64,000 nt of DNA from an uncultured bacterium (GTDB taxonomy: Bacteria; Omnitrophota; Omnitrophia; Omnitrophales; Abzuiibacteriaceae), in NCBI GenBank assembly GCA_964387845.1, contig CAYLXA010000008.1, positions 32,001 to 96,000 on the forward strand, given 5' to 3'. Below, in pieces: positions 1 to 64,000 of the stretch (within the stretch, counting starts at the first letter, position 1; each line of letters opens with the position of its first letter). The translations under genes and the position numbers were made by a program. A model generated the notes under the pieces. That model was not told the origin of the DNA. It did not search any database and worked only from the letters and a program-made list of their open reading frames with translations.

Positions 1-1
1 C

Positions 2-1213
2 GCGGGCGCCGCGGGTTTGATGGCGGCGATTACCGCTCAGCGCGAGGGATTGAAAGTTCTGCTGCTGGACGGGAAAGAAAAAATCGGCGCCAAAATTTTA
101 ATGTCGGGCGGCACGCGCTGTAACGTGACAAACGACCGGGTCAGCGAAAATGATTACGAGAGCGAAAACCTGCGCTTTGTGAAGCATGTTTTGAGTGCAT
201 TTACATCCGAAAAAGCCATCCGGTTTTTTGATGATCTCAATGTCAAATTGGTTTTGGAACTCGGCGGAAAATATTTCCCGGAAACCCACTCCGCGAAAAC
301 CGTTTTAGACGCATTATTAAAGGAAGCAAAACGCCTCGGCATTGAGCTCAAAGCCGGCCAGAAAATTACCGCCGCAAAATTTAATTCCGGCTATTTCACA
401 ATTTCAGGGCCTAAATTTTCTTATCAAGCTAAAAACATTGTTTTATGCACCGGCGGGCTTTCGTATCCTTCAAGCGGAAGCGACGGCACGGGTTATGAAA
501 TCGCAAAATCGTTCGGGCACACGCTCATTGAAACCACGCCGGCATTAACGCCGCTTTTAACCGATGACCGGAATTGGAAAAGCCTGTCGGGTATAACGCT
601 CAACGCAGAACTTACGCTTTGGCTGAACGCAAAGAAACATAAAACCTTCCGGGATTCCTTTTTATTTACGCATTTTGGTTTCAGCGGTCCGTCGGCATTG
701 AATATCAGCCGCTATTGGGTTCGGAATCAAAAATCAGCCAAGCTGACCGCTAATTTTCTGCCGGAAATCAAAGAGGATGATTTCGAAAACAAACTTATGG
801 AAGCGGCAAAATCAAATCCCGCAAAGCTGTTCAGGAATTTTCTTTCTGAAAATTTTCCAGACCGCTTCGCGGATGTCATCATAAAAAAGGCCGGTATTCC
901 AGAATCAGTCAAATTGAATCAATTAACCAGGGAAAACCGGGCATCGCTGATCAAAACCATATTTTCATCGCATCTTTCCATAACCGGGGTTTATGGGTAT
1001 CAAAAGGCAGAAGTAACGGCAGGCGGCATCAATCTCGATGAAGTAGATTCAAAAACGCTGGAGTCAAAACTTCAAAAAGGGCTTTTCTTCGCCGGCGAGA
1101 TTTTAGATGTGGATGGCCGGATCGGCGGATTTAATTTTCAGTGGGCGTGGTCGAGCGGAACCGTCGCGGCGCGCGCTATTTCTGCGACCACTGTCCGTTC
1201 GGAAGCTGAATGA
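2..1213 (+). CDS. NAD(P)/FAD-dependent oxidoreductase, HI0933/BaiN (aminoacetone oxidase-like) family; 5' end outside window
   Basis: Reading frame is open from base 2 (AGAAGLMAAI = GxGxxG dinucleotide-binding motif precedes the listed ATG). Length and motifs fit HI0933-like flavoproteins (~400 aa). Confidence 0.85.
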   Translation, partial: AGAAGLMAAITAQREGLKVLLLDGKEKIGAKILMSGGTRCNVTNDRVSENDYESENLRFVKHVLSAFTSEKAIRFFDDLNVKLVLELGGKYFPETHSAKTVLDALLKEAKRLGIELKAGQKITAAKFNSGYFTISGPKFSYQAKNIVLCTGGLSYPSSGSDGTGYEIAKSFGHTLIETTPALTPLLTDDRNWKSLSGITLNAELTLWLNAKKHKTFRDSFLFTHFGFSGPSALNISRYWVRNQKSAKLTANFLPEIKEDDFENKLMEAAKSNPAKLFRNFLSENFPDRFADVIIKKAGIPESVKLNQLTRENRASLIKTIFSSHLSITGVYGYQKAEVTAGGINLDEVDSKTLESKLQKGLFFAGEILDVDGRIGGFNFQWAWSSGTVAARAISATTVRSEAE

Positions 1214-1577
1214 GATCACCGGAGCGGGCATTCTCGCGCTGCACTTCCGCAAAAACAGTTTGAACTTTTGCCAGGCCGCCTGAGCCAAGCTGATTCTGGC
1301 TGACGATGGCGTTGTAAATCACCATGCGGTCGGCGTTTTCTTCCTGCGCAATTCCCGAACCAACCGGAGAAGGTTTCCGGATTTCAACCAGCCCGCCGTT
1401 ATTTTCGCCGATGATGCCTTGTGCTTTCAAGCTCTGGAGTTCCCCAAACCGCGCTTTTCGTGCATCGAGTGCATTCCGGACTTCCGGCGTCATTTCTTTG
1501 ATGTCATAATTTTCTGCCGATGCCGAAGATGCCAGCATGAGAAGACCAATGATTGAAAGCGCAATTATTTTTTTCAT
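1176..1577 (-). CDS. ydbL: YdbL-like periplasmic protein (DUF1318)
   Basis: 133 aa with a signal peptide (MKKIIALSIIGLLMLASSASA) and a DUF1318-like body. It is the last gene of a ydbH-ynbE-ydbL-like operon; a GGAGG RBS lies 8 nt upstream. Confidence 0.75.
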   Translation of the reverse strand: MKKIIALSIIGLLMLASSASAENYDIKEMTPEVRNALDARKARFGELQSLKAQGIIGENNGGLVEIRKPSPVGSGIAQEENADRMVIYNAIVSQNQLGSGGLAKVQTVFAEVQRENARSGDLIQLPNGQWSQK

Positions 1578-1582
1578 GATTG

Positions 1583-1753
1583 TTACCTCCCGGCGACCAT
1601 ATCTTCGATGTTGGTAGCTGTATTTTTAAGTCCGCGGATATCGACTGTGATGTTGGCGTTAATGGTAATAGGACGGTTCGGATCGCCGACGGTTTTGACC
1701 GTGCAGCCCGTTATCAAAATCAGCACTGCAGAAATCAGAAAATATTTTTTCAT
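1583..1753 (-). CDS. ynbE: YnbE-like small lipoprotein (56 aa); not in the ORF track (<60 aa)
   Basis: Hand translation of the minus strand gives MKKYFLISAVLILITGCTVKTVGDPNRPITINANITVDIRGLKNTATNIEDMVAGR. It has a lipobox (ITGC). Its start overlaps the stop of the upstream gene (ATGA), and its 3' end carries the RBS of ydbL. This is the classic ydbH-ynbE-ydbL arrangement. Confidence 0.7.
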   Translation of the reverse strand: MKKYFLISAVLILITGCTVKTVGDPNRPITINANITVDIRGLKNTATNIEDMVAGR

Positions 1754-2595
1754 GAGGCTTTAACGATTCCCATTAGTTGAGCCAAGTCGGTAAACGAATT
1801 TTGCTCATCCAGACGAATCAGCATATTGATATTAAGGTTTAGATTATAATCCGGAACCAGCATTTTTAAAATCACCTTTAATTGATTCGACCGAATCGTA
1901 TTTAAATGAAGTTCCGCAGTTTTATACCGCACAAGCCCGTTTAAAGATGCCAGCTGAAAAGCAGCTTCCTTGGAAGCCTGTGTCGGCAAGTAAGGCCTGA
2001 GGAGCCCAAAGAATTTGCCCTGCAAAAACCCGCCGGGATCCTTGACTGCGAGAACTACTTCTAAATTAGTGCTGCCTTTGTAATCCGTTCCGGCCTGTAC
2101 GATGCCGCTCAGTTTTCCGGTTGATCCCTTCAAATTGTCGGCATTGAGCCAAACAAGTTCCTCGAGACCGATGTCAATCACATTCAGATGAATTGTTAAT
2201 AGCCACTTCGGAAATTCGCGAATTTTCGCCTGTCCGTCAATTCCGATATGGCTCGAGCCGTCGAAATGAGCACCGCGGAATTCAAAATCTAAACCGTTTG
2301 GTTTTAAAACATGGTAAACGGGATTTTTTGAATCTATATTTCGAATCGTAATCGGAATCGGCCCGCTATCAGATGATAGGATAAATTTTAAATTCTCAAT
2401 TTTAAGTTTTAAGTTTCGATCTAAAAATGCTTTCTCGATTTTTGTTTCGCCGGCTGAAAATTCCCTTGCTGAATAATCAATCATAGATTCGAGGGCTTTC
2501 CTCAGTAATTCCTGATGAAATCCCAGGGCAAAGCAGGCTACGAACCCTGCTAATAGGGAAATGAAAAATATTTTTGATACTATGTGACGCTTCAT
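1750..2595 (-). CDS. membrane-anchored protein, candidate shortened YdbH/AsmA-like protein
   Basis: 281 aa from ATG 2595 (track uses TTG 2601). It has an N-terminal TM anchor, and its stop overlaps the ynbE start. The YdbH assignment rests on operon position only; there are no strong motifs. Confidence 0.5.
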   Translation of the reverse strand: MKRHIVSKIFFISLLAGFVACFALGFHQELLRKALESMIDYSAREFSAGETKIEKAFLDRNLKLKIENLKFILSSDSGPIPITIRNIDSKNPVYHVLKPNGLDFEFRGAHFDGSSHIGIDGQAKIREFPKWLLTIHLNVIDIGLEELVWLNADNLKGSTGKLSGIVQAGTDYKGSTNLEVVLAVKDPGGFLQGKFFGLLRPYLPTQASKEAAFQLASLNGLVRYKTAELHLNTIRSNQLKVILKMLVPDYNLNLNINMLIRLDEQNSFTDLAQLMGIVKAS

Positions 2596-2703
2596 ATACA
2601 ATCTCAGAAGTCAGAAATCAGATGCCAGATGTCAACGTAACTAACTCGATTATAATTCTGTCTTCTGTTATCTGTCCTCTGTTTTCTTAGTTTGGAGGTA
2701 ACT

Positions 2704-2931
2704 ATGTTCGACCAAATCAAAGTGATGATGAAGATGATGCAGGACCCGGACTTTCGGGCATTTATTTCACATCCGAAAGTTCAGGAAGTTTTTAAGGATC
2801 CGGCGTTTCAGGATGTGATTAAATCAAAGGATCCTGCGAAGGTGATGGCACATCCAAAGATGCAGATTTTGATGTCAAACCCCGAAGTTGCAACTCTTAT
2901 TCGCAAGGTAGATTTCACAAAATTTACGTGA
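2704..2931 (+). CDS. small hypothetical protein with repeated DPxF/HPK[VM]Q units (STI1/DP-like)
   Basis: GGAGG lies 7 nt upstream of ATG 2704. There is an internal repeat (DPDFRAF..HPKVQEVF / DPAFQDV..HPKMQILM). It has no homolog recognisable by eye. Confidence 0.4.
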   Translation: MFDQIKVMMKMMQDPDFRAFISHPKVQEVFKDPAFQDVIKSKDPAKVMAHPKMQILMSNPEVATLIRKVDFTKFT

Positions 2932-3003
2932 TTTTTGGCTTAGAAATTACAGGTAAAAAACAGTAACTAATTTAAATAGTTATAAAAAACTTATAAAAGT
3001 ACT

Positions 3004-3032
3004 TGACAAGTACCTGTCATAGTGTTAAATTA
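3004..3032 (+). promoter_or_regulatory. putative sigma70 promoter TTGACA-16-TTAAAT
   Basis: cttgacaagtacctgtcatagtgttaaat. It sits at the head of a ~620 nt largely non-coding, hairpin-rich region. Confidence 0.4.
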
Positions 3033-3359
3033 ACCGTAGATATATGAAATTAATCCATATATCCGGTATTTCGGCAGATAGATAAATTAAACAGTGACTT
3101 GCAGTGCCGAAATCAGTACAATGCAGGTCGCAATTCAAATGGCACTTGATGAGCCGCTCGAATTGCCGGCAGAATTAAGCGACTCTCTGGGCTGGATAGA
3201 GAGGGATTTAACATGAAAACCAATAGCTTAAAGTTCTGCTACTCCCGCTTAGACCCGACTCAAAAATCTTCTCTTTCCGCCGTCTTTTCCGATTTGTTCT
3301 CAGGCATCCAAAAATTCAACACCGTTTATAAACGCCAGGGCGAAGGTGTGATTTCAATC

Positions 3360-3560
3360 GAAGCGCTCAGGACACCGCGCCACCCGCGCGGTGCCAGACA
3401 AACGAGCGGCCACCCGCCGCTTAACCAACTGGCACCGAGCCGTATCGGTCGAATCCGCGCAGCTAGTCTGCAGCGTCCTCTCTGGCCTTCTGGAGCCTGT
3501 CTGCCGGCGGGTGACGGAAGCCGGGGAGTTCGTCCCGGCGTTTACCTTTTTTGATTTAAC
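3360..3560 (+). ncRNA. GC-rich (~65%) highly structured segment inside an AT-rich intergenic region; candidate structured RNA or leader of unknown class
   Basis: It contains several strong hairpins: caccgcgc-cacc-cgcgcggtg, cggtgccag..ctggcaccg, and ccggggagttcgtcccgg followed by tttacctttttt. The overlapping ORFs 3213..3554 and 3391..3657 translate to R/P/G-rich low-complexity peptide. Confidence 0.3.
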
Positions 3561-3653
3561 ATCCGGCAGCGAACAACGAACACTTGCGCAAATGCGCGAG
3601 TGCCATCTCGCGGGGCTTAAGGATAGCCCCGTCTCGATAGGAGGAGAATCAAA
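3557..3653 (+). promoter_or_regulatory. conserved 5' leader, copy A (upstream of 3654 gene)
   Basis: About 75% identical to copy B. It has the box CGAACACT..ATG.GCGAGTGCCATCTC, a hairpin (ggggct-taaggat-agcccc) and ATAGGAGGAG. It encodes a 21-aa uORF (3592..3657, MRECHLAGLKDSPVSIGGESK) whose TGA overlaps the main ATG. Confidence 0.55.
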
Positions 3654-4172
3654 ATGAGAATGATAAACCTCATATTATTGGTACTAGGGATATTGACGAT
3701 TTCCGGACCAGCATTTGCTCAAAAGCCATTAGCTGATTATGGCAACGTACCTCAAAATGCGGTGAGTGGAGTTGCGGACGCAGAACCGCCTTTTATTTTG
3801 GAGCTCGACGCGGGAGGCAATCAGTTTCGGGGAGGCAGGCAAATCGTGGTTAACCTTGATTTCACGAATACGTCTTCCTCAGCTAGGGTAGACAACATTG
3901 AGTTTGCTTTCGGTATCACGCCTGCCAGCGAACCTGCGAATCCTGTTTTTCAGGATTACGGCATTGTTGATAGTGCCTTTTCACGCGGCGGAAAATATAC
4001 GATCTATACCGCAAAAGTCGTACTGACAACCGGCGATTACGATGTTTGGAGTATAGTCACTTCGACCGATCAATTTGGCAATTATTCGAACGGCTGGACA
4101 AAAAAACGAATTGTGGTAACTGGCGGTCCGATACCTGTTCAATCGACGGATGTTGCGGTAGGTAAGTCATAA
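3654..4172 (+). CDS. secreted hypothetical protein (172 aa)
   Basis: Signal peptide (MRMINLILLVLGILTISGPAFA), a good RBS, and a terminator hairpin cgggactgtcccgg downstream at ~4193..4207. Confidence 0.6.
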   Translation: MRMINLILLVLGILTISGPAFAQKPLADYGNVPQNAVSGVADAEPPFILELDAGGNQFRGGRQIVVNLDFTNTSSSARVDNIEFAFGITPASEPANPVFQDYGIVDSAFSRGGKYTIYTAKVVLTTGDYDVWSIVTSTDQFGNYSNGWTKKRIVVTGGPIPVQSTDVAVGKS

Positions 4173-4215
4173 AAATAAAGTTTAAACCAACAATCGGGAC
4201 TGTCCCGGATTCAAA

Positions 4216-4312
4216 ACAATCCGGCGGAGAAAGACGAACACTCACACATGATGTGCGAGTGCCATCTCTCGAGACTCAAAGAAGTCTCGTATCGATAGAG
4301 GAGGAATAAAAA
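4216..4312 (+). promoter_or_regulatory. conserved 5' leader, copy B (upstream of 4313 gene)
   Basis: It shares the GCGAGTGCCATCTC box with copy A. Its hairpin (gagact-caaaga-agtctc) has compensatory changes relative to copy A. It encodes a 16-aa uORF (4248..4298, MMCECHLSRLKEVSYR). Confidence 0.55.
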
Positions 4313-6190
4313 GTGAATACTATGAAAGTAAATACTGCCGTAGCGTGGTTAACTTTGTATCTAGGAAATACCAAACTTGTAAAAAATAGTCGTTGCCTAG
4401 TGATTGCACTTGCATTGATGGGTTTTCCACCGCTGTTATTTGCAGAAACTCCAACTTTTGATTGGCTCCGAACCGTTCAAAATTTACAGGATGCACATAC
4501 TTCAACTGCTCATAAAGTCGCAGTTGACTCTGAGGGGAATGTTATCGTGATCGGACACTTCCATGGAACGATGAATTTCAATCCCGGACAAAATCCGCCT
4601 GTTTTGTTAACTTCCACCAATAGCTTCTATAATATTTTTATAACCAAGTACCGGCAAAACGGAGACCATGTTTGGACAAAAGCGATAGGTGGAGATTATT
4701 CTACTCTCTCTTTCTCGTCTTTTTTGGGGGTTGATCCCTACAGTCATCTTGTCATCGATCAAGACAATAACATTATTATTGCAGGCTACTTTGTAGGTTC
4801 GTCCGATTTCGATCCTTCTGAAGACACTGACATTCATGAGTCTAAGGGAGGGCGTGATATTTTTATTACAAAACTTTCGAATGATGGCTCCTATCAATAT
4901 ACTGTTACGATGGGCGGCGAAAGAGACGACATCCCTCTTGACCTTGCTCTTGACGCAACAGGTAGTTTGGTGCTCACCGGATTTTTTACTTCACCAGCTG
5001 TCGATTTTGATCCTACTTATGAAGGAACCGATACTCATCTGCTTCAAAGCAGTGTGGGCGGTTTTATAACGAAACTTGGCAACAATGGATCGTATGAATG
5101 GACACATACCTTTGACGGGTTCCCGAACGGTTTGATGGCGGGGAAAAGTGTGGCGATTAATCGTTCGAGAGAAATTTATGCTATGGGCATATTCCAAGGT
5201 CAGGTTGATTTTGATCCTACTGAAAACGAAGATATCCGCACCTCTAACGGCGAGCGGGATATTTACCTGACCAAATTTTCACCCAATGGAGCTTATATTT
5301 CCACGTTGATTTTTGGTGGCTCTCTGCGAGAACGGCCGACGGCAGTTCGAATCGATTCCCAGGATAACCTATATTTAACAGGCTCTTTTAATGACCGTGT
5401 TGATTTTGATCCAACAGCGGGCGAAGATTTTCACGAAGCCGTGAATATATGCGCTCCCAACGTCTGCGGTGATATTTTCATAACGAAAGTCACGGCTGAT
5501 CATTCTTACCAATGGACTAAAACCATAGGAGCGCCGGTATTGAATCGTCCTTACTATATGCACTTGGATTCAGAGGGCAATGTTTATTTGACCGGTAGTT
5601 TTGGTGGGACAATTGATTTTGATCCAACCAACGGAACTGATTTTCACACCGCTATCGCCTCTACGGACATTTATGCAGTCAAAATTTATACAGACGGAAG
5701 TTATGGATGGGCAGTCAATATGGGGTATGATTCAGGCCCGTTTGGCAGCGCTCCCACGAATCATCATCTAGGATCCGGTTTGGCAACGGACAGAGATCAA
5801 AATGCAATCTTGGTTGGCTTTTTCCGTTATCAGGTTGATTTTGACCCTGGCCCAGGAATTGTTTGGGGTTTAACTCGCACTTATTTTGAATCTGCTTTTA
5901 TTCTTCAGTTAAGACCACGATATTCCTTGAATATTAATGTGGTCGGAAGAGGAGCAGTTGTCAGACAGCCCGATCTCTCAACTTATGGAAGAGGAGAAGC
6001 AGTGTTGTTAAGAGCGGTTCGGGAAAATGCAAGATGGGATTTTGAGCGTTGGAGTGGAGATTTAATGGGGGCTCGGAATCCGGTGATTATTGGCTTCAAT
6101 CGAGATACTCAAATCACCGCTTGGTTTACTGCTAGAGGACCTGAGCCGCTTGCGATAGATTTTGTACCAAATGATGATAAAAATCAGTGA
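4313..6190 (+). CDS. secreted beta-propeller repeat protein (SBBP-like; repeated DFDP...G..D.F.TK...G.Y.WT units)
   Basis: GTG start with GGAGG 11 nt upstream. It has a signal peptide and at least 8 repeats of the ~50-aa motif ...G..DFDP(T/S)...D.H...(G)..DIF(I/L)TK(L/F)..DGSY.WTK..GG. Confidence 0.75.
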   Translation: MNTMKVNTAVAWLTLYLGNTKLVKNSRCLVIALALMGFPPLLFAETPTFDWLRTVQNLQDAHTSTAHKVAVDSEGNVIVIGHFHGTMNFNPGQNPPVLLTSTNSFYNIFITKYRQNGDHVWTKAIGGDYSTLSFSSFLGVDPYSHLVIDQDNNIIIAGYFVGSSDFDPSEDTDIHESKGGRDIFITKLSNDGSYQYTVTMGGERDDIPLDLALDATGSLVLTGFFTSPAVDFDPTYEGTDTHLLQSSVGGFITKLGNNGSYEWTHTFDGFPNGLMAGKSVAINRSREIYAMGIFQGQVDFDPTENEDIRTSNGERDIYLTKFSPNGAYISTLIFGGSLRERPTAVRIDSQDNLYLTGSFNDRVDFDPTAGEDFHEAVNICAPNVCGDIFITKVTADHSYQWTKTIGAPVLNRPYYMHLDSEGNVYLTGSFGGTIDFDPTNGTDFHTAIASTDIYAVKIYTDGSYGWAVNMGYDSGPFGSAPTNHHLGSGLATDRDQNAILVGFFRYQVDFDPGPGIVWGLTRTYFESAFILQLRPRYSLNINVVGRGAVVRQPDLSTYGRGEAVLLRAVRENARWDFERWSGDLMGARNPVIIGFNRDTQITAWFTARGPEPLAIDFVPNDDKNQ

Positions 6191-6192
6191 GT

Positions 6193-6245
6193 AATTGGGG
6201 TCAGTTCTTGAAAATTGAACGGCATTCAAAATTCAAGAATCGACC
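6193..6245. repeat. hairpin repeat, family 1 copy 1 (attggggtcagttcttgaa..ttcaagaa..gacc); likely terminator
   Basis: Imperfect palindrome immediately 3' of the 4313 gene. It is near-identical to 7786..7846. Confidence 0.6.
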
Positions 6246-6303
6246 TGAATAATCCGGCAAAATAAAAACAATTGCGGCAGCGGGAAAATAGGAGGAATAA
6301 AAA

Positions 6304-7770
6304 ATGAAAACGATAAAAACGATATTAATGTTAATGATAGCAACTTTTTCAATAGCAGGAGCGGCATTTGCAGACGGTTCAATTTCACCGTCGCCGGGTC
6401 TGACCGCGGCGTATGTGAATATTCCGCGTTCAAGCTGGCTGTTTGCATATTCTTCACCAAACGACGGAGCACAAGCACAACTTGTTGGAGACATTGTCCG
6501 CGTGACCCCGCCGGGCGGTAATTTTATTTATTCCATTAGCGGCGGATGGACGTTCGATAATCCGGATACTCCGGAAGTGGAAACGTACGACATGAGTTAC
6601 CTTACGTCACTCGTAGTCGGTCTTAAAGGTGGAATTTATACCACCTATGGGCCGGTTTTGGGGATGAGTTTGGAAGATAGCAGTGGAGCGTCTTCGGGCG
6701 TTTCATTGTTGTCTGTGAGCGACTCAACGGAGCAATATTGGTCGGTTCCAACAACCAATTTTTCCGCTGTTGACCTAACACGTGTCAAAAAAGTGACTTT
6801 TGGCGTTGGCTACACCTATAACGCTTCGGGAACAAATTTTGACATTCGCACTGTCCCGCCATCCTCAAATCCTTGTTTGATCAAAGTCCATGCAGGCGAG
6901 TCCATCCAAGCGGCTATTAATCAAGCCTCTGGCGATGGCTGCATGATTTGGGTTAGCGAAGGTACTTACGCAGAAAATATCACGATTGGGCAAGGCCGCA
7001 CTGACCTGAAAAATCTGACCATTTCCGGTGCCGGCATGGAAAAAACGGTGATTCAAGGCAGCGTAGTTGTTGATTTTACAGATCAAGATGGAAATCAAGT
7101 AGACGGTGGCGTGACCAGCATTCAGGATTTGAAAATCACGAACGCGAATTGGGGCGTGACGGTTGTGAATCAGAATGTAGTACTTGATCGCTTAAGATTG
7201 ACAGGGAATCAAGAGGGGGTTGTTGTCACGAGCGTTCGGGGCAATGTTGTTGTAGAAGGAAGCCCTAACGTGACAATTCAGCGCTCAGTAATCGATCATA
7301 ATACAGGCATCGGCGCTACGTTTTATCACGCCAACGAATTGAAGGCGTTTTTGGTCAATAACACCATTGTTGATAATAGTTTTGTGGGCGTGTTTGCACA
7401 ATTACCAGGACCGCAAACCCATCATCTAACTTTAATCAACAATATCATTTCGAGAAACTTCATCGGAATGGAAAATCATTCCGCGCCGAACGCCATAGTC
7501 AAGACTTTGTATGAATACAATGATAACTATGGAAATACCGCTGTTGATATACAAGGTGTTTTTAATTTTGTAGGAGATCAAAGCACCAATTTAAACGTTG
7601 ATCCGTTGTTTGTAAATCCAGCAGCCGGAAATTATCACTTACGGAGAGCATCGCCTATGATCAATGCGGGTGACCCGGTTTCACCTCGCGATCCGGATGG
7701 AAGCCGTTCGGATATCGGTGCGCTTCCGTTTTTTGGGAGGGTGATGAGTGTTGGATCAATCGAAGTTTAG
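6304..7770 (+). CDS. secreted right-handed parallel beta-helix repeat protein (pectate-lyase/NosD-like fold)
   Basis: Signal peptide (MKTIKTILMLMIATFSIAGAAFA). It shows repeated ~22-aa beta-helix rungs (NITIGQG.., VTVVNQNVVLDRLRLTGN.., NVTIQRSVIDHNTGIG..) and a conserved RBS ataggaggaataaaaaATG. Confidence 0.7.
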   Translation: MKTIKTILMLMIATFSIAGAAFADGSISPSPGLTAAYVNIPRSSWLFAYSSPNDGAQAQLVGDIVRVTPPGGNFIYSISGGWTFDNPDTPEVETYDMSYLTSLVVGLKGGIYTTYGPVLGMSLEDSSGASSGVSLLSVSDSTEQYWSVPTTNFSAVDLTRVKKVTFGVGYTYNASGTNFDIRTVPPSSNPCLIKVHAGESIQAAINQASGDGCMIWVSEGTYAENITIGQGRTDLKNLTISGAGMEKTVIQGSVVVDFTDQDGNQVDGGVTSIQDLKITNANWGVTVVNQNVVLDRLRLTGNQEGVVVTSVRGNVVVEGSPNVTIQRSVIDHNTGIGATFYHANELKAFLVNNTIVDNSFVGVFAQLPGPQTHHLTLINNIISRNFIGMENHSAPNAIVKTLYEYNDNYGNTAVDIQGVFNFVGDQSTNLNVDPLFVNPAAGNYHLRRASPMINAGDPVSPRDPDGSRSDIGALPFFGRVMSVGSIEV

Positions 7771-7785
7771 AGCGCGTTAATGAAT

Positions 7786-7846
7786 CATTGGGGTCAGTTC
7801 TTGAATTTTGAAGACCGTTCAATTTTCAAGAACCGACCCCAGTAAC
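7786..7846. repeat. hairpin repeat, family 1 copy 2; likely terminator
   Basis: cattggggtcagttcttgaattttgaagaccgttcaattttcaagaaccgaccccag lies 3' of the 6304 gene. The stem is 20+ bp. Confidence 0.6.
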
Positions 7847-7876
7847 ATTTAGAAGAAAGGTTAAAGGATATTGATT

Positions 7877-9457
7877 ATGCAAAGCAGTAAGCAGAAAAAA
7901 GATTTGGCTGTCAAAATAACAAGTTGGTTTATGGTTTTTTCAATTTTGCTTTTTGATCCGGCGAGCTCCTTGGCGATCGAGAGAATGTTCAATGTGTCGC
8001 ATGCGTCACTTTCAGTGGTGGAATGGGCTAGCGTCATCAGAGGATTCTCCGAAGGATCACGAGAACAAGTTTGGAGTGTGGCGGTTGATTCTAACGATGA
8101 TATCGTGGCAGCCGGACAATTTGATTCTCTCGTTGATTTTAATCCGGGGCCCGGATATGACGAACGAGATGGAAACAATACGCCTTTTCTGACCAAACTT
8201 CATTCTGATAGGTCATATGGATGGACCAAAACATTTGAAGGAACCGGCATCATCTCCAAGATTTTTATTGATCATGAGAATCACATTATCGGTGTCGGGA
8301 GTTTTTCCGGAACATTTGATTTTGATCCGGATGTCAGGGAATATCTAATGACTTCAAACGGAGGGGTTTCTAACGACAATTTTATCGTCAAATTTTTTCC
8401 GGATGGATCTTTGGAGTGGGTGCGCACATTCGGCAGTCCGCTGGGACTGGAAAGTGTCCGAGATCTTTTTGTAGATGATGAAGGAAATATTTATGTATCG
8501 GGCTGGTTTACTTCGTCGCCGGAAAACCCGATTGATTTTGATCCCAGTGACGGCGTTGATATTCATTTTTCAAACGGTTTGTATGACGGATATGTCATGA
8601 AATTAAAGCCGGACGGTTCTTACGACTGGACAAAAACCGTTGGCGGCACCGGTTTGGATTGGATCGAAGCCGTAACGGTTGATTATGATCAAAATGTTTA
8701 TTACACGGGAACTTTTAATGGAACGGTTGATTTTGACCCGTCGCCCAGCGGAGTTTATTTGCTCGCATCACATGAGCAAACCGATGTGTTTGTCAGCAAG
8801 TTGGATAAAGAAGGGAATTTTGAATTCACCTATTCCATTGGCGGTAATGAGATAGAAGAAGTGACCGATATCGCAACCGGAATCGATGGAGATTTATTTA
8901 TTTTGGGCGCCTTTTCATCTCTTCAAATAGATTTTAACCCGCATTTTGAAGGAAGTGATTACTTAGAGCCGAAAGGCAATTATGATCTTTTCCTTACGAA
9001 AATGAAGTTTGACGGATCCTACGCTTGGACAAAAGTGCTGAGCGGAGAATCGGATGATCGAGGCGCGAATCAGTTGACGGTAGACCCAGACGGAAATGTT
9101 ATTATCGCGGGCGGGTTTTGGAAATTAATAGATTTTGATCCTTCGGGCAACGGCGTTTATCGAGACGCGGGAACTACCCATGATATTTATGCGGTTCAAA
9201 TCAGCCCGGAAGGTGTTTACCAGCGGCTGATCGTATTTCCTACCAACGGAAGTTATCCGGGCCGGAGTATCACAAGCGCCGCGACTTGTGCTGCGCTGGA
9301 TTCCAGGGGGGCTCTTGTGTTGGGGGGTTATTTTATATTTCCGGTGGTGCTAGGCGGCATTCTTTATTTGCCGAGCGGGTATGAGGGGTTTGTTTTAAAA
9401 TTAGATCCTTCTTGGGCAGGGCTAAGTGCCGGCCATTCAACCAGTGATCGCGGTTAA
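7877..9457 (+). CDS. secreted beta-propeller repeat protein (SBBP-like), paralog of the 4313 gene
   Basis: ATG 7877 with AAGGA 8 nt upstream (track's TTG 7871 is less likely). It has the same DFDP../..DGS(Y).WTK repeat architecture. Confidence 0.75.
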   Translation: MQSSKQKKDLAVKITSWFMVFSILLFDPASSLAIERMFNVSHASLSVVEWASVIRGFSEGSREQVWSVAVDSNDDIVAAGQFDSLVDFNPGPGYDERDGNNTPFLTKLHSDRSYGWTKTFEGTGIISKIFIDHENHIIGVGSFSGTFDFDPDVREYLMTSNGGVSNDNFIVKFFPDGSLEWVRTFGSPLGLESVRDLFVDDEGNIYVSGWFTSSPENPIDFDPSDGVDIHFSNGLYDGYVMKLKPDGSYDWTKTVGGTGLDWIEAVTVDYDQNVYYTGTFNGTVDFDPSPSGVYLLASHEQTDVFVSKLDKEGNFEFTYSIGGNEIEEVTDIATGIDGDLFILGAFSSLQIDFNPHFEGSDYLEPKGNYDLFLTKMKFDGSYAWTKVLSGESDDRGANQLTVDPDGNVIIAGGFWKLIDFDPSGNGVYRDAGTTHDIYAVQISPEGVYQRLIVFPTNGSYPGRSITSAATCAALDSRGALVLGGYFIFPVVLGGILYLPSGYEGFVLKLDPSWAGLSAGHSTSDRG

Positions 9458-9471
9458 GCGACTTAAATTCA

Positions 9472-9510
9472 GGGCAGTCCCAATTATCATTAAAACATTT
9501 GGGGCTGCCC
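9472..9510. terminator. hairpin repeat, family 2 copy 1 (gggcagtcccaatt..ttggggctgccc); probable terminator
   Basis: 12-bp stem 3' of the 7877 gene. Its second copy lies at 32717..32775. Confidence 0.55.
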
Positions 9511-9573
9511 CTGTTTCCCGCCTTCCTTCATTTTTTGTACCTTCCTGCCGTATTAATTGGTAAAATTACCGTC

Positions 9574-10626
9574 ATGACTAGAGACCAATTTATCTCAATA
9601 TTCTTCATCGCACTGCTCGTATTTGTCGTGTATCAGATTTTCCACATTTTCGCGCCGTTTGTTCGCGCGATTTTCTGGGCATCCATTTTGGTTTTTGCTT
9701 GCTATCCGCTTTACACCAAATTGCTGAAAGCAGTCAAAAACAAGCCGATTATTGCGTCTGTATTGATGACATTGGCGCTTTTCCTCATCATTGTTCCGAC
9801 CACTATTTTGATTGCTTACAATATTTCCGGGCAGGCGATCGAGCTTTATCAATCGGCCTCTGATTATGTGCGCGAAGGCCGTTTAAACGAATTGGTGGAG
9901 CAAGTCAAAACGAACACCGTTTTTCAGAGGTTGACACTCGGCGTTTTTCAATTCGAACCGATTGAAAAAAGCCTGAGCGAGTGGTTTTTGGATGCCGCAA
10001 GGTCAGTTGGAAATTATGCCCTGCTGCAGGGAAGCGTTGTTACAAGAAACATTTTTCTGGTTATTTTGAATGTCTTGCTGACATTCGTGCTTGCGTTTGT
10101 GCTTTTTAAAGACGGCGAAAAGGTTTATGAGTTTATTTATCAAATCGCGCCGCTTGAAAAATCCAGTAAAAAAAGCATCTTTGGGCAAATTAATGAAACA
10201 TTCGCTGCCGTGATTCGAGGCCAGCTGCTGACCGCGATTGTACAGGCTTCGATTGCCGGCGTTATTTTTTGGATTCTTGGGATCCGGCTGCCGCTTTTTT
10301 TCGCTGCGCTCACGTTTTTTACTTCTATGATTCCGATTCTGGGCGCATCGGCCGTTTGGCTGCCGCTTGCGGCCTATTTGGTGATTCAAGGCGAGAACAT
10401 GAGGGCCGGGATTTTGTTTGTCTTCGGCGTCGGCGTTATCAGTATTATCGATAATATTATGAAACCGGCGTTGATCGGCGAAAAGACAAAACTTCCGTAT
10501 TTTCTTCTGTTTTTCGGAATCTTAGGCGGCATCAAAGTTTACGGCCTCGTCGGTATTTTTATCGCTCCCGTGGTTTTGTCATTATTCTTCGCATTGGTTA
10601 AGATTTACGAAGAAAAATATTTATAA
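9574..10626 (+). CDS. AI-2E family transporter (PerM/YhhT-like, UPF0118)
   Basis: About 8 TM helices, the typical length, and conserved C-terminal GxxGxxxxPxxxxS..Y segments. Start is taken at ATG 9574 (MTRDQ...); the upstream in-frame extension overlaps the terminator hairpin. Confidence 0.8.
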   Translation: MTRDQFISIFFIALLVFVVYQIFHIFAPFVRAIFWASILVFACYPLYTKLLKAVKNKPIIASVLMTLALFLIIVPTTILIAYNISGQAIELYQSASDYVREGRLNELVEQVKTNTVFQRLTLGVFQFEPIEKSLSEWFLDAARSVGNYALLQGSVVTRNIFLVILNVLLTFVLAFVLFKDGEKVYEFIYQIAPLEKSSKKSIFGQINETFAAVIRGQLLTAIVQASIAGVIFWILGIRLPLFFAALTFFTSMIPILGASAVWLPLAAYLVIQGENMRAGILFVFGVGVISIIDNIMKPALIGEKTKLPYFLLFFGILGGIKVYGLVGIFIAPVVLSLFFALVKIYEEKYL

Positions 10627-10641
10627 CCTAGACTTTCCCCA

Positions 10642-11037
10642 ATGAATTGTCCTGCTTGTAAAGACCCGATGATTGCCATCGAACTTCAAAAAATAGAAGT
10701 CGACCATTGCGTTGCCTGCGGCGGCGTTTGGCTAGACTCGGGGGAACTCGAGCTTTTGCTGGGCGATTCCGAGAGCAAGAATCAATTATTCGAAACTTTT
10801 CGCTCAAGCGGTTTGCGTGAGAATACTAAAAAAAGTTGTCCGATTTGCTCCAAGAAAATGGAAGAAGTGCATTACAAAAAGGATGAAGACATTCTGCTTG
10901 ATTTGTGCCGCTTGAATCATGGCATCTGGTTCGATAAAGGAGAGCTTGAAAAAGTAATCCGGCTGAATGACCTTAACGGAAATTCAGAAGTGCTTAAGCT
11001 TTTGCAGGAAATATTTGCACATAGCGGTAAGCGATAA
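10642..11037 (+). CDS. zinc-ribbon (zf-TFIIB-like, two CxxC pairs x2) domain protein
   Basis: MNCPACKDPM..HCVACGGVW and a second CPICSKKM..LCRLNHGIWF unit. It is followed by the hairpin gcgttaagttattcaatcaacttaacgc. Confidence 0.6.
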   Translation: MNCPACKDPMIAIELQKIEVDHCVACGGVWLDSGELELLLGDSESKNQLFETFRSSGLRENTKKSCPICSKKMEEVHYKKDEDILLDLCRLNHGIWFDKGELEKVIRLNDLNGNSEVLKLLQEIFAHSGKR

Positions 11038-11110
11038 GCGTTAGGCGTTAAGTTATTCAATCAACTTAACGCTTACCCCTTAACACTTAACGCTGACAAA
11101 AGGAGGACTC

Positions 11111-11665
11111 ATGGAAGCTTTGTGGATTGTGCTCGGAGTTATCGTTGTGGTGGCCTTGTCCGTGATCGGAATTTTCAACGCGCTGATCGGAATGAAAAAT
11201 CAGGTGAAGAATGCCTGGTCGCAAATCGATGTGCAGCTCAAGCGCCGTTACGATTTGATTCCGAATTTGGTTGAGACCGCAAAAGGGTTTATGCAGCATG
11301 AGCGCCAAACGCTTGAAAATGTGACCAATGCCCGCGCACAGGCGATGGGCGCCGAAGGGGTTGCGGCAAAATCAAAGGCCGAAGGCGTTTTGAGCGGCGC
11401 AATCAGCAAGTTTCTGCTGACAGTCGAGAATTATCCGCAGCTGAAGGCGAACCAGAATTTTCTTTCGCTTCAGGAAGAATTGACATCAACGGAGAATAAA
11501 ATCGCATTTGCCCGGCAAAATTACAACGACCAAGTGCTCTTCTATAATAATAAAATCCAAATGTTCCCCTCCAATTTGGTCGCGGGGTTTTTTAATTTTA
11601 AAGCTGAGCAATCTTTTGAAATTGGCGATCAAGCTCAAAAGAGCGCTCCAGCAGTTAAGTTCTAA
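11111..11665 (+). CDS. lemA: LemA family protein
   Basis: N-terminal TM helix plus the conserved LemA body (QIDVQLKRRYDLIPNLVETAKG...ENYPQLKAN...R..YN). Confidence 0.85.
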   Translation: MEALWIVLGVIVVVALSVIGIFNALIGMKNQVKNAWSQIDVQLKRRYDLIPNLVETAKGFMQHERQTLENVTNARAQAMGAEGVAAKSKAEGVLSGAISKFLLTVENYPQLKANQNFLSLQEELTSTENKIAFARQNYNDQVLFYNNKIQMFPSNLVAGFFNFKAEQSFEIGDQAQKSAPAVKF

Positions 11666-11758
11666 GGGGTAAGTGGTAAGTGATAAGCGATGGGGTTAAT
11701 TTTCAAAAGTAGTTTTTATACTTACCACTTGGCCCTTACCACTTACAACTGAATAATC

Positions 11759-13192
11759 ATGTGGCAGCTTATCCAATCCAACCAGCGTAAATCGATTATT
11801 CTTGTCGTCGCGATGGCCGTGTGTTTGCTGCTCCTAGGCTATGTAATCGGCATGATGTTTGACCCTGCCCGCGGCGGCCTATATGGGCTTCTCGTCGCGT
11901 TTGTGGTCTGGCTCGTGATGAGTCTTGTGAGTTTCTATTCCGGTGATTCGATTTTACTTGCCGTCAGCGGTGCAAAAGAAGTGACGCCGGATATCCATCC
12001 GCAGCTTTTCAATGTGGTTGAGGAAATTAAAATTGCCGCCAATCTGCCGGTGATGCCGCGCATTTTTATCATGCCAGAGTCAGCGCCGAATGCGTTTGCA
12101 ACGGGCATTAAACCCGAGCGGAGCGCGATTGCTGTGACAACCGGCCTGCTGTCGAAACTTAACCGCGATGAGCTGCAGGGCGTTATTGCGCATGAAATTT
12201 CGCACATCATTAACCGCGACGTTTTGTATATGACGATGGCCGGCGTGATGCTCGGAAGCATTGCGCTCATTACGCAGGTGTTTACGCGCGGAATGTGGTA
12301 CACAGGCAGTGCTTCGAGGCGGTACCGTTCAGGCTCCATCCGAGGCGGCGGCCAAATTCAGGTCCTGATTTTTGTTTTGTCGATTATTTTCATCATTCTC
12401 GCGCCGATTTTAGCGCAGCTTTTGTATTTTTCGCTTTCCAGAAAACGGGAATATCTGGCGGATGCTTCAGGCGTCCGCCTGACGCGCTACCCGGAAGGGC
12501 TTGCCTCTGCGCTCGAGAAAATCGCCGCGTCAGATTCTGAGATTTATGCGGCCAATGAAGTAACGGCTGCCATGTTTATCGAAAATCCGTTCACAAAAGA
12601 AAATCGTTTTACGAGCCTGCTGGGAACTCATCCGCCGATCCGGGAAAGAATCAAAATTTTGCGCCATATGTCGCAAGGCGCCAGTTTGGCCAACTATGAA
12701 ACCGCATTTCGCTCCGTAAAAGGAAATTCCGCGGCCGCGATTCCGGCGATGAGCCTTCAGGATGAAAAAGAAATATCGCTTCGAGCGGCGCATGCGGACG
12801 CAGGAAAGCCATTTGAAGAGCCGGAATCCAAAGAGTCCGTGCGCGATGCAACCGATTTGCTGCGTGCGGTCAGCGGATTTGCATTTTTAGCGTGTACTTG
12901 CGGCATTAAATTCAAAGTTCCCGCCGATTTTAACCGGCCTGAAATTATTTGTCCGCGCTGCAGCCGGATTACGGAAGTGCCGTTTGCCATTTTGGCCGGC
13001 GCTGCGATGGTGCATCAGGGAAGCGACGCATCCGGACAAAAAACAGCCGAAGAGCCGCAGGTTTACAAGCGGAAGGGCGAGGGCTGGGAATCGTTTTCCT
13101 GCCGCTGCACCAAGCTGCTTCAGCTTTCTCCGCAATTTCTAGCGCCGCAAATGACCTGCAGTGCCTGCGGCCGCACCACCTTGATTCAATAA
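11759..13192 (+). CDS. M48 family zinc metalloprotease (HtpX-like) with C-terminal duplicated zinc-ribbon extension
   Basis: HEISHI (HExxH) motif and TM helices. The ~130-aa C-terminal tail has two CxC/CxxC ribbon units (LACTCGIKFKVP..ICPRCSRI / FSCRCTKLL..TCSACGRT). Confidence 0.85.
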   Translation: MWQLIQSNQRKSIILVVAMAVCLLLLGYVIGMMFDPARGGLYGLLVAFVVWLVMSLVSFYSGDSILLAVSGAKEVTPDIHPQLFNVVEEIKIAANLPVMPRIFIMPESAPNAFATGIKPERSAIAVTTGLLSKLNRDELQGVIAHEISHIINRDVLYMTMAGVMLGSIALITQVFTRGMWYTGSASRRYRSGSIRGGGQIQVLIFVLSIIFIILAPILAQLLYFSLSRKREYLADASGVRLTRYPEGLASALEKIAASDSEIYAANEVTAAMFIENPFTKENRFTSLLGTHPPIRERIKILRHMSQGASLANYETAFRSVKGNSAAAIPAMSLQDEKEISLRAAHADAGKPFEEPESKESVRDATDLLRAVSGFAFLACTCGIKFKVPADFNRPEIICPRCSRITEVPFAILAGAAMVHQGSDASGQKTAEEPQVYKRKGEGWESFSCRCTKLLQLSPQFLAPQMTCSACGRTTLIQ

Positions 13193-13270
13193 GCCATTTT
13201 TCACTTTAAAAAATCAGAGAAGCGTGCGATAATTTTTCGTCTTTTTAATCTTGAATCAAGGAGATGAGCC

Positions 13271-13849
13271 ATGAAGAAATTATTAAACAGTGTTTTGATT
13301 TTATCCGCATTTTTGATTTCATTTTCGTCTGTTGCAGCGGCCGCGGCGTATGAAATTGACGAATCACATTCAAGCGTTGCTTTTAAAGTGAAGCATTTTG
13401 TATCGATCGTCAGAGGCAATTTCGAAAGTTTCAAAGGTACTGTCGAATTTGACGAAGCAAATCCGGCCGCATCTTCCACAAGCGTCAGCATTGATGCAAA
13501 AACCATCAACACAAGCAACGCAAAGCGCGATGAGCATTTGAGAAACCCCGACTTTTTTGAAGTCGAAAAATATCCGCAAATCACATTCACAAGTACAAAA
13601 GTTGAAGACGGAAAAATTACCGGAAATCTGACGATGCACGGCGTCACAAAAGAAGTGGTGCTGGATTACACATTCAATGGAACCGCGACCGATCCGTGGG
13701 GAGGCCAGCGCGCAGGTTTTTCGGCCACAACCGAAATCGACCGAAAAGATTTCGGCATTACCTTTAATAAGGTGCTCGACAACGGCGGCTTGATGCTCGG
13801 CGAAAAGGTCCAAATAGAGATCGAAATCGAAGCTGTGAAGAAATCGTAA
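13271..13849 (+). CDS. yceI: YceI family periplasmic protein
   Basis: Signal peptide plus the YceI-like body (YEIDESHSSVAFKVKHF..V.G.F..F.G...FD). Confidence 0.85.
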   Translation: MKKLLNSVLILSAFLISFSSVAAAAAYEIDESHSSVAFKVKHFVSIVRGNFESFKGTVEFDEANPAASSTSVSIDAKTINTSNAKRDEHLRNPDFFEVEKYPQITFTSTKVEDGKITGNLTMHGVTKEVVLDYTFNGTATDPWGGQRAGFSATTEIDRKDFGITFNKVLDNGGLMLGEKVQIEIEIEAVKKS

Positions 13850-13883
13850 GATTCTTGCTATTTCAGCCGATATTTCTATCGGC

Positions 13884-15212
13884 ATGGCACATCAGCTGAA
13901 GCGGGAACTTCATTTTTGGGATTCGGTTGCGATCAATATTGGCATCATCATCGGCGTCGGTATTTTCCGGGTTCCGGCTGAAGTTGCCAAACACCTCACC
14001 AATCCCGCCGTCATTTTATCCGCATGGGTCATCGGCGGCGCGATTGCGCATTTTGGCGCGCTTTGCTACGCCGAACTTTCATCTCGTTATCCGCATACGG
14101 GCGGCACCTATGTGTTTATCCGGGAAGGTTACGGAAACTTAGCTGGGTTTCTCTTCGGCTGGACCGAAATCGTGATCTTGAGGGCCGGTTCGATCGCAGC
14201 CGTTGCCTACGTTTTTTCCACCTATCTTCAAAATTTTTTGCAGCTCGGGCCGTGGGGCGAAAAAATCATCGCCATCGGCTTAATCACTGTTCTGACTTTC
14301 ATTAATATTCTGGGCGTGAAGCTGGGAACGCGAATTCAAAATGTTTTCAGCTCGCTGAAAGTACTCACAATTTTAGCGATGTCGGCCGCCATTTTCTTCC
14401 TGGCCGCTAAATCATCAAATGCCTCTGTTTTTACTTTCCCGAAATTTGAAACCGCACAGCTCAATTCACATTCATTGTTCTTATTCGCCGCGGCAATTGT
14501 TCCGATTTTATGGACTTACGGCGGCTGGCACGAAAGCGCTTTTATGTCAGGCGAGTTTCGCGACACCAAGTGGGAACTTCCGGCGTCGCTTTTGACAAGC
14601 GCGCTAGTCGTTACCATCCTTTATGTGACGATCAATATCGCGTATTTGCAGGTGATTCCGCCTTCTGAGATGGCAGGCACAAAAGCGATTGCATCCGAAG
14701 TGTTCCGCCGCATGTTCGGCTCTACCGGAACTATTATCATGACAACCGCAGTCCTCGTTTCATCCGTCGGCGCGCTGAACTCGACGATTATGACCGGCGG
14801 GCGAATTCCGTTTGCCGTGGCATCCGATTATCCGAAATTCAAATGGGTTGCTCAAGTTGATTCCAAATTTGAAACGCCCCGGAGGTCGCTCGAAATCAAC
14901 GGCATTTGGGCGGCGGCGCTGGTTTTGTTCGGTAGTTTTGAACAGCTGGTTTATTTCTGCCAATTCGCACAATGGCTTTTTTTCGGACTTGCGGGATTTA
15001 GTATTTTTATTGCCCGCGCAAAGCAAAAACAAATGGAAGCTTTTTCGATGCTCGGCTATCCGTTTATTCCGGCCGTCTTCACTTTGATCGCGATCGGCAT
15101 TTGCGCTTCCATTATTTGGTATACGCCGCAGGCTTCTTTTGTCGGTGTGGCTCTTATTTTATTAGGAGTTCCGGTTTACCACTGGGTGAAGGGCGCTCAA
15201 CATTCAAAATGA
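13884..15212 (+). CDS. APC superfamily amino-acid permease
   Basis: 12 TM helices and the conserved N-terminal LKRELHFWDSVAINIGIIIGVGIF signature. Confidence 0.85.
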   Translation: MAHQLKRELHFWDSVAINIGIIIGVGIFRVPAEVAKHLTNPAVILSAWVIGGAIAHFGALCYAELSSRYPHTGGTYVFIREGYGNLAGFLFGWTEIVILRAGSIAAVAYVFSTYLQNFLQLGPWGEKIIAIGLITVLTFINILGVKLGTRIQNVFSSLKVLTILAMSAAIFFLAAKSSNASVFTFPKFETAQLNSHSLFLFAAAIVPILWTYGGWHESAFMSGEFRDTKWELPASLLTSALVVTILYVTINIAYLQVIPPSEMAGTKAIASEVFRRMFGSTGTIIMTTAVLVSSVGALNSTIMTGGRIPFAVASDYPKFKWVAQVDSKFETPRRSLEINGIWAAALVLFGSFEQLVYFCQFAQWLFFGLAGFSIFIARAKQKQMEAFSMLGYPFIPAVFTLIAIGICASIIWYTPQASFVGVALILLGVPVYHWVKGAQHSK

Positions 15213-15231
15213 TTAGCCGAAAAATGAATCT

Positions 15232-15852
15232 ATGGGCATCTTAGATTTTGCGGTACTTTCGTTTACTTCGTTATTCGTGATCGTTGATCCTTTTTCGAGT
15301 TTGCCGGCGTTTTTAGTGATGACGCAGCGAAACTCAATTGATGAACGCATGCGGATGGCCGGGCTTGCGTCAATCGTGACGTTCTTTATTCTGGTAATTT
15401 CCTACATTGCGGGGCTCCAAGTTCTGCAGGCTTTCGGCATTACCGTCACGGCGTTTGAAATCGCGGGCGGCATCATTCTTTTGATTATCGCGCTTGACAT
15501 GCTCCAGGCGAAAAGAACGGCAATTAAAGAAACACCGGAAGAGCAGGCAGAGGGCGTCAGCAAAGAAGACGTGGCCATTACGCCGCTTGCGATTCCGATG
15601 CTCGCGGGCCCGGGTGCCATCACGGCCGTGATTCTTTTAAGCAGCCAGGCCGAAAGCTTTGTGCATCACAGCATCGCGCTTTTGAGTATATTACTTGTAT
15701 CACTTGTGACTTTTTTTGTGCTTTGGACTGCCGCAATAAAGTCGCACATGTTTTCGCGCATCACGATGAAAATTATTACGCGCGTGATGGGCCTTCTGCT
15801 TGCCGCGGTTGCCGTTCAGTTCATCATCAACGGCGTCCAGAATATTCTTTAA
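15232..15852 (+). CDS. marC: MarC family (UPF0056) membrane protein
   Basis: FVIVDPFSSLPAFLVMT signature, 6 TM helices, ~200 aa. Confidence 0.8.
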   Translation: MGILDFAVLSFTSLFVIVDPFSSLPAFLVMTQRNSIDERMRMAGLASIVTFFILVISYIAGLQVLQAFGITVTAFEIAGGIILLIIALDMLQAKRTAIKETPEEQAEGVSKEDVAITPLAIPMLAGPGAITAVILLSSQAESFVHHSIALLSILLVSLVTFFVLWTAAIKSHMFSRITMKIITRVMGLLLAAVAVQFIINGVQNIL

Positions 15853-15859
15853 TCGGAAC

Positions 15860-16633
15860 GTGGAACTCTTCCTGATTTGCCTCACGGCTTTAACGGCTTC
15901 GTGCCTGACACTTTTCTCCGGATTCGGGCTCGGAACCATCCTGCTGCCGGTTTTTGCGCTTTTTTTTCCGCTTGAAACCGCAGTTGCCGTGACCGCGATC
16001 GTTCATTTTTTGAATAATCTATTCAAACTGAAATTTTTCGCGCATCACGCGGATTTCAAAATCGTTCTCCGGTTCGGAATTCCAGCCGTGATTGCCGCAT
16101 TTTTCGGCGCAAAACTTCTTCAAATTCTTTCCGGCGCAGCTCCTTTTTATACCTATTCAATCGGTTCCAAACTCGCGGAAATGACGCTTTTAAAAATCGT
16201 GATCGCACTGCTTTTGGTATTTTTTGCGCTGCTTGAAATTTTTCCGGTTGAAAAGCGCCTGAAATTTGACAGCCGGTTTTTGCCGGCCGGCGGATTTTTG
16301 AGCGGATTTTTCGGCGGGTTGTCCGGAAATCAAGGTGCCTTCCGGAGCGCATTTTTGGCGCAGCTTCCGATTTCGAAGGAAGCGTTTATCGGCACGGGAG
16401 TCGTGATTGCGTGTTTGATTGATTTCATGCGGATTTACGTTTATAGTGCTACTTTCCTGGCAGGTGATTTACGGGAACAGGCAGTTTTGATTTTGGCGGC
16501 TGCGGCTTCGGCATTTTTGGGTGTTTATGCGGGCGCAAAACTTGTCCATAAAGTGACCATGGCGGCGATTCAAAAAATCGTAGCAATTTTACTTGTGATT
16601 TTAGCAGCCGGAATTGGTTCCGGAATTTTATAA
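15860..16633 (+). CDS. TauE/SafE family sulfite exporter-like membrane protein (DUF81)
   Basis: Duplicated 4-TM halves with GxGxGxxxxP motifs. The start is uncertain: the track begins at 15800 inside marC, and GTG 15860 is the first plausible in-frame start after the marC stop. Confidence 0.7.
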   Translation: MELFLICLTALTASCLTLFSGFGLGTILLPVFALFFPLETAVAVTAIVHFLNNLFKLKFFAHHADFKIVLRFGIPAVIAAFFGAKLLQILSGAAPFYTYSIGSKLAEMTLLKIVIALLLVFFALLEIFPVEKRLKFDSRFLPAGGFLSGFFGGLSGNQGAFRSAFLAQLPISKEAFIGTGVVIACLIDFMRIYVYSATFLAGDLREQAVLILAAAASAFLGVYAGAKLVHKVTMAAIQKIVAILLVILAAGIGSGIL

Positions 16634-16642
16634 GGGTGAAAA

Positions 16643-17566
16643 ATGGAATTTAATCAAATTTTATTGTGGACAGGGTTTGGCGTTTTCGTGGTCGCGATGC
16701 TGGTGCTTGATTTGGCGGTATTTCATAAGAAAGCGCATGCCGTAAAAATCAAAGAAGCGCTCATGTGGAGCGCCATTTGGATTGCGCTCGCTTTATTTTT
16801 TAATATCGGCGTTTATATTCACAAAGGCCCCGACACGGCGCTCAGGTTTTTAACCGGCTATCTGCTCGAGAAGTCGTTGAGTGTTGATAACCTCTTTGTT
16901 TTCTTGCTGATCTTCCAATATTTTCAAGTTCCGCAGAAATACCAGCACAAAATTCTTTTTTGGGGGATTTTGGGCGCTCTGATTTTCCGCGCTATTTTCA
17001 TAGCCGCCGGCATTACGCTGATTCATAAATTCCATTGGATTATTTATGTTTTTGGCGCGATTTTGATTTGGACGGGCTTGAAGCTGGCGCTCGAGAAAGA
17101 AAAGGAAGTGGAGCCGGAAAAAAATATCGTCCTTAAGATTTTCAAGAAGTTGATGCCGATTGCAAACCAATATGAAGGCGAGAAATTTTTTATCAAAAAA
17201 GACGGCCGAAATTTTGCGACACCGCTCTTTGTCGTGCTGTTAGTGATTGAAACGACGGACGTTATTTTCGCCGTAGATTCAATTCCCGCGATTTTGGCGA
17301 TCTCGCACGATCCGTTTATCGTTTATACATCAAACGTGTTTGCCATTTTGGGCCTCCGGGCGCTTTATTTTGCGCTTTCAGGCGTCATGCAAATGTTCAA
17401 ACACCTTCACTACGGGCTTGCTGCGATTCTTGTGTTTGTCGGTACTAAGATGCTGATTTCTGAGTTCTACAAAATTCCGATTTGGATTTCGCTAAGCGTT
17501 ATCGCATTTATCTTGTGCCTTTCGATTATTGCGTCTACCTGGAAATTACCTGAAAAACGCGCGTAA
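16643..17566 (+). CDS. TerC family membrane protein
   Basis: TerC/Alx-like pattern of TM helices and conserved D/E residues (SVDNLFVFLLIF, ETTDVIFAVDSIPAI). Confidence 0.85.
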   Translation: MEFNQILLWTGFGVFVVAMLVLDLAVFHKKAHAVKIKEALMWSAIWIALALFFNIGVYIHKGPDTALRFLTGYLLEKSLSVDNLFVFLLIFQYFQVPQKYQHKILFWGILGALIFRAIFIAAGITLIHKFHWIIYVFGAILIWTGLKLALEKEKEVEPEKNIVLKIFKKLMPIANQYEGEKFFIKKDGRNFATPLFVVLLVIETTDVIFAVDSIPAILAISHDPFIVYTSNVFAILGLRALYFALSGVMQMFKHLHYGLAAILVFVGTKMLISEFYKIPIWISLSVIAFILCLSIIASTWKLPEKRA

Positions 17567-17639
17567 AATCCGGTTTGCATTGAATCCGATTGTGAAATTT
17601 TATAAAATGACACCGGAATTATTGATTGTTAATAGTTGT

Positions 17640-17718
17640 GTCATCCTGAACGAAGTGAAGGATCTAAGTTCGTAGACCCTTCGCTCTGCTCAGGGTGACA
17701 GGAGTTGCTCAGGATGAC
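17640..17718. mobile_element. solo miniature copy (MITE-like) of the GIY-YIG element inverted repeats
   Basis: gtcatcctgaacgaagtgaaggatc + 11 nt + acccttcgctctgctcagggtgac + gctcaggatgac. The IR sequence and the partial terminal duplication match those flanking the GIY-YIG gene at 22509..22888. Confidence 0.6.
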
Positions 17719-17741
17719 ATTTTAATTAGGGAGGTAATCAC

Positions 17742-18449
17742 ATGAACACCAATGAAACGTTAAATTTAGGCCTTTCGCGCGAAGCAGTTTCCGAGCGCAG
17801 TTTTCTGTCACAGGTTTATTTGTGGATGTCTATGGCGCTTGCTTTGACGGGCATCGTGGCATTTGGATTTGCACAAAATCCGGCTGTCGTCGCCAATTTA
17901 ATGCGCAGCGGAATCGCGTTTTTCGTGATTATTATTGCACAGCTCGGGCTTGTATTTTGGTTAAGCGCCGGCATTATGCGGATGAGTCTCACGGCTGCAA
18001 CAGTCGCGTTCAGCGTTTATTCATTCCTGAACGGATTGATTTTCTCGACGCTTTTCCTGGTTTATACGGGAAGCTCAATCGCATCCACTTTCTTCGTCAC
18101 GGCCGGCACGTTTGCTGCCGTCAGTCTTTATGGCTATACGACAAAACGTGATCTGACTTCGATCGGCAGTTTCTTATTTATGGCGTTAATCGGCATGATC
18201 ATCGCTTCGATTGTAAACATGTTTCTCAAGAGTCCGGCGATGTATTGGATTTTGACCTATGCCGGTGTTGCGATTTTCGTGGGGCTCACGGCATACGACA
18301 CGCAGCGCCTGAAAAGAATCCACGAGCAGGGATTTCAAAGCGGTGAAATGCTTTCCAAAATGGCGCTATTGGGTGCGCTCGCACTTTACCTCGACTTCAT
18401 CAATTTGTTCCTGCTTCTTTTGCGGGTGATGGGCAGGCAGCGCAGTTAA
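17742..18449 (+). CDS. Bax inhibitor-1/YccA family membrane protein
   Basis: 7 TM helices with the BI-1-like C-terminal segment; 235 aa. Confidence 0.8.
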   Translation: MNTNETLNLGLSREAVSERSFLSQVYLWMSMALALTGIVAFGFAQNPAVVANLMRSGIAFFVIIIAQLGLVFWLSAGIMRMSLTAATVAFSVYSFLNGLIFSTLFLVYTGSSIASTFFVTAGTFAAVSLYGYTTKRDLTSIGSFLFMALIGMIIASIVNMFLKSPAMYWILTYAGVAIFVGLTAYDTQRLKRIHEQGFQSGEMLSKMALLGALALYLDFINLFLLLLRVMGRQRS

Positions 18450-18452
18450 TTC

Positions 18453-20087
18453 ATGAGCCTTTTCTGGATTGCGCTTTTTGTTTGCGCGGTTTTCTTGGCG
18501 GCTTATTGGACCTACGGACGGTTCTTAAGCCGCCATTTTTCTTTAAATCCAAGAGCCAAAACGCCTGCCTGCGAGATTAATGACGGTGTGGATTATGTTC
18601 CCGCCGAGAAAAACTTCCTTCTCAGCCAGCATTTTTCCGCGATTTCTGCCGCAGGGCCGATCGCTGGGCCGATCATTGCCGCCGTTTGGTTTGGCTGGCT
18701 GCCGGTGCTTTTATGGATTGTGTTAGGCGCGATTTTCTTCGGTGCTGTGCATGATTTTTCAAGTCTCGTCAATTCCGTCCGCCACCGCGCATTGTCAATC
18801 GTCGAAATTGTGCACGAATATTTAGGCCGGCGCGGTTATTTACTTTTTTCTGCTTTTGTTTGGCTGTCTTTGATTTACGTTATTACCGCTTTTGCTGATT
18901 TAACGAGCAATTCATTTGTCAATCCCGAACTGGGCGGCGGTGTTGCGGCTTCCTCAACTTTATATTTATTGATCGGCTTGGCGATGGGAATCGCGCTTTA
19001 TAAATTTCGGATGCCGCTAGGGCTCGCAACCGCCATTTTTCTTCCGCTCGTCATTTTCGCGATCTGGTTTGGCCAATATATTCCGATCGTGCTTCCGCAA
19101 CATACCTGGAACCTAATTTTATTGGTTTATTGTTTTATCGCTTCCGTGATTCCGGTATGGCTTTTGCTCCAGCCGCGCGGATTTTTGGGCGGATTTTTTC
19201 TCTATGTGACGCTTGCGGCCGGCCTCATCGGTCTTTTCTTGGGCGGGGAAACGATCCAATATCCGGCCTTCATCGGATTTAAAAGCGAAAAGGGTTTACC
19301 GCTTTTTCCGATTTTATTCGTGACGGTTGCCTGCGGCGCTTGTTCCGGATTTCACGGGATTGTGAGTTCAGGGACAACATCCAAGCAAATTGCGAAGGAG
19401 CCGGACTGCCGGATGATCGGTTATGGCGGCATGCTTTTGGAAGGTGTTGTGGCTTTGATTTCGCTTGCGACTGTGATGATTCTTGCGAAAGGTGATGCGC
19501 TCGTATCCGGTTCACCCGATCAAATTTACGCCGAAGGCCTCAGCCGTTTTGTAAGCAATTTCGGAATTCCGCGCGAATTTGCGCGTTCCTTCGCGCTTTT
19601 GGCTTTCACGACTTTCATTTATGACACACTCGATGTCGCAACGCGGCTTGCGCGTTATATTTTTCAAGAGGTAACCGGCTGGAAAAGCAATTGGGGAAAG
19701 TACGCCGCAACGTTTATCAGTCTTCTGATCCCGTTTTTTTGTGTCAGCATGAAATCGGTGGATGCTGCTGGCCATGCCGTTTCGGCGTGGCGGATTTTCT
19801 GGACGGTTTTCGGCACTTCCAATCAGCTTTTGGCGGCACTCACGCTCATGATGCTGACCGTTTGGCTTGTGAAAATTAATAAACCGTGGTGGATGAGCGG
19901 AATTCCGATGATTTTTATGTTTACGATGACCGTTTGGTCTTTATTTCTGATGGCTCAGCCGATGCTTTCCGGCTGGTTTTCTGGGAATTTTAGGCTGGAT
20001 TTGGTGGGTTCCGTATCGATCGTTCTTTTTGTCCTTACCGCGTTATTGATTGGGGAAGTGTTGAAATTGAAGAAAATATCGCATTAG
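18453..20087 (+). CDS. cstA: carbon starvation protein A (CstA) family transporter
   Basis: N-terminal ...QHFSAISAAGPIAGPIIAAVWFGWLP signature; multi-TM; 544 aa. Confidence 0.85.
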   Translation: MSLFWIALFVCAVFLAAYWTYGRFLSRHFSLNPRAKTPACEINDGVDYVPAEKNFLLSQHFSAISAAGPIAGPIIAAVWFGWLPVLLWIVLGAIFFGAVHDFSSLVNSVRHRALSIVEIVHEYLGRRGYLLFSAFVWLSLIYVITAFADLTSNSFVNPELGGGVAASSTLYLLIGLAMGIALYKFRMPLGLATAIFLPLVIFAIWFGQYIPIVLPQHTWNLILLVYCFIASVIPVWLLLQPRGFLGGFFLYVTLAAGLIGLFLGGETIQYPAFIGFKSEKGLPLFPILFVTVACGACSGFHGIVSSGTTSKQIAKEPDCRMIGYGGMLLEGVVALISLATVMILAKGDALVSGSPDQIYAEGLSRFVSNFGIPREFARSFALLAFTTFIYDTLDVATRLARYIFQEVTGWKSNWGKYAATFISLLIPFFCVSMKSVDAAGHAVSAWRIFWTVFGTSNQLLAALTLMMLTVWLVKINKPWWMSGIPMIFMFTMTVWSLFLMAQPMLSGWFSGNFRLDLVGSVSIVLFVLTALLIGEVLKLKKISH

Positions 20088-20892
20088 GCAATTCCAAGTA
20101 TTTCCGCCCCTCCTCCTTCTTTCCGCGCTTGATACAGCCCTCTCCGTAAATTTTGCATTTTGCTTCTAATTCTTTAAGCGCCAAGCCTGTTTGCTTTTCA
20201 TCTAAAATTCCTGATTTTAATATTTTTTCGATTGCTTGAATTCGGTAAAAATCCAAATTCGAAATTGTATGTGATAGTTGATCCTTGTGTCCGCCGTATT
20301 TGATGACCAATCTTTCTTTGATTAAATGAATCGGAAAACGCGCAGCGACGCGCAGCCATAAATCGTAATCTTCACAAGCAGGGAAGGATTCATCGAAGTT
20401 CCCCACGATGTCGAACAATTTCCGCCTCATCATTACAGCGGATGGGCTGACAATACATAATGGAAGACATTCTTTAAAAATCCACCCGCCAACTTTTTGA
20501 TGCTTCTTCAAAGGATTCAAATGTTTTCCGTTCCGAATCCAAATTTCATCAGTCTGACAAATCATCGCATCCGGATTGTTTTCGAAGAACTCGACCTGCC
20601 GTTCCAATTTTTTCGGCTTCCATTCATCATCCGAATCCAGAAACGCGATGAAATCGCCCTTGGCGTGTTCCAGCCCTGTGTTTCTGGCTTTACTGACACC
20701 TTGATTTTCTTTGTGAATCAGAGTGAGATGAGGATGATGTTCCAGATTGTGGACGGTTTGGTCGGTCGAGCCGTCATCAACTACGATGACTTCGAAATGT
20801 CTGTAAGTTTGCTTAAAAACCGACTCAAGCGCTCTGTTAAGCAGTTTCACGCGGTTATAGGTTGGAATAATGACGCTGACGAACGGATTCAT
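20035..20892 (-). CDS. family 2 glycosyltransferase
   Basis: VSVIIPTYNR...VIVVDDGSTDQT...DSDDEW motifs. It has a 53-nt convergent overlap with the cstA 3' end. Confidence 0.8.
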   Translation of the reverse strand: MNPFVSVIIPTYNRVKLLNRALESVFKQTYRHFEVIVVDDGSTDQTVHNLEHHPHLTLIHKENQGVSKARNTGLEHAKGDFIAFLDSDDEWKPKKLERQVEFFENNPDAMICQTDEIWIRNGKHLNPLKKHQKVGGWIFKECLPLCIVSPSAVMMRRKLFDIVGNFDESFPACEDYDLWLRVAARFPIHLIKERLVIKYGGHKDQLSHTISNLDFYRIQAIEKILKSGILDEKQTGLALKELEAKCKIYGEGCIKRGKKEEGRKYLELPNAIFSSISTLPQSITR

Positions 20893-20998
20893 AAGTCTAA
20901 ATATATCATAAAGTTATAACAGAAAACCAGAATGGCTATTTAAGGGCATTTTCTATATAATAATGGCTCTCTTTAACCTTAACCAATCTGAGCCCTAA

Positions 20999-21559
20999 AT
21001 GCTGACAAGTCAGTCGATTAAGTCGTATTTAAAAGCGCTTTCAAGCGATAGCCCGACGCCCGGAGGCGGGAGTTCGTCTGCACTTGTGGCAGCCATGGGA
21101 ACAGGGCTTCTATTAATGGTGGCCAAAATTGCGCGCCGGAAATTATCAAAAATAGAGCAAAAGGCGCTTGATAAGGTCATTAAATTACTCACCAAATGCT
21201 TGCGCGATATGGAAGCCGTCATTGACTTGGACGTCAAAGTGTATGATGCGGTGATGGCTGCTTATAAAAAGAAGGATGAAGCAAAAATTGAATCTGCGCT
21301 CGGCAATTCATTCCGGCTTCAGGCGGATCTGGCGTTCTTAATCGCGATGTCCAAAGAAACACTGCCGGCACTGTTTAAAGTTGTGAAGGGCTCGATCGGG
21401 AATGATTTGATCGTCGCGCGCGCATTTTTGGACGGCGCATTTCAAGGCGCGGTTGCGACCGCGAGAATTAATGTGAAATACATGCAATCGGCAAAGAAAG
21501 ATCATTTTAACCGTGCGCTTCAGCAGCTTGAGAAGCGGTATTACGGGATAAAAGCATAA
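20999..21559 (+). CDS. cyclodeaminase/cyclohydrolase family protein (formiminotransferase-cyclodeaminase C-domain-like; candidate methenyl-THF cyclohydrolase FchA)
   Basis: SPTPGGGSSSALVAAMGTGLLLMVAKIA motif; it sits immediately upstream of folD. Confidence 0.7.
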   Translation: MLTSQSIKSYLKALSSDSPTPGGGSSSALVAAMGTGLLLMVAKIARRKLSKIEQKALDKVIKLLTKCLRDMEAVIDLDVKVYDAVMAAYKKKDEAKIESALGNSFRLQADLAFLIAMSKETLPALFKVVKGSIGNDLIVARAFLDGAFQGAVATARINVKYMQSAKKDHFNRALQQLEKRYYGIKA

Positions 21560-21574
21560 CTAGAAAGGAAATGC

Positions 21575-21640
21575 CAAGCTCCAAATACCAAATTCCAAAA
21601 TGCGTTATTTAGAATTTGGAGTTTAGAATTTGGAATTTTA
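21575..21640 (+). terminator. rho-independent terminator-like palindrome between fchA-like gene and folD
   Basis: gctccaaataccaaattccaaa..agaatttggagtttagaatttggaatttt, a long stem followed by a T-run. Confidence 0.5.
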
Positions 21641-21645
21641 ATAAA

Positions 21646-22518
21646 ATGACTGCCAAACTTTTAGAAGGAAAAATCATAGCCGAAAAGCTGCAGAAGAAAA
21701 TTGCAGCAGAGGTGCGCGATCTGACGTCCAAAACAAAGCAAACGCCCAAAATGGTGGCAATCCGGATTAATGAAGACCAAGCCTCAGAGCTTTATTTGAA
21801 ATCACAGCGGAAAGCCGCGGAGCTTGCCGGCATGAAGCATGAAACGATTACGATTTTGGGTGCGACCGAAAGACAATTAATTCAGGCCATCGAAAAAGCC
21901 AATAAAGACGTATCCATTCATGGCATCATGATTCAAATGCCGCTTCCTCAGGATTTTCATCTCGAAAATATTTTGGATTCCATCGATCACAAGAAAGACA
22001 TCGAAGGCGTCACGAGTTTTAATTTAGGGCAATTGGTTCTCAAGAAAGACAAATTGGTTCCGTGCACGGCGCTTTCCTGCATCACTTTGATTGAAGAGAC
22101 AGGCGAGAAGCTGCGCGGCAAAGAAGCTGTGATCGTGGGCTCCAGCAAAGTCGTTGGGCGCCCGGTTTCGCTTTTACTTTTAGACCGGATGGCAACCGCG
22201 ACGGTTTGTCATATTGCGACTTCAGAAGCCGGGAAGCTTGAATCGCATGTGAAGCGTGCGGATATTTTGGTGGTGGCGGTCGGAAAAGAAAATGTAATTC
22301 CCGGGAAATGGGTCAAAGAAGGCGCGATTGTGATTGATGTCGGGATTAACCGTGTGAACGGAAAAACCGTGGGCGATGTGGAATTTGAAGAAGCAAAATC
22401 CAGAGCCAAATTCATTACGCCGGTCCCGGGCGGCGTGGGCCCAATGACGGTGACGATTTTAATGCACAATTTGGTAACGGCGTACAGGTGGCAGACAGAG
22501 AATGCGTCGTCATTCTGA
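21646..22518 (+). CDS. folD: bifunctional methylenetetrahydrofolate dehydrogenase / methenyl-THF cyclohydrolase FolD
   Basis: Start taken at ATG 21646 (MTAKLLEGKII...). Conserved FolD motifs are present (GxSxxVGxP, PGGVGPMTV). The last ~7 codons and the stop lie inside the element's left IR. Confidence 0.9.
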   Translation: MTAKLLEGKIIAEKLQKKIAAEVRDLTSKTKQTPKMVAIRINEDQASELYLKSQRKAAELAGMKHETITILGATERQLIQAIEKANKDVSIHGIMIQMPLPQDFHLENILDSIDHKKDIEGVTSFNLGQLVLKKDKLVPCTALSCITLIEETGEKLRGKEAVIVGSSKVVGRPVSLLLLDRMATATVCHIATSEAGKLESHVKRADILVVAVGKENVIPGKWVKEGAIVIDVGINRVNGKTVGDVEFEEAKSRAKFITPVPGGVGPMTVTILMHNLVTAYRWQTENASSF

Positions 22519-22888
22519 GCGTAGCGAAGAATCTCTGTTTCGATGAAGAAGGGTTACGTTTATTTGCTTGCGAACAAAGTTAACACTGTAATTTATATCG
22601 GAGTTACAAGCAATCTTGCAAAAAGAATTTGGGAACATAAAAAGAAGCTGGTAGAAGGATTTACAAAGAAATATAACGTAGACAAACTAGTTTATTATGA
22701 AATTTTCGAGTTAGTTGTTGATGCAATAAAAAGAGAAAAGCAAATTAAAGGTTGGGTCAGAAAAAAGAAAGTGGACTTAGTCGAATCACTTAACCCTAAT
22801 TGGAACGATCTATACAAGAACTTAAACGAATAAGATGTACGAGATCCTTCGCTTCGCTCAGGATGACGGGCGAAGGGTTCAGGATGAC
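22509..22888 (+). mobile_element. GIY-YIG mini-element: 25-bp imperfect terminal inverted repeats flanking a GIY-YIG endonuclease gene
   Basis: Left IR is gtcattctgagcgtagcgaagaatc (22509..22533). Right IR is gatccttcgcttcgctcaggatgac (22843..22867), followed by a partial duplicate cgaagggttcaggatgac. The element is inserted exactly between folD and panB. Confidence 0.7.
22543..22833 (+). CDS. GIY-YIG nuclease superfamily protein (96 aa)
   Basis: KGYVYLLANKVNTVIYIGVTSNLAKRIWEHK = GIY-(x10)-YIG with the conserved R and E residues. Confidence 0.85.
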   Translation: MKKGYVYLLANKVNTVIYIGVTSNLAKRIWEHKKKLVEGFTKKYNVDKLVYYEIFELVVDAIKREKQIKGWVRKKKVDLVESLNPNWNDLYKNLNE

Positions 22889-23684
22889 GATGAAAACCTC
22901 AATCCAACACATCCTTAATAAGAAAAAAGCCAAACAGAAAATCACGGCGCTTAGCACCTACGATTTTGCATTTGCGAAGCTCGTCGATCAATCAGGTGCG
23001 GATATTGTTTTGGTCGGCGATTCCGTCGGCATGGTCCAGCTCGGTTACGAATCCACGTTGCTTGTGACTTTGGATGAGATGATTCATCACACGAAGGCGG
23101 TTTCGCGCGCCGTAAAGCGTGCGCTTGTTGTGGCGGATATGCCGTATAAAACTTACGAAACAGCCGTTTCGGCGATTAAATCTGCACGGCGGTTTATTGA
23201 AGATGCCAAAGCTGATGCGGTGAAGTTAGAAGGCGGCGAGAAAGTTGTGAAGCAGGCCAAGGCACTCACACGGCTGGGTATTACAGTCATGGGCCATCTC
23301 GGAATGTTGCCGCAGTCGATTGAGAAGACAGGCGGCTATAAGGTTCAGGGTAAGGACAAAAAGCAAGCCGATCAAATTTTAAAAGATGCAAAAGCACTCG
23401 AAGAAGCCGGAGCATTTTCTATCGTTTTGGAATGCATTCCGTATGAGCTTGCGAAGAAAATCACGGAATCCATAAAAATTCCGACCATCGGAATCGGCGC
23501 CGGGCCTTATTGTGACGGACAAATTTTAGTGCTGCATGATTTACTTGGGTTTAAATCGAGTGTCAGCCCGCGCTTTGTGAGGCGCTACATGGATTTTGAT
23601 GCGCTGGCCAGTAAAGCTCTGGAGCAATTCCGCCATGATGTCGAAACCGCCAAATTTCCGTCTCTAAAAGAGAGTTTTGAGTAA
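22884..23684 (+). CDS. panB: 3-methyl-2-oxobutanoate hydroxymethyltransferase PanB
   Basis: ...ITALSTYDFAFAKL...VGDSVGMV... signature. Both candidate start codons (ATG 22884, ATG 22890) are supplied by the caggatgac motif of the element. Confidence 0.9.
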   Translation: MTMKTSIQHILNKKKAKQKITALSTYDFAFAKLVDQSGADIVLVGDSVGMVQLGYESTLLVTLDEMIHHTKAVSRAVKRALVVADMPYKTYETAVSAIKSARRFIEDAKADAVKLEGGEKVVKQAKALTRLGITVMGHLGMLPQSIEKTGGYKVQGKDKKQADQILKDAKALEEAGAFSIVLECIPYELAKKITESIKIPTIGIGAGPYCDGQILVLHDLLGFKSSVSPRFVRRYMDFDALASKALEQFRHDVETAKFPSLKESFE

Positions 23685-24505
23685 TGACCAGTTCCTATCT
23701 GATCCTTATTTTGCTAATCGTTCTTTATGCGGTTTCGTTTCTGGTACATTTAGGGAATTTTCTTAACAAAGAAACCAGATCGATCAATCCCAACCTGCTT
23801 TTTGAAATCGGATTCCTGCTCCACACATTTTTAATTTTCACGGAAGCGCGCGAAACCCAATTTTTTCTTCCGGTAACGACTTTCCGGGAAGTTTTGATCT
23901 TTTTTGCCTGGTCGCTCGCGTTTGTGTTTGTGATTTTACTCAGGCGAATCAAGCAGGAAAGTTTCGGAATTGTGCTCATTCCATTTTTGCTGAGTTTTCT
24001 GGCGGTCGCGCTCGTGATTGAAGACGGAAAAGCTATTCCGACGACTTATTTCAGCGACCATTATTTTTTGGTCCACATTTTATCGGCCTTTTTTGCTTAC
24101 GCCAGTTTCACACTTTCTTTCGTGGCGTCAGTTTTGTATTTAATTCAATCGCGCCTTATAAAATCCAAGCAGCTTGGCAGTTTTTACCACAAATTGCCGC
24201 CTTTAAATGAGCTGGAAAAATTCATTGTGTATGCAATTGCATGGGGCCTTGTGCTGCTTGGCATCGGGATTTTGAGCGGGTTTTTGTGGGCGCACAATTC
24301 GTTTAAATCTTTTTCGCTTTTGGAACCAAAAACGATTTCCAGCCTGGTGACGTGGCTGGCGTACGGCATTATTTCCTTTCTTTACCGTTTTTCCATTGTG
24401 CGCGGAAAACGGAACGCCAAAGTCGTTTCGCTGACGTTTGCACTTGTTTTGTTTACGTTTTTAGGAACCAGTTTGTTTCAAAATACTTTACATATCGGAA
24501 TGTAA
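23684..24505 (+). CDS. hemX: cytochrome c assembly (CcsA-like) membrane protein, HemX-type, upstream of hemA
   Basis: 8 TM helices; a W-rich CcsA-like segment (WLAYGIISFLYRF); sits immediately upstream of hemA as in hemAXCDBL clusters. Confidence 0.65.
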   Translation: MTSSYLILILLIVLYAVSFLVHLGNFLNKETRSINPNLLFEIGFLLHTFLIFTEARETQFFLPVTTFREVLIFFAWSLAFVFVILLRRIKQESFGIVLIPFLLSFLAVALVIEDGKAIPTTYFSDHYFLVHILSAFFAYASFTLSFVASVLYLIQSRLIKSKQLGSFYHKLPPLNELEKFIVYAIAWGLVLLGIGILSGFLWAHNSFKSFSLLEPKTISSLVTWLAYGIISFLYRFSIVRGKRNAKVVSLTFALVLFTFLGTSLFQNTLHIGM

Positions 24506-24507
24506 CC

Positions 24508-25806
24508 ATGAACCGGCTTTGCTGTATTGGAATTGACCATCATAAAACGCCCGTTGCGCTGCGCGAACGGCTCTCGATTTCGGATAAGAGAGTTCCGGAA
24601 GTGCTGGAGGCGGTCCGCAGAATCGAAGGTGTGCGCGAATGTTTTCTGCTTTCCACTTGTAACCGTTTTGAACTTTACGCGCGCGGCGATGAGTCCATTC
24701 TTCAGGCGCTCCCCAAATTTTTAAGTTCTTTGCACAATATCGAAGAAAACGAAATCAATGCGCATCGTTATTTGTTCCGCGGCGAGGAAGCTGCCCGGCA
24801 TTTGTTCCGGGTCACGTGCGGTTTGGAATCGATGGTGGTCGGCGAATACGAAATTTACGGGCAAATCAAACGGGCGTTTCAAGCCGCGATCGCAGCCGGC
24901 ACCGTCGATTCCGTAATGTTTCAGTTGATCGAACGGGCGCTTAAAATCGGCAAACGCGTCCGCGCAGAAACGAACATCAGCAAAGGCGCCGTCAGTGTTT
25001 CATCCGTTGCGGTGGAGCTTGCGGAGAAAATTTTCGGGCGTTTGAGCGGCGAGCAGGTGCTTGTGATCGGCACCGGCGAGATGAGCGAACTTGCGCTTCA
25101 GCATCTTGTTAAAGCAGGCGCCGGAAAAATTATTGTGACCAGCCGGAGTTTCGAAAGGGCGCTCGGACTTGCGCAAAAGTTCGGCGCAGAGCCCATCCCG
25201 TTTGACGAATGGCTGCGCGCGCTCAGAACAAGCGACATCGTCATTTCATCGACCGCCGCGCCGCACGCGATCATCAAAGCTGCCGACGTAAAATCGGTCA
25301 TGCAGGAGAGGCGCCGCAAGCCGCTTTTCTTTATTGATATTGCCGTGCCGCGCGATGTGGAATCGGCCGTTCAGCACATTGATGACGTCTATTTGTATAA
25401 CATTGATGATTTGCAGTCTGTGATTCACACCAACGTCCGCGAACGGAAACGCGAAATCGAAAAATGCGAAAAAATCATCGATCACGAGCTTTTGCAATTT
25501 GAAGGCTGGATCGAGCAATTAGAATTGAAACCGACTTTAAGCTGGTTTCAGAATTATTTCGAGACCGTGGTGCACGAAGAAATCGAAAAATCCCGGCCAA
25601 AATTTGCGGGCAAAGAAGATGAGCTTGAGAGTCTAATGGTGCGCGTTCGGAAGAAATTATTTCACCGGCCGCTTAAGAATCTCAAACAGGCCTCGCGCGA
25701 GGGAACGCTTTACCGGTATTTGCAAATGGTCCGCGAGCTCTTCTCCGATCATTCTCAAAAGTTCGGCCAGCCGTCGGAAAATCCAAAAGAAGATTCGCGT
25801 GTATGA
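24508..25806 (+). CDS. hemA: glutamyl-tRNA reductase HemA
   Basis: Start at ATG 24508 (MNRLCCIGIDHHKTPVALRE); active-site Cys and GxGxxG NADPH motif (VIGTGEMSELA). Confidence 0.9.
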   Translation: MNRLCCIGIDHHKTPVALRERLSISDKRVPEVLEAVRRIEGVRECFLLSTCNRFELYARGDESILQALPKFLSSLHNIEENEINAHRYLFRGEEAARHLFRVTCGLESMVVGEYEIYGQIKRAFQAAIAAGTVDSVMFQLIERALKIGKRVRAETNISKGAVSVSSVAVELAEKIFGRLSGEQVLVIGTGEMSELALQHLVKAGAGKIIVTSRSFERALGLAQKFGAEPIPFDEWLRALRTSDIVISSTAAPHAIIKAADVKSVMQERRRKPLFFIDIAVPRDVESAVQHIDDVYLYNIDDLQSVIHTNVRERKREIEKCEKIIDHELLQFEGWIEQLELKPTLSWFQNYFETVVHEEIEKSRPKFAGKEDELESLMVRVRKKLFHRPLKNLKQASREGTLYRYLQMVRELFSDHSQKFGQPSENPKEDSRV

Positions 25807-26732
25807 GTTTTTCGCTCCGGATCGGTACTCGGGGAAGCAAGCTTGCGCTTTATCAAGCGCAGCTGGTTGAATCCGGAATCCGGAAAGCTTTTCCGGATCT
25901 CAAAATCGAGACGGTGAAGATTAAAACAAAGGGCGATGCGGTTCAGCAGGGCTCCATCTCTTCGATCGGGCGCGGAATTTTTACCCGTGAAATTGAAGAA
26001 GCATTGTTGAGACGAGAAGTCGATCTGGCGGTCCACAGCGCGAAAGATTTAGAAACAGAGCTTCCGAAAGGATTGACGATCGGTGCTGTACTGGAGCGCG
26101 AAGATGCGCGCGATTGTTTGATTACGCTGGATCGGCGGAAATTCGGTGATTTGCCGAGAAAAGCCAAGATCGGTACGAGTTCTTTGAGGCGAAAAGCGCA
26201 GCTTTTGCATCTTCGGCCGGATTTCAATGTTGCCGATTTGCGCGGTAATGTGGATACGCGCGTCAAGAAGCTCGAATCCGGCGAGTTTGAAGCGATTGTG
26301 ATGGCCGCAGCCGGCATTAAACGGCTTGGGCTGTCGAGTTTGATTACGGAAATTCTGGATGACAGTAAAATGCTGCCGCAAGCCGCGCAGGGCGCTATCG
26401 CGGTTGAATTAAGGCAGGATGATCAGAAAGTGAGAGATCTTGTGAAGCTAATCAATCACGAGAAAAGTTTTCTACAAGCGGAAGCGGAACGCGCGTTTTT
26501 ACGGACTTTGCATGGCGGCTGCCAGATTCCAGTTGGGGTGAAAAGTGATTTTAATCAAACGCATTTTCATATGAAAGCTGCTGTATTTTCTTTGGACGGA
26601 AAAAAAGCGGTTCGGAATGAATTGTCGGGACCGAAAGAAAAAGCAAAAGAGCTCGGAATTCAGTTGGCTGAGAAATTATTGTCGCAGGGCGCGCGCGAAA
26701 TTCTGGAAGATATTCGAAAAAATTTAAAATGA
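25803..26732 (+). CDS. hemC: hydroxymethylbilane synthase (porphobilinogen deaminase) HemC
   Basis: IGTRGSKLALYQA N-terminus; ATGA overlap with the hemA stop. Confidence 0.9.
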   Translation: MSFSLRIGTRGSKLALYQAQLVESGIRKAFPDLKIETVKIKTKGDAVQQGSISSIGRGIFTREIEEALLRREVDLAVHSAKDLETELPKGLTIGAVLEREDARDCLITLDRRKFGDLPRKAKIGTSSLRRKAQLLHLRPDFNVADLRGNVDTRVKKLESGEFEAIVMAAAGIKRLGLSSLITEILDDSKMLPQAAQGAIAVELRQDDQKVRDLVKLINHEKSFLQAEAERAFLRTLHGGCQIPVGVKSDFNQTHFHMKAAVFSLDGKKAVRNELSGPKEKAKELGIQLAEKLLSQGAREILEDIRKNLK

Positions 26733-28246
26733 AGAAACTAGGAACCGTTTATTTAGTCGGTGCCGGCCCCGGAAATCCGAAATTGATTACGGTGCGTGGG
26801 CGCGAACTGCTTGAAGCTTGCGATATTGTGATTTACGATTCGCTGATTTCCGAATCGTTACTCAACTGCGCAAAAAATGCGGTCAAAATTTATGCCGGCA
26901 AAACCAGCAAAACACATAGAAAATTCAGCCAAGTTGAAATTGAAAAAATGTTGATTCATTATGCAAAACTCGGAAAATCGGTCGTCCGTTTAAAAGGCGG
27001 CGACCCCTTTATCTTTGGCCGCGGTGGTGACGAGGCGCTGGCTTTGCAAAACGCCAAAATTCCATATGAAATTGTGCCCGGCATTACAGCAGCGATTGGT
27101 GCATCCGCTTTTGCGGGAATTCCGATGACGCACCGGCAAATGGCTTCTGACGTCACATTTATCACTGCTCACGAAGATCCGCTGAAACCCGACGTTCAAG
27201 TGAATTGGAAAGCGATCGCGAGCCTCACCGGAACTCTCGTGATTTATATGGGCGTTTACAGGTTAGAAGATGTTGCAACTCGATTAATTCAACTTGGAAA
27301 AAATCCTGAAACGCCCACGGGAATTATCGAATGGGGAACCACTTCTAATCAAAAAACTGTGACAAGCACTTTGGATAAGATTGCAGAAACAGCAGAAATG
27401 GCGAACATAAAGTCGCCAGCAGTTATCGTGATCGGAGAAGTTGTTTCGCTTAGGAAGCAGCTTGCGTGGTTTGAGGAAAGGCCGCTTTTTGGAAAAACGG
27501 TTGTTGTCACGCGGCCTCGCCATCAAGCCGGGGCGCTCGCTGAACTTTTAGAAAGCCAAGGTGCGCGTGTGGTTGAAATTCCCACAGTTGAAATTCATCC
27601 CGTCAAAAATTTGAAAAAAGCGGACGAGTCCATCCGCCAGATTTCAAAATACAATTGGCTGGTGTTTACGAGTGAGAACGGCGTTGAATATTTTATGAAG
27701 CGGTTAAAGCAAATCGGTTTTGACGCGCGGAAGTTAAATAAAATTAAAATTGCAGTTGTCGGGCCGGGAACAGAAAAAAAAATAAATTCTTATTCATTGA
27801 AAGCAGATTTTGTTCCGGAAGTATTTTCAACCGAAGACCTTTTCCGGGATTTAAAGCGAAAAAAAATGGTTCGCGGGAACCATTTTTTGCTGGTCCGGAC
27901 GACAATTGCCAATGACGAACTCAAGAAATCGATTCAAAAAGAGGGCGGTTTTGCAACAGAGCTTTCGATTTATGAAACACGCAAACCAAAGTTAGACCGC
28001 CGAAAGGTAAAATCGGCGGTCGAAAAGGTCGATTATGTGACGTTTACGAGCGCATCAACCGCAAATAATTTTTTCAGTCTTTTTTCACGCGCGGAATTGA
28101 AAAATATAAGAAGTAAATTCATATCCATCGGGCCGGTTACCTCGCAAGCCATTCGAAGCTTCAAAGTTCCCGTGTATAAACAAGCGAATCCTTACACAAT
28201 TCCCGGGCTTGTGGACGCAATCACGAACGGAAACGGAAAAAACTAA
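26729..28246 (+). CDS. bifunctional uroporphyrinogen-III C-methyltransferase (CobA/SUMT) / uroporphyrinogen-III synthase (HemD) fusion
   Basis: N-terminal VYLVGAGPGNPKLITVRG...GGDPFIFGRGGDE (SUMT); the C-terminal ~250 aa are HemD-like. Confidence 0.85.
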   Translation: MKKLGTVYLVGAGPGNPKLITVRGRELLEACDIVIYDSLISESLLNCAKNAVKIYAGKTSKTHRKFSQVEIEKMLIHYAKLGKSVVRLKGGDPFIFGRGGDEALALQNAKIPYEIVPGITAAIGASAFAGIPMTHRQMASDVTFITAHEDPLKPDVQVNWKAIASLTGTLVIYMGVYRLEDVATRLIQLGKNPETPTGIIEWGTTSNQKTVTSTLDKIAETAEMANIKSPAVIVIGEVVSLRKQLAWFEERPLFGKTVVVTRPRHQAGALAELLESQGARVVEIPTVEIHPVKNLKKADESIRQISKYNWLVFTSENGVEYFMKRLKQIGFDARKLNKIKIAVVGPGTEKKINSYSLKADFVPEVFSTEDLFRDLKRKKMVRGNHFLLVRTTIANDELKKSIQKEGGFATELSIYETRKPKLDRRKVKSAVEKVDYVTFTSASTANNFFSLFSRAELKNIRSKFISIGPVTSQAIRSFKVPVYKQANPYTIPGLVDAITNGNGKN

Positions 28247-29217
28247 TGGCATATCCCAAAACGCGGCTTAGAAGGCTCCGGCGCACGGAAAATCTGAGGC
28301 GCCTTGTCAAGGAAACACATCTTTCTCCGGATCAGTTGATCATGCCGTATTTTGTTTCGGAACTGATCCGAGGCAAAGAGCCGATTCAATCAATGCCGGG
28401 ACAATTCCGGTATTCAATATCCGCGCTTTTATCAGAGCTCGATGGTTTAAGCCGCACAGGGGTTCGAAATATCATCCTGTTCGGAATTCCGAAGAACAAA
28501 GATGAAAAAGCGCGCAGTGCTTATTCATCAAAGGGAATTATTCAACAAACCACGCGCCAAATCAAAAAGCGTTTTCCGGGGCTGAATGTGATCACGGATG
28601 TTTGCCTGTGCGAATACATGAGCCACGGCCATTGCGGCATCATTCAAAAAAACCATGTTCAAAATGATGCAACGCTTACGCTTCTTGCCAAAACTGCGCT
28701 TTCGCATGCCGAGGCCGGCGCCGACATTGTGGCGCCGAGCGACATGATGGACGGCCGGATTGCCGCGATCCGCAAAAATTTAGACCGAAGCGGTTTTGAG
28801 GAATTGCCGATAATGAGTTATGCCGCGAAATTTGCCTCAGCTTATTATGGGCCGTTCCGTGAGGCCGCGCATTCTGCTCCGTCATTTGGCGACCGGAAAA
28901 GTTATCAGATGAATCCGGCCAACCGGAAAGAGGCCTTGCGCGAAATCGAAACGGATATTGAAGAAGGCGCCGATATTGTCATGATCAAGCCGGCGCTGCC
29001 GTATTTGGACGTGATTCGGGATGCGAACGCGAAGTTTCAAATTCCGTTTGCGGCCTATCAAGTGAGCGGTGAGTATTCGATGATCAAAGCGGGTGCCAAA
29101 GCCGGGTTTATGGATGAGCGGCAGCTGGTTTTGGAAACATTGCTTTCAATTAAACGGGCGGGAGCCAATATCATTCTGACGTATTTTGCAAAAGACGCTG
29201 CGAAATGGCTGAAATGA
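28246..29217 (+). CDS. hemB: porphobilinogen synthase (delta-aminolevulinate dehydratase) HemB
   Basis: RLRR..R..RLV.ET.L...LI.P.FV N-terminus and the active-site Lys region (ADIVMIKPALPYLDV). Confidence 0.9.
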   Translation: MAYPKTRLRRLRRTENLRRLVKETHLSPDQLIMPYFVSELIRGKEPIQSMPGQFRYSISALLSELDGLSRTGVRNIILFGIPKNKDEKARSAYSSKGIIQQTTRQIKKRFPGLNVITDVCLCEYMSHGHCGIIQKNHVQNDATLTLLAKTALSHAEAGADIVAPSDMMDGRIAAIRKNLDRSGFEELPIMSYAAKFASAYYGPFREAAHSAPSFGDRKSYQMNPANRKEALREIETDIEEGADIVMIKPALPYLDVIRDANAKFQIPFAAYQVSGEYSMIKAGAKAGFMDERQLVLETLLSIKRAGANIILTYFAKDAAKWLK

Positions 29218-30233
29218 ATCAATCAGTTTCAAAACACTCCTCACCCCAACCCTCTCCCATGGGGAGAGGGCAGGGTGAGGGGTCGAGAAGATTTCATTTT
29301 TCAATTCTTGTTTTTTTCGGTACGTTCATCCTTTGCTTCGCGCTCTGGATGACTTATCTACAGCAAGTCGGCTCCTCCGAAAATCATTTCGGAAGTTACC
29401 TGATTCTGATCATGGGCCTTTTATTTTCGGCAGCCTGCGGACTTTTTGTTTGGTCGCTTGAGTCCCGGGAACAGTTTCTCAAGAATGAAGTTGAGAAGCG
29501 GACGGTTCAGCTTCAAAGCATTAATGAGGAACTCGCCGAAAAGAATAAAGAAATCGAAAGCTTTGCTTACGCCATCTCGCACGATTTAAAAGCACCGCTG
29601 GTTTCCATTCAAGGTTTTACGTCATTATTAAAATCCGAACTCGGAAAAACTGCCGAAGGGCCTGTCGGTGCTCAACTAGACCGTATTTCAGCAAACGTAA
29701 AACAGATGAGTGCGCTTATTCAGGATATCTTGGAATTTTCAAGAGTCGGCCGCATGGAAGAAGAGCAGGAAAGTGTCGATATGAATGAGCTTTTCAAGGA
29801 AATCACGGCTGCGCTGAGGCCTCAAATTGAAAGCAAAAAAATCATACTTGAAATTAAACCGCCTTTTTCAACGCTGTGGGGATCCCGGAAGCGCCTTCAA
29901 CAGGTATTTATGAATTTGATCGGAAATTCCGTTAAATATATAGGTACTACGCCCAGCCCCAAGGTTAAAGTATATGGCCGGGAATCCGGAAACGGGCTTT
30001 TTGAGATTTGCGTTGAAGACAACGGCATCGGGATCCCGAAAGAAGCTCAGGAAAAGGTATTTAAAATTTTTCAGCGTTTTCATCCTAAATTGGGCGTCGA
30101 AGGGACCGGAATCGGTTTGAGCACCGTCAAGAAAATCGTAGAGACGAGCGGCGGGCGGATTTCGTTTACGTCGGAACCCGGCAAAGGAACGTCTTTTTTT
30201 ATCGCCTGGCCGAAAACGGATTTAAAAAAATGA
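29205..30233 (+). CDS. sensor histidine kinase (2 TM, HisKA + HATPase_c)
   Basis: H-box FAYAISHDLKAPL, N/G1/G2 boxes (DNGIGIP, GTGIGLS). The N-terminal cytoplasmic tail contains an in-frame palindromic insert. Confidence 0.8.
   Translation: MAEMNQSVSKHSSPQPSPMGRGQGEGSRRFHFSILVFFGTFILCFALWMTYLQQVGSSENHFGSYLILIMGLLFSAACGLFVWSLESREQFLKNEVEKRTVQLQSINEELAEKNKEIESFAYAISHDLKAPLVSIQGFTSLLKSELGKTAEGPVGAQLDRISANVKQMSALIQDILEFSRVGRMEEEQESVDMNELFKEITAALRPQIESKKIILEIKPPFSTLWGSRKRLQQVFMNLIGNSVKYIGTTPSPKVKVYGRESGNGLFEICVEDNGIGIPKEAQEKVFKIFQRFHPKLGVEGTGIGLSTVKKIVETSGGRISFTSEPGKGTSFFIAWPKTDLKK
29238..29283. repeat. REP/RPE-like palindrome inside the histidine-kinase N-terminus, in frame
   Basis: cctcaccccaaccctctcccatggggagagggcagggtgagg, a perfect nested palindrome encoding SPQPSPMGRGQGEG. 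Confidence 0.65.
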
Positions 30234-30643
30234 AACAGATTTTCATGGTCGAAGATAATCCCGATCATGCGTTTTTGATTCAAACCGCAATCGGGGAAGA
30301 TGACTGCAAAATTACGCATTTTCCGGAAGGGCTGTCGCTATTTGAATTTTTTGAATCAAACCAAAGCCCCGAAGCGCTCCCGGAGCTGGTTTTGCTGGAC
30401 CTGAATCTTCCGCAGCTGGATGGTTTTCAGATTTTGAGCAAAATGCGGGCAAATGCGAGGTTAAAACTCATTCCGGTCGTCATGCTTACGACTTCGAAAA
30501 GGCCGGAAGAAATTAAGCGTGCTTATGAGTTGGGTGCACATGGGTTTGTATCGAAGTCAGAAGATTTCGGAAACCTAAAGAATCAGTTGGCATGTGTTAA
30601 AAATTATTGGCTGAAAACAGTGGAGAAACCGAGCGTCACATGA
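30230..30643 (+). CDS. single-domain response regulator (receiver only)
   Basis: D..D..D54-like (LLDLNLP), T and K residues; 137 aa. Confidence 0.8.
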   Translation: MKQIFMVEDNPDHAFLIQTAIGEDDCKITHFPEGLSLFEFFESNQSPEALPELVLLDLNLPQLDGFQILSKMRANARLKLIPVVMLTTSKRPEEIKRAYELGAHGFVSKSEDFGNLKNQLACVKNYWLKTVEKPSVT

Positions 30644-31854
30644 TGAAGCGGGCGTCATTCCGGATTTTAGTTGTTGAAGATAACCCTGACCACGCGCAGC
30701 TTGTCAAATCCACGATCGAAATGGCAAAAAAGGGCGCTTACGAAGTCCAGGTTGCGGCGAGCGTTGAAGAAGCGGTTGAAATTCTGGGGCGCGATAGTTT
30801 CAGTTTAATCATGTCCGATTTTAATTTGCCGGGTAAAAGCGGGCTTCATTTGCTTGAATGGCTGAACGAAAAAGGCAGCACGGCGCCTTTTATCATGTTG
30901 ACCGGTTCCGGGGATGAAAAAATTGCAGTCAAAGCGATGCAGGAAGGTGCATACAATTATGTGGTGAAAGACGAATCCTACCTGCAGGTTGTGCCGCATG
31001 TGATTGATGAGGCGCTCCTTAAGTATTTAGCCAACCAGGAAAAAGAGCATCTCGAAAAGGAAATCCGTGAGAAAAATATTGCGCTCGACCAGGCCAACCG
31101 CAAACTCAGGAAGCTTGATGAATTAAAATCCAATTTTACGGCGTCGGTGAGCCACGAAATCAGGACGCCGCTTAATTCGGTCCGCGAAAGTTTGACGCTT
31201 CTTTTAGACGGCGTTGCCGATCCCAAAACGGAACGCGGGCAGCGCGTGCTTGAAATTGCGCGGCGCAATATTGACCGTTTGACGTCTATGATTAATGATT
31301 TGCTTGATTTTTCAAAAATCGAGGCCGGAAAATTGCAGGTCCATTTGGCGGACTGCAATTTAGAAACACTGCTTGACGAAGTTGTGACGGGTTTTCAAGG
31401 GCTCGCCCAATCCAAAAAAATCAAGCTGGTTTTTCAACCAAAAGAGAAAACACAGAACGTTTATGCCGATGCCGAGCGCGTGATTCAAATCATCACAAAT
31501 TTAGTCAATAATGCGGTTAAATTTACGGCGCCGGGCGGCACCATTACGGCTGACTATCGTTTGACCGAAAATGACATGGCGCAGGTTACCGTCACGGATT
31601 CGGGGCTCGGAATTCCGAAAGAGGATTTGGAACGTATTTTTGAACGTTTTGAACAATCTGAGCATTCAAACCAAAATATTCCGAAAGGTACGCGCGGAAC
31701 GGGCATCGGGCTTTCGATTTGCAGCGAGCTTATCAAGATGCATCATGGTAGGATTTGGGCGGATAGTGAACTCGGCAAAGGAAGCAAGTTTCATTTTACG
31801 CTTCCGTTAACGCAGGCGGTATTTGAAAAAGCAGAAGGCGTCAAGCAGTCTTAA
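30640..31854 (+). CDS. hybrid response regulator-histidine kinase (REC + coiled coil + HisKA + HATPase_c)
   Basis: Receiver (ILVVEDNPDH..SDFNLPG), H-box SVSHEIRTPLN, G-boxes (DSGLGIP, GTGIGLS). ATG 30640 overlaps the upstream stop. Confidence 0.8.
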   Translation: MMKRASFRILVVEDNPDHAQLVKSTIEMAKKGAYEVQVAASVEEAVEILGRDSFSLIMSDFNLPGKSGLHLLEWLNEKGSTAPFIMLTGSGDEKIAVKAMQEGAYNYVVKDESYLQVVPHVIDEALLKYLANQEKEHLEKEIREKNIALDQANRKLRKLDELKSNFTASVSHEIRTPLNSVRESLTLLLDGVADPKTERGQRVLEIARRNIDRLTSMINDLLDFSKIEAGKLQVHLADCNLETLLDEVVTGFQGLAQSKKIKLVFQPKEKTQNVYADAERVIQIITNLVNNAVKFTAPGGTITADYRLTENDMAQVTVTDSGLGIPKEDLERIFERFEQSEHSNQNIPKGTRGTGIGLSICSELIKMHHGRIWADSELGKGSKFHFTLPLTQAVFEKAEGVKQS

Positions 31855-31868
31855 CGAGGAGAGGCGAG

Positions 31869-32270
31869 ATGAAGCGAAAATTGCTGTTGGTGGATGACGA
31901 CAGGGAGTTTGCGGAACTATTCCGGAAGCGCGCTGAAGGGTCCGATTGGCAGATGGTTTGGCTGAACGACGGTACGGACGCGGTCAAGATTGCCAAAGCC
32001 GAAAAGCCGGACGTCATTATTCTGGACGTTTTTTTGCCGGAAATGGACGGCTTTACGACTTTGAAGAGCCTTAAAATGAAAGTGGACCCAGAAACCAAAA
32101 CACCTTCAGCAGTTTGCGATATTCCGGTCGTGGTCATGACCGGCAAAGCGCCGATGATGGAAGATATGGTCCGGTTTGAAGGAGCAGTCGATTTTTTTAC
32201 GAAGCCGGTCGACGGCGCTTCGCTTCTCAAGCGCATCAACGAGATTGTGGAGAAGAAACAAAAAGCATAA
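31869..32270 (+). CDS. single-domain response regulator
   Basis: LLLVDDD...IILDVFLPEMDGF receiver motifs. Confidence 0.8.
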   Translation: MKRKLLLVDDDREFAELFRKRAEGSDWQMVWLNDGTDAVKIAKAEKPDVIILDVFLPEMDGFTTLKSLKMKVDPETKTPSAVCDIPVVVMTGKAPMMEDMVRFEGAVDFFTKPVDGASLLKRINEIVEKKQKA

Positions 32271-32275
32271 CGCCG

Positions 32276-32665
32276 ATGAAACGCGTTCTCATTATCGATG
32301 ACGACAAAGATTATGCCGATCTTCTGATGATCCGGCTGAACCAAGCCGGTTACGAAGCCGAATGGTTCAACGGATGTGAAGCTGCGACACAACGCCTCGA
32401 TAAGAGCATGGATTTTGATGTGGTTGTCTTGGATGTTGAAATGCCGGAGAAAAACGGCATGGCCACTCTCGCTTACCTCAAAAATCATTTCAAAGCCCGA
32501 GGATTTAACAAATTCCCCATTCCCGTCATTGTCGCAACCGGCCTTCAAAGCCAGGAGCTCCGCGAAATTTTCCTCGATCAAGACGTCGCCGATTACATTC
32601 AGAAACCCTTCGATTCCTCCGTCCTCACCAAGAAAATCGAAAACATCCTCTCCAAAAATAAATAA
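32276..32665 (+). CDS. single-domain response regulator
   Basis: VLIIDDD...VVLDVEMPEKNG receiver motifs. Confidence 0.8.
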   Translation: MKRVLIIDDDKDYADLLMIRLNQAGYEAEWFNGCEAATQRLDKSMDFDVVVLDVEMPEKNGMATLAYLKNHFKARGFNKFPIPVIVATGLQSQELREIFLDQDVADYIQKPFDSSVLTKKIENILSKNK

Positions 32666-32677
32666 GTAAGTAAGCAC

Positions 32678-32931
32678 CCAAGGAGAGTGTTCCGTCGGCG
32701 CCGGCGTTCATTCGCTCCAGTCCCAATTGTCATCAAAGCCTTAAAGCGCTTATTTATAGGTGAATTGGGGCTGCCCTCACCTTCAAAGAAAATACAATGT
32801 AGGTGATGGGCTGCAGTGAATGCCGCCTGCCGCTCACTCATTGAACCCGCGCCACTTTGCTTCACGAAGTAAAGTGGCGGGGACCAAGCTTCAACGAGCT
32901 CCGAGAGCCGCCTTTGGAACACTCTCCTTGG
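32678..32931. repeat. MITE-like / structured element: 16-bp perfect terminal inverted repeats (ccaaggagagtgttcc ... ggaacactctccttgg) enclosing ~220 nt with internal hairpins, including family-2 hairpin copy 2 (32717..32775)
   Basis: Both TIR sequences were read directly. Internal hairpins include cgccactttgcttcacgaagtaaagtggcg and cagtcccaattgtcat...aattggggctgccc. It is GC-rich relative to its surroundings. Confidence 0.5.
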
Positions 32932-33151
32932 ATGCAGAAGGGCGGGAGTGAGCCGAGATGTTCTCCGGAGCGCCATTATTCGGAAAGATTGAAGGGCTCA
33001 ATCTTTCCGAATAGGCTGAGCACGGCAATTTTTGCTTAGGCAATACGCCTAAAAATTGCCGCGCGGAGGAAAGCGTAAGAGAAGCGTCTCGGCGAATGAC
33101 CTCATATTTATTCTTGAAGCAGTGCGTGTTTCATGCTTCAATAGCGGTCTC

Positions 33152-33490
33152 ATGAGCATTCAGGAATTCCCCGAAATAGAAACATTTCATAAGCTTCCGC
33201 GCAAAGTCATCGTCAAAGGCGGAAGTTCCGGCTTCTCCGCGCAAGGCAAACCTGAGCTTCGCGGTATCGTTATCAACAATATCGGCCATACCGTCAAGGA
33301 AGTCCGTGTATCGCTCATTATTTTCAACCAGGATGAAATTCCGGTTTTAAACACGAGCATATCCGCGGACCCCGAAATTCTGCAGCAGGGCGGTATCGGC
33401 TCGTTTACATTTACTTTGGATGATTACGGCAAAGAAATTACCAACTACTACCTCTATGCCAACTGGAAGTACGACGACTCAAACTGGTAA
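33152..33490 (+). CDS. hypothetical protein (112 aa)
   Basis: ORF from ATG 33152 ([14 protein letters not shown]...). It has no recognisable domain. Its 3' end overlaps the acs start. Confidence 0.4.
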
Positions 33491-35462
33491 ATCTAAAAAA
33501 TCCGAAACGATTGATTCGCTTCTTTCGGAAACACGCAAGTTCAAGCCTTCCGTTTCTTTTCAAAAATCCGCCTGGGTCAAAAGTTCTTCAATCTATAAAA
33601 CCGCCGGGAAAAATTCTCAGAAATTTTGGGAATCGTTTGCCCGAGAACTGGCGTGGTTTAAGCCCTGGAAAAAAACGCTCGAATGGAATCCGCCGTATGC
33701 GAAATGGTTTATCGGTGGAAAGATTAACGTGAGCTTCAATTGCGTCGACCGGTGGGCGCAGTCCAATGCACGCAATAAAGCCGCGATCATTTGGGAGGGC
33801 GAACCGGGCGATGAGCGGACCCTTACGTATTGGGATTTGTATAGGGAAGTTTCAAAATTTGCGAACGCTCTGAAATCACTTGGTGTTCGCAAAGGTGACC
33901 GGGTGGCGATTTATATGCCGCTTGTGCCCGAAGCCGCGATCGCAATGCTGGCTTGTACGCGGATTGGTGCGGTTCACAGCGTTGTTTTCGGCGGATTCAG
34001 TGCCGAAGCACTTCGCGACCGGATCAATGATGCCGAAGCGAAAGTTTTAATTACTGCTGACGGCGGATGGCGCCGGGGCGGGGTGATTCCGCTCAAGAAA
34101 TTTGCAGATGAAGCGTTGAAGGCTACGCCGAGCATCAAGCATGTTGTGATTTTAAAGCGCACGGGCACGGAAATTCATGTACAGGAAGGCCGCGATCATT
34201 GGTGGCACCGTTTGATGCAGGATGCGAAATCAGATTGCAAACCCGAGGCGATGGATTCTGAAGATATGCTCTTTACACTTTACACATCCGGCACAACGGG
34301 AAAGCCGAAAGGAATTGTTCATACAACCGGCGGCTATTTGACCGGAACTTACGCAACAACCAAATGGGTTTTTGATTTAAAGCCGGAAGATGTTTATTGG
34401 TGCACAGCCGATGTCGGCTGGATCACGGGGCACAGTTACCTGGTTTACGGCCCGCTTGCTAACGGCGCAACGGTTGTGATGTACGAAGGAAGCCCCGATT
34501 GGCCCGAAAAGGAACGTTTCTGGCGCATTATCGAAAAATACGGCGTCACGATCTTTTACACGGCCCCAACCGCGATTCGTACTTTTATGAAATGGGGCAC
34601 GGAATTTCCGGAGCGCTGCAATTTATCATCGCTCCGCCTTCTCGGAAGTGTCGGTGAGCCGATCAATCCCGAAGCGTGGATGTGGTATCACAAATATATC
34701 GGCCGCGGCAAATGTCCGATTGTCGATACCTGGTGGCAAACGGAAACGGGCGCCATCATGATTACACCGCTTGCGGGTGTCACGACACTCCGGCCCGGGT
34801 CAGCATCACGGCCTTTTCCTGGAGTTGAAGCAAAAGTGATGAATGAAGCAGGCGAAGAAGTCAAAATCGGTGGCGGTTATTTGGCGCTCACCAAACCTTG
34901 GCCGTCCATGCTGCGCGGTATTTTTAATGATCCGGAACGTTACGAAAAACAATACTGGTCCAAGTGGCCTCATCTCATTGGCACCAAGAAAAACGTTTAC
35001 TTTACGGGCGATGGCTGCAAAATCGACAAAGACGGTAATTATTGGCTGCTCGGACGCGTCGACGATGTGATGAATGTTTCGGGCCACCGGATTTCCACAA
35101 TGGAAGTTGAAAGCGCGCTTGTCGATCATCCGGCGGTTGCCGAATCGGCGGTCGTGAGCAAGCCGCATGACGTGAAAGGCGAGGGAATCGCCGCATTTGT
35201 GACGATCAAGGAAGGATTTTCTGCCAGTAAAGAATTAGTCAACGAACTAAAAGAGCATGTTGTCAAAAAAATCGGTTCACTCGCGCGCCCCGAAGATATT
35301 ATTTTCTCAGCCGACCTCCCCAAAACCCGCTCCGGCAAAATCATGCGCCGGCTCCTCAAAGATATAGCAGCCGGGAAAGTCCTGGGCGATACGACCACGC
35401 TCGCCGATCCTGGTGTTGTGGAGCGGCTTAAGCAATCCTACGCCGAAGATGCCGAATCTTAG
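33456..35462 (+). CDS. acs: acetyl-CoA synthetase (AMP-forming) Acs
   Basis: [18 protein letters not shown] and the C-terminal K...[11 protein letters not shown] motifs. No start codon exists after the upstream stop, so the start must be ATG 33456 or ATG 33420 (exact start uncertain). Confidence 0.9.
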
Positions 35463-35475
35463 GGCTGTAACACGT

Positions 35476-35565
35476 AAAGTAGGGTCAAGGGTCACGTAGC
35501 AAGGGGCAAGGTAAGAATAACAATTTCATTTGCGCCTTGACCTATGACCCTTAGCACTTGACCCT
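35476..35565 (+). terminator. long imperfect inverted repeat 3' of acs (tagggtcaagggtcacgtagcaagggg ... ccttgacctatgacccttagcacttgaccct)
   Basis: Read directly; likely the acs terminator/insulator ahead of the giant-gene promoter. Confidence 0.45.
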
Positions 35566-35647
35566 ATGGTTTGCCTTCCAAAATCTCCTAATATTATTAC
35601 TAATAAGTCATAATTAATAACATTTATAACATTTTTAAGTCCTGATA

Positions 35648-35676
35648 TTGAGTTTTATCAGTTTTCGAGATATAAT
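35648..35676 (+). promoter_or_regulatory. near-consensus sigma70 promoter TTGAGT-17-TATAAT for the giant gene
   Basis: ttgagttttatcagttttcgagatataat in a 150-nt AT-rich tract, about 40 nt upstream of GTG 35716. Confidence 0.55.
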
Positions 35677-35715
35677 TTACCCAATCTTTATCTCGAAAGG
35701 ATTTCAAGCTCCCCA

Positions 35716-38700
35716 GTGCGCAAAAAGCCATTTTTCATCAAAGCAATTGCCCTAGCGCTTTGCTTTACTTTTATCGCTACCGATACCATCGCTTATTCCG
35801 ACGCAGCTCAGACATCTCCGCAACTGGCGGAGATGCTGAAGCAGTCCTCGAACTGGTTGAGTTTGAGGGCCGCTACCATTTCGGGACTTTTCCGCAACGC
35901 CGCACCTTCTGTTTCCGGTACGCGTTTACCTGCCGCAGCTCCCAAGTTCGCCCGTTACTTGTCAGAACTTCGAAATGAAGCCAATGAAAAACCGGTTACG
36001 GCTGACTACATATCCGCTCAAACAATTCAGAATCAAAAAACCAATGAAATTACGCCTCCGCCTCAATCTGAATTACGCCAAGAGAAGCCCAGATTTAAAT
36101 CGCGGCACAGCTTTTTTAACCATGCCATACAGTTAAGCCGCAACTTATTCAAGCTTTCAGAGTGGAAACACCGGATTTTGAGATTGTCCAGCAGCTTCGG
36201 AAACCTTCCAGATGACATTCTGTTTCTAGTTACAACTCTTCCCATATTGATCGGAATATTGATAGTGGATGCTCTTGATAATTTTCATGATAACCCCAAA
36301 ACAAACGCAAGAATATGGTTCTGGGTTGTTACGAGTTCAGCGGTGTGGCTCTTCTCAGTGTTAACTGCCAATGTTGTTTTATTCAGATTTCAGAAACCTG
36401 CAAAAAGAAAATTGCCGGCAAAATCTGATCAGAAAGTTCAACGATCTGAATTGCGCGGCCATTCGGGCGTAGGGAGTTATGTCATTGGCGATTTGGAATT
36501 TAATAAAGGTGATCCAACCGGCTTTGAATTGATTAAACGGTTGATCGGAGAAGTAAGAGCAGGTCTTTTAACCGGCGAACTTCAAAAAGCCGGCTTGGAT
36601 CAAGATTCTATTTCACATATATTCCGGCTTGCTTCTTCGCCTAGTAAAAGTGCGCGCGAGCCAATTGGTTTCAAATACAGTGAAGCGGCCGGTCAGTTTG
36701 AGCTGATTAAAAATGATTTGCGCACCTATCTTCATCAGCTTCAGAAAACACAAAATCATGATCACGAAATCAATGTTTATGCGCTTGGGTTAGGCAATCT
36801 TCCGGTTGAAGCAGAGGAAGTCATCAAGTTGTTTCTGAACGTCATGGAAGAGGAGCTTGGCGAAGCAGCCAAAAATTGGTCTTTTAATTTTATCGGAATT
36901 GATTTTCAAGACGAACCCATCAAAGTCGCGCGAAAATACTTTGCAGAAGATATGGCTTCTCTAAAAGAAAAAGGATTCCGGAAAGTCACTTTACAAGCTG
37001 TGAAGGCAAACGCACTGTCATCTTCAGAGCTGACGCGGGTATTTGAAGAAACGGGTGGCTCTAAGAAAGCAGACTATTTATTTCATCGGCATGTGATGTA
37101 TGTAAACCGTGCTTCAAGTTGGTTAAATCAGCTTCGAGGCCTCACTCCTATCACGATGTTACGGCCTGTGCTTGCTGACGCGTTGGAGTCGTACCTTCAA
37201 TCACAGAATTTGATCGGCGCATTTACAAAAACAGGTACACGTTATGTTATTGAACCTCTCGCCAGCTCAGACCCAAGCATACGGGAAGTTGTCATTCCGG
37301 GATCCAGCGTTTTGCCGCAGGAAAATGGCGCAGCCGGCAGCGGGATTTATATTGTGAATGACCCCGCCGTTTTTACAGCAACCGGCTTCATTCAATATCT
37401 CCAGGATCAGCTTGGAGAAAATTTCTCCATCTCCGGCCCTCTTCGGGTCGATCGGACTGGAGGCCGGGGAGAGCTGCGCCGGGCTTCGAATTTTCATTTT
37501 GTAAACACAGTACGCAGAGTGTTGCGGCGGGAAATCGCCCAAATAGAAAAAGACAAGTGGCAAAACTGGGCAGTTGGTTTTGAGCCTGTGCAAGATGTTG
37601 CAAGCCACCTTGTCCGCGGTGCAAAGGGCGAGCTATGGATTCATTTGCACTTAACCTACCACGGACATGATAAACGTGCTCGTTTCGCCGAAAATGGCGT
37701 CTATGACTTGGGATTGCTTTTCCGGATAACCGATCGAGAGAATCAATTAACTCTTGATGCCCCCATGATTGAACCGCAAATAGGCCGGTCTGACTATTTT
37801 GCTTTTACACGCGCCGAAACGGTGCTTTCTTCCGAGCAGGCGGCCCGGCTTGTGAAGGAGGGAACGGAATTTGTCAATTCGCACGCCGGTCCGATCCGCA
37901 GTGCAATGCGTCTTGCCAAGAAAAAACCGAGCTCAATTCATAATCTATTGGGCCGTGCAGTATCGCCCCGGCACGCACGAGGCCTTTACAACATGATGAC
38001 ATTAGGGCATGAGGAAAAGCGTGTGATTGACCGTACAAAAAGGCGCTCGGTTACTTATCGGTTTGTGGGCAGCCGGCGAAGCGAGCTGCGTCAAAAATCG
38101 GAATTAGATTCGGCCCGAGAGTTTGTGGCTCACGCTATCCAAACCGGCCAATTGAAATTAGATCTGTTTGATCGGGGAAGGGAGCCTGCAAAACAAATTC
38201 TTCAGGAAGTTTTAGCTGAAAATCAAAAGCGAAAAACGGATCATATTCAAGAAGTCGAAACCGCAAGGCACAAAATAGCAACTTTCGAATCAAGGTTCAA
38301 AAAAATCCGTGATGAAATTGATTTTGACCCGTTTAAACCTCTGGCGCCGACGGAGCAGGAAAAAATCATGGAATGGTGGGCTGATGACCTGTACATGATG
38401 GAATATGAAATCAGAAATTATTTAGCCGAAATTCAGTCGGGGCAGCATCCGTTTTCAGGAAACGAATTGGATCAAGTAGTGGATGCTTTAATAGCCGCTT
38501 ACCGGTGGAGTATGGATGTTGTTGCTTTTTTTGAAAAACAAAAAGCAGAACTATTATTCTTTCGAAATCAAGAGACCACCGACAGCGAAGAGTCGGCCGA
38601 TACCATGGCGGCACTTTCAGGCGCATTTTCAGTTTTAGCCGACATCAAATCTCCGCGCGGACAAATCCCGGAAAATGTTTTTTTTGCCATAGCTGCAACC

Positions 38701-41700
38701 AAGCGCCACAAAGCGAAAGAATTTTTACTTTCTGTTCTTCGTGAGATTGGTTTCGATAAAACAAAATCCGAAACCCAGAAAATCGTGAGAGGAAGGGCGC
38801 TTAATTATCTGTTTGCCCACTTTCACAGCTCGGAACTTGCAGCACTGGCCCGGCAGGCAATTGAAAATTTAGGCAGAGAGCAAAGATTTGATTACGATGG
38901 CTGGGCATTTGATAGCGCGTTCATGGAACTTTTGCCTTATCTCGGAGATGAGAATGTTAAAGCGTATATTTTTAATTACTTAAAAGATGATTTTCAATTC
39001 GGAAAAGCTCTCGAAGCTGGGAACTGTTTGGAATACTTGCTGTTCGATTTAGAAACCGCGGAGGTCCCGGGTTGGTTTAAGGAGCGCTTGCAGATTTATT
39101 CGGAAAAAAATGCAGCGGCTATGGATGATTTTGGAATTACGGAAAATCAGGAAGCCTATTTAAATCGAATTAAAAAATTAAATGATTTTCTAGCTCTAAA
39201 AGAAGCCGGAATCGGGCTGCCGTCTTATCAATTTTCAAAATACGTTTTTCGGCCTATTCATTCACAGGATGAAATAGACACACTGCGCAAAATGAGCGGT
39301 TCATTTCCCGGACGACGCCCTGGTTGGAGCCCATGGGATATGACCGATTTTGTATTGGAAGATAGCAAGACCCGTCAAATTGTCGGAGGCGGCATGATTT
39401 CGGAGCATGACTACGACACAGAAGCGCACCATATTCATCTTGTTGCTCTGAGTGACCAGCTGCAAGGCCGGGATAGGGCAGATGCGTTTGTGTTTATTCT
39501 CGCCGGCATGTTGCAATCCATGTCGCCAAAAATCAAAGGCCGGAAAGTTGTTTGGCGCACATGGGTAAAAGATATTCTGGAAAAGACACTCGCGCTTGAT
39601 TTGGCGGGCGTTGATTTAGAACCTCTCATCAATCAAAACCCTGATGATGCACGCTCGGAATTGCTCAGTAAGCCTGAATCGCAGAATCCTATCCTCGAAA
39701 TCAATCAAGATTGGCGAAACATTTTTGATGACAACGCAAAACCGCTGGTGGTGGATGTCGGGTTCGGAAACGGAGAAACACTGCTTTACCGAGCACAGCA
39801 CGAGCCGGACAAAAATTTCATCGGTATCGAACTTCCCGAAGAGCCGTATGCGGATATGCTGGCTGAAAGGATTCAAACAGTGGGAATCAAAAACCTAAAA
39901 GTCCTCAAAGTGGCTGATTTTGAGGCATTTCGCACTCAACTCAAATTCGGGAACCAAGCAATCGTTTCAGAGCTAACTTATTACGATCCGTTTCCGGATA
40001 GTCCTTATGTATTTAGAGAACATACCGCTGATTTACAGCAAATTTTAAAACCCGGCGCGCTCGTTAAAATCATGGTTTTTGAACACGAATTTTGGCAAGA
40101 ACTGTCCGGCATTTTTGAATCCAACGGATTTCAAACGCTAAATCCTGCCGACCATGTTTTTGAGGATAATCATGATACGCAGGATTCAAATGAGGCATTT
40201 AGCACTCAACTGAAACTTATTTTCCGATGGCCCGGTCTATCATCAAATCGTTCCGAATTGCGCCAAGACCTCAAAATTCAGACGATTCTAAACGATATTG
40301 CCCAAAGCAGATTGATTTCGGAGAATCAGCCGGAAACTCGGTCTTTTTTTAATAGAATTTCGGATCGGTTAAAACAAAAATCAGTTTCCCAAACTTTCTT
40401 TTTGACCGGATTGTTACTTTCATCTTATGTCTATATTTTATTCGAGCGCTGGCTTGCTGCCGAGCCGGTCGAATCGAATGCTCAAGAAATAGCTGCCGCC
40501 ATTTTACTATTGGGCATTATTTCTACGATTTTTACCACGATCGTTAAGAGAATGAATAAGTCTAGTACATCCTGGCGCTGGGATGTTATTAGCTTTTCGG
40601 AAAATCAAATCATAGAAGATGCATTGACTTTTCTGGACCCTCACAAACATCAATTAAATCCCAATGTGGATATTATTGTTGAGAAAAGAAGCCACAGGTT
40701 TAAGCGTATTGCCATCGGATTTTTCAAAGAAAGTTTAAAAAATCTTGGCGCCGGTGCAATGTTTTTATTGATAGGAGGCTTTTTAGCTTGGAAAATTGGA
40801 TACGGCCTTCTTGATTTGTACAAGCAAGACCTGCACGCTGCATTTAAAGTCCCTGTCTATGGCATATTCGGCGCGGGGCTGATTGTGTTTGGTTTTGTGG
40901 GCATGATGGGATTTACCGTGCTTTTTCTATCTCCGTTCATTGCTCTTATGCAGGCTTGGGATGGAGAGTTTTCAGATAAGGGAATCGAGGACCAAAGAAT
41001 TTTTGTCCAGCACCAAGAATCCGAAGATGTTTTTTACGAGACGCTAGTTGAAGAATTAAATCACCGTTTCAAACTCCGCCGAGAGCCGCTTCCGGAGTTT
41101 CCAAAAACACTGGATGGTTTGCGGCTCGCCATGATACTCAAACGCTACGGCCTCCCCGGCAGTGAAATTGCGAATCGTTCCGCCTCCGGCCTCCTCCGGG
41201 TCTTGCGCCCTGAAGGGTCAGAGACCGCAGACCGTAACGCTCTCCGAGCCAACGGCTCGATGGAGCCGAGGGCACGGGGGGAACTTCGGCAGTCGGAACC
41301 TCGGAAGATGAGCAGGGCTGAGCTCGCCTCTTTATTCAGGGCGCAGCTACGCGAGGCGAATTTCATTGCATCGATACCGGTGTTGATACAACACGTATGG
41401 AATGTAATCGCCAAATTAGCAAAGCCCCTCAACTTCCAGTTTCGCGAACTAGGCCTAACGCAAGAGCTCCTCCGTTTGCAGACAGGGTTTTGGATCACCC
41501 GATTTGGGCCTGAAGACCGGATGTGGTGGGGACTCCGCGACGGCATGAAGTTCGGAGATACCGTTAATTGGTGGGGGCCTAAACAAAAAAGACCGGAGCC
41601 CCTGGGTTTTCATACCGGGATTGATTTTGTGATGTATCAAAATTTTCAAAAGGCCTGGAAAACAATTCCGGAAGGAACCGAAGTGCAGGCACTCTACGGA

Positions 41701-44700
41701 GGCACGGTGGTTTCCGTATTTCAAGACGACATGCAGAGCACCCTTGTTGTCAATCAAGAGATTACCGATACAGACGGAGGAAATACGCTGGTCACCATTT
41801 ATGCGCACATAGAGCCGGAAACTAACGTTCAGCCGGGCGTAAAAATTGAGGCTGGCGATGTCCTGGGCCGAATCAGGCGGTCGCGCAATGAGCGTTCGAT
41901 TGTTTCGCCTCATCTTCACTTATCGATCGGATGGGCAAAGCCCGAATTTTTTGAACGTCTCAAAAGCGACGGCGTCGATTGGCCGTTTGTGGATGCTTTG
42001 GCAAAAGAAGGCCTTCTGACTTATGTCGATCCGCTTACATTTTTGGATAAAAATGAAGCCGATCATTTTTTTATGAATGCCCAGCACAACAAATTAAAGA
42101 AAATTCTGATTCTAAATACACAGCCAGGCGCTCAATTTTTTCTGACCCGGCAAGTGATTGAAAAACAATTTCCCGGTGTCACGACACTCGCTGTAAGAAG
42201 TTTTGAAGAAGCGCAGAAAATTTTAAATGACCCGTCCAGCGAAATTGATGCGGTAGTCCGTGTTGACGAATCGGCATCAATCAGTTTCCCTAGAAAATAT
42301 TTAAAACGCACGGCCGTTTTAGATTATCAAGAAAAAAACAAAAGAGAATTCTTACGCCAACTGCATGTCGTGAATGTGATCGGCCGCTTGTATCACGAAC
42401 CGATCAGCCGTCTCAACATTCGCTACCGGCTTCAGCGGCGCATCCGTCAGGCGGGAATCCGGACAGTGGGGCAATTGGTTGACCTTGCCAACCTGCCGAA
42501 GAAATTTCGAAAGTTTACAACGGGCCTTTCTAAAGTTCCGGAGGGCCTTGAGCGCCGTTTGCAAGGCTCTCGCTACAAGGATGAGATCATCCGCGCAATC
42601 GTCTCTGTCCAGCCCCAGGCCATTCTGACACGCTCCATTTTGCACAGGCGGTCGCTTGGATTTTTCCAAATGGCGTACCGACTCACATTTGGATTTGAAT
42701 ACCATCCCGAGACGCGCAATTTTGCGGAGCTGATTTTATTCTTAAATGGTTTATCCGGCAGTGTTTTCAAAGAGCTGGTCAAACAATTTGACGTCCATAT
42801 TCAAACCGATTTAATCGATATTTTGCAGCGTGTTGCTCGGATTGCGCCCGAAGCCATTTCTGTCAACGTTCTGGAGATGTTTATCGATGACGAAGAGACT
42901 CCCAAGCGCATGCGCGAAAATTTCAATACCCTGGCAGATTTAATTCACATGGCAAGGAATGATACCAAACGGTTTAAGGAGATTTTTGGATATCAAATTT
43001 CATGGCATGTTTTGCTCTTGCTTCTTGAAATTCTTTACGATGCGGTTCCGGGAGAAATCATGTGGCAGGAATGGCCTGACCTTGTCCACACCGTTCTGAA
43101 TCCGCACAATCTTCCACGCACATTCGGCAGCGGCGGGTTAAGCGGGCATATCAACGCTTACTCAGCGGCCATTCAAGCACATTGGCGCCGGTTGATGGCG
43201 GAGCATAAGGGATATGCAAAAAGAAAAGACCGCTCAGAACTTCGGCAGGCGGGAGATCGGCAAATTTTCCAGAGGGCATTTCAGGGAATTGCTTTCGGTG
43301 GATATGGAGCGGGGCTTATTGCTGCGACTTGGCAGATGCTTACCGTTTATCCGCAAATGTTGAGGCCGTCCTTATTTGTGATTCTGCTTACCTGGAATTT
43401 CTATCAGATCGTGAAACTAATTCTCAAGCAGCCGTTTGTCAGTCAGGAAAAGATAAACCAAGAAAAGTATATTAACCGCCAACTTATCATTACCCATTTG
43501 CCGCAGCTTGGACTCATCAAGGCGCACATGCTAGCACCGTGGCTTGAGGCTTTTATGCAAGCGCCGGAAGTTGGGGCCTTGTTTTTGACGGTCTCCGGTT
43601 TGCTGGTTTCAAAATTGGCCTTTGACAGCTATCTGCGCAATGACGGCAGAGCATCGGGAAGGTCCGAATTGCGCACCAATGACCCGGAAGAGCCGAATGC
43701 CAAAAATCCACGCACGTCTACTTACGAGACTATTATCTCTAACCGCCCGCAAATGAACCCAACTGAAAGTAATACTGAACAAGCAAGCCTGTTCATGGCA
43801 CCGCTTGAAAACGTAACACCGGATGCGGTCCGGTGGCTTGACCGAGTGTTTAATAGCCGGCTTCCGAAGGGCCAGTATGTTTTTGTCGGTGTTGTTGTCG
43901 ATCGCAAAAGCAAAGACATCCAGGCTTTTCAGGATGGCGTTTACATGATTGCAAAATTTCTGGAAGTCGGCGGCGCATTTGAAGAAATCGGATTGAACGA
44001 GATCAAAAATAAAAAACTTCGCCGCAGAATCACGGCCGTCGGCAAAGGATCGTCGGTGCGCGTGATCGAATTTGCGAGTGTCGGCGGGGGCGATGATTAT
44101 GAAATTCCGCTGCGCCGCCTTCAGGGTGTAGTGGAAGATTATTACAGCAATGAACCGATTGTCTGGATCCCGATATCACCGGAAGGAGAACTTTCAAGCA
44201 CATTGGGCTGGAAGCCCAAAAACCGGGCTTTTCATTTGACGTTAGTGCATCAGGCACCGGAGCAAGAGCCGGAGGCGCGCTCTGAGCTTCGCAATGATGG
44301 TGGAATTATTCTTGAAGCCGGACAGCAAATCAAAGCGGTTGAAGGTTATCAAATGCAGCTTCAAGAAAACGGTAGCGTTGCATTTTACCGTGAACGGTTA
44401 AGCAGCCCTGAGCCGGACCCTGTTGAGGTAGTCAAACCCACCATGGCCGGCATGCCTGTTTATGATGAAGCAGGCAATATCATGGGCTATGTTGGCATCA
44501 CACATGACTTTGAAGGCCAAGGGGAAGATAGAAAATTAATTGCAAGAACCGCATTTTATCCGGAGCCTGAATTTGATATTGAGAAAACGCATGTGCCGTC
44601 TACATGGCCTGCTTGGGAGCTGCTCAAGGCGGTTGGGCTTTTGATTCCAAAAGAGGACGCGCATATTCTAAAAATTGAAGACATCAGCCAAACATCTGAT

Positions 44701-47700
44701 TCAAAAATTCACCGGATTACGGTGCGCGTACCGGAAGAGCAGAGTTTTCCGCTTCGCGGTATTGAAATTCTAGCACGCGAATTAATTGAGAATCCATCCG
44801 CTGAACAGCAGTTTGATCTTGTTTACAATGAGAAAGGACATTTGTTGGCTGTATTTCCCGTTTTTGGAAATGAAAATAGGGCCGCTGCGGAGGATGGCTT
44901 ATTTCTTGATGTCAGTCCGTACTATTTTGAAGTTCCGAAGGACATTCGAGGAGAGTCGAAACTCCTGATAGATCAATTTTTGCGCGAGTGGAGACAAAAC
45001 CAACAGCATATCCAAGCCTATCAAAAAAAGCATTTCGGTTCTAATCGGATGAATTTCTGGCATTTTAGTTATAACAATGACGAAAATAATGATGAAGATA
45101 ATAAAGAGGAGCCTCTTTATCAGTTTTATCATTTACTTCATAGTCACGGCCATGATCTTAGTTATTTGGGGGAAGTTGAAGTTCAATCTTTGGAGCATAT
45201 TTTTTACTACGTTAGTAAAGATCCGGATAGGAAAATGTTATTGTTACCAATTTTCCCAACGGTCTTCCCGCCATCCGGCGATCCCCAGCACGACACGGAA
45301 TATCATAAGGCTATTTTGATCGATCCCAGATTTGATTTAAATGAGAATCAGCGGACTCTTGTGGTAGGTTCCGGAAGCGGATTTGACACATGGCTTGTTT
45401 CCCTCAAAACACGCAAGACCGTGAGTGTAATTGACATTAATCCACTGGCGGTAGCCAACACAAAAGCGCTTGCGAAAATTGCAGGCTTCAAAGTTTTAGC
45501 TAGAACGGCTGACAATATCGTCGATGAAAGCGGAAAGCCCACTTTTCCAGATGCCCGGTTTGATCGAATTATTTGGAATATGCCCGAGCATGTTGAAGGT
45601 GATGGGCCCAGCCACGGGCAATTAGCAACCCAAAGGACCAAGTGGTATTTAACAGATCATTGGGATGGCGACGTCGATGGTTTCAGCTTGACCCGGTTTG
45701 CTTCAGGGCTTTGCGACATTTTAAATCCTGACTCGCGCGTTTTAATTTGGAATTCGAATAACGAAGATTCAATTTTGAATGCCTTTGAAAACCGCGGCAT
45801 GGAAGTTGAACGTGCAGGCCTCAATTATCGGTACAGTTTGTATTTTATTCAACCATCTGCCGCTGCAGGCGAGCTTTTGGAACCGATTTCTAACTCTGCA
45901 GATCAACGAAGCGAACCTCAAAAACACATTGCCGTGCTTCAACGGTTCAAGCACAATCCGACCGGATTTATGGGGTGGCTCAAGAACGAAATCGCCGAAG
46001 TTTTGACAATCATTGACATGCCGAGCGGTCAGTTTATGAAACTGCCTGATGCGGAAAGAAGGAAGAAAAATCAACGTATTGAAAACGCAATTTCCATGCT
46101 TTACGGCGTAGAAGATTTTATTTCGGCTAAAGATGCGGCAAAAATTATCAAGAATATTGACGAGGCACGCCGCATGTTGGACGAGATTTACCAAATGTCC
46201 GAATGGCGTAAAAATGATTTTTCCGCTATCCGCGGAGGGAAGCAAGATTCCAAACTTCCGGCAAGCACCGAGCAAGCGTGGCACGCACGGGATATTTTTA
46301 ACGAATTTCTTCCGAAAAATGGGCTAGGAGAAGCGCTTCAGAAATACACGGGGGATAAAAAAGTATTGGATACCGCAGCGGAGAAATGGCTGCCTGTTTT
46401 TACGCGCGTTCCGAAACATTTATTCATGCCGAAATATTTGCGGCAGGATGCTTATTTGCATGATGCGCCGTACCGAATCGGTTATGGCCAGACAATCTCA
46501 CAACCGTCTCTGGTTGCATTTATTCTGGCGCTGCTTGATTTAGAGCCCTCGGATGAAGTTTTGGAAGTCGGCGCAGGCAGCGGATGGTTGGCCGCGCTGA
46601 TGTCGCAGCAAGCGGCGCATGTCTATGCGACAGAACTCATTCCGCAGCTTGCGGGCCGTGCGGAGCGGGTGATTGAGAATATGGGAATTCAAAATGTCAG
46701 CATTGTTGAAGCCGATGGTTCGGTTGGTTATCCACAGGCGGCTCCGTTCGATAAAATCGTCGTTTCAGCCGGCAGCCCCAATGTTCCGGAACTGCTTGTG
46801 AACCAGCTCCGCGAAGGAGGCTTGCTGATCATTCCGGTTTTGGATCCTGCAGCGTCAAAAAAGCAGAAGTCTTACAAGCTGACATTATTTGTGAAAGAAG
46901 GCGGTAAATTGACAGAAAAACTTGCCATCGATAGGGTTAATTTTGTTGATCTGCGCGGTGTGCACGGTTGGCAGCCGGCGCCAAAACGTTCCGAGCTTCG
47001 CCGAGCCGCACAGCCGAAAGATTCAAACAGTGAAAAATCAACGCCGAAGCCCGAGACCGAGTCAGACCGGCGCATCATCCGGGCAGTTAATTATTTTCTG
47101 AAAGAAAAGAGGCCATTCAATCAAGGCGATATCGCCAAAAAAGCAAGAGTCAGCTTGCAAACGGTTACAAACCGGAAGCACGCAAATCCGTCGATCGCTC
47201 GGTTTGTTGATTGGGCCCTGGAGAAAGCGCCTAAGGCTGAGCCTAAATCCGTTCAAGCTCTAATCCGGGCCGCAAAGCAGTTGAAAAAAGAAGGAAAATC
47301 GGGCGTGACCAATTCAGTTGTTGCGGACCTAGCCGGTTATCATCCACAAACCGTTACCAGCATAAGCAAGTTATATCCTAAGGTAAAACAAGCTGTGCAG
47401 GGGGCGCGTCAATCTCCGCACGCACAGATTTCTCCCACGATTCAGAAAGTTGTGGATGTTATTAAAGCGGCCGCGAAGAAAAAACAAGTGTTTCAAAACG
47501 AAGGCCAAATCGCGCAAGCAGCCGAAATCAGGCCTGAAACGTTGAGCCGGATTAAGAAGCGGCGGTCCTCCTATCGGGAACCATTTCTCCAACTGCTTCA
47601 ATACGCCGTAAGCGACCCGGACCGTGCGCTTGAGATCATTAAAAAACACTTCTCGATTCATTCCGAACAGCGGGTTTCTGTCCAAGCATCCGCTCAAGAC

Positions 47701-50700
47701 GAGAACTTGAGGTCGGAACTACGGGCTGACGGTGCTATCCAAGATCCGGGCATGGTCGTTACGGCTTTGATCGGGGTAGCCGCATTCGGAATCCTGATTT
47801 TTGGTTTTGATTCAGTCCGAGAGCGGGCATTTAAAGTTGGAAGTGCTGCACTCAAATTGATCCGCCGACTCTTCTGGCTATGGACCGGTGTTTTGTGGAT
47901 TTCCACCCATTTGGCTTACGCTGCTCATCGTGTCCGCCCGGATTCTCAAGATAAAATTTACCAAGCAACAGGTTTTGACCCCGGCGATCTAAATTATTCA
48001 GAGTTTTTGTATCCATGGGCTATTTTTACCGTGTTTATTTATCCCGTTGCCGCGTTCGGCTTGATGCGTTACCTGAATCGCTTGGTCATGCGCCGAAACG
48101 TTCTGCCATTCGAAACTTCGCCCTCAAGGTCCATTCCGGCTCACCCTACAACGTCCGAGTTAGATATTAATCGGAAAGTCGGGACGGCCCAGCCTTCCGA
48201 TCAATATTCAAAAGATCCTTTAATGAAAGGCAGGGCTGAACTCAGAGCGTCGGGTTCGAATCCCAAGAAGAAAGACACAAGTAAAGCAACGGACTTGGAA
48301 AAAAGGTTTAAGGAACTTTTGGAAGAGGCAGATAGAACGCTTGAGGCAAACAAACAACTTGAGGATGGACTTGATGAAATCCACAAAGTGCTGCCGGAAT
48401 TACCCAAAGACATCATCGATGGACGCTCCGAGCTGCGCCAATCTGACCCGATTGGCACTGCTTCGGCTTTGCCAGGCCCTCTGGCAAAGTCCGAGCTGCG
48501 CAATTTCTTGCCGAATCAGAACCCGATCAACCGTTTGGACGCCAAGCAAGGTTCCGGAATTGGTGCACGGGGCAACGTTTTGGAAGGCCGTTCCGGATCA
48601 AATTCTGAGTTTTATAATTATCGGGGCGAAAAAGTACTTGTACTGCCGACTAGCACCGCAAAAGGAATATTAGGTTTGGGTGATTTTATCGTTGTGATGC
48701 CACGCCCCAAGCCCGGCACGCAAGATCACATTCTCTTTTATAATTCGTCCGGCAGTTTGTTGTTTGAAGCAGTGAACGTTTCAGACTATTCGTTAGTAGG
48801 AGAAAATATGGCCATTAAATTTGCCAACGGCAATATCCAGTTTTATGACAAGACAGGCAAGAAGCTACTTAGTTCATTCGATCATTTTTCAAACTTTCAC
48901 CCAAGCCAAATTGACTTACAGGGCGATTTATTGGTATTTAAAAAATCAAGCAATGAGGTTGGTTTTTATAATTCGACAGGTTCACTTATTTTACGAAAGT
49001 CAAAAGGCACTGATTTTGACAGTTTTTATGTGAAAGGTTCATTTATCGTATTGGTTAAAAAAGATAATCACCATGTCTACAGTGGGCTTACAGGTAAGCT
49101 GATTGCAAAAACCCAGGCAAGCGTGGGTGAAACCGCGCAATTTGACGGCGACTTTTTTGCTGTGGTTAATTGGAATGAATTTACATTCTATAATCTTCAA
49201 GGGAAAAAAATTCTTGAGAAACGAACAGGTTCAGGTGACGATAATTTTATTAACTGGTCCGGCGAAGGCGGCCTTTTGACTTTTGATAAAACACATTCCC
49301 GGACGTTTTACGATGAAAACGGGAAGTTATTAGCTGCCATCCAAAAGCGTGTATTCGCTTCCAGAGTTGTCAACAAAGTGTTGCGCTTAGAAGACAACGC
49401 TGATTTTTATGAATGGTACGATTTCAGCCCTAATGCGTTATCGGCGTCTTCAAAAGGACAAAAATCGCTTGATCAAATTTTTAGCCATAACCCGGCCATG
49501 CTCTCGCGGATCCGGGATTATGTAAAAAGAAGGTACGATAATCCGCTCATGTCGCGCGAAGAGCCGAACCACGATCTTTCATCCGACCTGGATGACGCAT
49601 CGAATTTGATTCAATTGGAAAAAATGCCAACCGAATGGATTGACGACCTCTCATCCTTGGTTTTAACCGGTTACAATCCGTCGGACAAGGGCGCGCGTTC
49701 AATTTTAAAGGAAGCCGCGATTCAGCTTGGATTGATTCAAGCTCCGTCATCTCAAACGAAAGAAGCGGTTCCCATTACCTATAACCAAAAAGCGCTTATG
49801 CGGATCTTAAGCAGCGGTGTCATTACGGAAGCCATCCGAAACGGGCAATTTTCCTTTCCAACAACAGGTAAGAGAAGTAGTCTTATTTTTCTTTCTGACG
49901 ATGGAACCAATGTAAAGAGGATTGATGAAACGGATTCTGCTAAAGCCAACGTGCAGCTCGAATTTTATCTGTCGAGCGATAATCGCACAGTGGGTGTGTC
50001 CATCAGTGTCCGAGATGATAATAAGGCAAGTGGGTGGCGAGTACAGCATGAAGAACCTAAGCAACTCAAAGATCTTCAGACATCCATTGAACCTGCAAGC
50101 TCGAAACCCTCGTTGACTATTGTTAGCGCGAGAAAACAACGCACCCTTGATGAATTGATAAACAAAGTGAGCAAGTTCCCAGGTTGGAGCAATCCTGGCC
50201 CTTCAACATATTCTTTCGCTCATCAGGCAACGCAGATATCTGCTTTCTATACCGGAATTGTCCCTAACTTGCAACCACGCTGGGCATGGCATTTAAAAGT
50301 GATCTCGTCTGGTTATAACCTAAGCGTTGTTGTTGAAGATCATATTCAATCGCCAGGGAAATGGATAACGGTAGTTAAATTTAATAACTCCGGAAGTAAT
50401 AATTCTGTGGCCTCGCAAGAATGGGGTAACCATCTGATCGATATTGAACAAAATGGTTTAAAAACAAATATCTACATGACGAAGGCTTATGTGGATTCTT
50501 TGGTCAAAAACAGAATCCCGCTTAAAGGTGCAACTATAGATGGAGTTGAGTGGGAATTTATTCCGATCAATCCGAAACAAATTCTTCCGGCAAAATCAGA
50601 ATTGAGAACCCAAGCAGAGCAGGTTTCTATAGAAACGCTGGATGCGGCGCTTTCGGTGGAGCCCAAAGCACAAAACAGGTTGGATGCCGTCATTCATGAA

Positions 50701-51261
50701 ATCCGGAATAATTCATCAAGTGCCGTACGTTCAGAATTAAAAGTTCAGAGCGAGAAATTGGTTCAATTTTTAACCGGCGGACAAAATAGAGCCACGTCAT
50801 TGTCGGGCACTGCCGAAGCTGCCAACGCGCGCTCGGCGTTTGTCTTTTTGCCCGGAACCACCAATGAGCTGGGCGCTGTTTTTAACCAGATTACAGAAGC
50901 TCTTGCCGCCAAAAGCGAATTGAGAGCCGAAATCATTGCTTACGTGGATGGCCCGTTGATGGCGCGCACAATCCGTGAAATCATCCTCGGTGTTCAGGGC
51001 GCTGAGCGTGTCCATATCGTGGCGAGTAATGAAGAGGCCGTGGCTAAAGCTCAGTCTCTAAACGTTGCGCATGCACATTTGATCGGATGGGAGGGGGAGC
51101 TTGAAGCGCCGTTTGTCCAAAATTTGGAGGACAGCTACCTGAAGCTCGGTATTCGCGTGGTGAAGAAAAATGTAAGTGATTTCATGAGTTTTCTCGGGCG
51201 TGAGGCCGCTCGTTTTATCCAAGGATGGAAATCAGCAGTTCTCTACGCCAAATCCGCATAA
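35716..51261 (+). CDS. giant multidomain secreted/membrane protein (5181 aa): signal peptide, 4 TM clusters, two class-I SAM-MTase folds, M23 peptidase, protein-L-isoaspartate O-methyltransferase domain, 3x HTH, beta-repeats; ~18 [RK][SGA]EL[RK] linker motifs
   Basis: Single uninterrupted ORF of 15.5 kb. GTG start with a signal-peptide-like N-terminus (MRKKPFFIKAIALALCFTFIATDTIAYS). Domain motifs are listed as separate features. Confidence 0.9.
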   Translation: MRKKPFFIKAIALALCFTFIATDTIAYSDAAQTSPQLAEMLKQSSNWLSLRAATISGLFRNAAPSVSGTRLPAAAPKFARYLSELRNEANEKPVTADYISAQTIQNQKTNEITPPPQSELRQEKPRFKSRHSFFNHAIQLSRNLFKLSEWKHRILRLSSSFGNLPDDILFLVTTLPILIGILIVDALDNFHDNPKTNARIWFWVVTSSAVWLFSVLTANVVLFRFQKPAKRKLPAKSDQKVQRSELRGHSGVGSYVIGDLEFNKGDPTGFELIKRLIGEVRAGLLTGELQKAGLDQDSISHIFRLASSPSKSAREPIGFKYSEAAGQFELIKNDLRTYLHQLQKTQNHDHEINVYALGLGNLPVEAEEVIKLFLNVMEEELGEAAKNWSFNFIGIDFQDEPIKVARKYFAEDMASLKEKGFRKVTLQAVKANALSSSELTRVFEETGGSKKADYLFHRHVMYVNRASSWLNQLRGLTPITMLRPVLADALESYLQSQNLIGAFTKTGTRYVIEPLASSDPSIREVVIPGSSVLPQENGAAGSGIYIVNDPAVFTATGFIQYLQDQLGENFSISGPLRVDRTGGRGELRRASNFHFVNTVRRVLRREIAQIEKDKWQNWAVGFEPVQDVASHLVRGAKGELWIHLHLTYHGHDKRARFAENGVYDLGLLFRITDRENQLTLDAPMIEPQIGRSDYFAFTRAETVLSSEQAARLVKEGTEFVNSHAGPIRSAMRLAKKKPSSIHNLLGRAVSPRHARGLYNMMTLGHEEKRVIDRTKRRSVTYRFVGSRRSELRQKSELDSAREFVAHAIQTGQLKLDLFDRGREPAKQILQEVLAENQKRKTDHIQEVETARHKIATFESRFKKIRDEIDFDPFKPLAPTEQEKIMEWWADDLYMMEYEIRNYLAEIQSGQHPFSGNELDQVVDALIAAYRWSMDVVAFFEKQKAELLFFRNQETTDSEESADTMAALSGAFSVLADIKSPRGQIPENVFFAIAATKRHKAKEFLLSVLREIGFDKTKSETQKIVRGRALNYLFAHFHSSELAALARQAIENLGREQRFDYDGWAFDSAFMELLPYLGDENVKAYIFNYLKDDFQFGKALEAGNCLEYLLFDLETAEVPGWFKERLQIYSEKNAAAMDDFGITENQEAYLNRIKKLNDFLALKEAGIGLPSYQFSKYVFRPIHSQDEIDTLRKMSGSFPGRRPGWSPWDMTDFVLEDSKTRQIVGGGMISEHDYDTEAHHIHLVALSDQLQGRDRADAFVFILAGMLQSMSPKIKGRKVVWRTWVKDILEKTLALDLAGVDLEPLINQNPDDARSELLSKPESQNPILEINQDWRNIFDDNAKPLVVDVGFGNGETLLYRAQHEPDKNFIGIELPEEPYADMLAERIQTVGIKNLKVLKVADFEAFRTQLKFGNQAIVSELTYYDPFPDSPYVFREHTADLQQILKPGALVKIMVFEHEFWQELSGIFESNGFQTLNPADHVFEDNHDTQDSNEAFSTQLKLIFRWPGLSSNRSELRQDLKIQTILNDIAQSRLISENQPETRSFFNRISDRLKQKSVSQTFFLTGLLLSSYVYILFERWLAAEPVESNAQEIAAAILLLGIISTIFTTIVKRMNKSSTSWRWDVISFSENQIIEDALTFLDPHKHQLNPNVDIIVEKRSHRFKRIAIGFFKESLKNLGAGAMFLLIGGFLAWKIGYGLLDLYKQDLHAAFKVPVYGIFGAGLIVFGFVGMMGFTVLFLSPFIALMQAWDGEFSDKGIEDQRIFVQHQESEDVFYETLVEELNHRFKLRREPLPEFPKTLDGLRLAMILKRYGLPGSEIANRSASGLLRVLRPEGSETADRNALRANGSMEPRARGELRQSEPRKMSRAELASLFRAQLREANFIASIPVLIQHVWNVIAKLAKPLNFQFRELGLTQELLRLQTGFWITRFGPEDRMWWGLRDGMKFGDTVNWWGPKQKRPEPLGFHTGIDFVMYQNFQKAWKTIPEGTEVQALYGGTVVSVFQDDMQSTLVVNQEITDTDGGNTLVTIYAHIEPETNVQPGVKIEAGDVLGRIRRSRNERSIVSPHLHLSIGWAKPEFFERLKSDGVDWPFVDALAKEGLLTYVDPLTFLDKNEADHFFMNAQHNKLKKILILNTQPGAQFFLTRQVIEKQFPGVTTLAVRSFEEAQKILNDPSSEIDAVVRVDESASISFPRKYLKRTAVLDYQEKNKREFLRQLHVVNVIGRLYHEPISRLNIRYRLQRRIRQAGIRTVGQLVDLANLPKKFRKFTTGLSKVPEGLERRLQGSRYKDEIIRAIVSVQPQAILTRSILHRRSLGFFQMAYRLTFGFEYHPETRNFAELILFLNGLSGSVFKELVKQFDVHIQTDLIDILQRVARIAPEAISVNVLEMFIDDEETPKRMRENFNTLADLIHMARNDTKRFKEIFGYQISWHVLLLLLEILYDAVPGEIMWQEWPDLVHTVLNPHNLPRTFGSGGLSGHINAYSAAIQAHWRRLMAEHKGYAKRKDRSELRQAGDRQIFQRAFQGIAFGGYGAGLIAATWQMLTVYPQMLRPSLFVILLTWNFYQIVKLILKQPFVSQEKINQEKYINRQLIITHLPQLGLIKAHMLAPWLEAFMQAPEVGALFLTVSGLLVSKLAFDSYLRNDGRASGRSELRTNDPEEPNAKNPRTSTYETIISNRPQMNPTESNTEQASLFMAPLENVTPDAVRWLDRVFNSRLPKGQYVFVGVVVDRKSKDIQAFQDGVYMIAKFLEVGGAFEEIGLNEIKNKKLRRRITAVGKGSSVRVIEFASVGGGDDYEIPLRRLQGVVEDYYSNEPIVWIPISPEGELSSTLGWKPKNRAFHLTLVHQAPEQEPEARSELRNDGGIILEAGQQIKAVEGYQMQLQENGSVAFYRERLSSPEPDPVEVVKPTMAGMPVYDEAGNIMGYVGITHDFEGQGEDRKLIARTAFYPEPEFDIEKTHVPSTWPAWELLKAVGLLIPKEDAHILKIEDISQTSDSKIHRITVRVPEEQSFPLRGIEILARELIENPSAEQQFDLVYNEKGHLLAVFPVFGNENRAAAEDGLFLDVSPYYFEVPKDIRGESKLLIDQFLREWRQNQQHIQAYQKKHFGSNRMNFWHFSYNNDENNDEDNKEEPLYQFYHLLHSHGHDLSYLGEVEVQSLEHIFYYVSKDPDRKMLLLPIFPTVFPPSGDPQHDTEYHKAILIDPRFDLNENQRTLVVGSGSGFDTWLVSLKTRKTVSVIDINPLAVANTKALAKIAGFKVLARTADNIVDESGKPTFPDARFDRIIWNMPEHVEGDGPSHGQLATQRTKWYLTDHWDGDVDGFSLTRFASGLCDILNPDSRVLIWNSNNEDSILNAFENRGMEVERAGLNYRYSLYFIQPSAAAGELLEPISNSADQRSEPQKHIAVLQRFKHNPTGFMGWLKNEIAEVLTIIDMPSGQFMKLPDAERRKKNQRIENAISMLYGVEDFISAKDAAKIIKNIDEARRMLDEIYQMSEWRKNDFSAIRGGKQDSKLPASTEQAWHARDIFNEFLPKNGLGEALQKYTGDKKVLDTAAEKWLPVFTRVPKHLFMPKYLRQDAYLHDAPYRIGYGQTISQPSLVAFILALLDLEPSDEVLEVGAGSGWLAALMSQQAAHVYATELIPQLAGRAERVIENMGIQNVSIVEADGSVGYPQAAPFDKIVVSAGSPNVPELLVNQLREGGLLIIPVLDPAASKKQKSYKLTLFVKEGGKLTEKLAIDRVNFVDLRGVHGWQPAPKRSELRRAAQPKDSNSEKSTPKPETESDRRIIRAVNYFLKEKRPFNQGDIAKKARVSLQTVTNRKHANPSIARFVDWALEKAPKAEPKSVQALIRAAKQLKKEGKSGVTNSVVADLAGYHPQTVTSISKLYPKVKQAVQGARQSPHAQISPTIQKVVDVIKAAAKKKQVFQNEGQIAQAAEIRPETLSRIKKRRSSYREPFLQLLQYAVSDPDRALEIIKKHFSIHSEQRVSVQASAQDENLRSELRADGAIQDPGMVVTALIGVAAFGILIFGFDSVRERAFKVGSAALKLIRRLFWLWTGVLWISTHLAYAAHRVRPDSQDKIYQATGFDPGDLNYSEFLYPWAIFTVFIYPVAAFGLMRYLNRLVMRRNVLPFETSPSRSIPAHPTTSELDINRKVGTAQPSDQYSKDPLMKGRAELRASGSNPKKKDTSKATDLEKRFKELLEEADRTLEANKQLEDGLDEIHKVLPELPKDIIDGRSELRQSDPIGTASALPGPLAKSELRNFLPNQNPINRLDAKQGSGIGARGNVLEGRSGSNSEFYNYRGEKVLVLPTSTAKGILGLGDFIVVMPRPKPGTQDHILFYNSSGSLLFEAVNVSDYSLVGENMAIKFANGNIQFYDKTGKKLLSSFDHFSNFHPSQIDLQGDLLVFKKSSNEVGFYNSTGSLILRKSKGTDFDSFYVKGSFIVLVKKDNHHVYSGLTGKLIAKTQASVGETAQFDGDFFAVVNWNEFTFYNLQGKKILEKRTGSGDDNFINWSGEGGLLTFDKTHSRTFYDENGKLLAAIQKRVFASRVVNKVLRLEDNADFYEWYDFSPNALSASSKGQKSLDQIFSHNPAMLSRIRDYVKRRYDNPLMSREEPNHDLSSDLDDASNLIQLEKMPTEWIDDLSSLVLTGYNPSDKGARSILKEAAIQLGLIQAPSSQTKEAVPITYNQKALMRILSSGVITEAIRNGQFSFPTTGKRSSLIFLSDDGTNVKRIDETDSAKANVQLEFYLSSDNRTVGVSISVRDDNKASGWRVQHEEPKQLKDLQTSIEPASSKPSLTIVSARKQRTLDELINKVSKFPGWSNPGPSTYSFAHQATQISAFYTGIVPNLQPRWAWHLKVISSGYNLSVVVEDHIQSPGKWITVVKFNNSGSNNSVASQEWGNHLIDIEQNGLKTNIYMTKAYVDSLVKNRIPLKGATIDGVEWEFIPINPKQILPAKSELRTQAEQVSIETLDAALSVEPKAQNRLDAVIHEIRNNSSSAVRSELKVQSEKLVQFLTGGQNRATSLSGTAEAANARSAFVFLPGTTNELGAVFNQITEALAAKSELRAEIIAYVDGPLMARTIREIILGVQGAERVHIVASNEEAVAKAQSLNVAHAHLIGWEGELEAPFVQNLEDSYLKLGIRVVKKNVSDFMSFLGREAARFIQGWKSAVLYAKSA
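39718..40095 (+). other. giant protein domain: class-I SAM-dependent methyltransferase fold (TrmB-like; VVDVGFGNGE...IGIE)
   Basis: aa ~1335-1460; motif I VDVGFGNGE and a post-I acidic residue. Confidence 0.6.
41578..41940 (+). other. giant protein domain: M23 (LytM-type) metallopeptidase
   Basis: aa ~1955-2075; HTGIDF (HxxxD) ... GDVLGRI ... SPHLHLSIGW (HxH). Confidence 0.7.
45328..45750 (+). other. giant protein domain: second class-I SAM-MTase fold (LVVGSGSGFDTW...VIDINP)
   Basis: aa ~3205-3345; glycine-rich motif I and a DxN/P motif. Confidence 0.55.
46423..46875 (+). other. giant protein domain: protein-L-isoaspartate O-methyltransferase (PIMT/Pcm)
   Basis: aa ~3570-3720; IGYGQTISQPSLVAFILALLDLEPSDEVLEVGAGSGWLAALMS closely matches the PIMT consensus (GxTISQP...VLEIGTGSGY). 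Confidence 0.75.
47083..47595 (+). other. giant protein region: three tandem helix-turn-helix-like units
   Basis: aa ~3790-3960; FNQGDIAKKARVSLQTVTN / VTNSVVADLAGYHPQTVTS / QNEGQIAQAAEIRPETLSR. Confidence 0.5.
48613..49395 (+). other. giant protein region: ~5 beta-strand repeats (FY[ND]xxGxLL..., WG-repeat-like)
   Basis: aa ~4300-4560; FYNSSGSLLF, FYDKTGKKLL, FYNSTGSLIL, FYNLQGKKIL, FYDENGKLLA with ~50-aa periodicity. Confidence 0.5.
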
Positions 51262-51307
51262 TTTTCCAGTTGCCTCCAAAACCTTCTCAGCCGTATGATG
51301 TTGCGCT

Positions 51308-52573
51308 ATGAGTCAATCAAGTAAGCTGTTCCAGCAGTCTAAAACACATTTCCCGGGAGGTGTGAATTCACCGGTACGGGCGTTTCGTGCTGTCGGAGGA
51401 TCGCCGCGTTTTATTGCGAAAGCCAAAGGGCAATTTATTTGGGACGCAGACGGCAAAAAATATCTCGATTTCTGCCAGTCTTGGGGCCCGATGATTTTGG
51501 GCCACGCGCATCCGAAAGTAGCGAAAGCAATCTCCGATCAAGCCAAAAAAGGAACGAGTTACGGCGCGCCGACCGAAAATGAATCGAAACTTGCTTCCTT
51601 AATTAAAGAAGCATTTCCATCCATTCAGAAAATGCGGTTTACGTCATCCGGCACGGAAGCCGCGATGTCCGCAATCCGGGTTGCGCGCGGATTCACGAAA
51701 CGGAAGAAAATCCTCAAATGCGACGGCTGCTATCATGGCCATAGCGATTCGTTGCTTGTGAAAGCCGGCTCGGGTGGTGCGACATTCGGTGTTCCGGATT
51801 CGGCCGGTGTGCCGGAAGACCTCGCGAAGCTCACGATTACGATTCCGTACAACGATTTTGACGCGCTTGAGCGTATATTTAAAAAAGAAGGAAAAAACAT
51901 CGCTGTTTTTGCTCTGGAGCCCGTTCCGGCCAATATGGGCGTTGTATTGCCAAAACCCGGCTTCCTGGAGTTTGCGAGGGCCCTGACTAAGAAATACGGC
52001 ACTTTGCTCATGTTTGACGAAGTCATTACGGGTTTTCGCATCGCTTTTGGCGGTGCGCAGGAATATTACGGAATTAAAGCTGATCTCACATGCCTAGGAA
52101 AAATCGTAGGCGGCGGGCTTCCGATCGGTGTTTTCGGCGGCCGCGCAGACATTATGAGCAAAATTTCACCGGAGGGGGCTGTTTATCAAGCCGGAACTTT
52201 GTCGGGAAATCCTCTGGCGACTGCGGCCGGCATTGCGACCTTGACGGAATTAAAGAAAAAGGATTTTTACAAGCAGCTTAATATCAAGGCTCTTGAATTT
52301 TTCGGGATGCTGGATGATGTGTTCGAACGGGGAAGTTATCCGGTAACGCTCAACCGGATCGGCTCCATGTTCACAATTTTTTGTACACCAAACCCCGTAT
52401 TTGATTACGAGTCCGCAAAATTTGCACATCCGGAGTGTTACGCCCAAATGTTTCAAAGTTTGCTTTCCAAAGGGGTTTATTTCGCGCCGTCACAGTTTGA
52501 AGCCAACTTTATTTCACAGGCAATGACACGCGAAAATCTTCAAAAAGTCGTTTCAGTTATTTCTCGTTTTTAA
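51308..52573 (+). CDS. hemL: glutamate-1-semialdehyde 2,1-aminomutase HemL
   Basis: PLP-dependent aminotransferase class III motifs (MFDEVITGFR, active-site K in ...LGKIVGGGLP); 421 aa. Confidence 0.9.
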   Translation: MSQSSKLFQQSKTHFPGGVNSPVRAFRAVGGSPRFIAKAKGQFIWDADGKKYLDFCQSWGPMILGHAHPKVAKAISDQAKKGTSYGAPTENESKLASLIKEAFPSIQKMRFTSSGTEAAMSAIRVARGFTKRKKILKCDGCYHGHSDSLLVKAGSGGATFGVPDSAGVPEDLAKLTITIPYNDFDALERIFKKEGKNIAVFALEPVPANMGVVLPKPGFLEFARALTKKYGTLLMFDEVITGFRIAFGGAQEYYGIKADLTCLGKIVGGGLPIGVFGGRADIMSKISPEGAVYQAGTLSGNPLATAAGIATLTELKKKDFYKQLNIKALEFFGMLDDVFERGSYPVTLNRIGSMFTIFCTPNPVFDYESAKFAHPECYAQMFQSLLSKGVYFAPSQFEANFISQAMTRENLQKVVSVISRF

Positions 52574-52760
52574 TTTTCTCACCTGCTATACATTCAAAAA
52601 ATACACGGCAAATTTTAGTTTGCAAGCAAACCGAAAAAGAAAATTCAGGGATAATTTTCTAAGGTTTTGCCGGATAGATGAGCGGTTGAAAAACCGCTTG
52701 TCGGAAACTTTTTAAAAGTAGGCAGCGGGGCGCGCGAACTTTTAAAAAGTTCGGATGAGA

Positions 52761-54755
52761 TTATTCGTAACGAAGTGCTTCGATAGGATCGAGTTTGGCA
52801 GCTTTTTGTGCGGGCCAAATGCCGAAAATGATGCCGACGGCGGAGGAGAATCCGACGGAGAGCAGAATTGAATTGAGGGAAACACGGACGGCCCATCCAA
52901 AAGCATGCGCTAAACCGTAAGCGACGGCAGAACCGATCAAAATGCCGGCAGCGCCTCCGATCAAGCTGACCACCATCGATTCAACCAAAAATTGCAAATA
53001 AATGTCCTTCCTCTTTGCGCCGATGGCCTTCCGGAGGCCGATCTCTTTTGTTCTTTCCGTAACGGATACGAGCATGATGTTCATGATACCGATTCCGCCG
53101 ACAAGAAGCGCAATTCCGGCGATAGAGCCCAGAAAAATCGTCATGGTTTGAGTGACTTTTGCGATGGATTCCTGAATCTCCGTCATGTCGCGGATTGTGA
53201 AGCTGTCTTTACGGGTTTCGGGGAGCCGGTGGCTTCTGATGAGCATGGGAATAATCGCATCCTTTACGTCCTGAATTTTTTCTTTTGCTTCAACTTCAAC
53301 TTCGATGGTGCGCAAATAATCGGTGCCGATGAGCCGTTTCATGGCGGTCATGATCGGAATGATGACCACATCGTCTTGATCGCGCCACTGGTTTCCGCCT
53401 TTTTCGGGAAGGACGCCGATGACGCGGAAGGCGATCCGGTTGATACGGATAATTTTGTTAATCGGATCTTCTTTATCAAAAAGTTTCTGGCGGACTGTTT
53501 TGCCGATCACAACTACTTTGGCTCTTGTCATATTTTCCCTGTCCGTAAAGAACCGTCCGAGAACAGGTTCTGCCGCGCGCATTGAAGCGTATTCGGGAGC
53601 AACGCCCTGGACTTCCGAATTCCAATTTTTGTTTTGATACACCAGCTGTACGCCGGCCTGGACCGTGGGGTTGACGCGTTTAACATTCGGAAGTTCACGA
53701 ACGGATTTCAGGTCGTCCAACGTGAGCCGCGCCGCAGCGCCTTCTGCCATGGCAACGCCGCGCAAAATCGCGTTGTTGGGCCTCACGACGATTAAATTAG
53801 AGCCCAATCTTTCGAGGTCAGCCGTCATGGAAGCTTTGGTGCCTTCACCGAGCGCGAGCATCGCAATCACGGATCCGACACCGATTAAAATTCCGAGCAT
53901 TGAAAGCACCGAACGGACTTTATTGGCAAGAATGGCGGTGATGGCTTGTTGAACAAAGATGCTGATTTCTTTGAGGATTGAAGAAGAAGGCTTCCCCTCA
54001 CCCTTACCCTCTCCCCTTAGGGGAGAGGGAAAAGAATTCGATCCCCCTCTCCCTCCGGGAGAGGGTGGGGTGAGGGAGGTTGAAGAGCCTGAGTCAGAAA
54101 CGATCTGCCCGTCTTTCATTCGGATTTGGCGCTTTGCATATTCCGCGACTTCTTCTTCATGCGTCACCAGAATAATCGTGAGCCCCTTTTCATTCAGATT
54201 TTTAAGCAGTTTCATAATTTCAGTTTGCGTGTGTGAATCCAAATTTCCTGTCGGTTCATCCGCCATGATGATTTTAGGATCGTTGATGAGTGCGCGAGCG
54301 ATGGCAACGCGCTGCTGTTCGCCGCCTGAGAGTTGGTTGGGTTTGTGCTGTGCGCGTTTCTCGAGATTGACTTCGCGTAAGCGTGTCAGAATTTTCTCTT
54401 CATTTTGGGAATCTGCATTCGGGCTATAAATCAGCGGCAGCGCCACATTTTTGGATGCGGTCGTGCGGGAAAGCAGGTTGAACATTTGAAAAATAAAGCC
54501 GATTTTTTGATTTCTCAAAACCGCAAGCGCATCATCCGAAAGCTCCGAAATTTGCTCGCCGTCCAAAATAAATTCGCCGGAGTCCGGAACATCCAAAAGG
54601 CCCAGGACGTGCATCAAAGTTGATTTTCCGGAGCCCGACGGGCCCATGATGGCAATAAATTCGCCGGGTTGAATGTCGAGTGAAACACCGCGGAGTGCGT
54701 GGACTGAGGTTTCGCCGGAAGAGTAGGTTTTTTGAATATTTTTGAGCTTGATCAT
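52761..54755 (-). CDS. macB: MacB-type ABC transporter, fused ATPase + FtsX permease
   Basis: Walker A GPSGSGKST, signature LSGGEQQRVAIARAL, Walker B IIMADEPTGNLD, and a C-terminal 4-TM FtsX domain. The ATPase-permease linker carries a 28-aa palindrome-encoded insert. Confidence 0.85.
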   Translation of the reverse strand: MIKLKNIQKTYSSGETSVHALRGVSLDIQPGEFIAIMGPSGSGKSTLMHVLGLLDVPDSGEFILDGEQISELSDDALAVLRNQKIGFIFQMFNLLSRTTASKNVALPLIYSPNADSQNEEKILTRLREVNLEKRAQHKPNQLSGGEQQRVAIARALINDPKIIMADEPTGNLDSHTQTEIMKLLKNLNEKGLTIILVTHEEEVAEYAKRQIRMKDGQIVSDSGSSTSLTPPSPGGRGGSNSFPSPLRGEGKGEGKPSSSILKEISIFVQQAITAILANKVRSVLSMLGILIGVGSVIAMLALGEGTKASMTADLERLGSNLIVVRPNNAILRGVAMAEGAAARLTLDDLKSVRELPNVKRVNPTVQAGVQLVYQNKNWNSEVQGVAPEYASMRAAEPVLGRFFTDRENMTRAKVVVIGKTVRQKLFDKEDPINKIIRINRIAFRVIGVLPEKGGNQWRDQDDVVIIPIMTAMKRLIGTDYLRTIEVEVEAKEKIQDVKDAIIPMLIRSHRLPETRKDSFTIRDMTEIQESIAKVTQTMTIFLGSIAGIALLVGGIGIMNIMLVSVTERTKEIGLRKAIGAKRKDIYLQFLVESMVVSLIGGAAGILIGSAVAYGLAHAFGWAVRVSLNSILLSVGFSSAVGIIFGIWPAQKAAKLDPIEALRYE
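53994..54078. repeat. tandem/nested REP/RPE-like palindromes inside macB linker, in frame
   Basis: cccctcacccttaccctctccccttaggggagaggg + aaaagaattcgatc + cccctctccctccgggagagggtggggtgaggg. It is the same family as 29238..29283 and encodes ...PPSPGGRGGSNSFPSPLRGEGKGEG... on the - strand. Confidence 0.65.
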
Positions 54756-54761
54756 GAACGA

Positions 54762-55718
54762 TTAAGCCGACATGAAGGATTTCTTTTTGTTGGACCTTTT
54801 TGTATCCTCTTTTTTTGATTTGATGACAATCGTATCATTTTCTTGAAGGCCGCTCATGATTTCATAAGAAATATTGTCATCAATTCCGACTTCAATTTCG
54901 CGGGAAGCAGTTTTGGATTTTTCTTTGACCATTACATGCTTTTTATTGCCGCGCTCCTGCACGGCTTCAATTGGAATTAAAAGTGCATTGTCTTTACGCG
55001 CAATTTCGATTTCAACATTGGCGGTCATGCCTGAAGCGAATTGATCGGGAACTTTTTCGGGCAGGATGTCGACTTTATAGATGATGACATTATTGACCGT
55101 TTCGGATTCGTACGCGATATGGTCTACTCTCGATGAAATTTTCAAATCCGGATACGCATCCAGATAAATTACAGCATGCTGGCCGATTTTGACTTGTCCG
55201 ATGTCGGTTTCGTCCACAGACGCTTTCACAATTAAGCGGTCGGCAAGAACGAGCACCACGTCGCTTGTATTCACGGTTTGGCCCGGCTCAACACGGCGGA
55301 CAATCACCGTACCGTCAATCGGCGCAAGGAGCGGCGTGGGTTTGTAAACATTCTGCCAGTCCGTACTTTGTTCGCCGCCATTTCCCTGAAGATGCATCGC
55401 ATCCAAAAGCACGACACGGTCTGTGGAGCTCATCCAAGCCAGGATTTCACCTTTTTTAACTTCGCGGCCTTCTTTGACAAGAACATCGTCGATACGGCCT
55501 GCGACAGGCGGTTTAATTTCAAGTCTGTTTTGCGGTTTCACTTCGCCGGTCGCTGTGATGGTGACGGTCAAATCGCCGCGCGTTACTTTGATTTGCTTCT
55601 CAACTTCTTTGCTATCTTTTTCAGATAGTTTTCCGCTGACGATGCGGAAGCCTGCGAAAGCGATCAGTAAAACGACCAGAATTTTAATGGGTGTTAATTT
55701 AAGATTGCCGGAAGCCAT
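54762..55718 (-). CDS. macA: efflux pump periplasmic adaptor (MacA/HlyD family)
   Basis: N-terminal TM anchor, coiled-coil/lipoyl/beta-barrel pattern. Start taken at ATG 55718 (MASGNLKLTPIKILVV...), giving a 20-nt overlap with the tolC-like stop; the track start is 55763. Confidence 0.8.
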   Translation of the reverse strand: MASGNLKLTPIKILVVLLIAFAGFRIVSGKLSEKDSKEVEKQIKVTRGDLTVTITATGEVKPQNRLEIKPPVAGRIDDVLVKEGREVKKGEILAWMSSTDRVVLLDAMHLQGNGGEQSTDWQNVYKPTPLLAPIDGTVIVRRVEPGQTVNTSDVVLVLADRLIVKASVDETDIGQVKIGQHAVIYLDAYPDLKISSRVDHIAYESETVNNVIIYKVDILPEKVPDQFASGMTANVEIEIARKDNALLIPIEAVQERGNKKHVMVKEKSKTASREIEVGIDDNISYEIMSGLQENDTIVIKSKKEDTKRSNKKKSFMSA

Positions 55719-57027
55719 ATTCAAAACCCAATCCCTGCCGTTGAATCCAGCGCGCAATGGCAATCAGCGCATCGCGTTGTGCGTCCAAATACGCCTTTCG
55801 CGCGCTTGATAATTCGTCTTCAATTTGATTCCAATCCTCAAACAGTTCCGTGCCGCTGGCATATTGCGCAGATGAAACTTCGGCGCGGAGCATTGCGGCG
55901 TCCAGGAATAATTTTCGCACATCGACTTGCGCAATTGCATCAATTGCCCGCGCCCATTGATCTTCAATATTGATTACTACGTCATTGAAAGCGCCTTGCT
56001 CATCATCAATCGCTTTCTCGTAATCTGCTTTTGCCTTGGAAAGTGCAAATACTTTTTCGCCGCCTTCAAATAGCGGCTGCCGGACAGTTGCCAAGATGCT
56101 CCACGAATGCCCATTGACGGCACGCCAACGGTCGGGTGCGCTGAGTTGCTGTGAGACCGACAAATCCAGAGTCGGGAAAAATTCCGCCCACTTGCTGACA
56201 ACAGTCCAGCGTTCGGATTTGCGGCTTGCCGCTGCTTGAAGCAAGCCCGGGTGTTTGGCGGCTAACTCATCCGGTTTAATTTCATCTTCGATTGGCTTGA
56301 TGTCAAAATTGCCTTGCGCGACAAGCGGCGTGAATTCCCGGCGCCCGAGTGTTTGATTCAGTCTCCGCTGATTCACCCGGAGCCCGCGTTTGGCTTGTTC
56401 GATTTCAAATTTGGCCTGTGCAAGATTGGCTTGCGCGCGAAGCAAGGCGCCACGGTTTTCGCGGCCGCCTTGATAGCGCAAATCAACCAAGTTCACGTTG
56501 ATTTGCCGCCGCTCGGCGATTTCTTCCGTGATTTGGATTAATCTCTGAGTCCGCAGCAATTCTACAAAGTTTGACCTTAATTCAAGCAGAATATCCGCGG
56601 AGGCTGCCGCATAAAATTGCCGCGCCGCTTCCAAAAGCTGTGATTGCGATAAAATATTGGCCGGCGTTTTAAAGGAATCAAAAATGAGCTGGCTTCCCGA
56701 GAGTTCGTAATCAGTGTCGTAGGTATGTTTGACATGTGGTGTCTTTGCGACCGTGTTGTCCATATTGACGGAAACCTGGGGCAGGTAAGCGCTGATAGCT
56801 CCTCGCTTATCCGCAAGCGCCGATTTGATACTTTCCCGGGCGGCGTTCAGATCAGGGTTATTGTTGTAAGTCTCAAGCAAGCACTCATCCAAGGTCAGAG
56901 ACCATTTTGCCGTAATCTGAGCTTCCTGTGCGGCCAATGGATTGGAGAATGACAATACAAATGCAATAGCCGACAAAACAGGCAAAACATGGAAGGAGTT
57001 CGATTTAACTATCTGCAAAAGCTTCAT
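55699..57027 (-). CDS. TolC-family outer-membrane efflux protein
   Basis: Signal peptide plus two OEP repeats with coiled-coil alpha-hairpins; it is the first gene of the tolC-macA-macB operon. Confidence 0.8.
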   Translation of the reverse strand: MKLLQIVKSNSFHVLPVLSAIAFVLSFSNPLAAQEAQITAKWSLTLDECLLETYNNNPDLNAARESIKSALADKRGAISAYLPQVSVNMDNTVAKTPHVKHTYDTDYELSGSQLIFDSFKTPANILSQSQLLEAARQFYAAASADILLELRSNFVELLRTQRLIQITEEIAERRQINVNLVDLRYQGGRENRGALLRAQANLAQAKFEIEQAKRGLRVNQRRLNQTLGRREFTPLVAQGNFDIKPIEDEIKPDELAAKHPGLLQAAASRKSERWTVVSKWAEFFPTLDLSVSQQLSAPDRWRAVNGHSWSILATVRQPLFEGGEKVFALSKAKADYEKAIDDEQGAFNDVVINIEDQWARAIDAIAQVDVRKLFLDAAMLRAEVSSAQYASGTELFEDWNQIEDELSSARKAYLDAQRDALIAIARWIQRQGLGFEYGFRQS

Positions 57028-57141
57028 AGGTCACTTTTATCGGCCAATTTTATCAGTTTACTAACCAGATAAGAAGCGTAAAGTTAATCTCATGGTTAGG
57101 CTGATTAAGACGATAATGAATGGAGCAAGGTTTAAAAGAAA

Positions 57142-57354
57142 ATGGATTCAGAAACACTAATTAAATTACTAGCAGTATTCGGTGTGAGCGGGCTCTGCAC
57201 GCTGGTCGTTTATTGTGCGACAGCGCTGCCCGGCCTGGCTTCGGAGGATCATCCCAACAAGATGCGCACTTATCTTATCGTTACCGTGATGGTTGCTTTT
57301 ATTGTTTTAAGCTTCCTTGGTATTTTCTTCCTGGTTAAATACAAGCCGGAATAA
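57142..57354 (+). CDS. small hypothetical membrane protein (2 TM, 70 aa)
   Basis: ORF with two hydrophobic helices; no recognisable homology. Confidence 0.4.
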   Translation: MDSETLIKLLAVFGVSGLCTLVVYCATALPGLASEDHPNKMRTYLIVTVMVAFIVLSFLGIFFLVKYKPE

Positions 57355-57401
57355 AACCTGCCTAGACCCCAGTTTCAGTTTGCGTTATAATCGCCATCCC
57401 T

Positions 57402-58631
57402 ATGAAGATCGAAAAATCCGATAAACATATCCGCACCAGTATGGGCTTCCGGGATGAAGTACTTCCGGTCCTGAATGAAGCCTACGCAAGTCCTTTAATT
57501 GAAAGGATTAAGGAAAATAACTATCAGTTAAAAGCGGGCAATATTTTGATTTGCCTGGCAGTCGAATTCGGCTTTTGCTACGGCGTTGACCGGGCCGTCA
57601 TTTTGGCCTACGAAACCCGCAAAAAATTCCCCAATAAGCGCATTTTTCTGACTTCTGAAATCATCCACAATCCGCAGGTCAATTCCAAACTGAAAGAGAA
57701 GGGAATCTATTTTCTGTCTGATCCGGAATGGAAAGACCAGGGTTATGACGCCATCCAAGCGGAAGATGTCGTGATTATTCCGGCCTTTGGAACCACAACG
57801 GAAGATTTATTGAAGCTTCAAAATAAAGGTGCCACACTCGTGGATACAACCTGCGGTTCCGTGATGAATGTATGGAAGCGGGTTGATAGTTACGGCCGCG
57901 ACGGATTTACATCTGTGATTCACGGTAAATATGACCACGAAGAAACGCGCGCTACCAGTTCGCGTGCGACGGAATTTCCGAACGGGCACTTTTTGATTGT
58001 TCGCGATTTAGAGCAGGCGAAGGTCGTTTGCGATTTTATCCGAGGGGAAATTTCAAAATCCGATTTCATTGCAAACTTCAAGTCCGAAGCCATGTCCGAA
58101 GGATTTGACCCCGGGCGCGATCTTGAAAAAGTCGGCTGCGCGAATCAGACGACGATGCTTTCCAGTGAATCGATTGAAATCGCGGACATGATTCAAGAAG
58201 CCATGAAGGAACGCTACGGCCCGGAAGCGCATAAACACTTCCGCCATTTTGATACGATTTGCAGCGCGACGCAGGACCGGCAGGATGCAATTATTAAATT
58301 GGTCCGGAATGGGATCGATTTGGCGCTGGTGATCGGTGGCTACAATTCATCGAATACCGGGCATTTGGTCGAAATTGCTTCTGAATTCTGTCCGGCCTTT
58401 CATATTAATGATGCTTCAGAGATTCTCTCTAAGACCGAAATACGGCATCAGCCGGCATTTAAGAAGGAAACCGTCATAAAAAAAGAGTGGCTTCCGGATA
58501 GGCCATTGAAAATCGGCGTGACTGCAGGCGCCTCGACGCCGAACCGTGTAATAGAAGACGTGATTTGCCGGATTTTGGAAGTCACCGGTAATCTTCCAGA
58601 AGATTTACATCCCCTCCTTAAGTCAGTGTAA
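57402..58631 (+). CDS. ispH: 4-hydroxy-3-methylbut-2-enyl diphosphate reductase IspH (long form, 409 aa)
   Basis: GFCYGVDRAV, IIHNPQV and three conserved Cys; N- and C-terminal extensions relative to the ~310-aa E. coli enzyme. Confidence 0.8.
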   Translation: MKIEKSDKHIRTSMGFRDEVLPVLNEAYASPLIERIKENNYQLKAGNILICLAVEFGFCYGVDRAVILAYETRKKFPNKRIFLTSEIIHNPQVNSKLKEKGIYFLSDPEWKDQGYDAIQAEDVVIIPAFGTTTEDLLKLQNKGATLVDTTCGSVMNVWKRVDSYGRDGFTSVIHGKYDHEETRATSSRATEFPNGHFLIVRDLEQAKVVCDFIRGEISKSDFIANFKSEAMSEGFDPGRDLEKVGCANQTTMLSSESIEIADMIQEAMKERYGPEAHKHFRHFDTICSATQDRQDAIIKLVRNGIDLALVIGGYNSSNTGHLVEIASEFCPAFHINDASEILSKTEIRHQPAFKKETVIKKEWLPDRPLKIGVTAGASTPNRVIEDVICRILEVTGNLPEDLHPLLKSV

Positions 58632-58812
58632 AGGATGCGTAAAAAATTAATTGACAGTGTTTTGAGGATTGAATATCATCGCCTCACTGGGGGAGGCCCA
58701 GCCAAAGCAATTCTCGCTTCATTCATTAAAATTAAATAATAATTTGAAATATTTATTTTTTAAATTAAATCAAACAAAAGCCAAATCAATCATCTCAAGC
58801 GGAGAAAAACCA

Positions 58813-59364
58813 ATGAGACAAAAATTTCTGGCCTTACTGCCGGTGTTGACGCTTGCTTTTGCGTTTTCAATGCCGTCAGCATTGCATGCCGAAGATTCCT
58901 ACATTGATCAATTAGCACGCCAAGTTCAGCAAGACATCCAATCCGGCGCCATTAAAGACAAAGTTAAGCCGGTGGACACTACCACGCAGACAACTCCGCC
59001 TGCGCAGCCGCAAACACCTCCACGGAGCCAATATGACCGTGAGTTAGATCAGCTTCATCTTGCAAGGTTTTTCGGAACTATCTTAGGTCCGGATGAATTT
59101 TCAAAGGATGAATTTTGGGAAGGACCGGATGATGAATCGGGCGACTATATGTTTGGCGATAGCTTGATCAATGTAACGCACATTGATTATCTTGGTACCG
59201 GCAATGGCCGTGTCATCGGTTCCGACACAGACTATGCAAGGCCTTGGAGTGTTAATGATAATATTCTTCGCGATGCTATTAATAGCAATGATTTTTCTAC
59301 CCTAAGCCAGCGTCTTATTGAGTTGGGGTATCGCACTGGCGAGTTCAGGATTGAGGCTCAGTGA
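58813..59364 (+). CDS. secreted hypothetical protein (183 aa)
   Basis: Start at ATG 58813 (MRQKFLALLPVLTLAFAFSMPSALHA); the upstream in-frame extension lacks an RBS. Stop overlaps the next ORF. Confidence 0.5.
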   Translation: MRQKFLALLPVLTLAFAFSMPSALHAEDSYIDQLARQVQQDIQSGAIKDKVKPVDTTTQTTPPAQPQTPPRSQYDRELDQLHLARFFGTILGPDEFSKDEFWEGPDDESGDYMFGDSLINVTHIDYLGTGNGRVIGSDTDYARPWSVNDNILRDAINSNDFSTLSQRLIELGYRTGEFRIEAQ

Positions 59365-59411
59365 TCATCATGCGTAAATCACAGCTCATAAAATCAAAGG
59401 GACCTGTCACC

Positions 59412-60743
59412 ATGGATAAAAAAATCATAAAATTGCTTGTTCTTCATTTGGTAATGGCGCTTGCATTCAGCGCCGTTCCGTTTACGCCGGCCTATGCTTC
59501 TGATGGCGTTAGTGCTGCCGCCGGTTTTGCGGATGATATTTTAAACGGGCTCGAAAACCTCGTCCACAAGAGCGGGTTGATCGATCTCAAGTATAAGATT
59601 AAAGAACAATACGGTTTGCTGGTAAAGCCGTTCTTGAAAACGGGTTATGACTATTCTTCTAACGTTTTCAAAGCCAACAGCGTGAATTCAGCCGGTGATA
59701 ATATTTGGACCGTCACGCCGGGCGTTCAGTTCAAGTACAAGAATGAACAAGCCACTATCGGTGGTGCCTATGAAGCGCCTTTCCGCTGGCTGGCGAATTA
59801 TTCCGAACAAAATACACAGACACAGCGTTTCATGGTGTATGCCAATTTAGAGCCTTCCGATGATTTTTACATCAACATCGGCGAGCGCTTTGCGTCGGAA
59901 GAATCGATCTCTGGCTCTTCAACGTCAGAGCCGGTTGCTTTCTTGGACAATACTGTGAACGTTACTTTAGGATACCGCGCTGACGAGGATTACACCTACG
60001 AAGTTGGTTATGAATTGTTTGACCGCAACTTCCGTTCCACAGCAGCGGATATCTATAGCTATTCTGTTAACAAATTCTCACCCCGAGTTTACCGCAAAGT
60101 TGAAGGCGGCAAAGTGTATACGGGCGTTGATGTCGGTATTGTGAATTTCAACAAAACCGATAGCCGCGATACCGTTTACACCGAAATTCCGGTGGGCTAT
60201 CAAGGCGAACTTCCGTTTTGGGGTTTGATCGGCGATGTGAAGGTTGGTTATCATAATCGCAGTCTCCAAGGCCACGCAGGGCGCAATGACTGGAGAAACA
60301 TTGTTACCAATCTTGCGGTTCAAAAACGCCTGAATGGCGACAAAACCGTTGTGTCGGCTGGTTTCACGCGTCAACCGGTTGAGTCCAGCTTTGCAACTGC
60401 CACGACCTATGACGAGAAGTCATTTTTTGGTTCCGTGAAGCATTTAATCACGCCAAAACTCAGAGGCCGCGCTTCGGTGCGTTTTGCCAATGAGGATTAT
60501 TATGACGGAACGGCAGTTGGCAGCCGCATAGCGGTTGCAGGCACGAATGTTATTATTGTTGTTCCGGGTGGCATTGTGAAAAGAGACGATGATGTATTCA
60601 ACTATAATCTCGGCCTCGATTACAATGTCCGCAAATGGCTGATATTGCACGCGGATTATCAGTTTACGCGCCGCAATTCTAACATTTCAGCTTTGGATTA
60701 TACGGACAACACAATTTCACTCGGCAGCACCATCCCGCTCTAA
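59412..60743 (+). CDS. putative outer-membrane beta-barrel protein
   Basis: Signal peptide (MDKKIIKLLVLHLVMALAFSAVPFTPAYA) and alternating amphipathic beta-strand pattern (YxYxVxY...). Start at ATG 59412 with AAGGGA 8 nt upstream. Confidence 0.5.
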   Translation: MDKKIIKLLVLHLVMALAFSAVPFTPAYASDGVSAAAGFADDILNGLENLVHKSGLIDLKYKIKEQYGLLVKPFLKTGYDYSSNVFKANSVNSAGDNIWTVTPGVQFKYKNEQATIGGAYEAPFRWLANYSEQNTQTQRFMVYANLEPSDDFYINIGERFASEESISGSSTSEPVAFLDNTVNVTLGYRADEDYTYEVGYELFDRNFRSTAADIYSYSVNKFSPRVYRKVEGGKVYTGVDVGIVNFNKTDSRDTVYTEIPVGYQGELPFWGLIGDVKVGYHNRSLQGHAGRNDWRNIVTNLAVQKRLNGDKTVVSAGFTRQPVESSFATATTYDEKSFFGSVKHLITPKLRGRASVRFANEDYYDGTAVGSRIAVAGTNVIIVVPGGIVKRDDDVFNYNLGLDYNVRKWLILHADYQFTRRNSNISALDYTDNTISLGSTIPL

Positions 60744-60774
60744 AGAAATAAAGCGGTTTCTGAGAATCAAATAC

Positions 60775-60812
60775 AAAACGGGACAGCTTTTAAGCTGTCC
60801 CGTTTTGTATTT
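60775..60812 (+). terminator. rho-independent terminator
   Basis: aaaacgggacagc-ttttaa-gctgtcccgtttt + gtattt. Confidence 0.75.
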
Positions 60813-60957
60813 GACCCTTCTGTGTAGGTTCTAGCAATTCAGATTCTGATATGAAAGGTTACAATATTAGGTCGATAAATATATATAATCGGTATATTCA
60901 ATTTAGAATATCAATGTAAGTCTTTTATTTATAATACTTTATGTATTTATATTTCAT

Positions 60958-60986
60958 TTGAACAAACGAGATTAAAGTGCTAAGAT
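60958..60986 (+). promoter_or_regulatory. putative sigma70 promoter TTGAAC-17-TAAGAT in a 190-nt AT-rich tract
   Basis: catttgaacaaacgagattaaagtgctaagat lies 15 nt upstream of ATG 61001. Confidence 0.35.
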
Positions 60987-61000
60987 TCGATCACGGTTAA

Positions 61001-64000
61001 ATGAAAGTTATGCAAGGCCAAAAATATACCGCTCACCTTAAATTTGTTTCCTTATTCTTAATTATCACACTTCTTTTAAACTCAGTTGCTTGGGCAGATC
61101 CGCCGAACGCTCATTTCTCGAAACTACCGCCCCATGTTTCGGTTTCTCATGTTAGTGAACCGATTCAACTCCGCGATTTAAATGTCCTCGTTGATTACTT
61201 GACCGCCGACTTAAAGAACGAAGTTAAAATTGATATATCCAAAGAAACAGGAATCATTCGATCTATTTTACGACATGATTCGCATTCTAGCCCTTTTGAT
61301 TTTGATGTTGTTTTAATTCAGGATGCGCATGTCGATAACGAAGCGCAAACCAATATTCGACAAATTCTTCATTCTTTGTCAAAACAGATCGACCAACCGT
61401 TACTTATTGCGTTGGAGGGTACGAGCGGAAATTTAGAACCGAATATATTAAATTTCTTTCCGGACTATCCAAAAATCAATTCAATAATTGTGGAGGACTT
61501 GGAAAAGAGGGGAGAGCTGACAGGCGCTGAACGCTTCGCGTTTGAAAATCAACGGAATAAAACGCTTCTGGAATTTTGGGGGGCCGAAAACATTGATCAA
61601 TACAAACAAAACCTTTCCGAATTTCGAGACGCTCTTCGGTTTTTTATAAATCATACCTCAGAACTCGAGCAAGCTGAGAGCCGGCTTGCCGGATTTCGCA
61701 AGCAAATTTTGAATCCTGAATTATGGTTCTTCCTAGAAAAGAGGGATGCTTTTTTAAAGGAAGAAGTTGATTTAGCTGCTTATCTTACTTTTCTTCAGAG
61801 TGAGGCGATTCAGCATATAAAGCTTAATTTAGCCGATATTAAGCACCAATTTGATTTTCCAAATCTGGTTCGCTTTTCAAAACTTAAATACGAGGAAAAT
61901 AAATTAAATCCTGAAAAGGCTTTGGAAGAATGCAGCAAACTTCTCTCTCTCGTTCAGAAGGAAATACCGAAAGGAAAAATTCAAAGTTATCTAACAGAAC
62001 ATCTCTGGCATCTTTCAAGAGATGTTTCTTTGCAACTGCCACAAAGTTCTCATCAAAATTTTTTTACTTCTGACCGACCTGTTATTACAGAAAAATCGCC
62101 GAACGTACGAGAGTTGTTTGAAATACTTCACGCTTCTTCGTTTATCTACAAATTTTCATTAGTACCGTTTCGAAACCTCATCCGTCTCGGACGTTTTTTG
62201 GCATTTCAATCGGAAATTGATGCCGCATCATTTTTTCAGGAGGTCCGTAAATTAGAAAGTTTGATCATTCGACGATTGGCCAAAACGCGCGAAGAGAAAA
62301 GACTTTTAGCTGCTGTGACTCGATGGAATTTGGTAAAAAAACTTTATGCACTTGAACTCAGTCGTTCGGAATTTTTGGATTATCAAAAATCGAAGCCACG
62401 GATATTAAAAACAATCTTGCGCTTTTTCCCCGCGCTTCCGGCGCCTGCACTTTCAGAAAAATTCTACGATGGAGCATTAAAGCGCGACCATGTTCTTGTC
62501 CAAAACGCGCTTAATCATGCGGCCGGACGGCCCGTCATCATGGTAGCGGGCGGGTTTCATGCTGACGGAATCGAATCTTATCTTCAAGACAACAATTTAT
62601 CGTACGCAACCATTTCTCCGTCTATCAAAAACCCGAGCAAAGACCGCGAATCCTATTTTAAAACCTTTCAAGACGAAAACATCTCCTTTATTGTGGATAT
62701 GCTGCGCACGAGCAATCCCGGCTTTTTTCGATCTGTCCGCGGCGAAAGACAATTCAATCTATTCGCTTTGGCAATTAGAAATCAGGAGGCCAATTTAGTT
62801 CGCATTTATTCTTTGACCCCCGAACAAGCGCGCTCGGAAATCAGGCAGGCGCTGGATCGGTGGCGTTTTCAATCCAGATCGGAATTGCGGCAAGACAGAA
62901 GTACCATTGTTACACCTGATAAAATCGAATCAAATTTTTCCAACAGTTCAGCAAGTCGCGCTCGAGAAACGATCATTCCTCAAAGAATTCATCCCGGCAC
63001 AATTGAAAAAATGCAAATTCCGTGGAGTTACAAATTAAGTCCAAAGTATTTTTGGAATTATCACAAAGCTTTAAGCCTGTCGGGCCTGGTTGTTTTTGGC
63101 CTGCTTTTATTTACAGCCGTAACCGGAAGAATTTTAGAACCGTTTACTGTTTTTTACTCCACGGTTTTTGCAGGCCTTTTAATGGCTCAAGCGGCCCGGT
63201 TTATCAAGAACCTCCTGATTCCTCCGGCGCATTATGTCATGCGAGATGACGGTGTCGCATTATTAGATACTCATAACATAGAAATATTAAATCAAATCGT
63301 CTATCAATCCGAGATTCCATCCGCGATTTACATTGCCGTTGAAGATCAATTTGAAGGCAAAGATGAGAAAAGGCCGAATTATGAGGCCGTAAAAGCCTAT
63401 GTTGAATTTCGCCAGGGATCATCACAGGGGTTTCGAAAAGTGAAAATCATTCCGCTCAGTAGATTGGGGCGGTTGTATTACACAAACCTTTACAATCAAA
63501 ATCAAACCGGTGTGAAAAACATCATTTCAAGAAGTTTTCTCTTTGTGTGGAAATGGAAATTGTGGATATGGATGCCTTTACTGCTTCCGGTTTGGTTGGC
63601 CGCAAATTTTCTCACGTTTGGTTATCTCAATCACGATTCTTTAATTCATTTTTACGGCGTAAAACCATTGCAAGGATGGGTAAGCTTGACGGATGTATCC
63701 GAATGGCTTCTGCATCTCAAATGGAGTTTTCTGCATCGAATCGAAATTCTCTTGTTCCTGGCGAATGATTGGTTTAACAACACAAACAGCCTGTCCCCAT
63801 GGTTTCAAACTATCGTATCGAATATTTTAACCAATCTAAGCGCCAAGTTATTTTCGTTATCAGAAACGCCGGGGTTATTCAGCTTGTACGCGGCAAAAGA
63901 AAAGGCAACAGACTACATTGCCTGGACTACGGTGATGGAGTCACTGACGTTTATCAGTTTTTTAGGTTTGGTAACGTTGGCGATGCTTTGGCTCCATTGG
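61001..64000 (+). CDS. large secreted/membrane protein, >=1000 aa, 3' end beyond window; absent from the ORF track (no in-window stop); carries an RSELRQ motif
   Basis: Hand translation of the frame starting at 61001 gives no stop codon through 64000. N-terminus MKVMQGQKYTAHLKFVSLFLIITLLLNSVAWADPP (signal peptide). It contains ...FQSRSELRQDRS... at ~62873..62890 and TM helices after ~63060. Confidence 0.7.
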   Translation, partial: MKVMQGQKYTAHLKFVSLFLIITLLLNSVAWADPPNAHFSKLPPHVSVSHVSEPIQLRDLNVLVDYLTADLKNEVKIDISKETGIIRSILRHDSHSSPFDFDVVLIQDAHVDNEAQTNIRQILHSLSKQIDQPLLIALEGTSGNLEPNILNFFPDYPKINSIIVEDLEKRGELTGAERFAFENQRNKTLLEFWGAENIDQYKQNLSEFRDALRFFINHTSELEQAESRLAGFRKQILNPELWFFLEKRDAFLKEEVDLAAYLTFLQSEAIQHIKLNLADIKHQFDFPNLVRFSKLKYEENKLNPEKALEECSKLLSLVQKEIPKGKIQSYLTEHLWHLSRDVSLQLPQSSHQNFFTSDRPVITEKSPNVRELFEILHASSFIYKFSLVPFRNLIRLGRFLAFQSEIDAASFFQEVRKLESLIIRRLAKTREEKRLLAAVTRWNLVKKLYALELSRSEFLDYQKSKPRILKTILRFFPALPAPALSEKFYDGALKRDHVLVQNALNHAAGRPVIMVAGGFHADGIESYLQDNNLSYATISPSIKNPSKDRESYFKTFQDENISFIVDMLRTSNPGFFRSVRGERQFNLFALAIRNQEANLVRIYSLTPEQARSEIRQALDRWRFQSRSELRQDRSTIVTPDKIESNFSNSSASRARETIIPQRIHPGTIEKMQIPWSYKLSPKYFWNYHKALSLSGLVVFGLLLFTAVTGRILEPFTVFYSTVFAGLLMAQAARFIKNLLIPPAHYVMRDDGVALLDTHNIEILNQIVYQSEIPSAIYIAVEDQFEGKDEKRPNYEAVKAYVEFRQGSSQGFRKVKIIPLSRLGRLYYTNLYNQNQTGVKNIISRSFLFVWKWKLWIWMPLLLPVWLAANFLTFGYLNHDSLIHFYGVKPLQGWVSLTDVSEWLLHLKWSFLHRIEILLFLANDWFNNTNSLSPWFQTIVSNILTNLSAKLFSLSETPGLFSLYAAKEKATDYIAWTTVMESLTFISFLGLVTLAMLWLHW

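Follow-up and report, generated by a model that had tools for sequence, protein, structure and literature searches.

The pentapeptide R-S-E-x-R is apparently an undescribed, phylum-wide mark at the joints between the modules of large and giant Omnitrophota proteins, and a literature search returned no published description of it. Across the phylum its consensus is R-[S/A]-E-[V/M/L/A/I/T]-R. In the 64,000-nucleotide stretch of DNA analyzed here (the window), a six-frame search placed RSELR in two open reading frames (ORFs) and nowhere else: the frame that begins at position 61001 and is the subject of this report (the target), and a giant ORF of 5,181 codons upstream of it. The target is a real Omnitrophota gene of 1,564 codons, large but not giant, and we are highly confident, as regards both architecture and family, that it encodes a modular membrane protein in which a conserved, enzyme-like head is joined to an orphan tail. 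From the placement of the motif in many sequences, we consider it very probable that R-S-E-x-R acts as a signal at inter-module junctions. The fuller explanation, in which a modular protein carries a junction signal that would most likely be an endoprotease site, we give an even chance.

The first-pass annotation of this DNA described a frame open from 61001 to 64000 that runs off the window, and translation agrees: 1,000 codons follow the ATG at 61001 without a stop, and an in-frame TAA (60998-61000) directly precedes it. The explanation offered for its absence from the list of ORFs was also correct, since the list omits ORFs running off the window end. Retranslation of an extended contig, L001, which is 100% identical to the window over 13 kb, places the stop 1.7 kb past the window end; the full protein (P0001 in our set, 100% identical over 1,564 aa) contains one further exact RSELR, at aa 1286. 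The sequence has been independently assembled twice, in the NCBI contig (108 kb) and in a Logan contig. Beyond the stop lie a 92-aa gene and then gltB, so that the additional giant genes thought possible downstream are not there. On the 5' side, the upstream porin gene ends in a hairpin that has an equivalent in sister genomes and was not called as a terminator by a consensus scan. The AT-rich sequence that follows (60813-61000) is the start of a lineage-specific insert, and the target gene is a lineage-specific insertion with a GC content below that of the neighboring genes. HemL, encoded next door, is closest to Omnitrophica MAGs. The features of the region are collected in Table 1.

Table 1. 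Coordinates of the features discussed, in window positions
Feature	Position	Strand	Basis
Giant ORF, 5,181 aa, same class as target	35716..51261	+	ORF translation, motif and domain searches
Terminator-like hairpin, AAACGGGACAGC-TTTTAA-GCTGTCCCGTTT, then TGTATTT; ends upstream porin gene	60776..60812	+	Sequence inspection, sister genomes
Target CDS, first 1,000 of 1,564 codons; stop at window-equivalent 65695 (L001:10001-14695)	61001..64000	+	Translation
N-terminal hydrophobic segment, aa 13-31, LKFVSLFLIITLLLNSVAW, then A/DPP (candidate cut between A and DPP)	61037..61093	+	Hydrophobicity, sequence
Omnitrophota-specific head module, aa ~80-557	61238..62671	+	Alignment, AF2 model, profile search
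D108-A-H110 of IQDAH; first acid and first His of putative 2His/2acid set	61322..61330	+	Alignment
E139 of LEG; invariant in 124/124 modules	61415..61417	+	Alignment
R495; invariant in the 121-124 modules	62483-62485	+	Alignment
GGFH, aa 517-520; H520 second catalytic His candidate, invariant in 121/121 modules	62549..62560	+	Alignment
RSEIR, aa 611-615; first junction motif, in low-confidence tail behind head	62831..62845	+	Sequence, AF2 model
RSELR, aa 626-630; copy seen in first-pass annotation, in tandem with RSEIR 15 aa upstream	62876..62890	+	Sequence
Polytopic hydrophobic region of target	63068..63988	+	Kyte-Doolittle only

The overall layout of the target is that of the first-pass annotation, with a hydrophobic N-terminus, some 650 aa free of hydrophobic segments and helices from aa 690 onward. 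The N-terminal segment may serve as a signal peptide or anchor the protein in the membrane; judged by eye, its n-h-c layout with AWA/D fits a signal peptide. On the Kyte-Doolittle scale the strong hydrophobic segments are aa 690-708 and 978-996 and the weaker ones aa 722-740, 846-864 and 903-921, and the region continues beyond the window at aa 1025-1043. The order is N-terminal helix, head, disordered linker with RSEIR and RSELR, polytopic membrane region, orphan soluble region, RSELR at aa 1286 and an orphan C-terminal domain of ~270 aa. The C-terminus is a probable amphipathic helix ending in ...IKTLLSFA, in which the final A fits the pattern of the class and position -2 is F rather than S/A. 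No part of the target matched Pfam or NCBIfam at E 0.01 or 0.1, and phmmer searches of the local sequence set returned no match for its middle and C-terminal parts or for the termini of the giant ORF. An exhaustive search of 1.84 billion representative proteins with aa 1030-1564 matched only the protein itself, and an AF2 model of aa 1047-1564 built from the single sequence was too poor to use (pLDDT 40). The protein had been described as a secreted envelope protein; membrane association holds, but secretion is less certain, since in paralogues enzymes of cytoplasmic type, namely UDP-glucose dehydrogenase, HATPase, GGDEF and PrmA, come straight after the head with no transmembrane (TM) helix between.

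The head is the conserved part of the target. Its AF2 model (pLDDT 77) has the alpha/beta core with parallel beta-sheet of the TIKI/ChaN/erythromycin-esterase fold, and this core is split by a conserved helical insertion of ~300 aa (aa 198-507). Alignment A1, of 15 sequences, defines a signature, IQDAH...LEG...FY-x5-R...GGFH, behind a hydrophobic N-terminus, to which the target conforms. Genomic relatives were sought with a 5-sequence sub-alignment; in all, the searches turned up 20 distant homologues along with 155 genomic relatives, all named ones being Candidatus Omnitrophota, and hmmsearch identified 126 members in the local set, the target included. The family is multi-copy in Omnitrophota, its members range from ~730 aa to >3500 aa, and their cargo is unrelated from one to the next. 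In the TIKI reference set of two His and two Glu, E-x-H is followed ~28 residues on by Glu and distally by the His of GxxH, with a His-to-Glu spacing of 28 in Bcr135 and RRSP (PMC6254334). In the family alignment [D/E]108 and H110 are each present in 124 of 124 modules, and 29 residues separate H110 from E139. Judged by sequence, the head residues match the TIKI 2His/2Glu set, and the intact [D/E]-x-H...E...H arrangement would predict an active hydrolase, either a peptidase or an esterase. The fold is shared with the TIKI/TraB-PrgY/ChaN/erythromycin-esterase superfamily (Bcr135/136, EreB/C, ChaN, HopBA1, RRSP, Tiki1/2), but the Pfam models of that superfamily (TraB_PrgY_gumN, Cofac_haem_bdg, Erythro_esterase) do not detect the Omnitrophota head even at E 0.1. 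The head further differs from the superfamily in the insertion that splits its core, in its restriction, within our sample, to Omnitrophota and in its use at the N-terminus of multi-module proteins of great length. A search of PDB sequences with the head-family profile produced no match better than noise (troponin C at E 0.2, for example). Because there is no Pfam, NCBIfam or PDB sequence match, we treat the head as a family of its own, new within the fold superfamily and belonging to no named family.

The RSELR that drew attention to the target lies within FQSRSELRQDRS (aa 623-634, nt 62867-62902), three nucleotides downstream of the start first given for it (~62873..62890). The motifs at aa 611 and 626 both fall in the low-pLDDT tail behind the head, and the copy at aa 1286, outside the window, falls in predicted coil in a low-confidence model. 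Three RSE.R are observed in the target against 0.02 expected. In shuffling experiments (20000 and 4000 shuffles), RSELR was expected by chance 0.0027 times in the full target, where it occurs twice, and 0.007 times in the giant ORF, where it occurs nine times (nt 36442, 38077, 40249, 43231, 43660, 44278, 46987, 47710 and 48424); no shuffle ever reached the observed counts, and the sharing of the motif by the two proteins, as first noticed, is not random. The giant ORF also carries the variants RAELR, KSELR (three times) and RSELK. The codons of RSELR vary synonymously between copies, so the motif is conserved at the peptide level; a DNA-level origin, as an uptake or recombination site, was ruled out on the same ground.

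The comparison of the target with the giant ORF that had been proposed as a search for shared modules yielded none: BLASTP found nothing beyond the pentapeptide (E 0.8), and a profile search found no head module in the giant, in which TrmB-like, M23, MTS-like and PCMT domains were recognized and whose sequence closes with ...YAKSA. As far as their sequences can tell, the two proteins are not homologous, and what they have in common is the signature of a class, in which the N-terminus is hydrophobic, linkers carry R-S-E-x-R and the chain closes with a probable amphipathic helix ending in ...[S/A/F]A. The C-terminal pattern is common only to the terminal ~20 aa, and a C-terminal domain shared by the class was ruled out, the last 320 aa not forming one family. 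Of the family first proposed for the two proteins, the shared motif survives and the homology does not.

RSELR had been taken for a trait of a local family; the trait is real, but its scope is that of an inter-module junction mark found throughout the phylum. In 367 kaa of Omnitrophota sequence, R-[S/A]-E-x-R / RSE.R occurs 288 times, compared with 1-37 times for scrambled controls of the same composition, such permutations being 8- to 50-fold rarer than the motif. It is concentrated in ORFs of >1000 aa, and its density per 1000 aa rises from 0.05-0.09 in ORFs of <600 aa to 1.6 in ORFs of >2000 aa. Among ORFs of at least 900 aa, 79 of 110 contain it; the other 31 do not, and no alternative junction k-mer was found in large ORFs without it. 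It is present in 64 of 80 head-bearing ORFs, a co-occurrence biased by the choice of loci via the head module, and absent from 12 of 21 first-round homologues; it also occurs in headless proteins such as the 5,181-aa ORF. Its placement is that of a linker element. The flanks carry almost no information and, compared with random sites of the same proteins, are lower in hydrophobicity and more prone to disorder (p ~1e-31). Only 3 motifs lie inside 80 head cores, the first motif stands 56-240 aa behind GGFH in 58 of 64 cases, and none of 92 falls inside a Pfam envelope (9.4 expected). Motifs stand within 2-50 aa on either side of URO-D, glycogen synthase, five REC domains in tandem, and HEAT, TrmB-like and PCMT units. 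In orthologues the motif is kept as an island at aligned positions within gapped, unalignable linkers; when 11 orthologous giant ORFs were aligned globally, the result (7940 columns) was too gapped for general scoring and provided three informative columns. In sister giants both the starts and the ends of BLAST blocks coincide with motifs, and one block stands elsewhere in the sister. Which fourth residue is allowed depends on the lineage, the window's clade having only L. Some motif-bounded segments are multi-domain and others merely 8-30 aa, tandem pairs 8-20 aa apart occur, and some motifs lie 2-9 aa from the C-terminus (P0010, P0013, L066).

These data suggest that the motif, in linkers between enzyme-sized units, marks module joints. 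On the reading that we favor, a dedicated endoprotease would recognize it and cut multi-module precursors into separate proteins, a form of polyprotein maturation for which the invariant TIKI-like head would be one candidate enzyme. The position of the motif makes it a candidate cleavage site, with a likelihood that we put just short of even. Against cleavage, cuts 2-9 aa from the C-terminus would free only a tiny peptide, and a docking signal fits such sites equally well. The homologues and large ORFs that lack the motif, and the motif-bounded segments that are multi-domain or very short, also count against it. The head as the protease for the motif is a tentative proposal that we think rather unlikely, and we rate no higher the idea that the large and giant ORFs are true polyproteins in which the TIKI-fold head itself cuts R-S-E-x-R. 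In that case each head would act in cis on the boundary at its own C-terminal end, free ~730-aa paralogues would cut in trans, and a sizable part of the cell's everyday enzymes (glutamate dehydrogenase, URO-D, glycogen synthase, PCMT, TrmB, response regulators) would come from membrane-tethered precursors by cleavage. The giant ORF in the window, which has motifs and no head, speaks against such a role for the head, and the TIKI peptidases Tiki and RRSP are not known to cleave at sites rich in Arg. Furthermore, since the N-terminus is export-like and the cargo often of cytoplasmic type, enzyme and sites could find themselves on opposite sides of the membrane.

The most serious alternative to cleavage, although in our judgment a less likely one, is that R-S-E-x-R is a short linear docking motif at which a partner binds each linker while the chain stays in one piece. 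The partner could be a chaperone, a scaffold, an enzyme modifying Ser or Arg, or the SecA-like domains or other insertion machinery known from reports on Omnitrophota giants, and its role would be to fold, insert, organize or regulate very long multi-module chains. Linker location, information-poor flanks and enrichment in long proteins fit docking as well as they fit cleavage, and many of the giants are predicted to be membrane anchored via many TM helices. The C-terminal motifs suit avidity or docking better than module release, and tandem pairs, such as that at aa 611 and 626 of the target, are likewise more natural under docking. What docking explains less readily is the stringing together of normally soluble, oligomeric housekeeping enzymes (glutamate dehydrogenase, URO-D, glycogen synthase, PCMT) with native-like termini 2-50 aa from motifs, which resemble polyprotein junctions, and the analysis turned up no candidate partner.

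It is much less probable that the motif is a passive by-product, either a scar of module-joining recombination or a favored linker composition. Motif-bounded modules are indeed the units exchanged between sister genomes, and the linkers are compositionally biased. However, the five codons vary freely and form no conserved DNA site, permutations of the same composition are far rarer, the pentapeptide persists at aligned positions amid unalignable surroundings, and its lineage-specific fourth residue points to coevolution with a reader protein. The reading of the first-pass annotation, one homologous family of secreted envelope proteins with more giants downstream, we consider very improbable: a hydrophobic N-terminus, TM helices, the motif and a C-terminus in ...xA are indeed common to both proteins, but they share no sequence similarity, the giant is headless, the target ends at 1,564 aa with the 92-aa gene and gltB behind it, and export of the head is questionable. 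That the long frame is an assembly artifact or no gene at all is barely credible, since its orphan aa 1030-1564, poorly modeled C-terminal part and lowered GC must be set against a 4.7-kb open frame that is very improbable by chance in 41% GC DNA, an N-terminal 560 aa belonging to a large family with invariant catalytic residues, two independent assemblies that agree, and the motif and, apparently, the C-terminal signature of the class in the orphan part itself.

If R-S-E-x-R is a junction signal, whether giant Omnitrophota products act whole or cut becomes directly testable: the motif predicts exact product boundaries for proteomics and lets giant ORFs be split computationally into units that can be annotated and whose structures can be predicted. 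No known open reading frames are longer than those of Omnitrophota, which reach 85,000-147,000 residues. The giants of this phylum, which is also that of the target, include the "Archaeovorins" (West-Roberts et al. 2023; Seymour et al. 2023; preprint 10.64898/2026.06.07.730766). Their N-terminus resembles a signal and leads into an N-terminal region in which no domains are annotated; they have many TM helices, methyltransferases, peptidases and metabolic enzymes are embedded in them, they are poorly conserved, and proteolytic processing is suspected. West-Roberts et al. (2023) suspected cleavage and had no information on the cleavage points. The 5,181-aa ORF of the window and the >3400-aa head-bearing ORFs fit this description. 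Archaeovorin-type proteins are, however, tens of thousands of residues long, with glycosyltransferase, methyltransferase, hydrolase and NUDIX domains; the target has 1,564 aa and no such domains, and the 5,181-aa ORF has methyltransferase and peptidase domains but is far below that size. The TIKI-like head, the R-S-E-x-R junction motif and the C-terminal ...[S/A]A helix are absent from the papers on Omnitrophota giants, and the head would be a first annotation for their "N-terminal region without identifiable domains."

Two other systems invite comparison. MARTX toxins are likewise very large chains of unrelated effector modules, in which an in-built protease cuts the linkers to release the modules, and one such module, RRSP, has the TIKI fold of the Omnitrophota head. 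MARTX processing sites follow Leu, unlike R-S-E-x-R. Pfam searches found neither RTX repeats nor a cysteine protease domain in the target or the giant ORF, the ABC exporter near the target is of the MacB type and not of the HlyB type that serves RTX type I substrates, and most of the Omnitrophota modules are housekeeping enzymes, not toxins. Viral and gingipain-type polyproteins have a short conserved recognition peptide with variable flanks at module boundaries, native-like module termini and a protease encoded in the same chain. Their cleavage is established by experiment, whereas in Omnitrophota it is inferred, and an Omnitrophota ORF differs from a viral polyprotein in joining dozens of cellular enzymes in a cellular context. 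If cleavage were confirmed, it would mean that cells build their proteome out of polyproteins to an extent otherwise known only in viruses.

The gene starting at 61001 (+) encodes a lineage-specific member of an Omnitrophota protein family defined by an N-terminal "head" module, and the protein bears an inter-module junction motif, R-S-E-x-R. The open frame described in the first-pass annotation is real and specifies a large membrane protein: translation gives 1000 codons without a stop to the window end, an in-frame TAA lies directly 5' of the ATG, and the sole reason for its absence from the mechanical ORF list is that the ORF passes that end. In an extended contig, L001, which is identical to the window across 13 kb, the gene stops 1.7 kb past the window; next come a 92-aa gene and gltB, in that order, in place of the further giant gene that had been suggested. 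The database copy of the protein, which is 100% identical across the window part, is 1564 aa long; the protein is large, not giant, and the proposed homology with the giant ORF at 35716-51261 (5181 aa) did not hold up. Pfam and NCBIfam searches found no domain in the target protein, a search of 1.84 billion representative proteins returned no relative for residues 1030-1564, and a single-sequence structure model of the C-terminal part was unusable.

Two sister genomes (HemL 85-88% identical) share with the window the order giant ORF, hemL, TolC/MFP/MacB, ispH, small gene, porin, and in both the porin is directly followed by gltB, the target and the 92-aa gene being absent. Since the flanks of the extra DNA are conserved (porin terminator on one side, gltB promoter and leader on the other) and the GC content of the target is 40.6%, compared with 46-51% for its neighbors, the two genes are a lineage-specific insertion. 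Named relatives of the target are all Candidatus Omnitrophota, and the named sequences closest to HemL come from Omnitrophica MAGs. The exporter cassette TolC/MFP/MacB adjoining the giant ORF (window 52761-57027) is inverted relative to the sister loci (L082:12751-17004 and L084:11291-15580), and L082 carries an ECF sigma factor and two small genes that the window genome lacks. The heme genes hemA, hemC, cobA/hemD, and hemB are consecutive at 24352-29217; kinases, acs, and the giant ORF lie between them and hemL (51308-52573). Uroporphyrinogen decarboxylase, the next enzyme of the pathway, is a motif-bounded module (aa 1799-2192) of an ORF of >3500 aa in another Omnitrophota genome (L048:5212-15735).

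In all 20 distant homologues of the target, the match is confined to the N-terminal ~500-650 aa, with unrelated sequence beyond; the cargo behind the head includes UDP-glucose dehydrogenase (twice), a histidine-kinase ATPase, PAS-GGDEF, and a PrmA methyltransferase. An AF2 model of the head (15-sequence alignment, pLDDT 77) has an alpha/beta core split by a helical insertion of ~300 aa. The head has the fold and catalytic residues of the TIKI superfamily and is not matched by its curated sequence models; it is therefore classed as a new family inside that superfamily. The family is multicopy, with at least two copies inside 20 kb at 25 of 80 loci, and at 12 loci a short form of ~730 aa without motifs (hydrophobic N terminus, head, and tail ending ...KAA/KSA) lies divergently beside a head-bearing ORF of >3400 aa. 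Four homologues (P0004, P0005, P0014, and P0020) present a topology paradox, in that a signal-peptide-like N terminus and head are followed by enzymes that depend on cytoplasmic cofactors (the cargo listed above), with no TM helix between. Either the N terminus serves as an anchor rather than for export, or the enzymes work outside the cell, for example, in a host or prey cell. The earlier view of the target as secreted is possibly wrong; its N terminus does resemble an export signal.

The sharing of RSELR between the target and the giant ORF, which has nine exact copies, was confirmed as nonrandom: residue shuffles gave expectations of 0.0027 (full target) and 0.007 (giant ORF) and never reached the observed counts, and RSELR occurs in no other frame of the window. 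Codon usage for the five residues varies from copy to copy, and the flanks show no relationship, which places the conservation at the level of the peptide. A census of 527 ORFs (367 kaa) from 80 Omnitrophota loci, a sample biased to head-bearing loci, contained 288 RSE.R and 82 RAE.R, compared with 1-37 for same-residue permutations; position 4 accepts V, M, L, A, I, T, or S, and only L in the clade of the window. Motif density per 1000 aa rises from 0.05-0.09 in ORFs of <600 aa to 0.9 (1000-2000 aa) and 1.6 (>2000 aa), and the motif is present in 79 of 110 ORFs of at least 900 aa. Flanking positions carry <0.35 bit each and, relative to random sites of the same proteins, show lower hydrophobicity and higher disorder tendency (p ~1e-31). 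Full-text literature searches for RSELR and related forms gave no match, and the motif, which is phylum-wide, is apparently undescribed. Three head proteins without R-S-E-x-R show a recurrent [A/K/S/N/G]-S-L-G at junction-like sites, directly behind the head and close to the C-terminal domain, which may be an alternative junction motif in another lineage; a general k-mer screen of large ORFs without R-S-E-x-R missed it.

Motifs bracket enzyme-sized units, with a median spacing of 221 aa. Only three lie inside the 80 head cores, the first motif falls 56-240 aa past the head in 58 of 64 cases, and Pfam envelopes contain none of the 92 motifs of nine motif-rich ORFs (expected, 9.4). In orthologous giants, the pentapeptide is kept as an island amid gapped linkers, ~20 aa ahead of a conserved block. 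Between the window giant and its sister counterparts, the few blocks still similar have motifs as their edges and one block is relocated in a sister; the motif therefore very probably marks joints between modules exchanged as units.

Locations of features in the target, the giant ORF, and related loci
Feature	Location	Remarks
Hydrophobic helix, target	aa 13-31	
Conserved (head) module, target	aa ~80-557	
Low-confidence linker, target	aa 560-690	contains RSEIR and RSELR
RSEIR, target	aa 611	15 residues N-terminal of RSELR
RSELR, target	nt 62876-62890 (+), aa 626	
Hydrophobic segments, target	aa 690-1043	four to six
Third motif copy, target (RSELR)	aa 1286	outside window part
Two regions, target	aa 1047-1285 and 1291-1564	split by third motif
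C terminus, target	L001:14650-14692	...LLSFA
C terminus, giant ORF	window 51217-51261	...YAKSA; sister orthologues ...AKAA, ...AMSA
C-terminal signature, further examples	L034, L049, L055, L072	
Low-GC insert, ~5 kb	window 60813-64000 and L001:10001-15345	target and 92-aa putative secreted protein, between porin terminator and gltB promoter
Short paralogue, examples	L034:7401-9581; L040:4359-6566; L062:2107-4335	nine other loci likewise
[A/K/S/N/G]-S-L-G	P0002 aa 593, 1328, 1358; P0005 aa 495, 514, 1112; P0014 aa 562, 1363	
URO-D		begins 27 aa past one motif, ends 5 aa ahead of next
Glycogen synthase GT5+GT1		begins 9 aa past one motif, ends 50 aa ahead of next
Five REC domains		~145-aa spacing, each flanked by motifs
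HEAT unit		begins 11 aa past one motif, ends 4 aa ahead of next
TrmB-like domain	window giant ORF	motif 2 aa beyond domain end
PCMT	window giant ORF	motif 7 aa beyond domain end

The giant ORF diverges extremely fast from its counterparts (L082:1-9914 and L084:1-8721) compared with the nearby HemL, only ~930 C-terminal residues (L084) and two short blocks (L082) still being alignable, and all three are alike in size class, C-terminal tail, and motif type. A signature common to the C termini of large Omnitrophota ORFs is an amphipathic helix in the last ~20 aa ending ...[S/A]A: the final residue is A in 22 of 34 complete ORFs of at least 1000 aa (SA, 12; AA, 6) versus 9% of ORFs of <600 aa, and the 300 aa upstream of the signature show no homology between proteins. 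Possible roles for the signature are sorting, degradation (as a degron), and protease docking. A word-indexed protein search with giant-ORF module aa 4263-4959 (window 48502-50592) was blank, missing even the parent and its sister orthologue (57% identical). Coverage or indexing of very long proteins may be poor there, and a blank result for a piece of the giant ORF therefore does not show that relatives are absent.

The overall pattern is polyprotein-like: a strictly conserved short peptide in disordered linkers, adjoining native-like module termini, drift around retained residues, and one lineage-tuned position. We therefore favor, tentatively, recognition of the motif by a dedicated endoprotease that would release the modules in a polyprotein maturation; we infer cleavage from this pattern and regard it as quite possible. 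Some motifs lie just 2-9 aa from the C terminus, which counts against cleavage, and the main rival, a motif that stays uncleaved and docks a chaperone, an insertion factor, or a modifying enzyme, is a less likely but serious contender. If the endoprotease reading is right, the head itself is a candidate for the enzyme, because it is an invariant hydrolase-type domain, because its superfamily includes sequence-specific endopeptidases (Tiki and RRSP), because most carriers begin with it and a motif marks its own C-terminal edge, and because the free short paralogues could serve in trans those carriers that lack a head, for example, the 35716 ORF. We consider this proposal doubtful: known TIKI peptidases have other specificities, 31 of the 110 large ORFs lack the motif, the sample is biased to head-bearing loci, and the near-terminal motifs and the export-like N termini fused through the head to cytoplasmic-type enzymes likewise count against it. 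A passive recombination scar is improbable, given the codon variation among copies and the far rarer permutation controls (1-37 versus 288).

The carriers described here match the giant and other large proteins reported from Omnitrophota in Seymour et al. 2023, in West-Roberts et al. 2023, and in a 2026 preprint (10.64898/2026.06.07.730766). These three reports describe enzymes embedded in the proteins, N-terminal regions in which no domain is identifiable, localization predictions that are implausible, and suspected proteolysis; none names a motif, and one (West-Roberts et al. 2023) calls the cleavage points unknown. The motif makes it directly testable whether giant Omnitrophota proteins are processed. 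In function, the motif-bearing carriers most closely resemble MARTX toxins and polyproteins of the viral or gingipain type.
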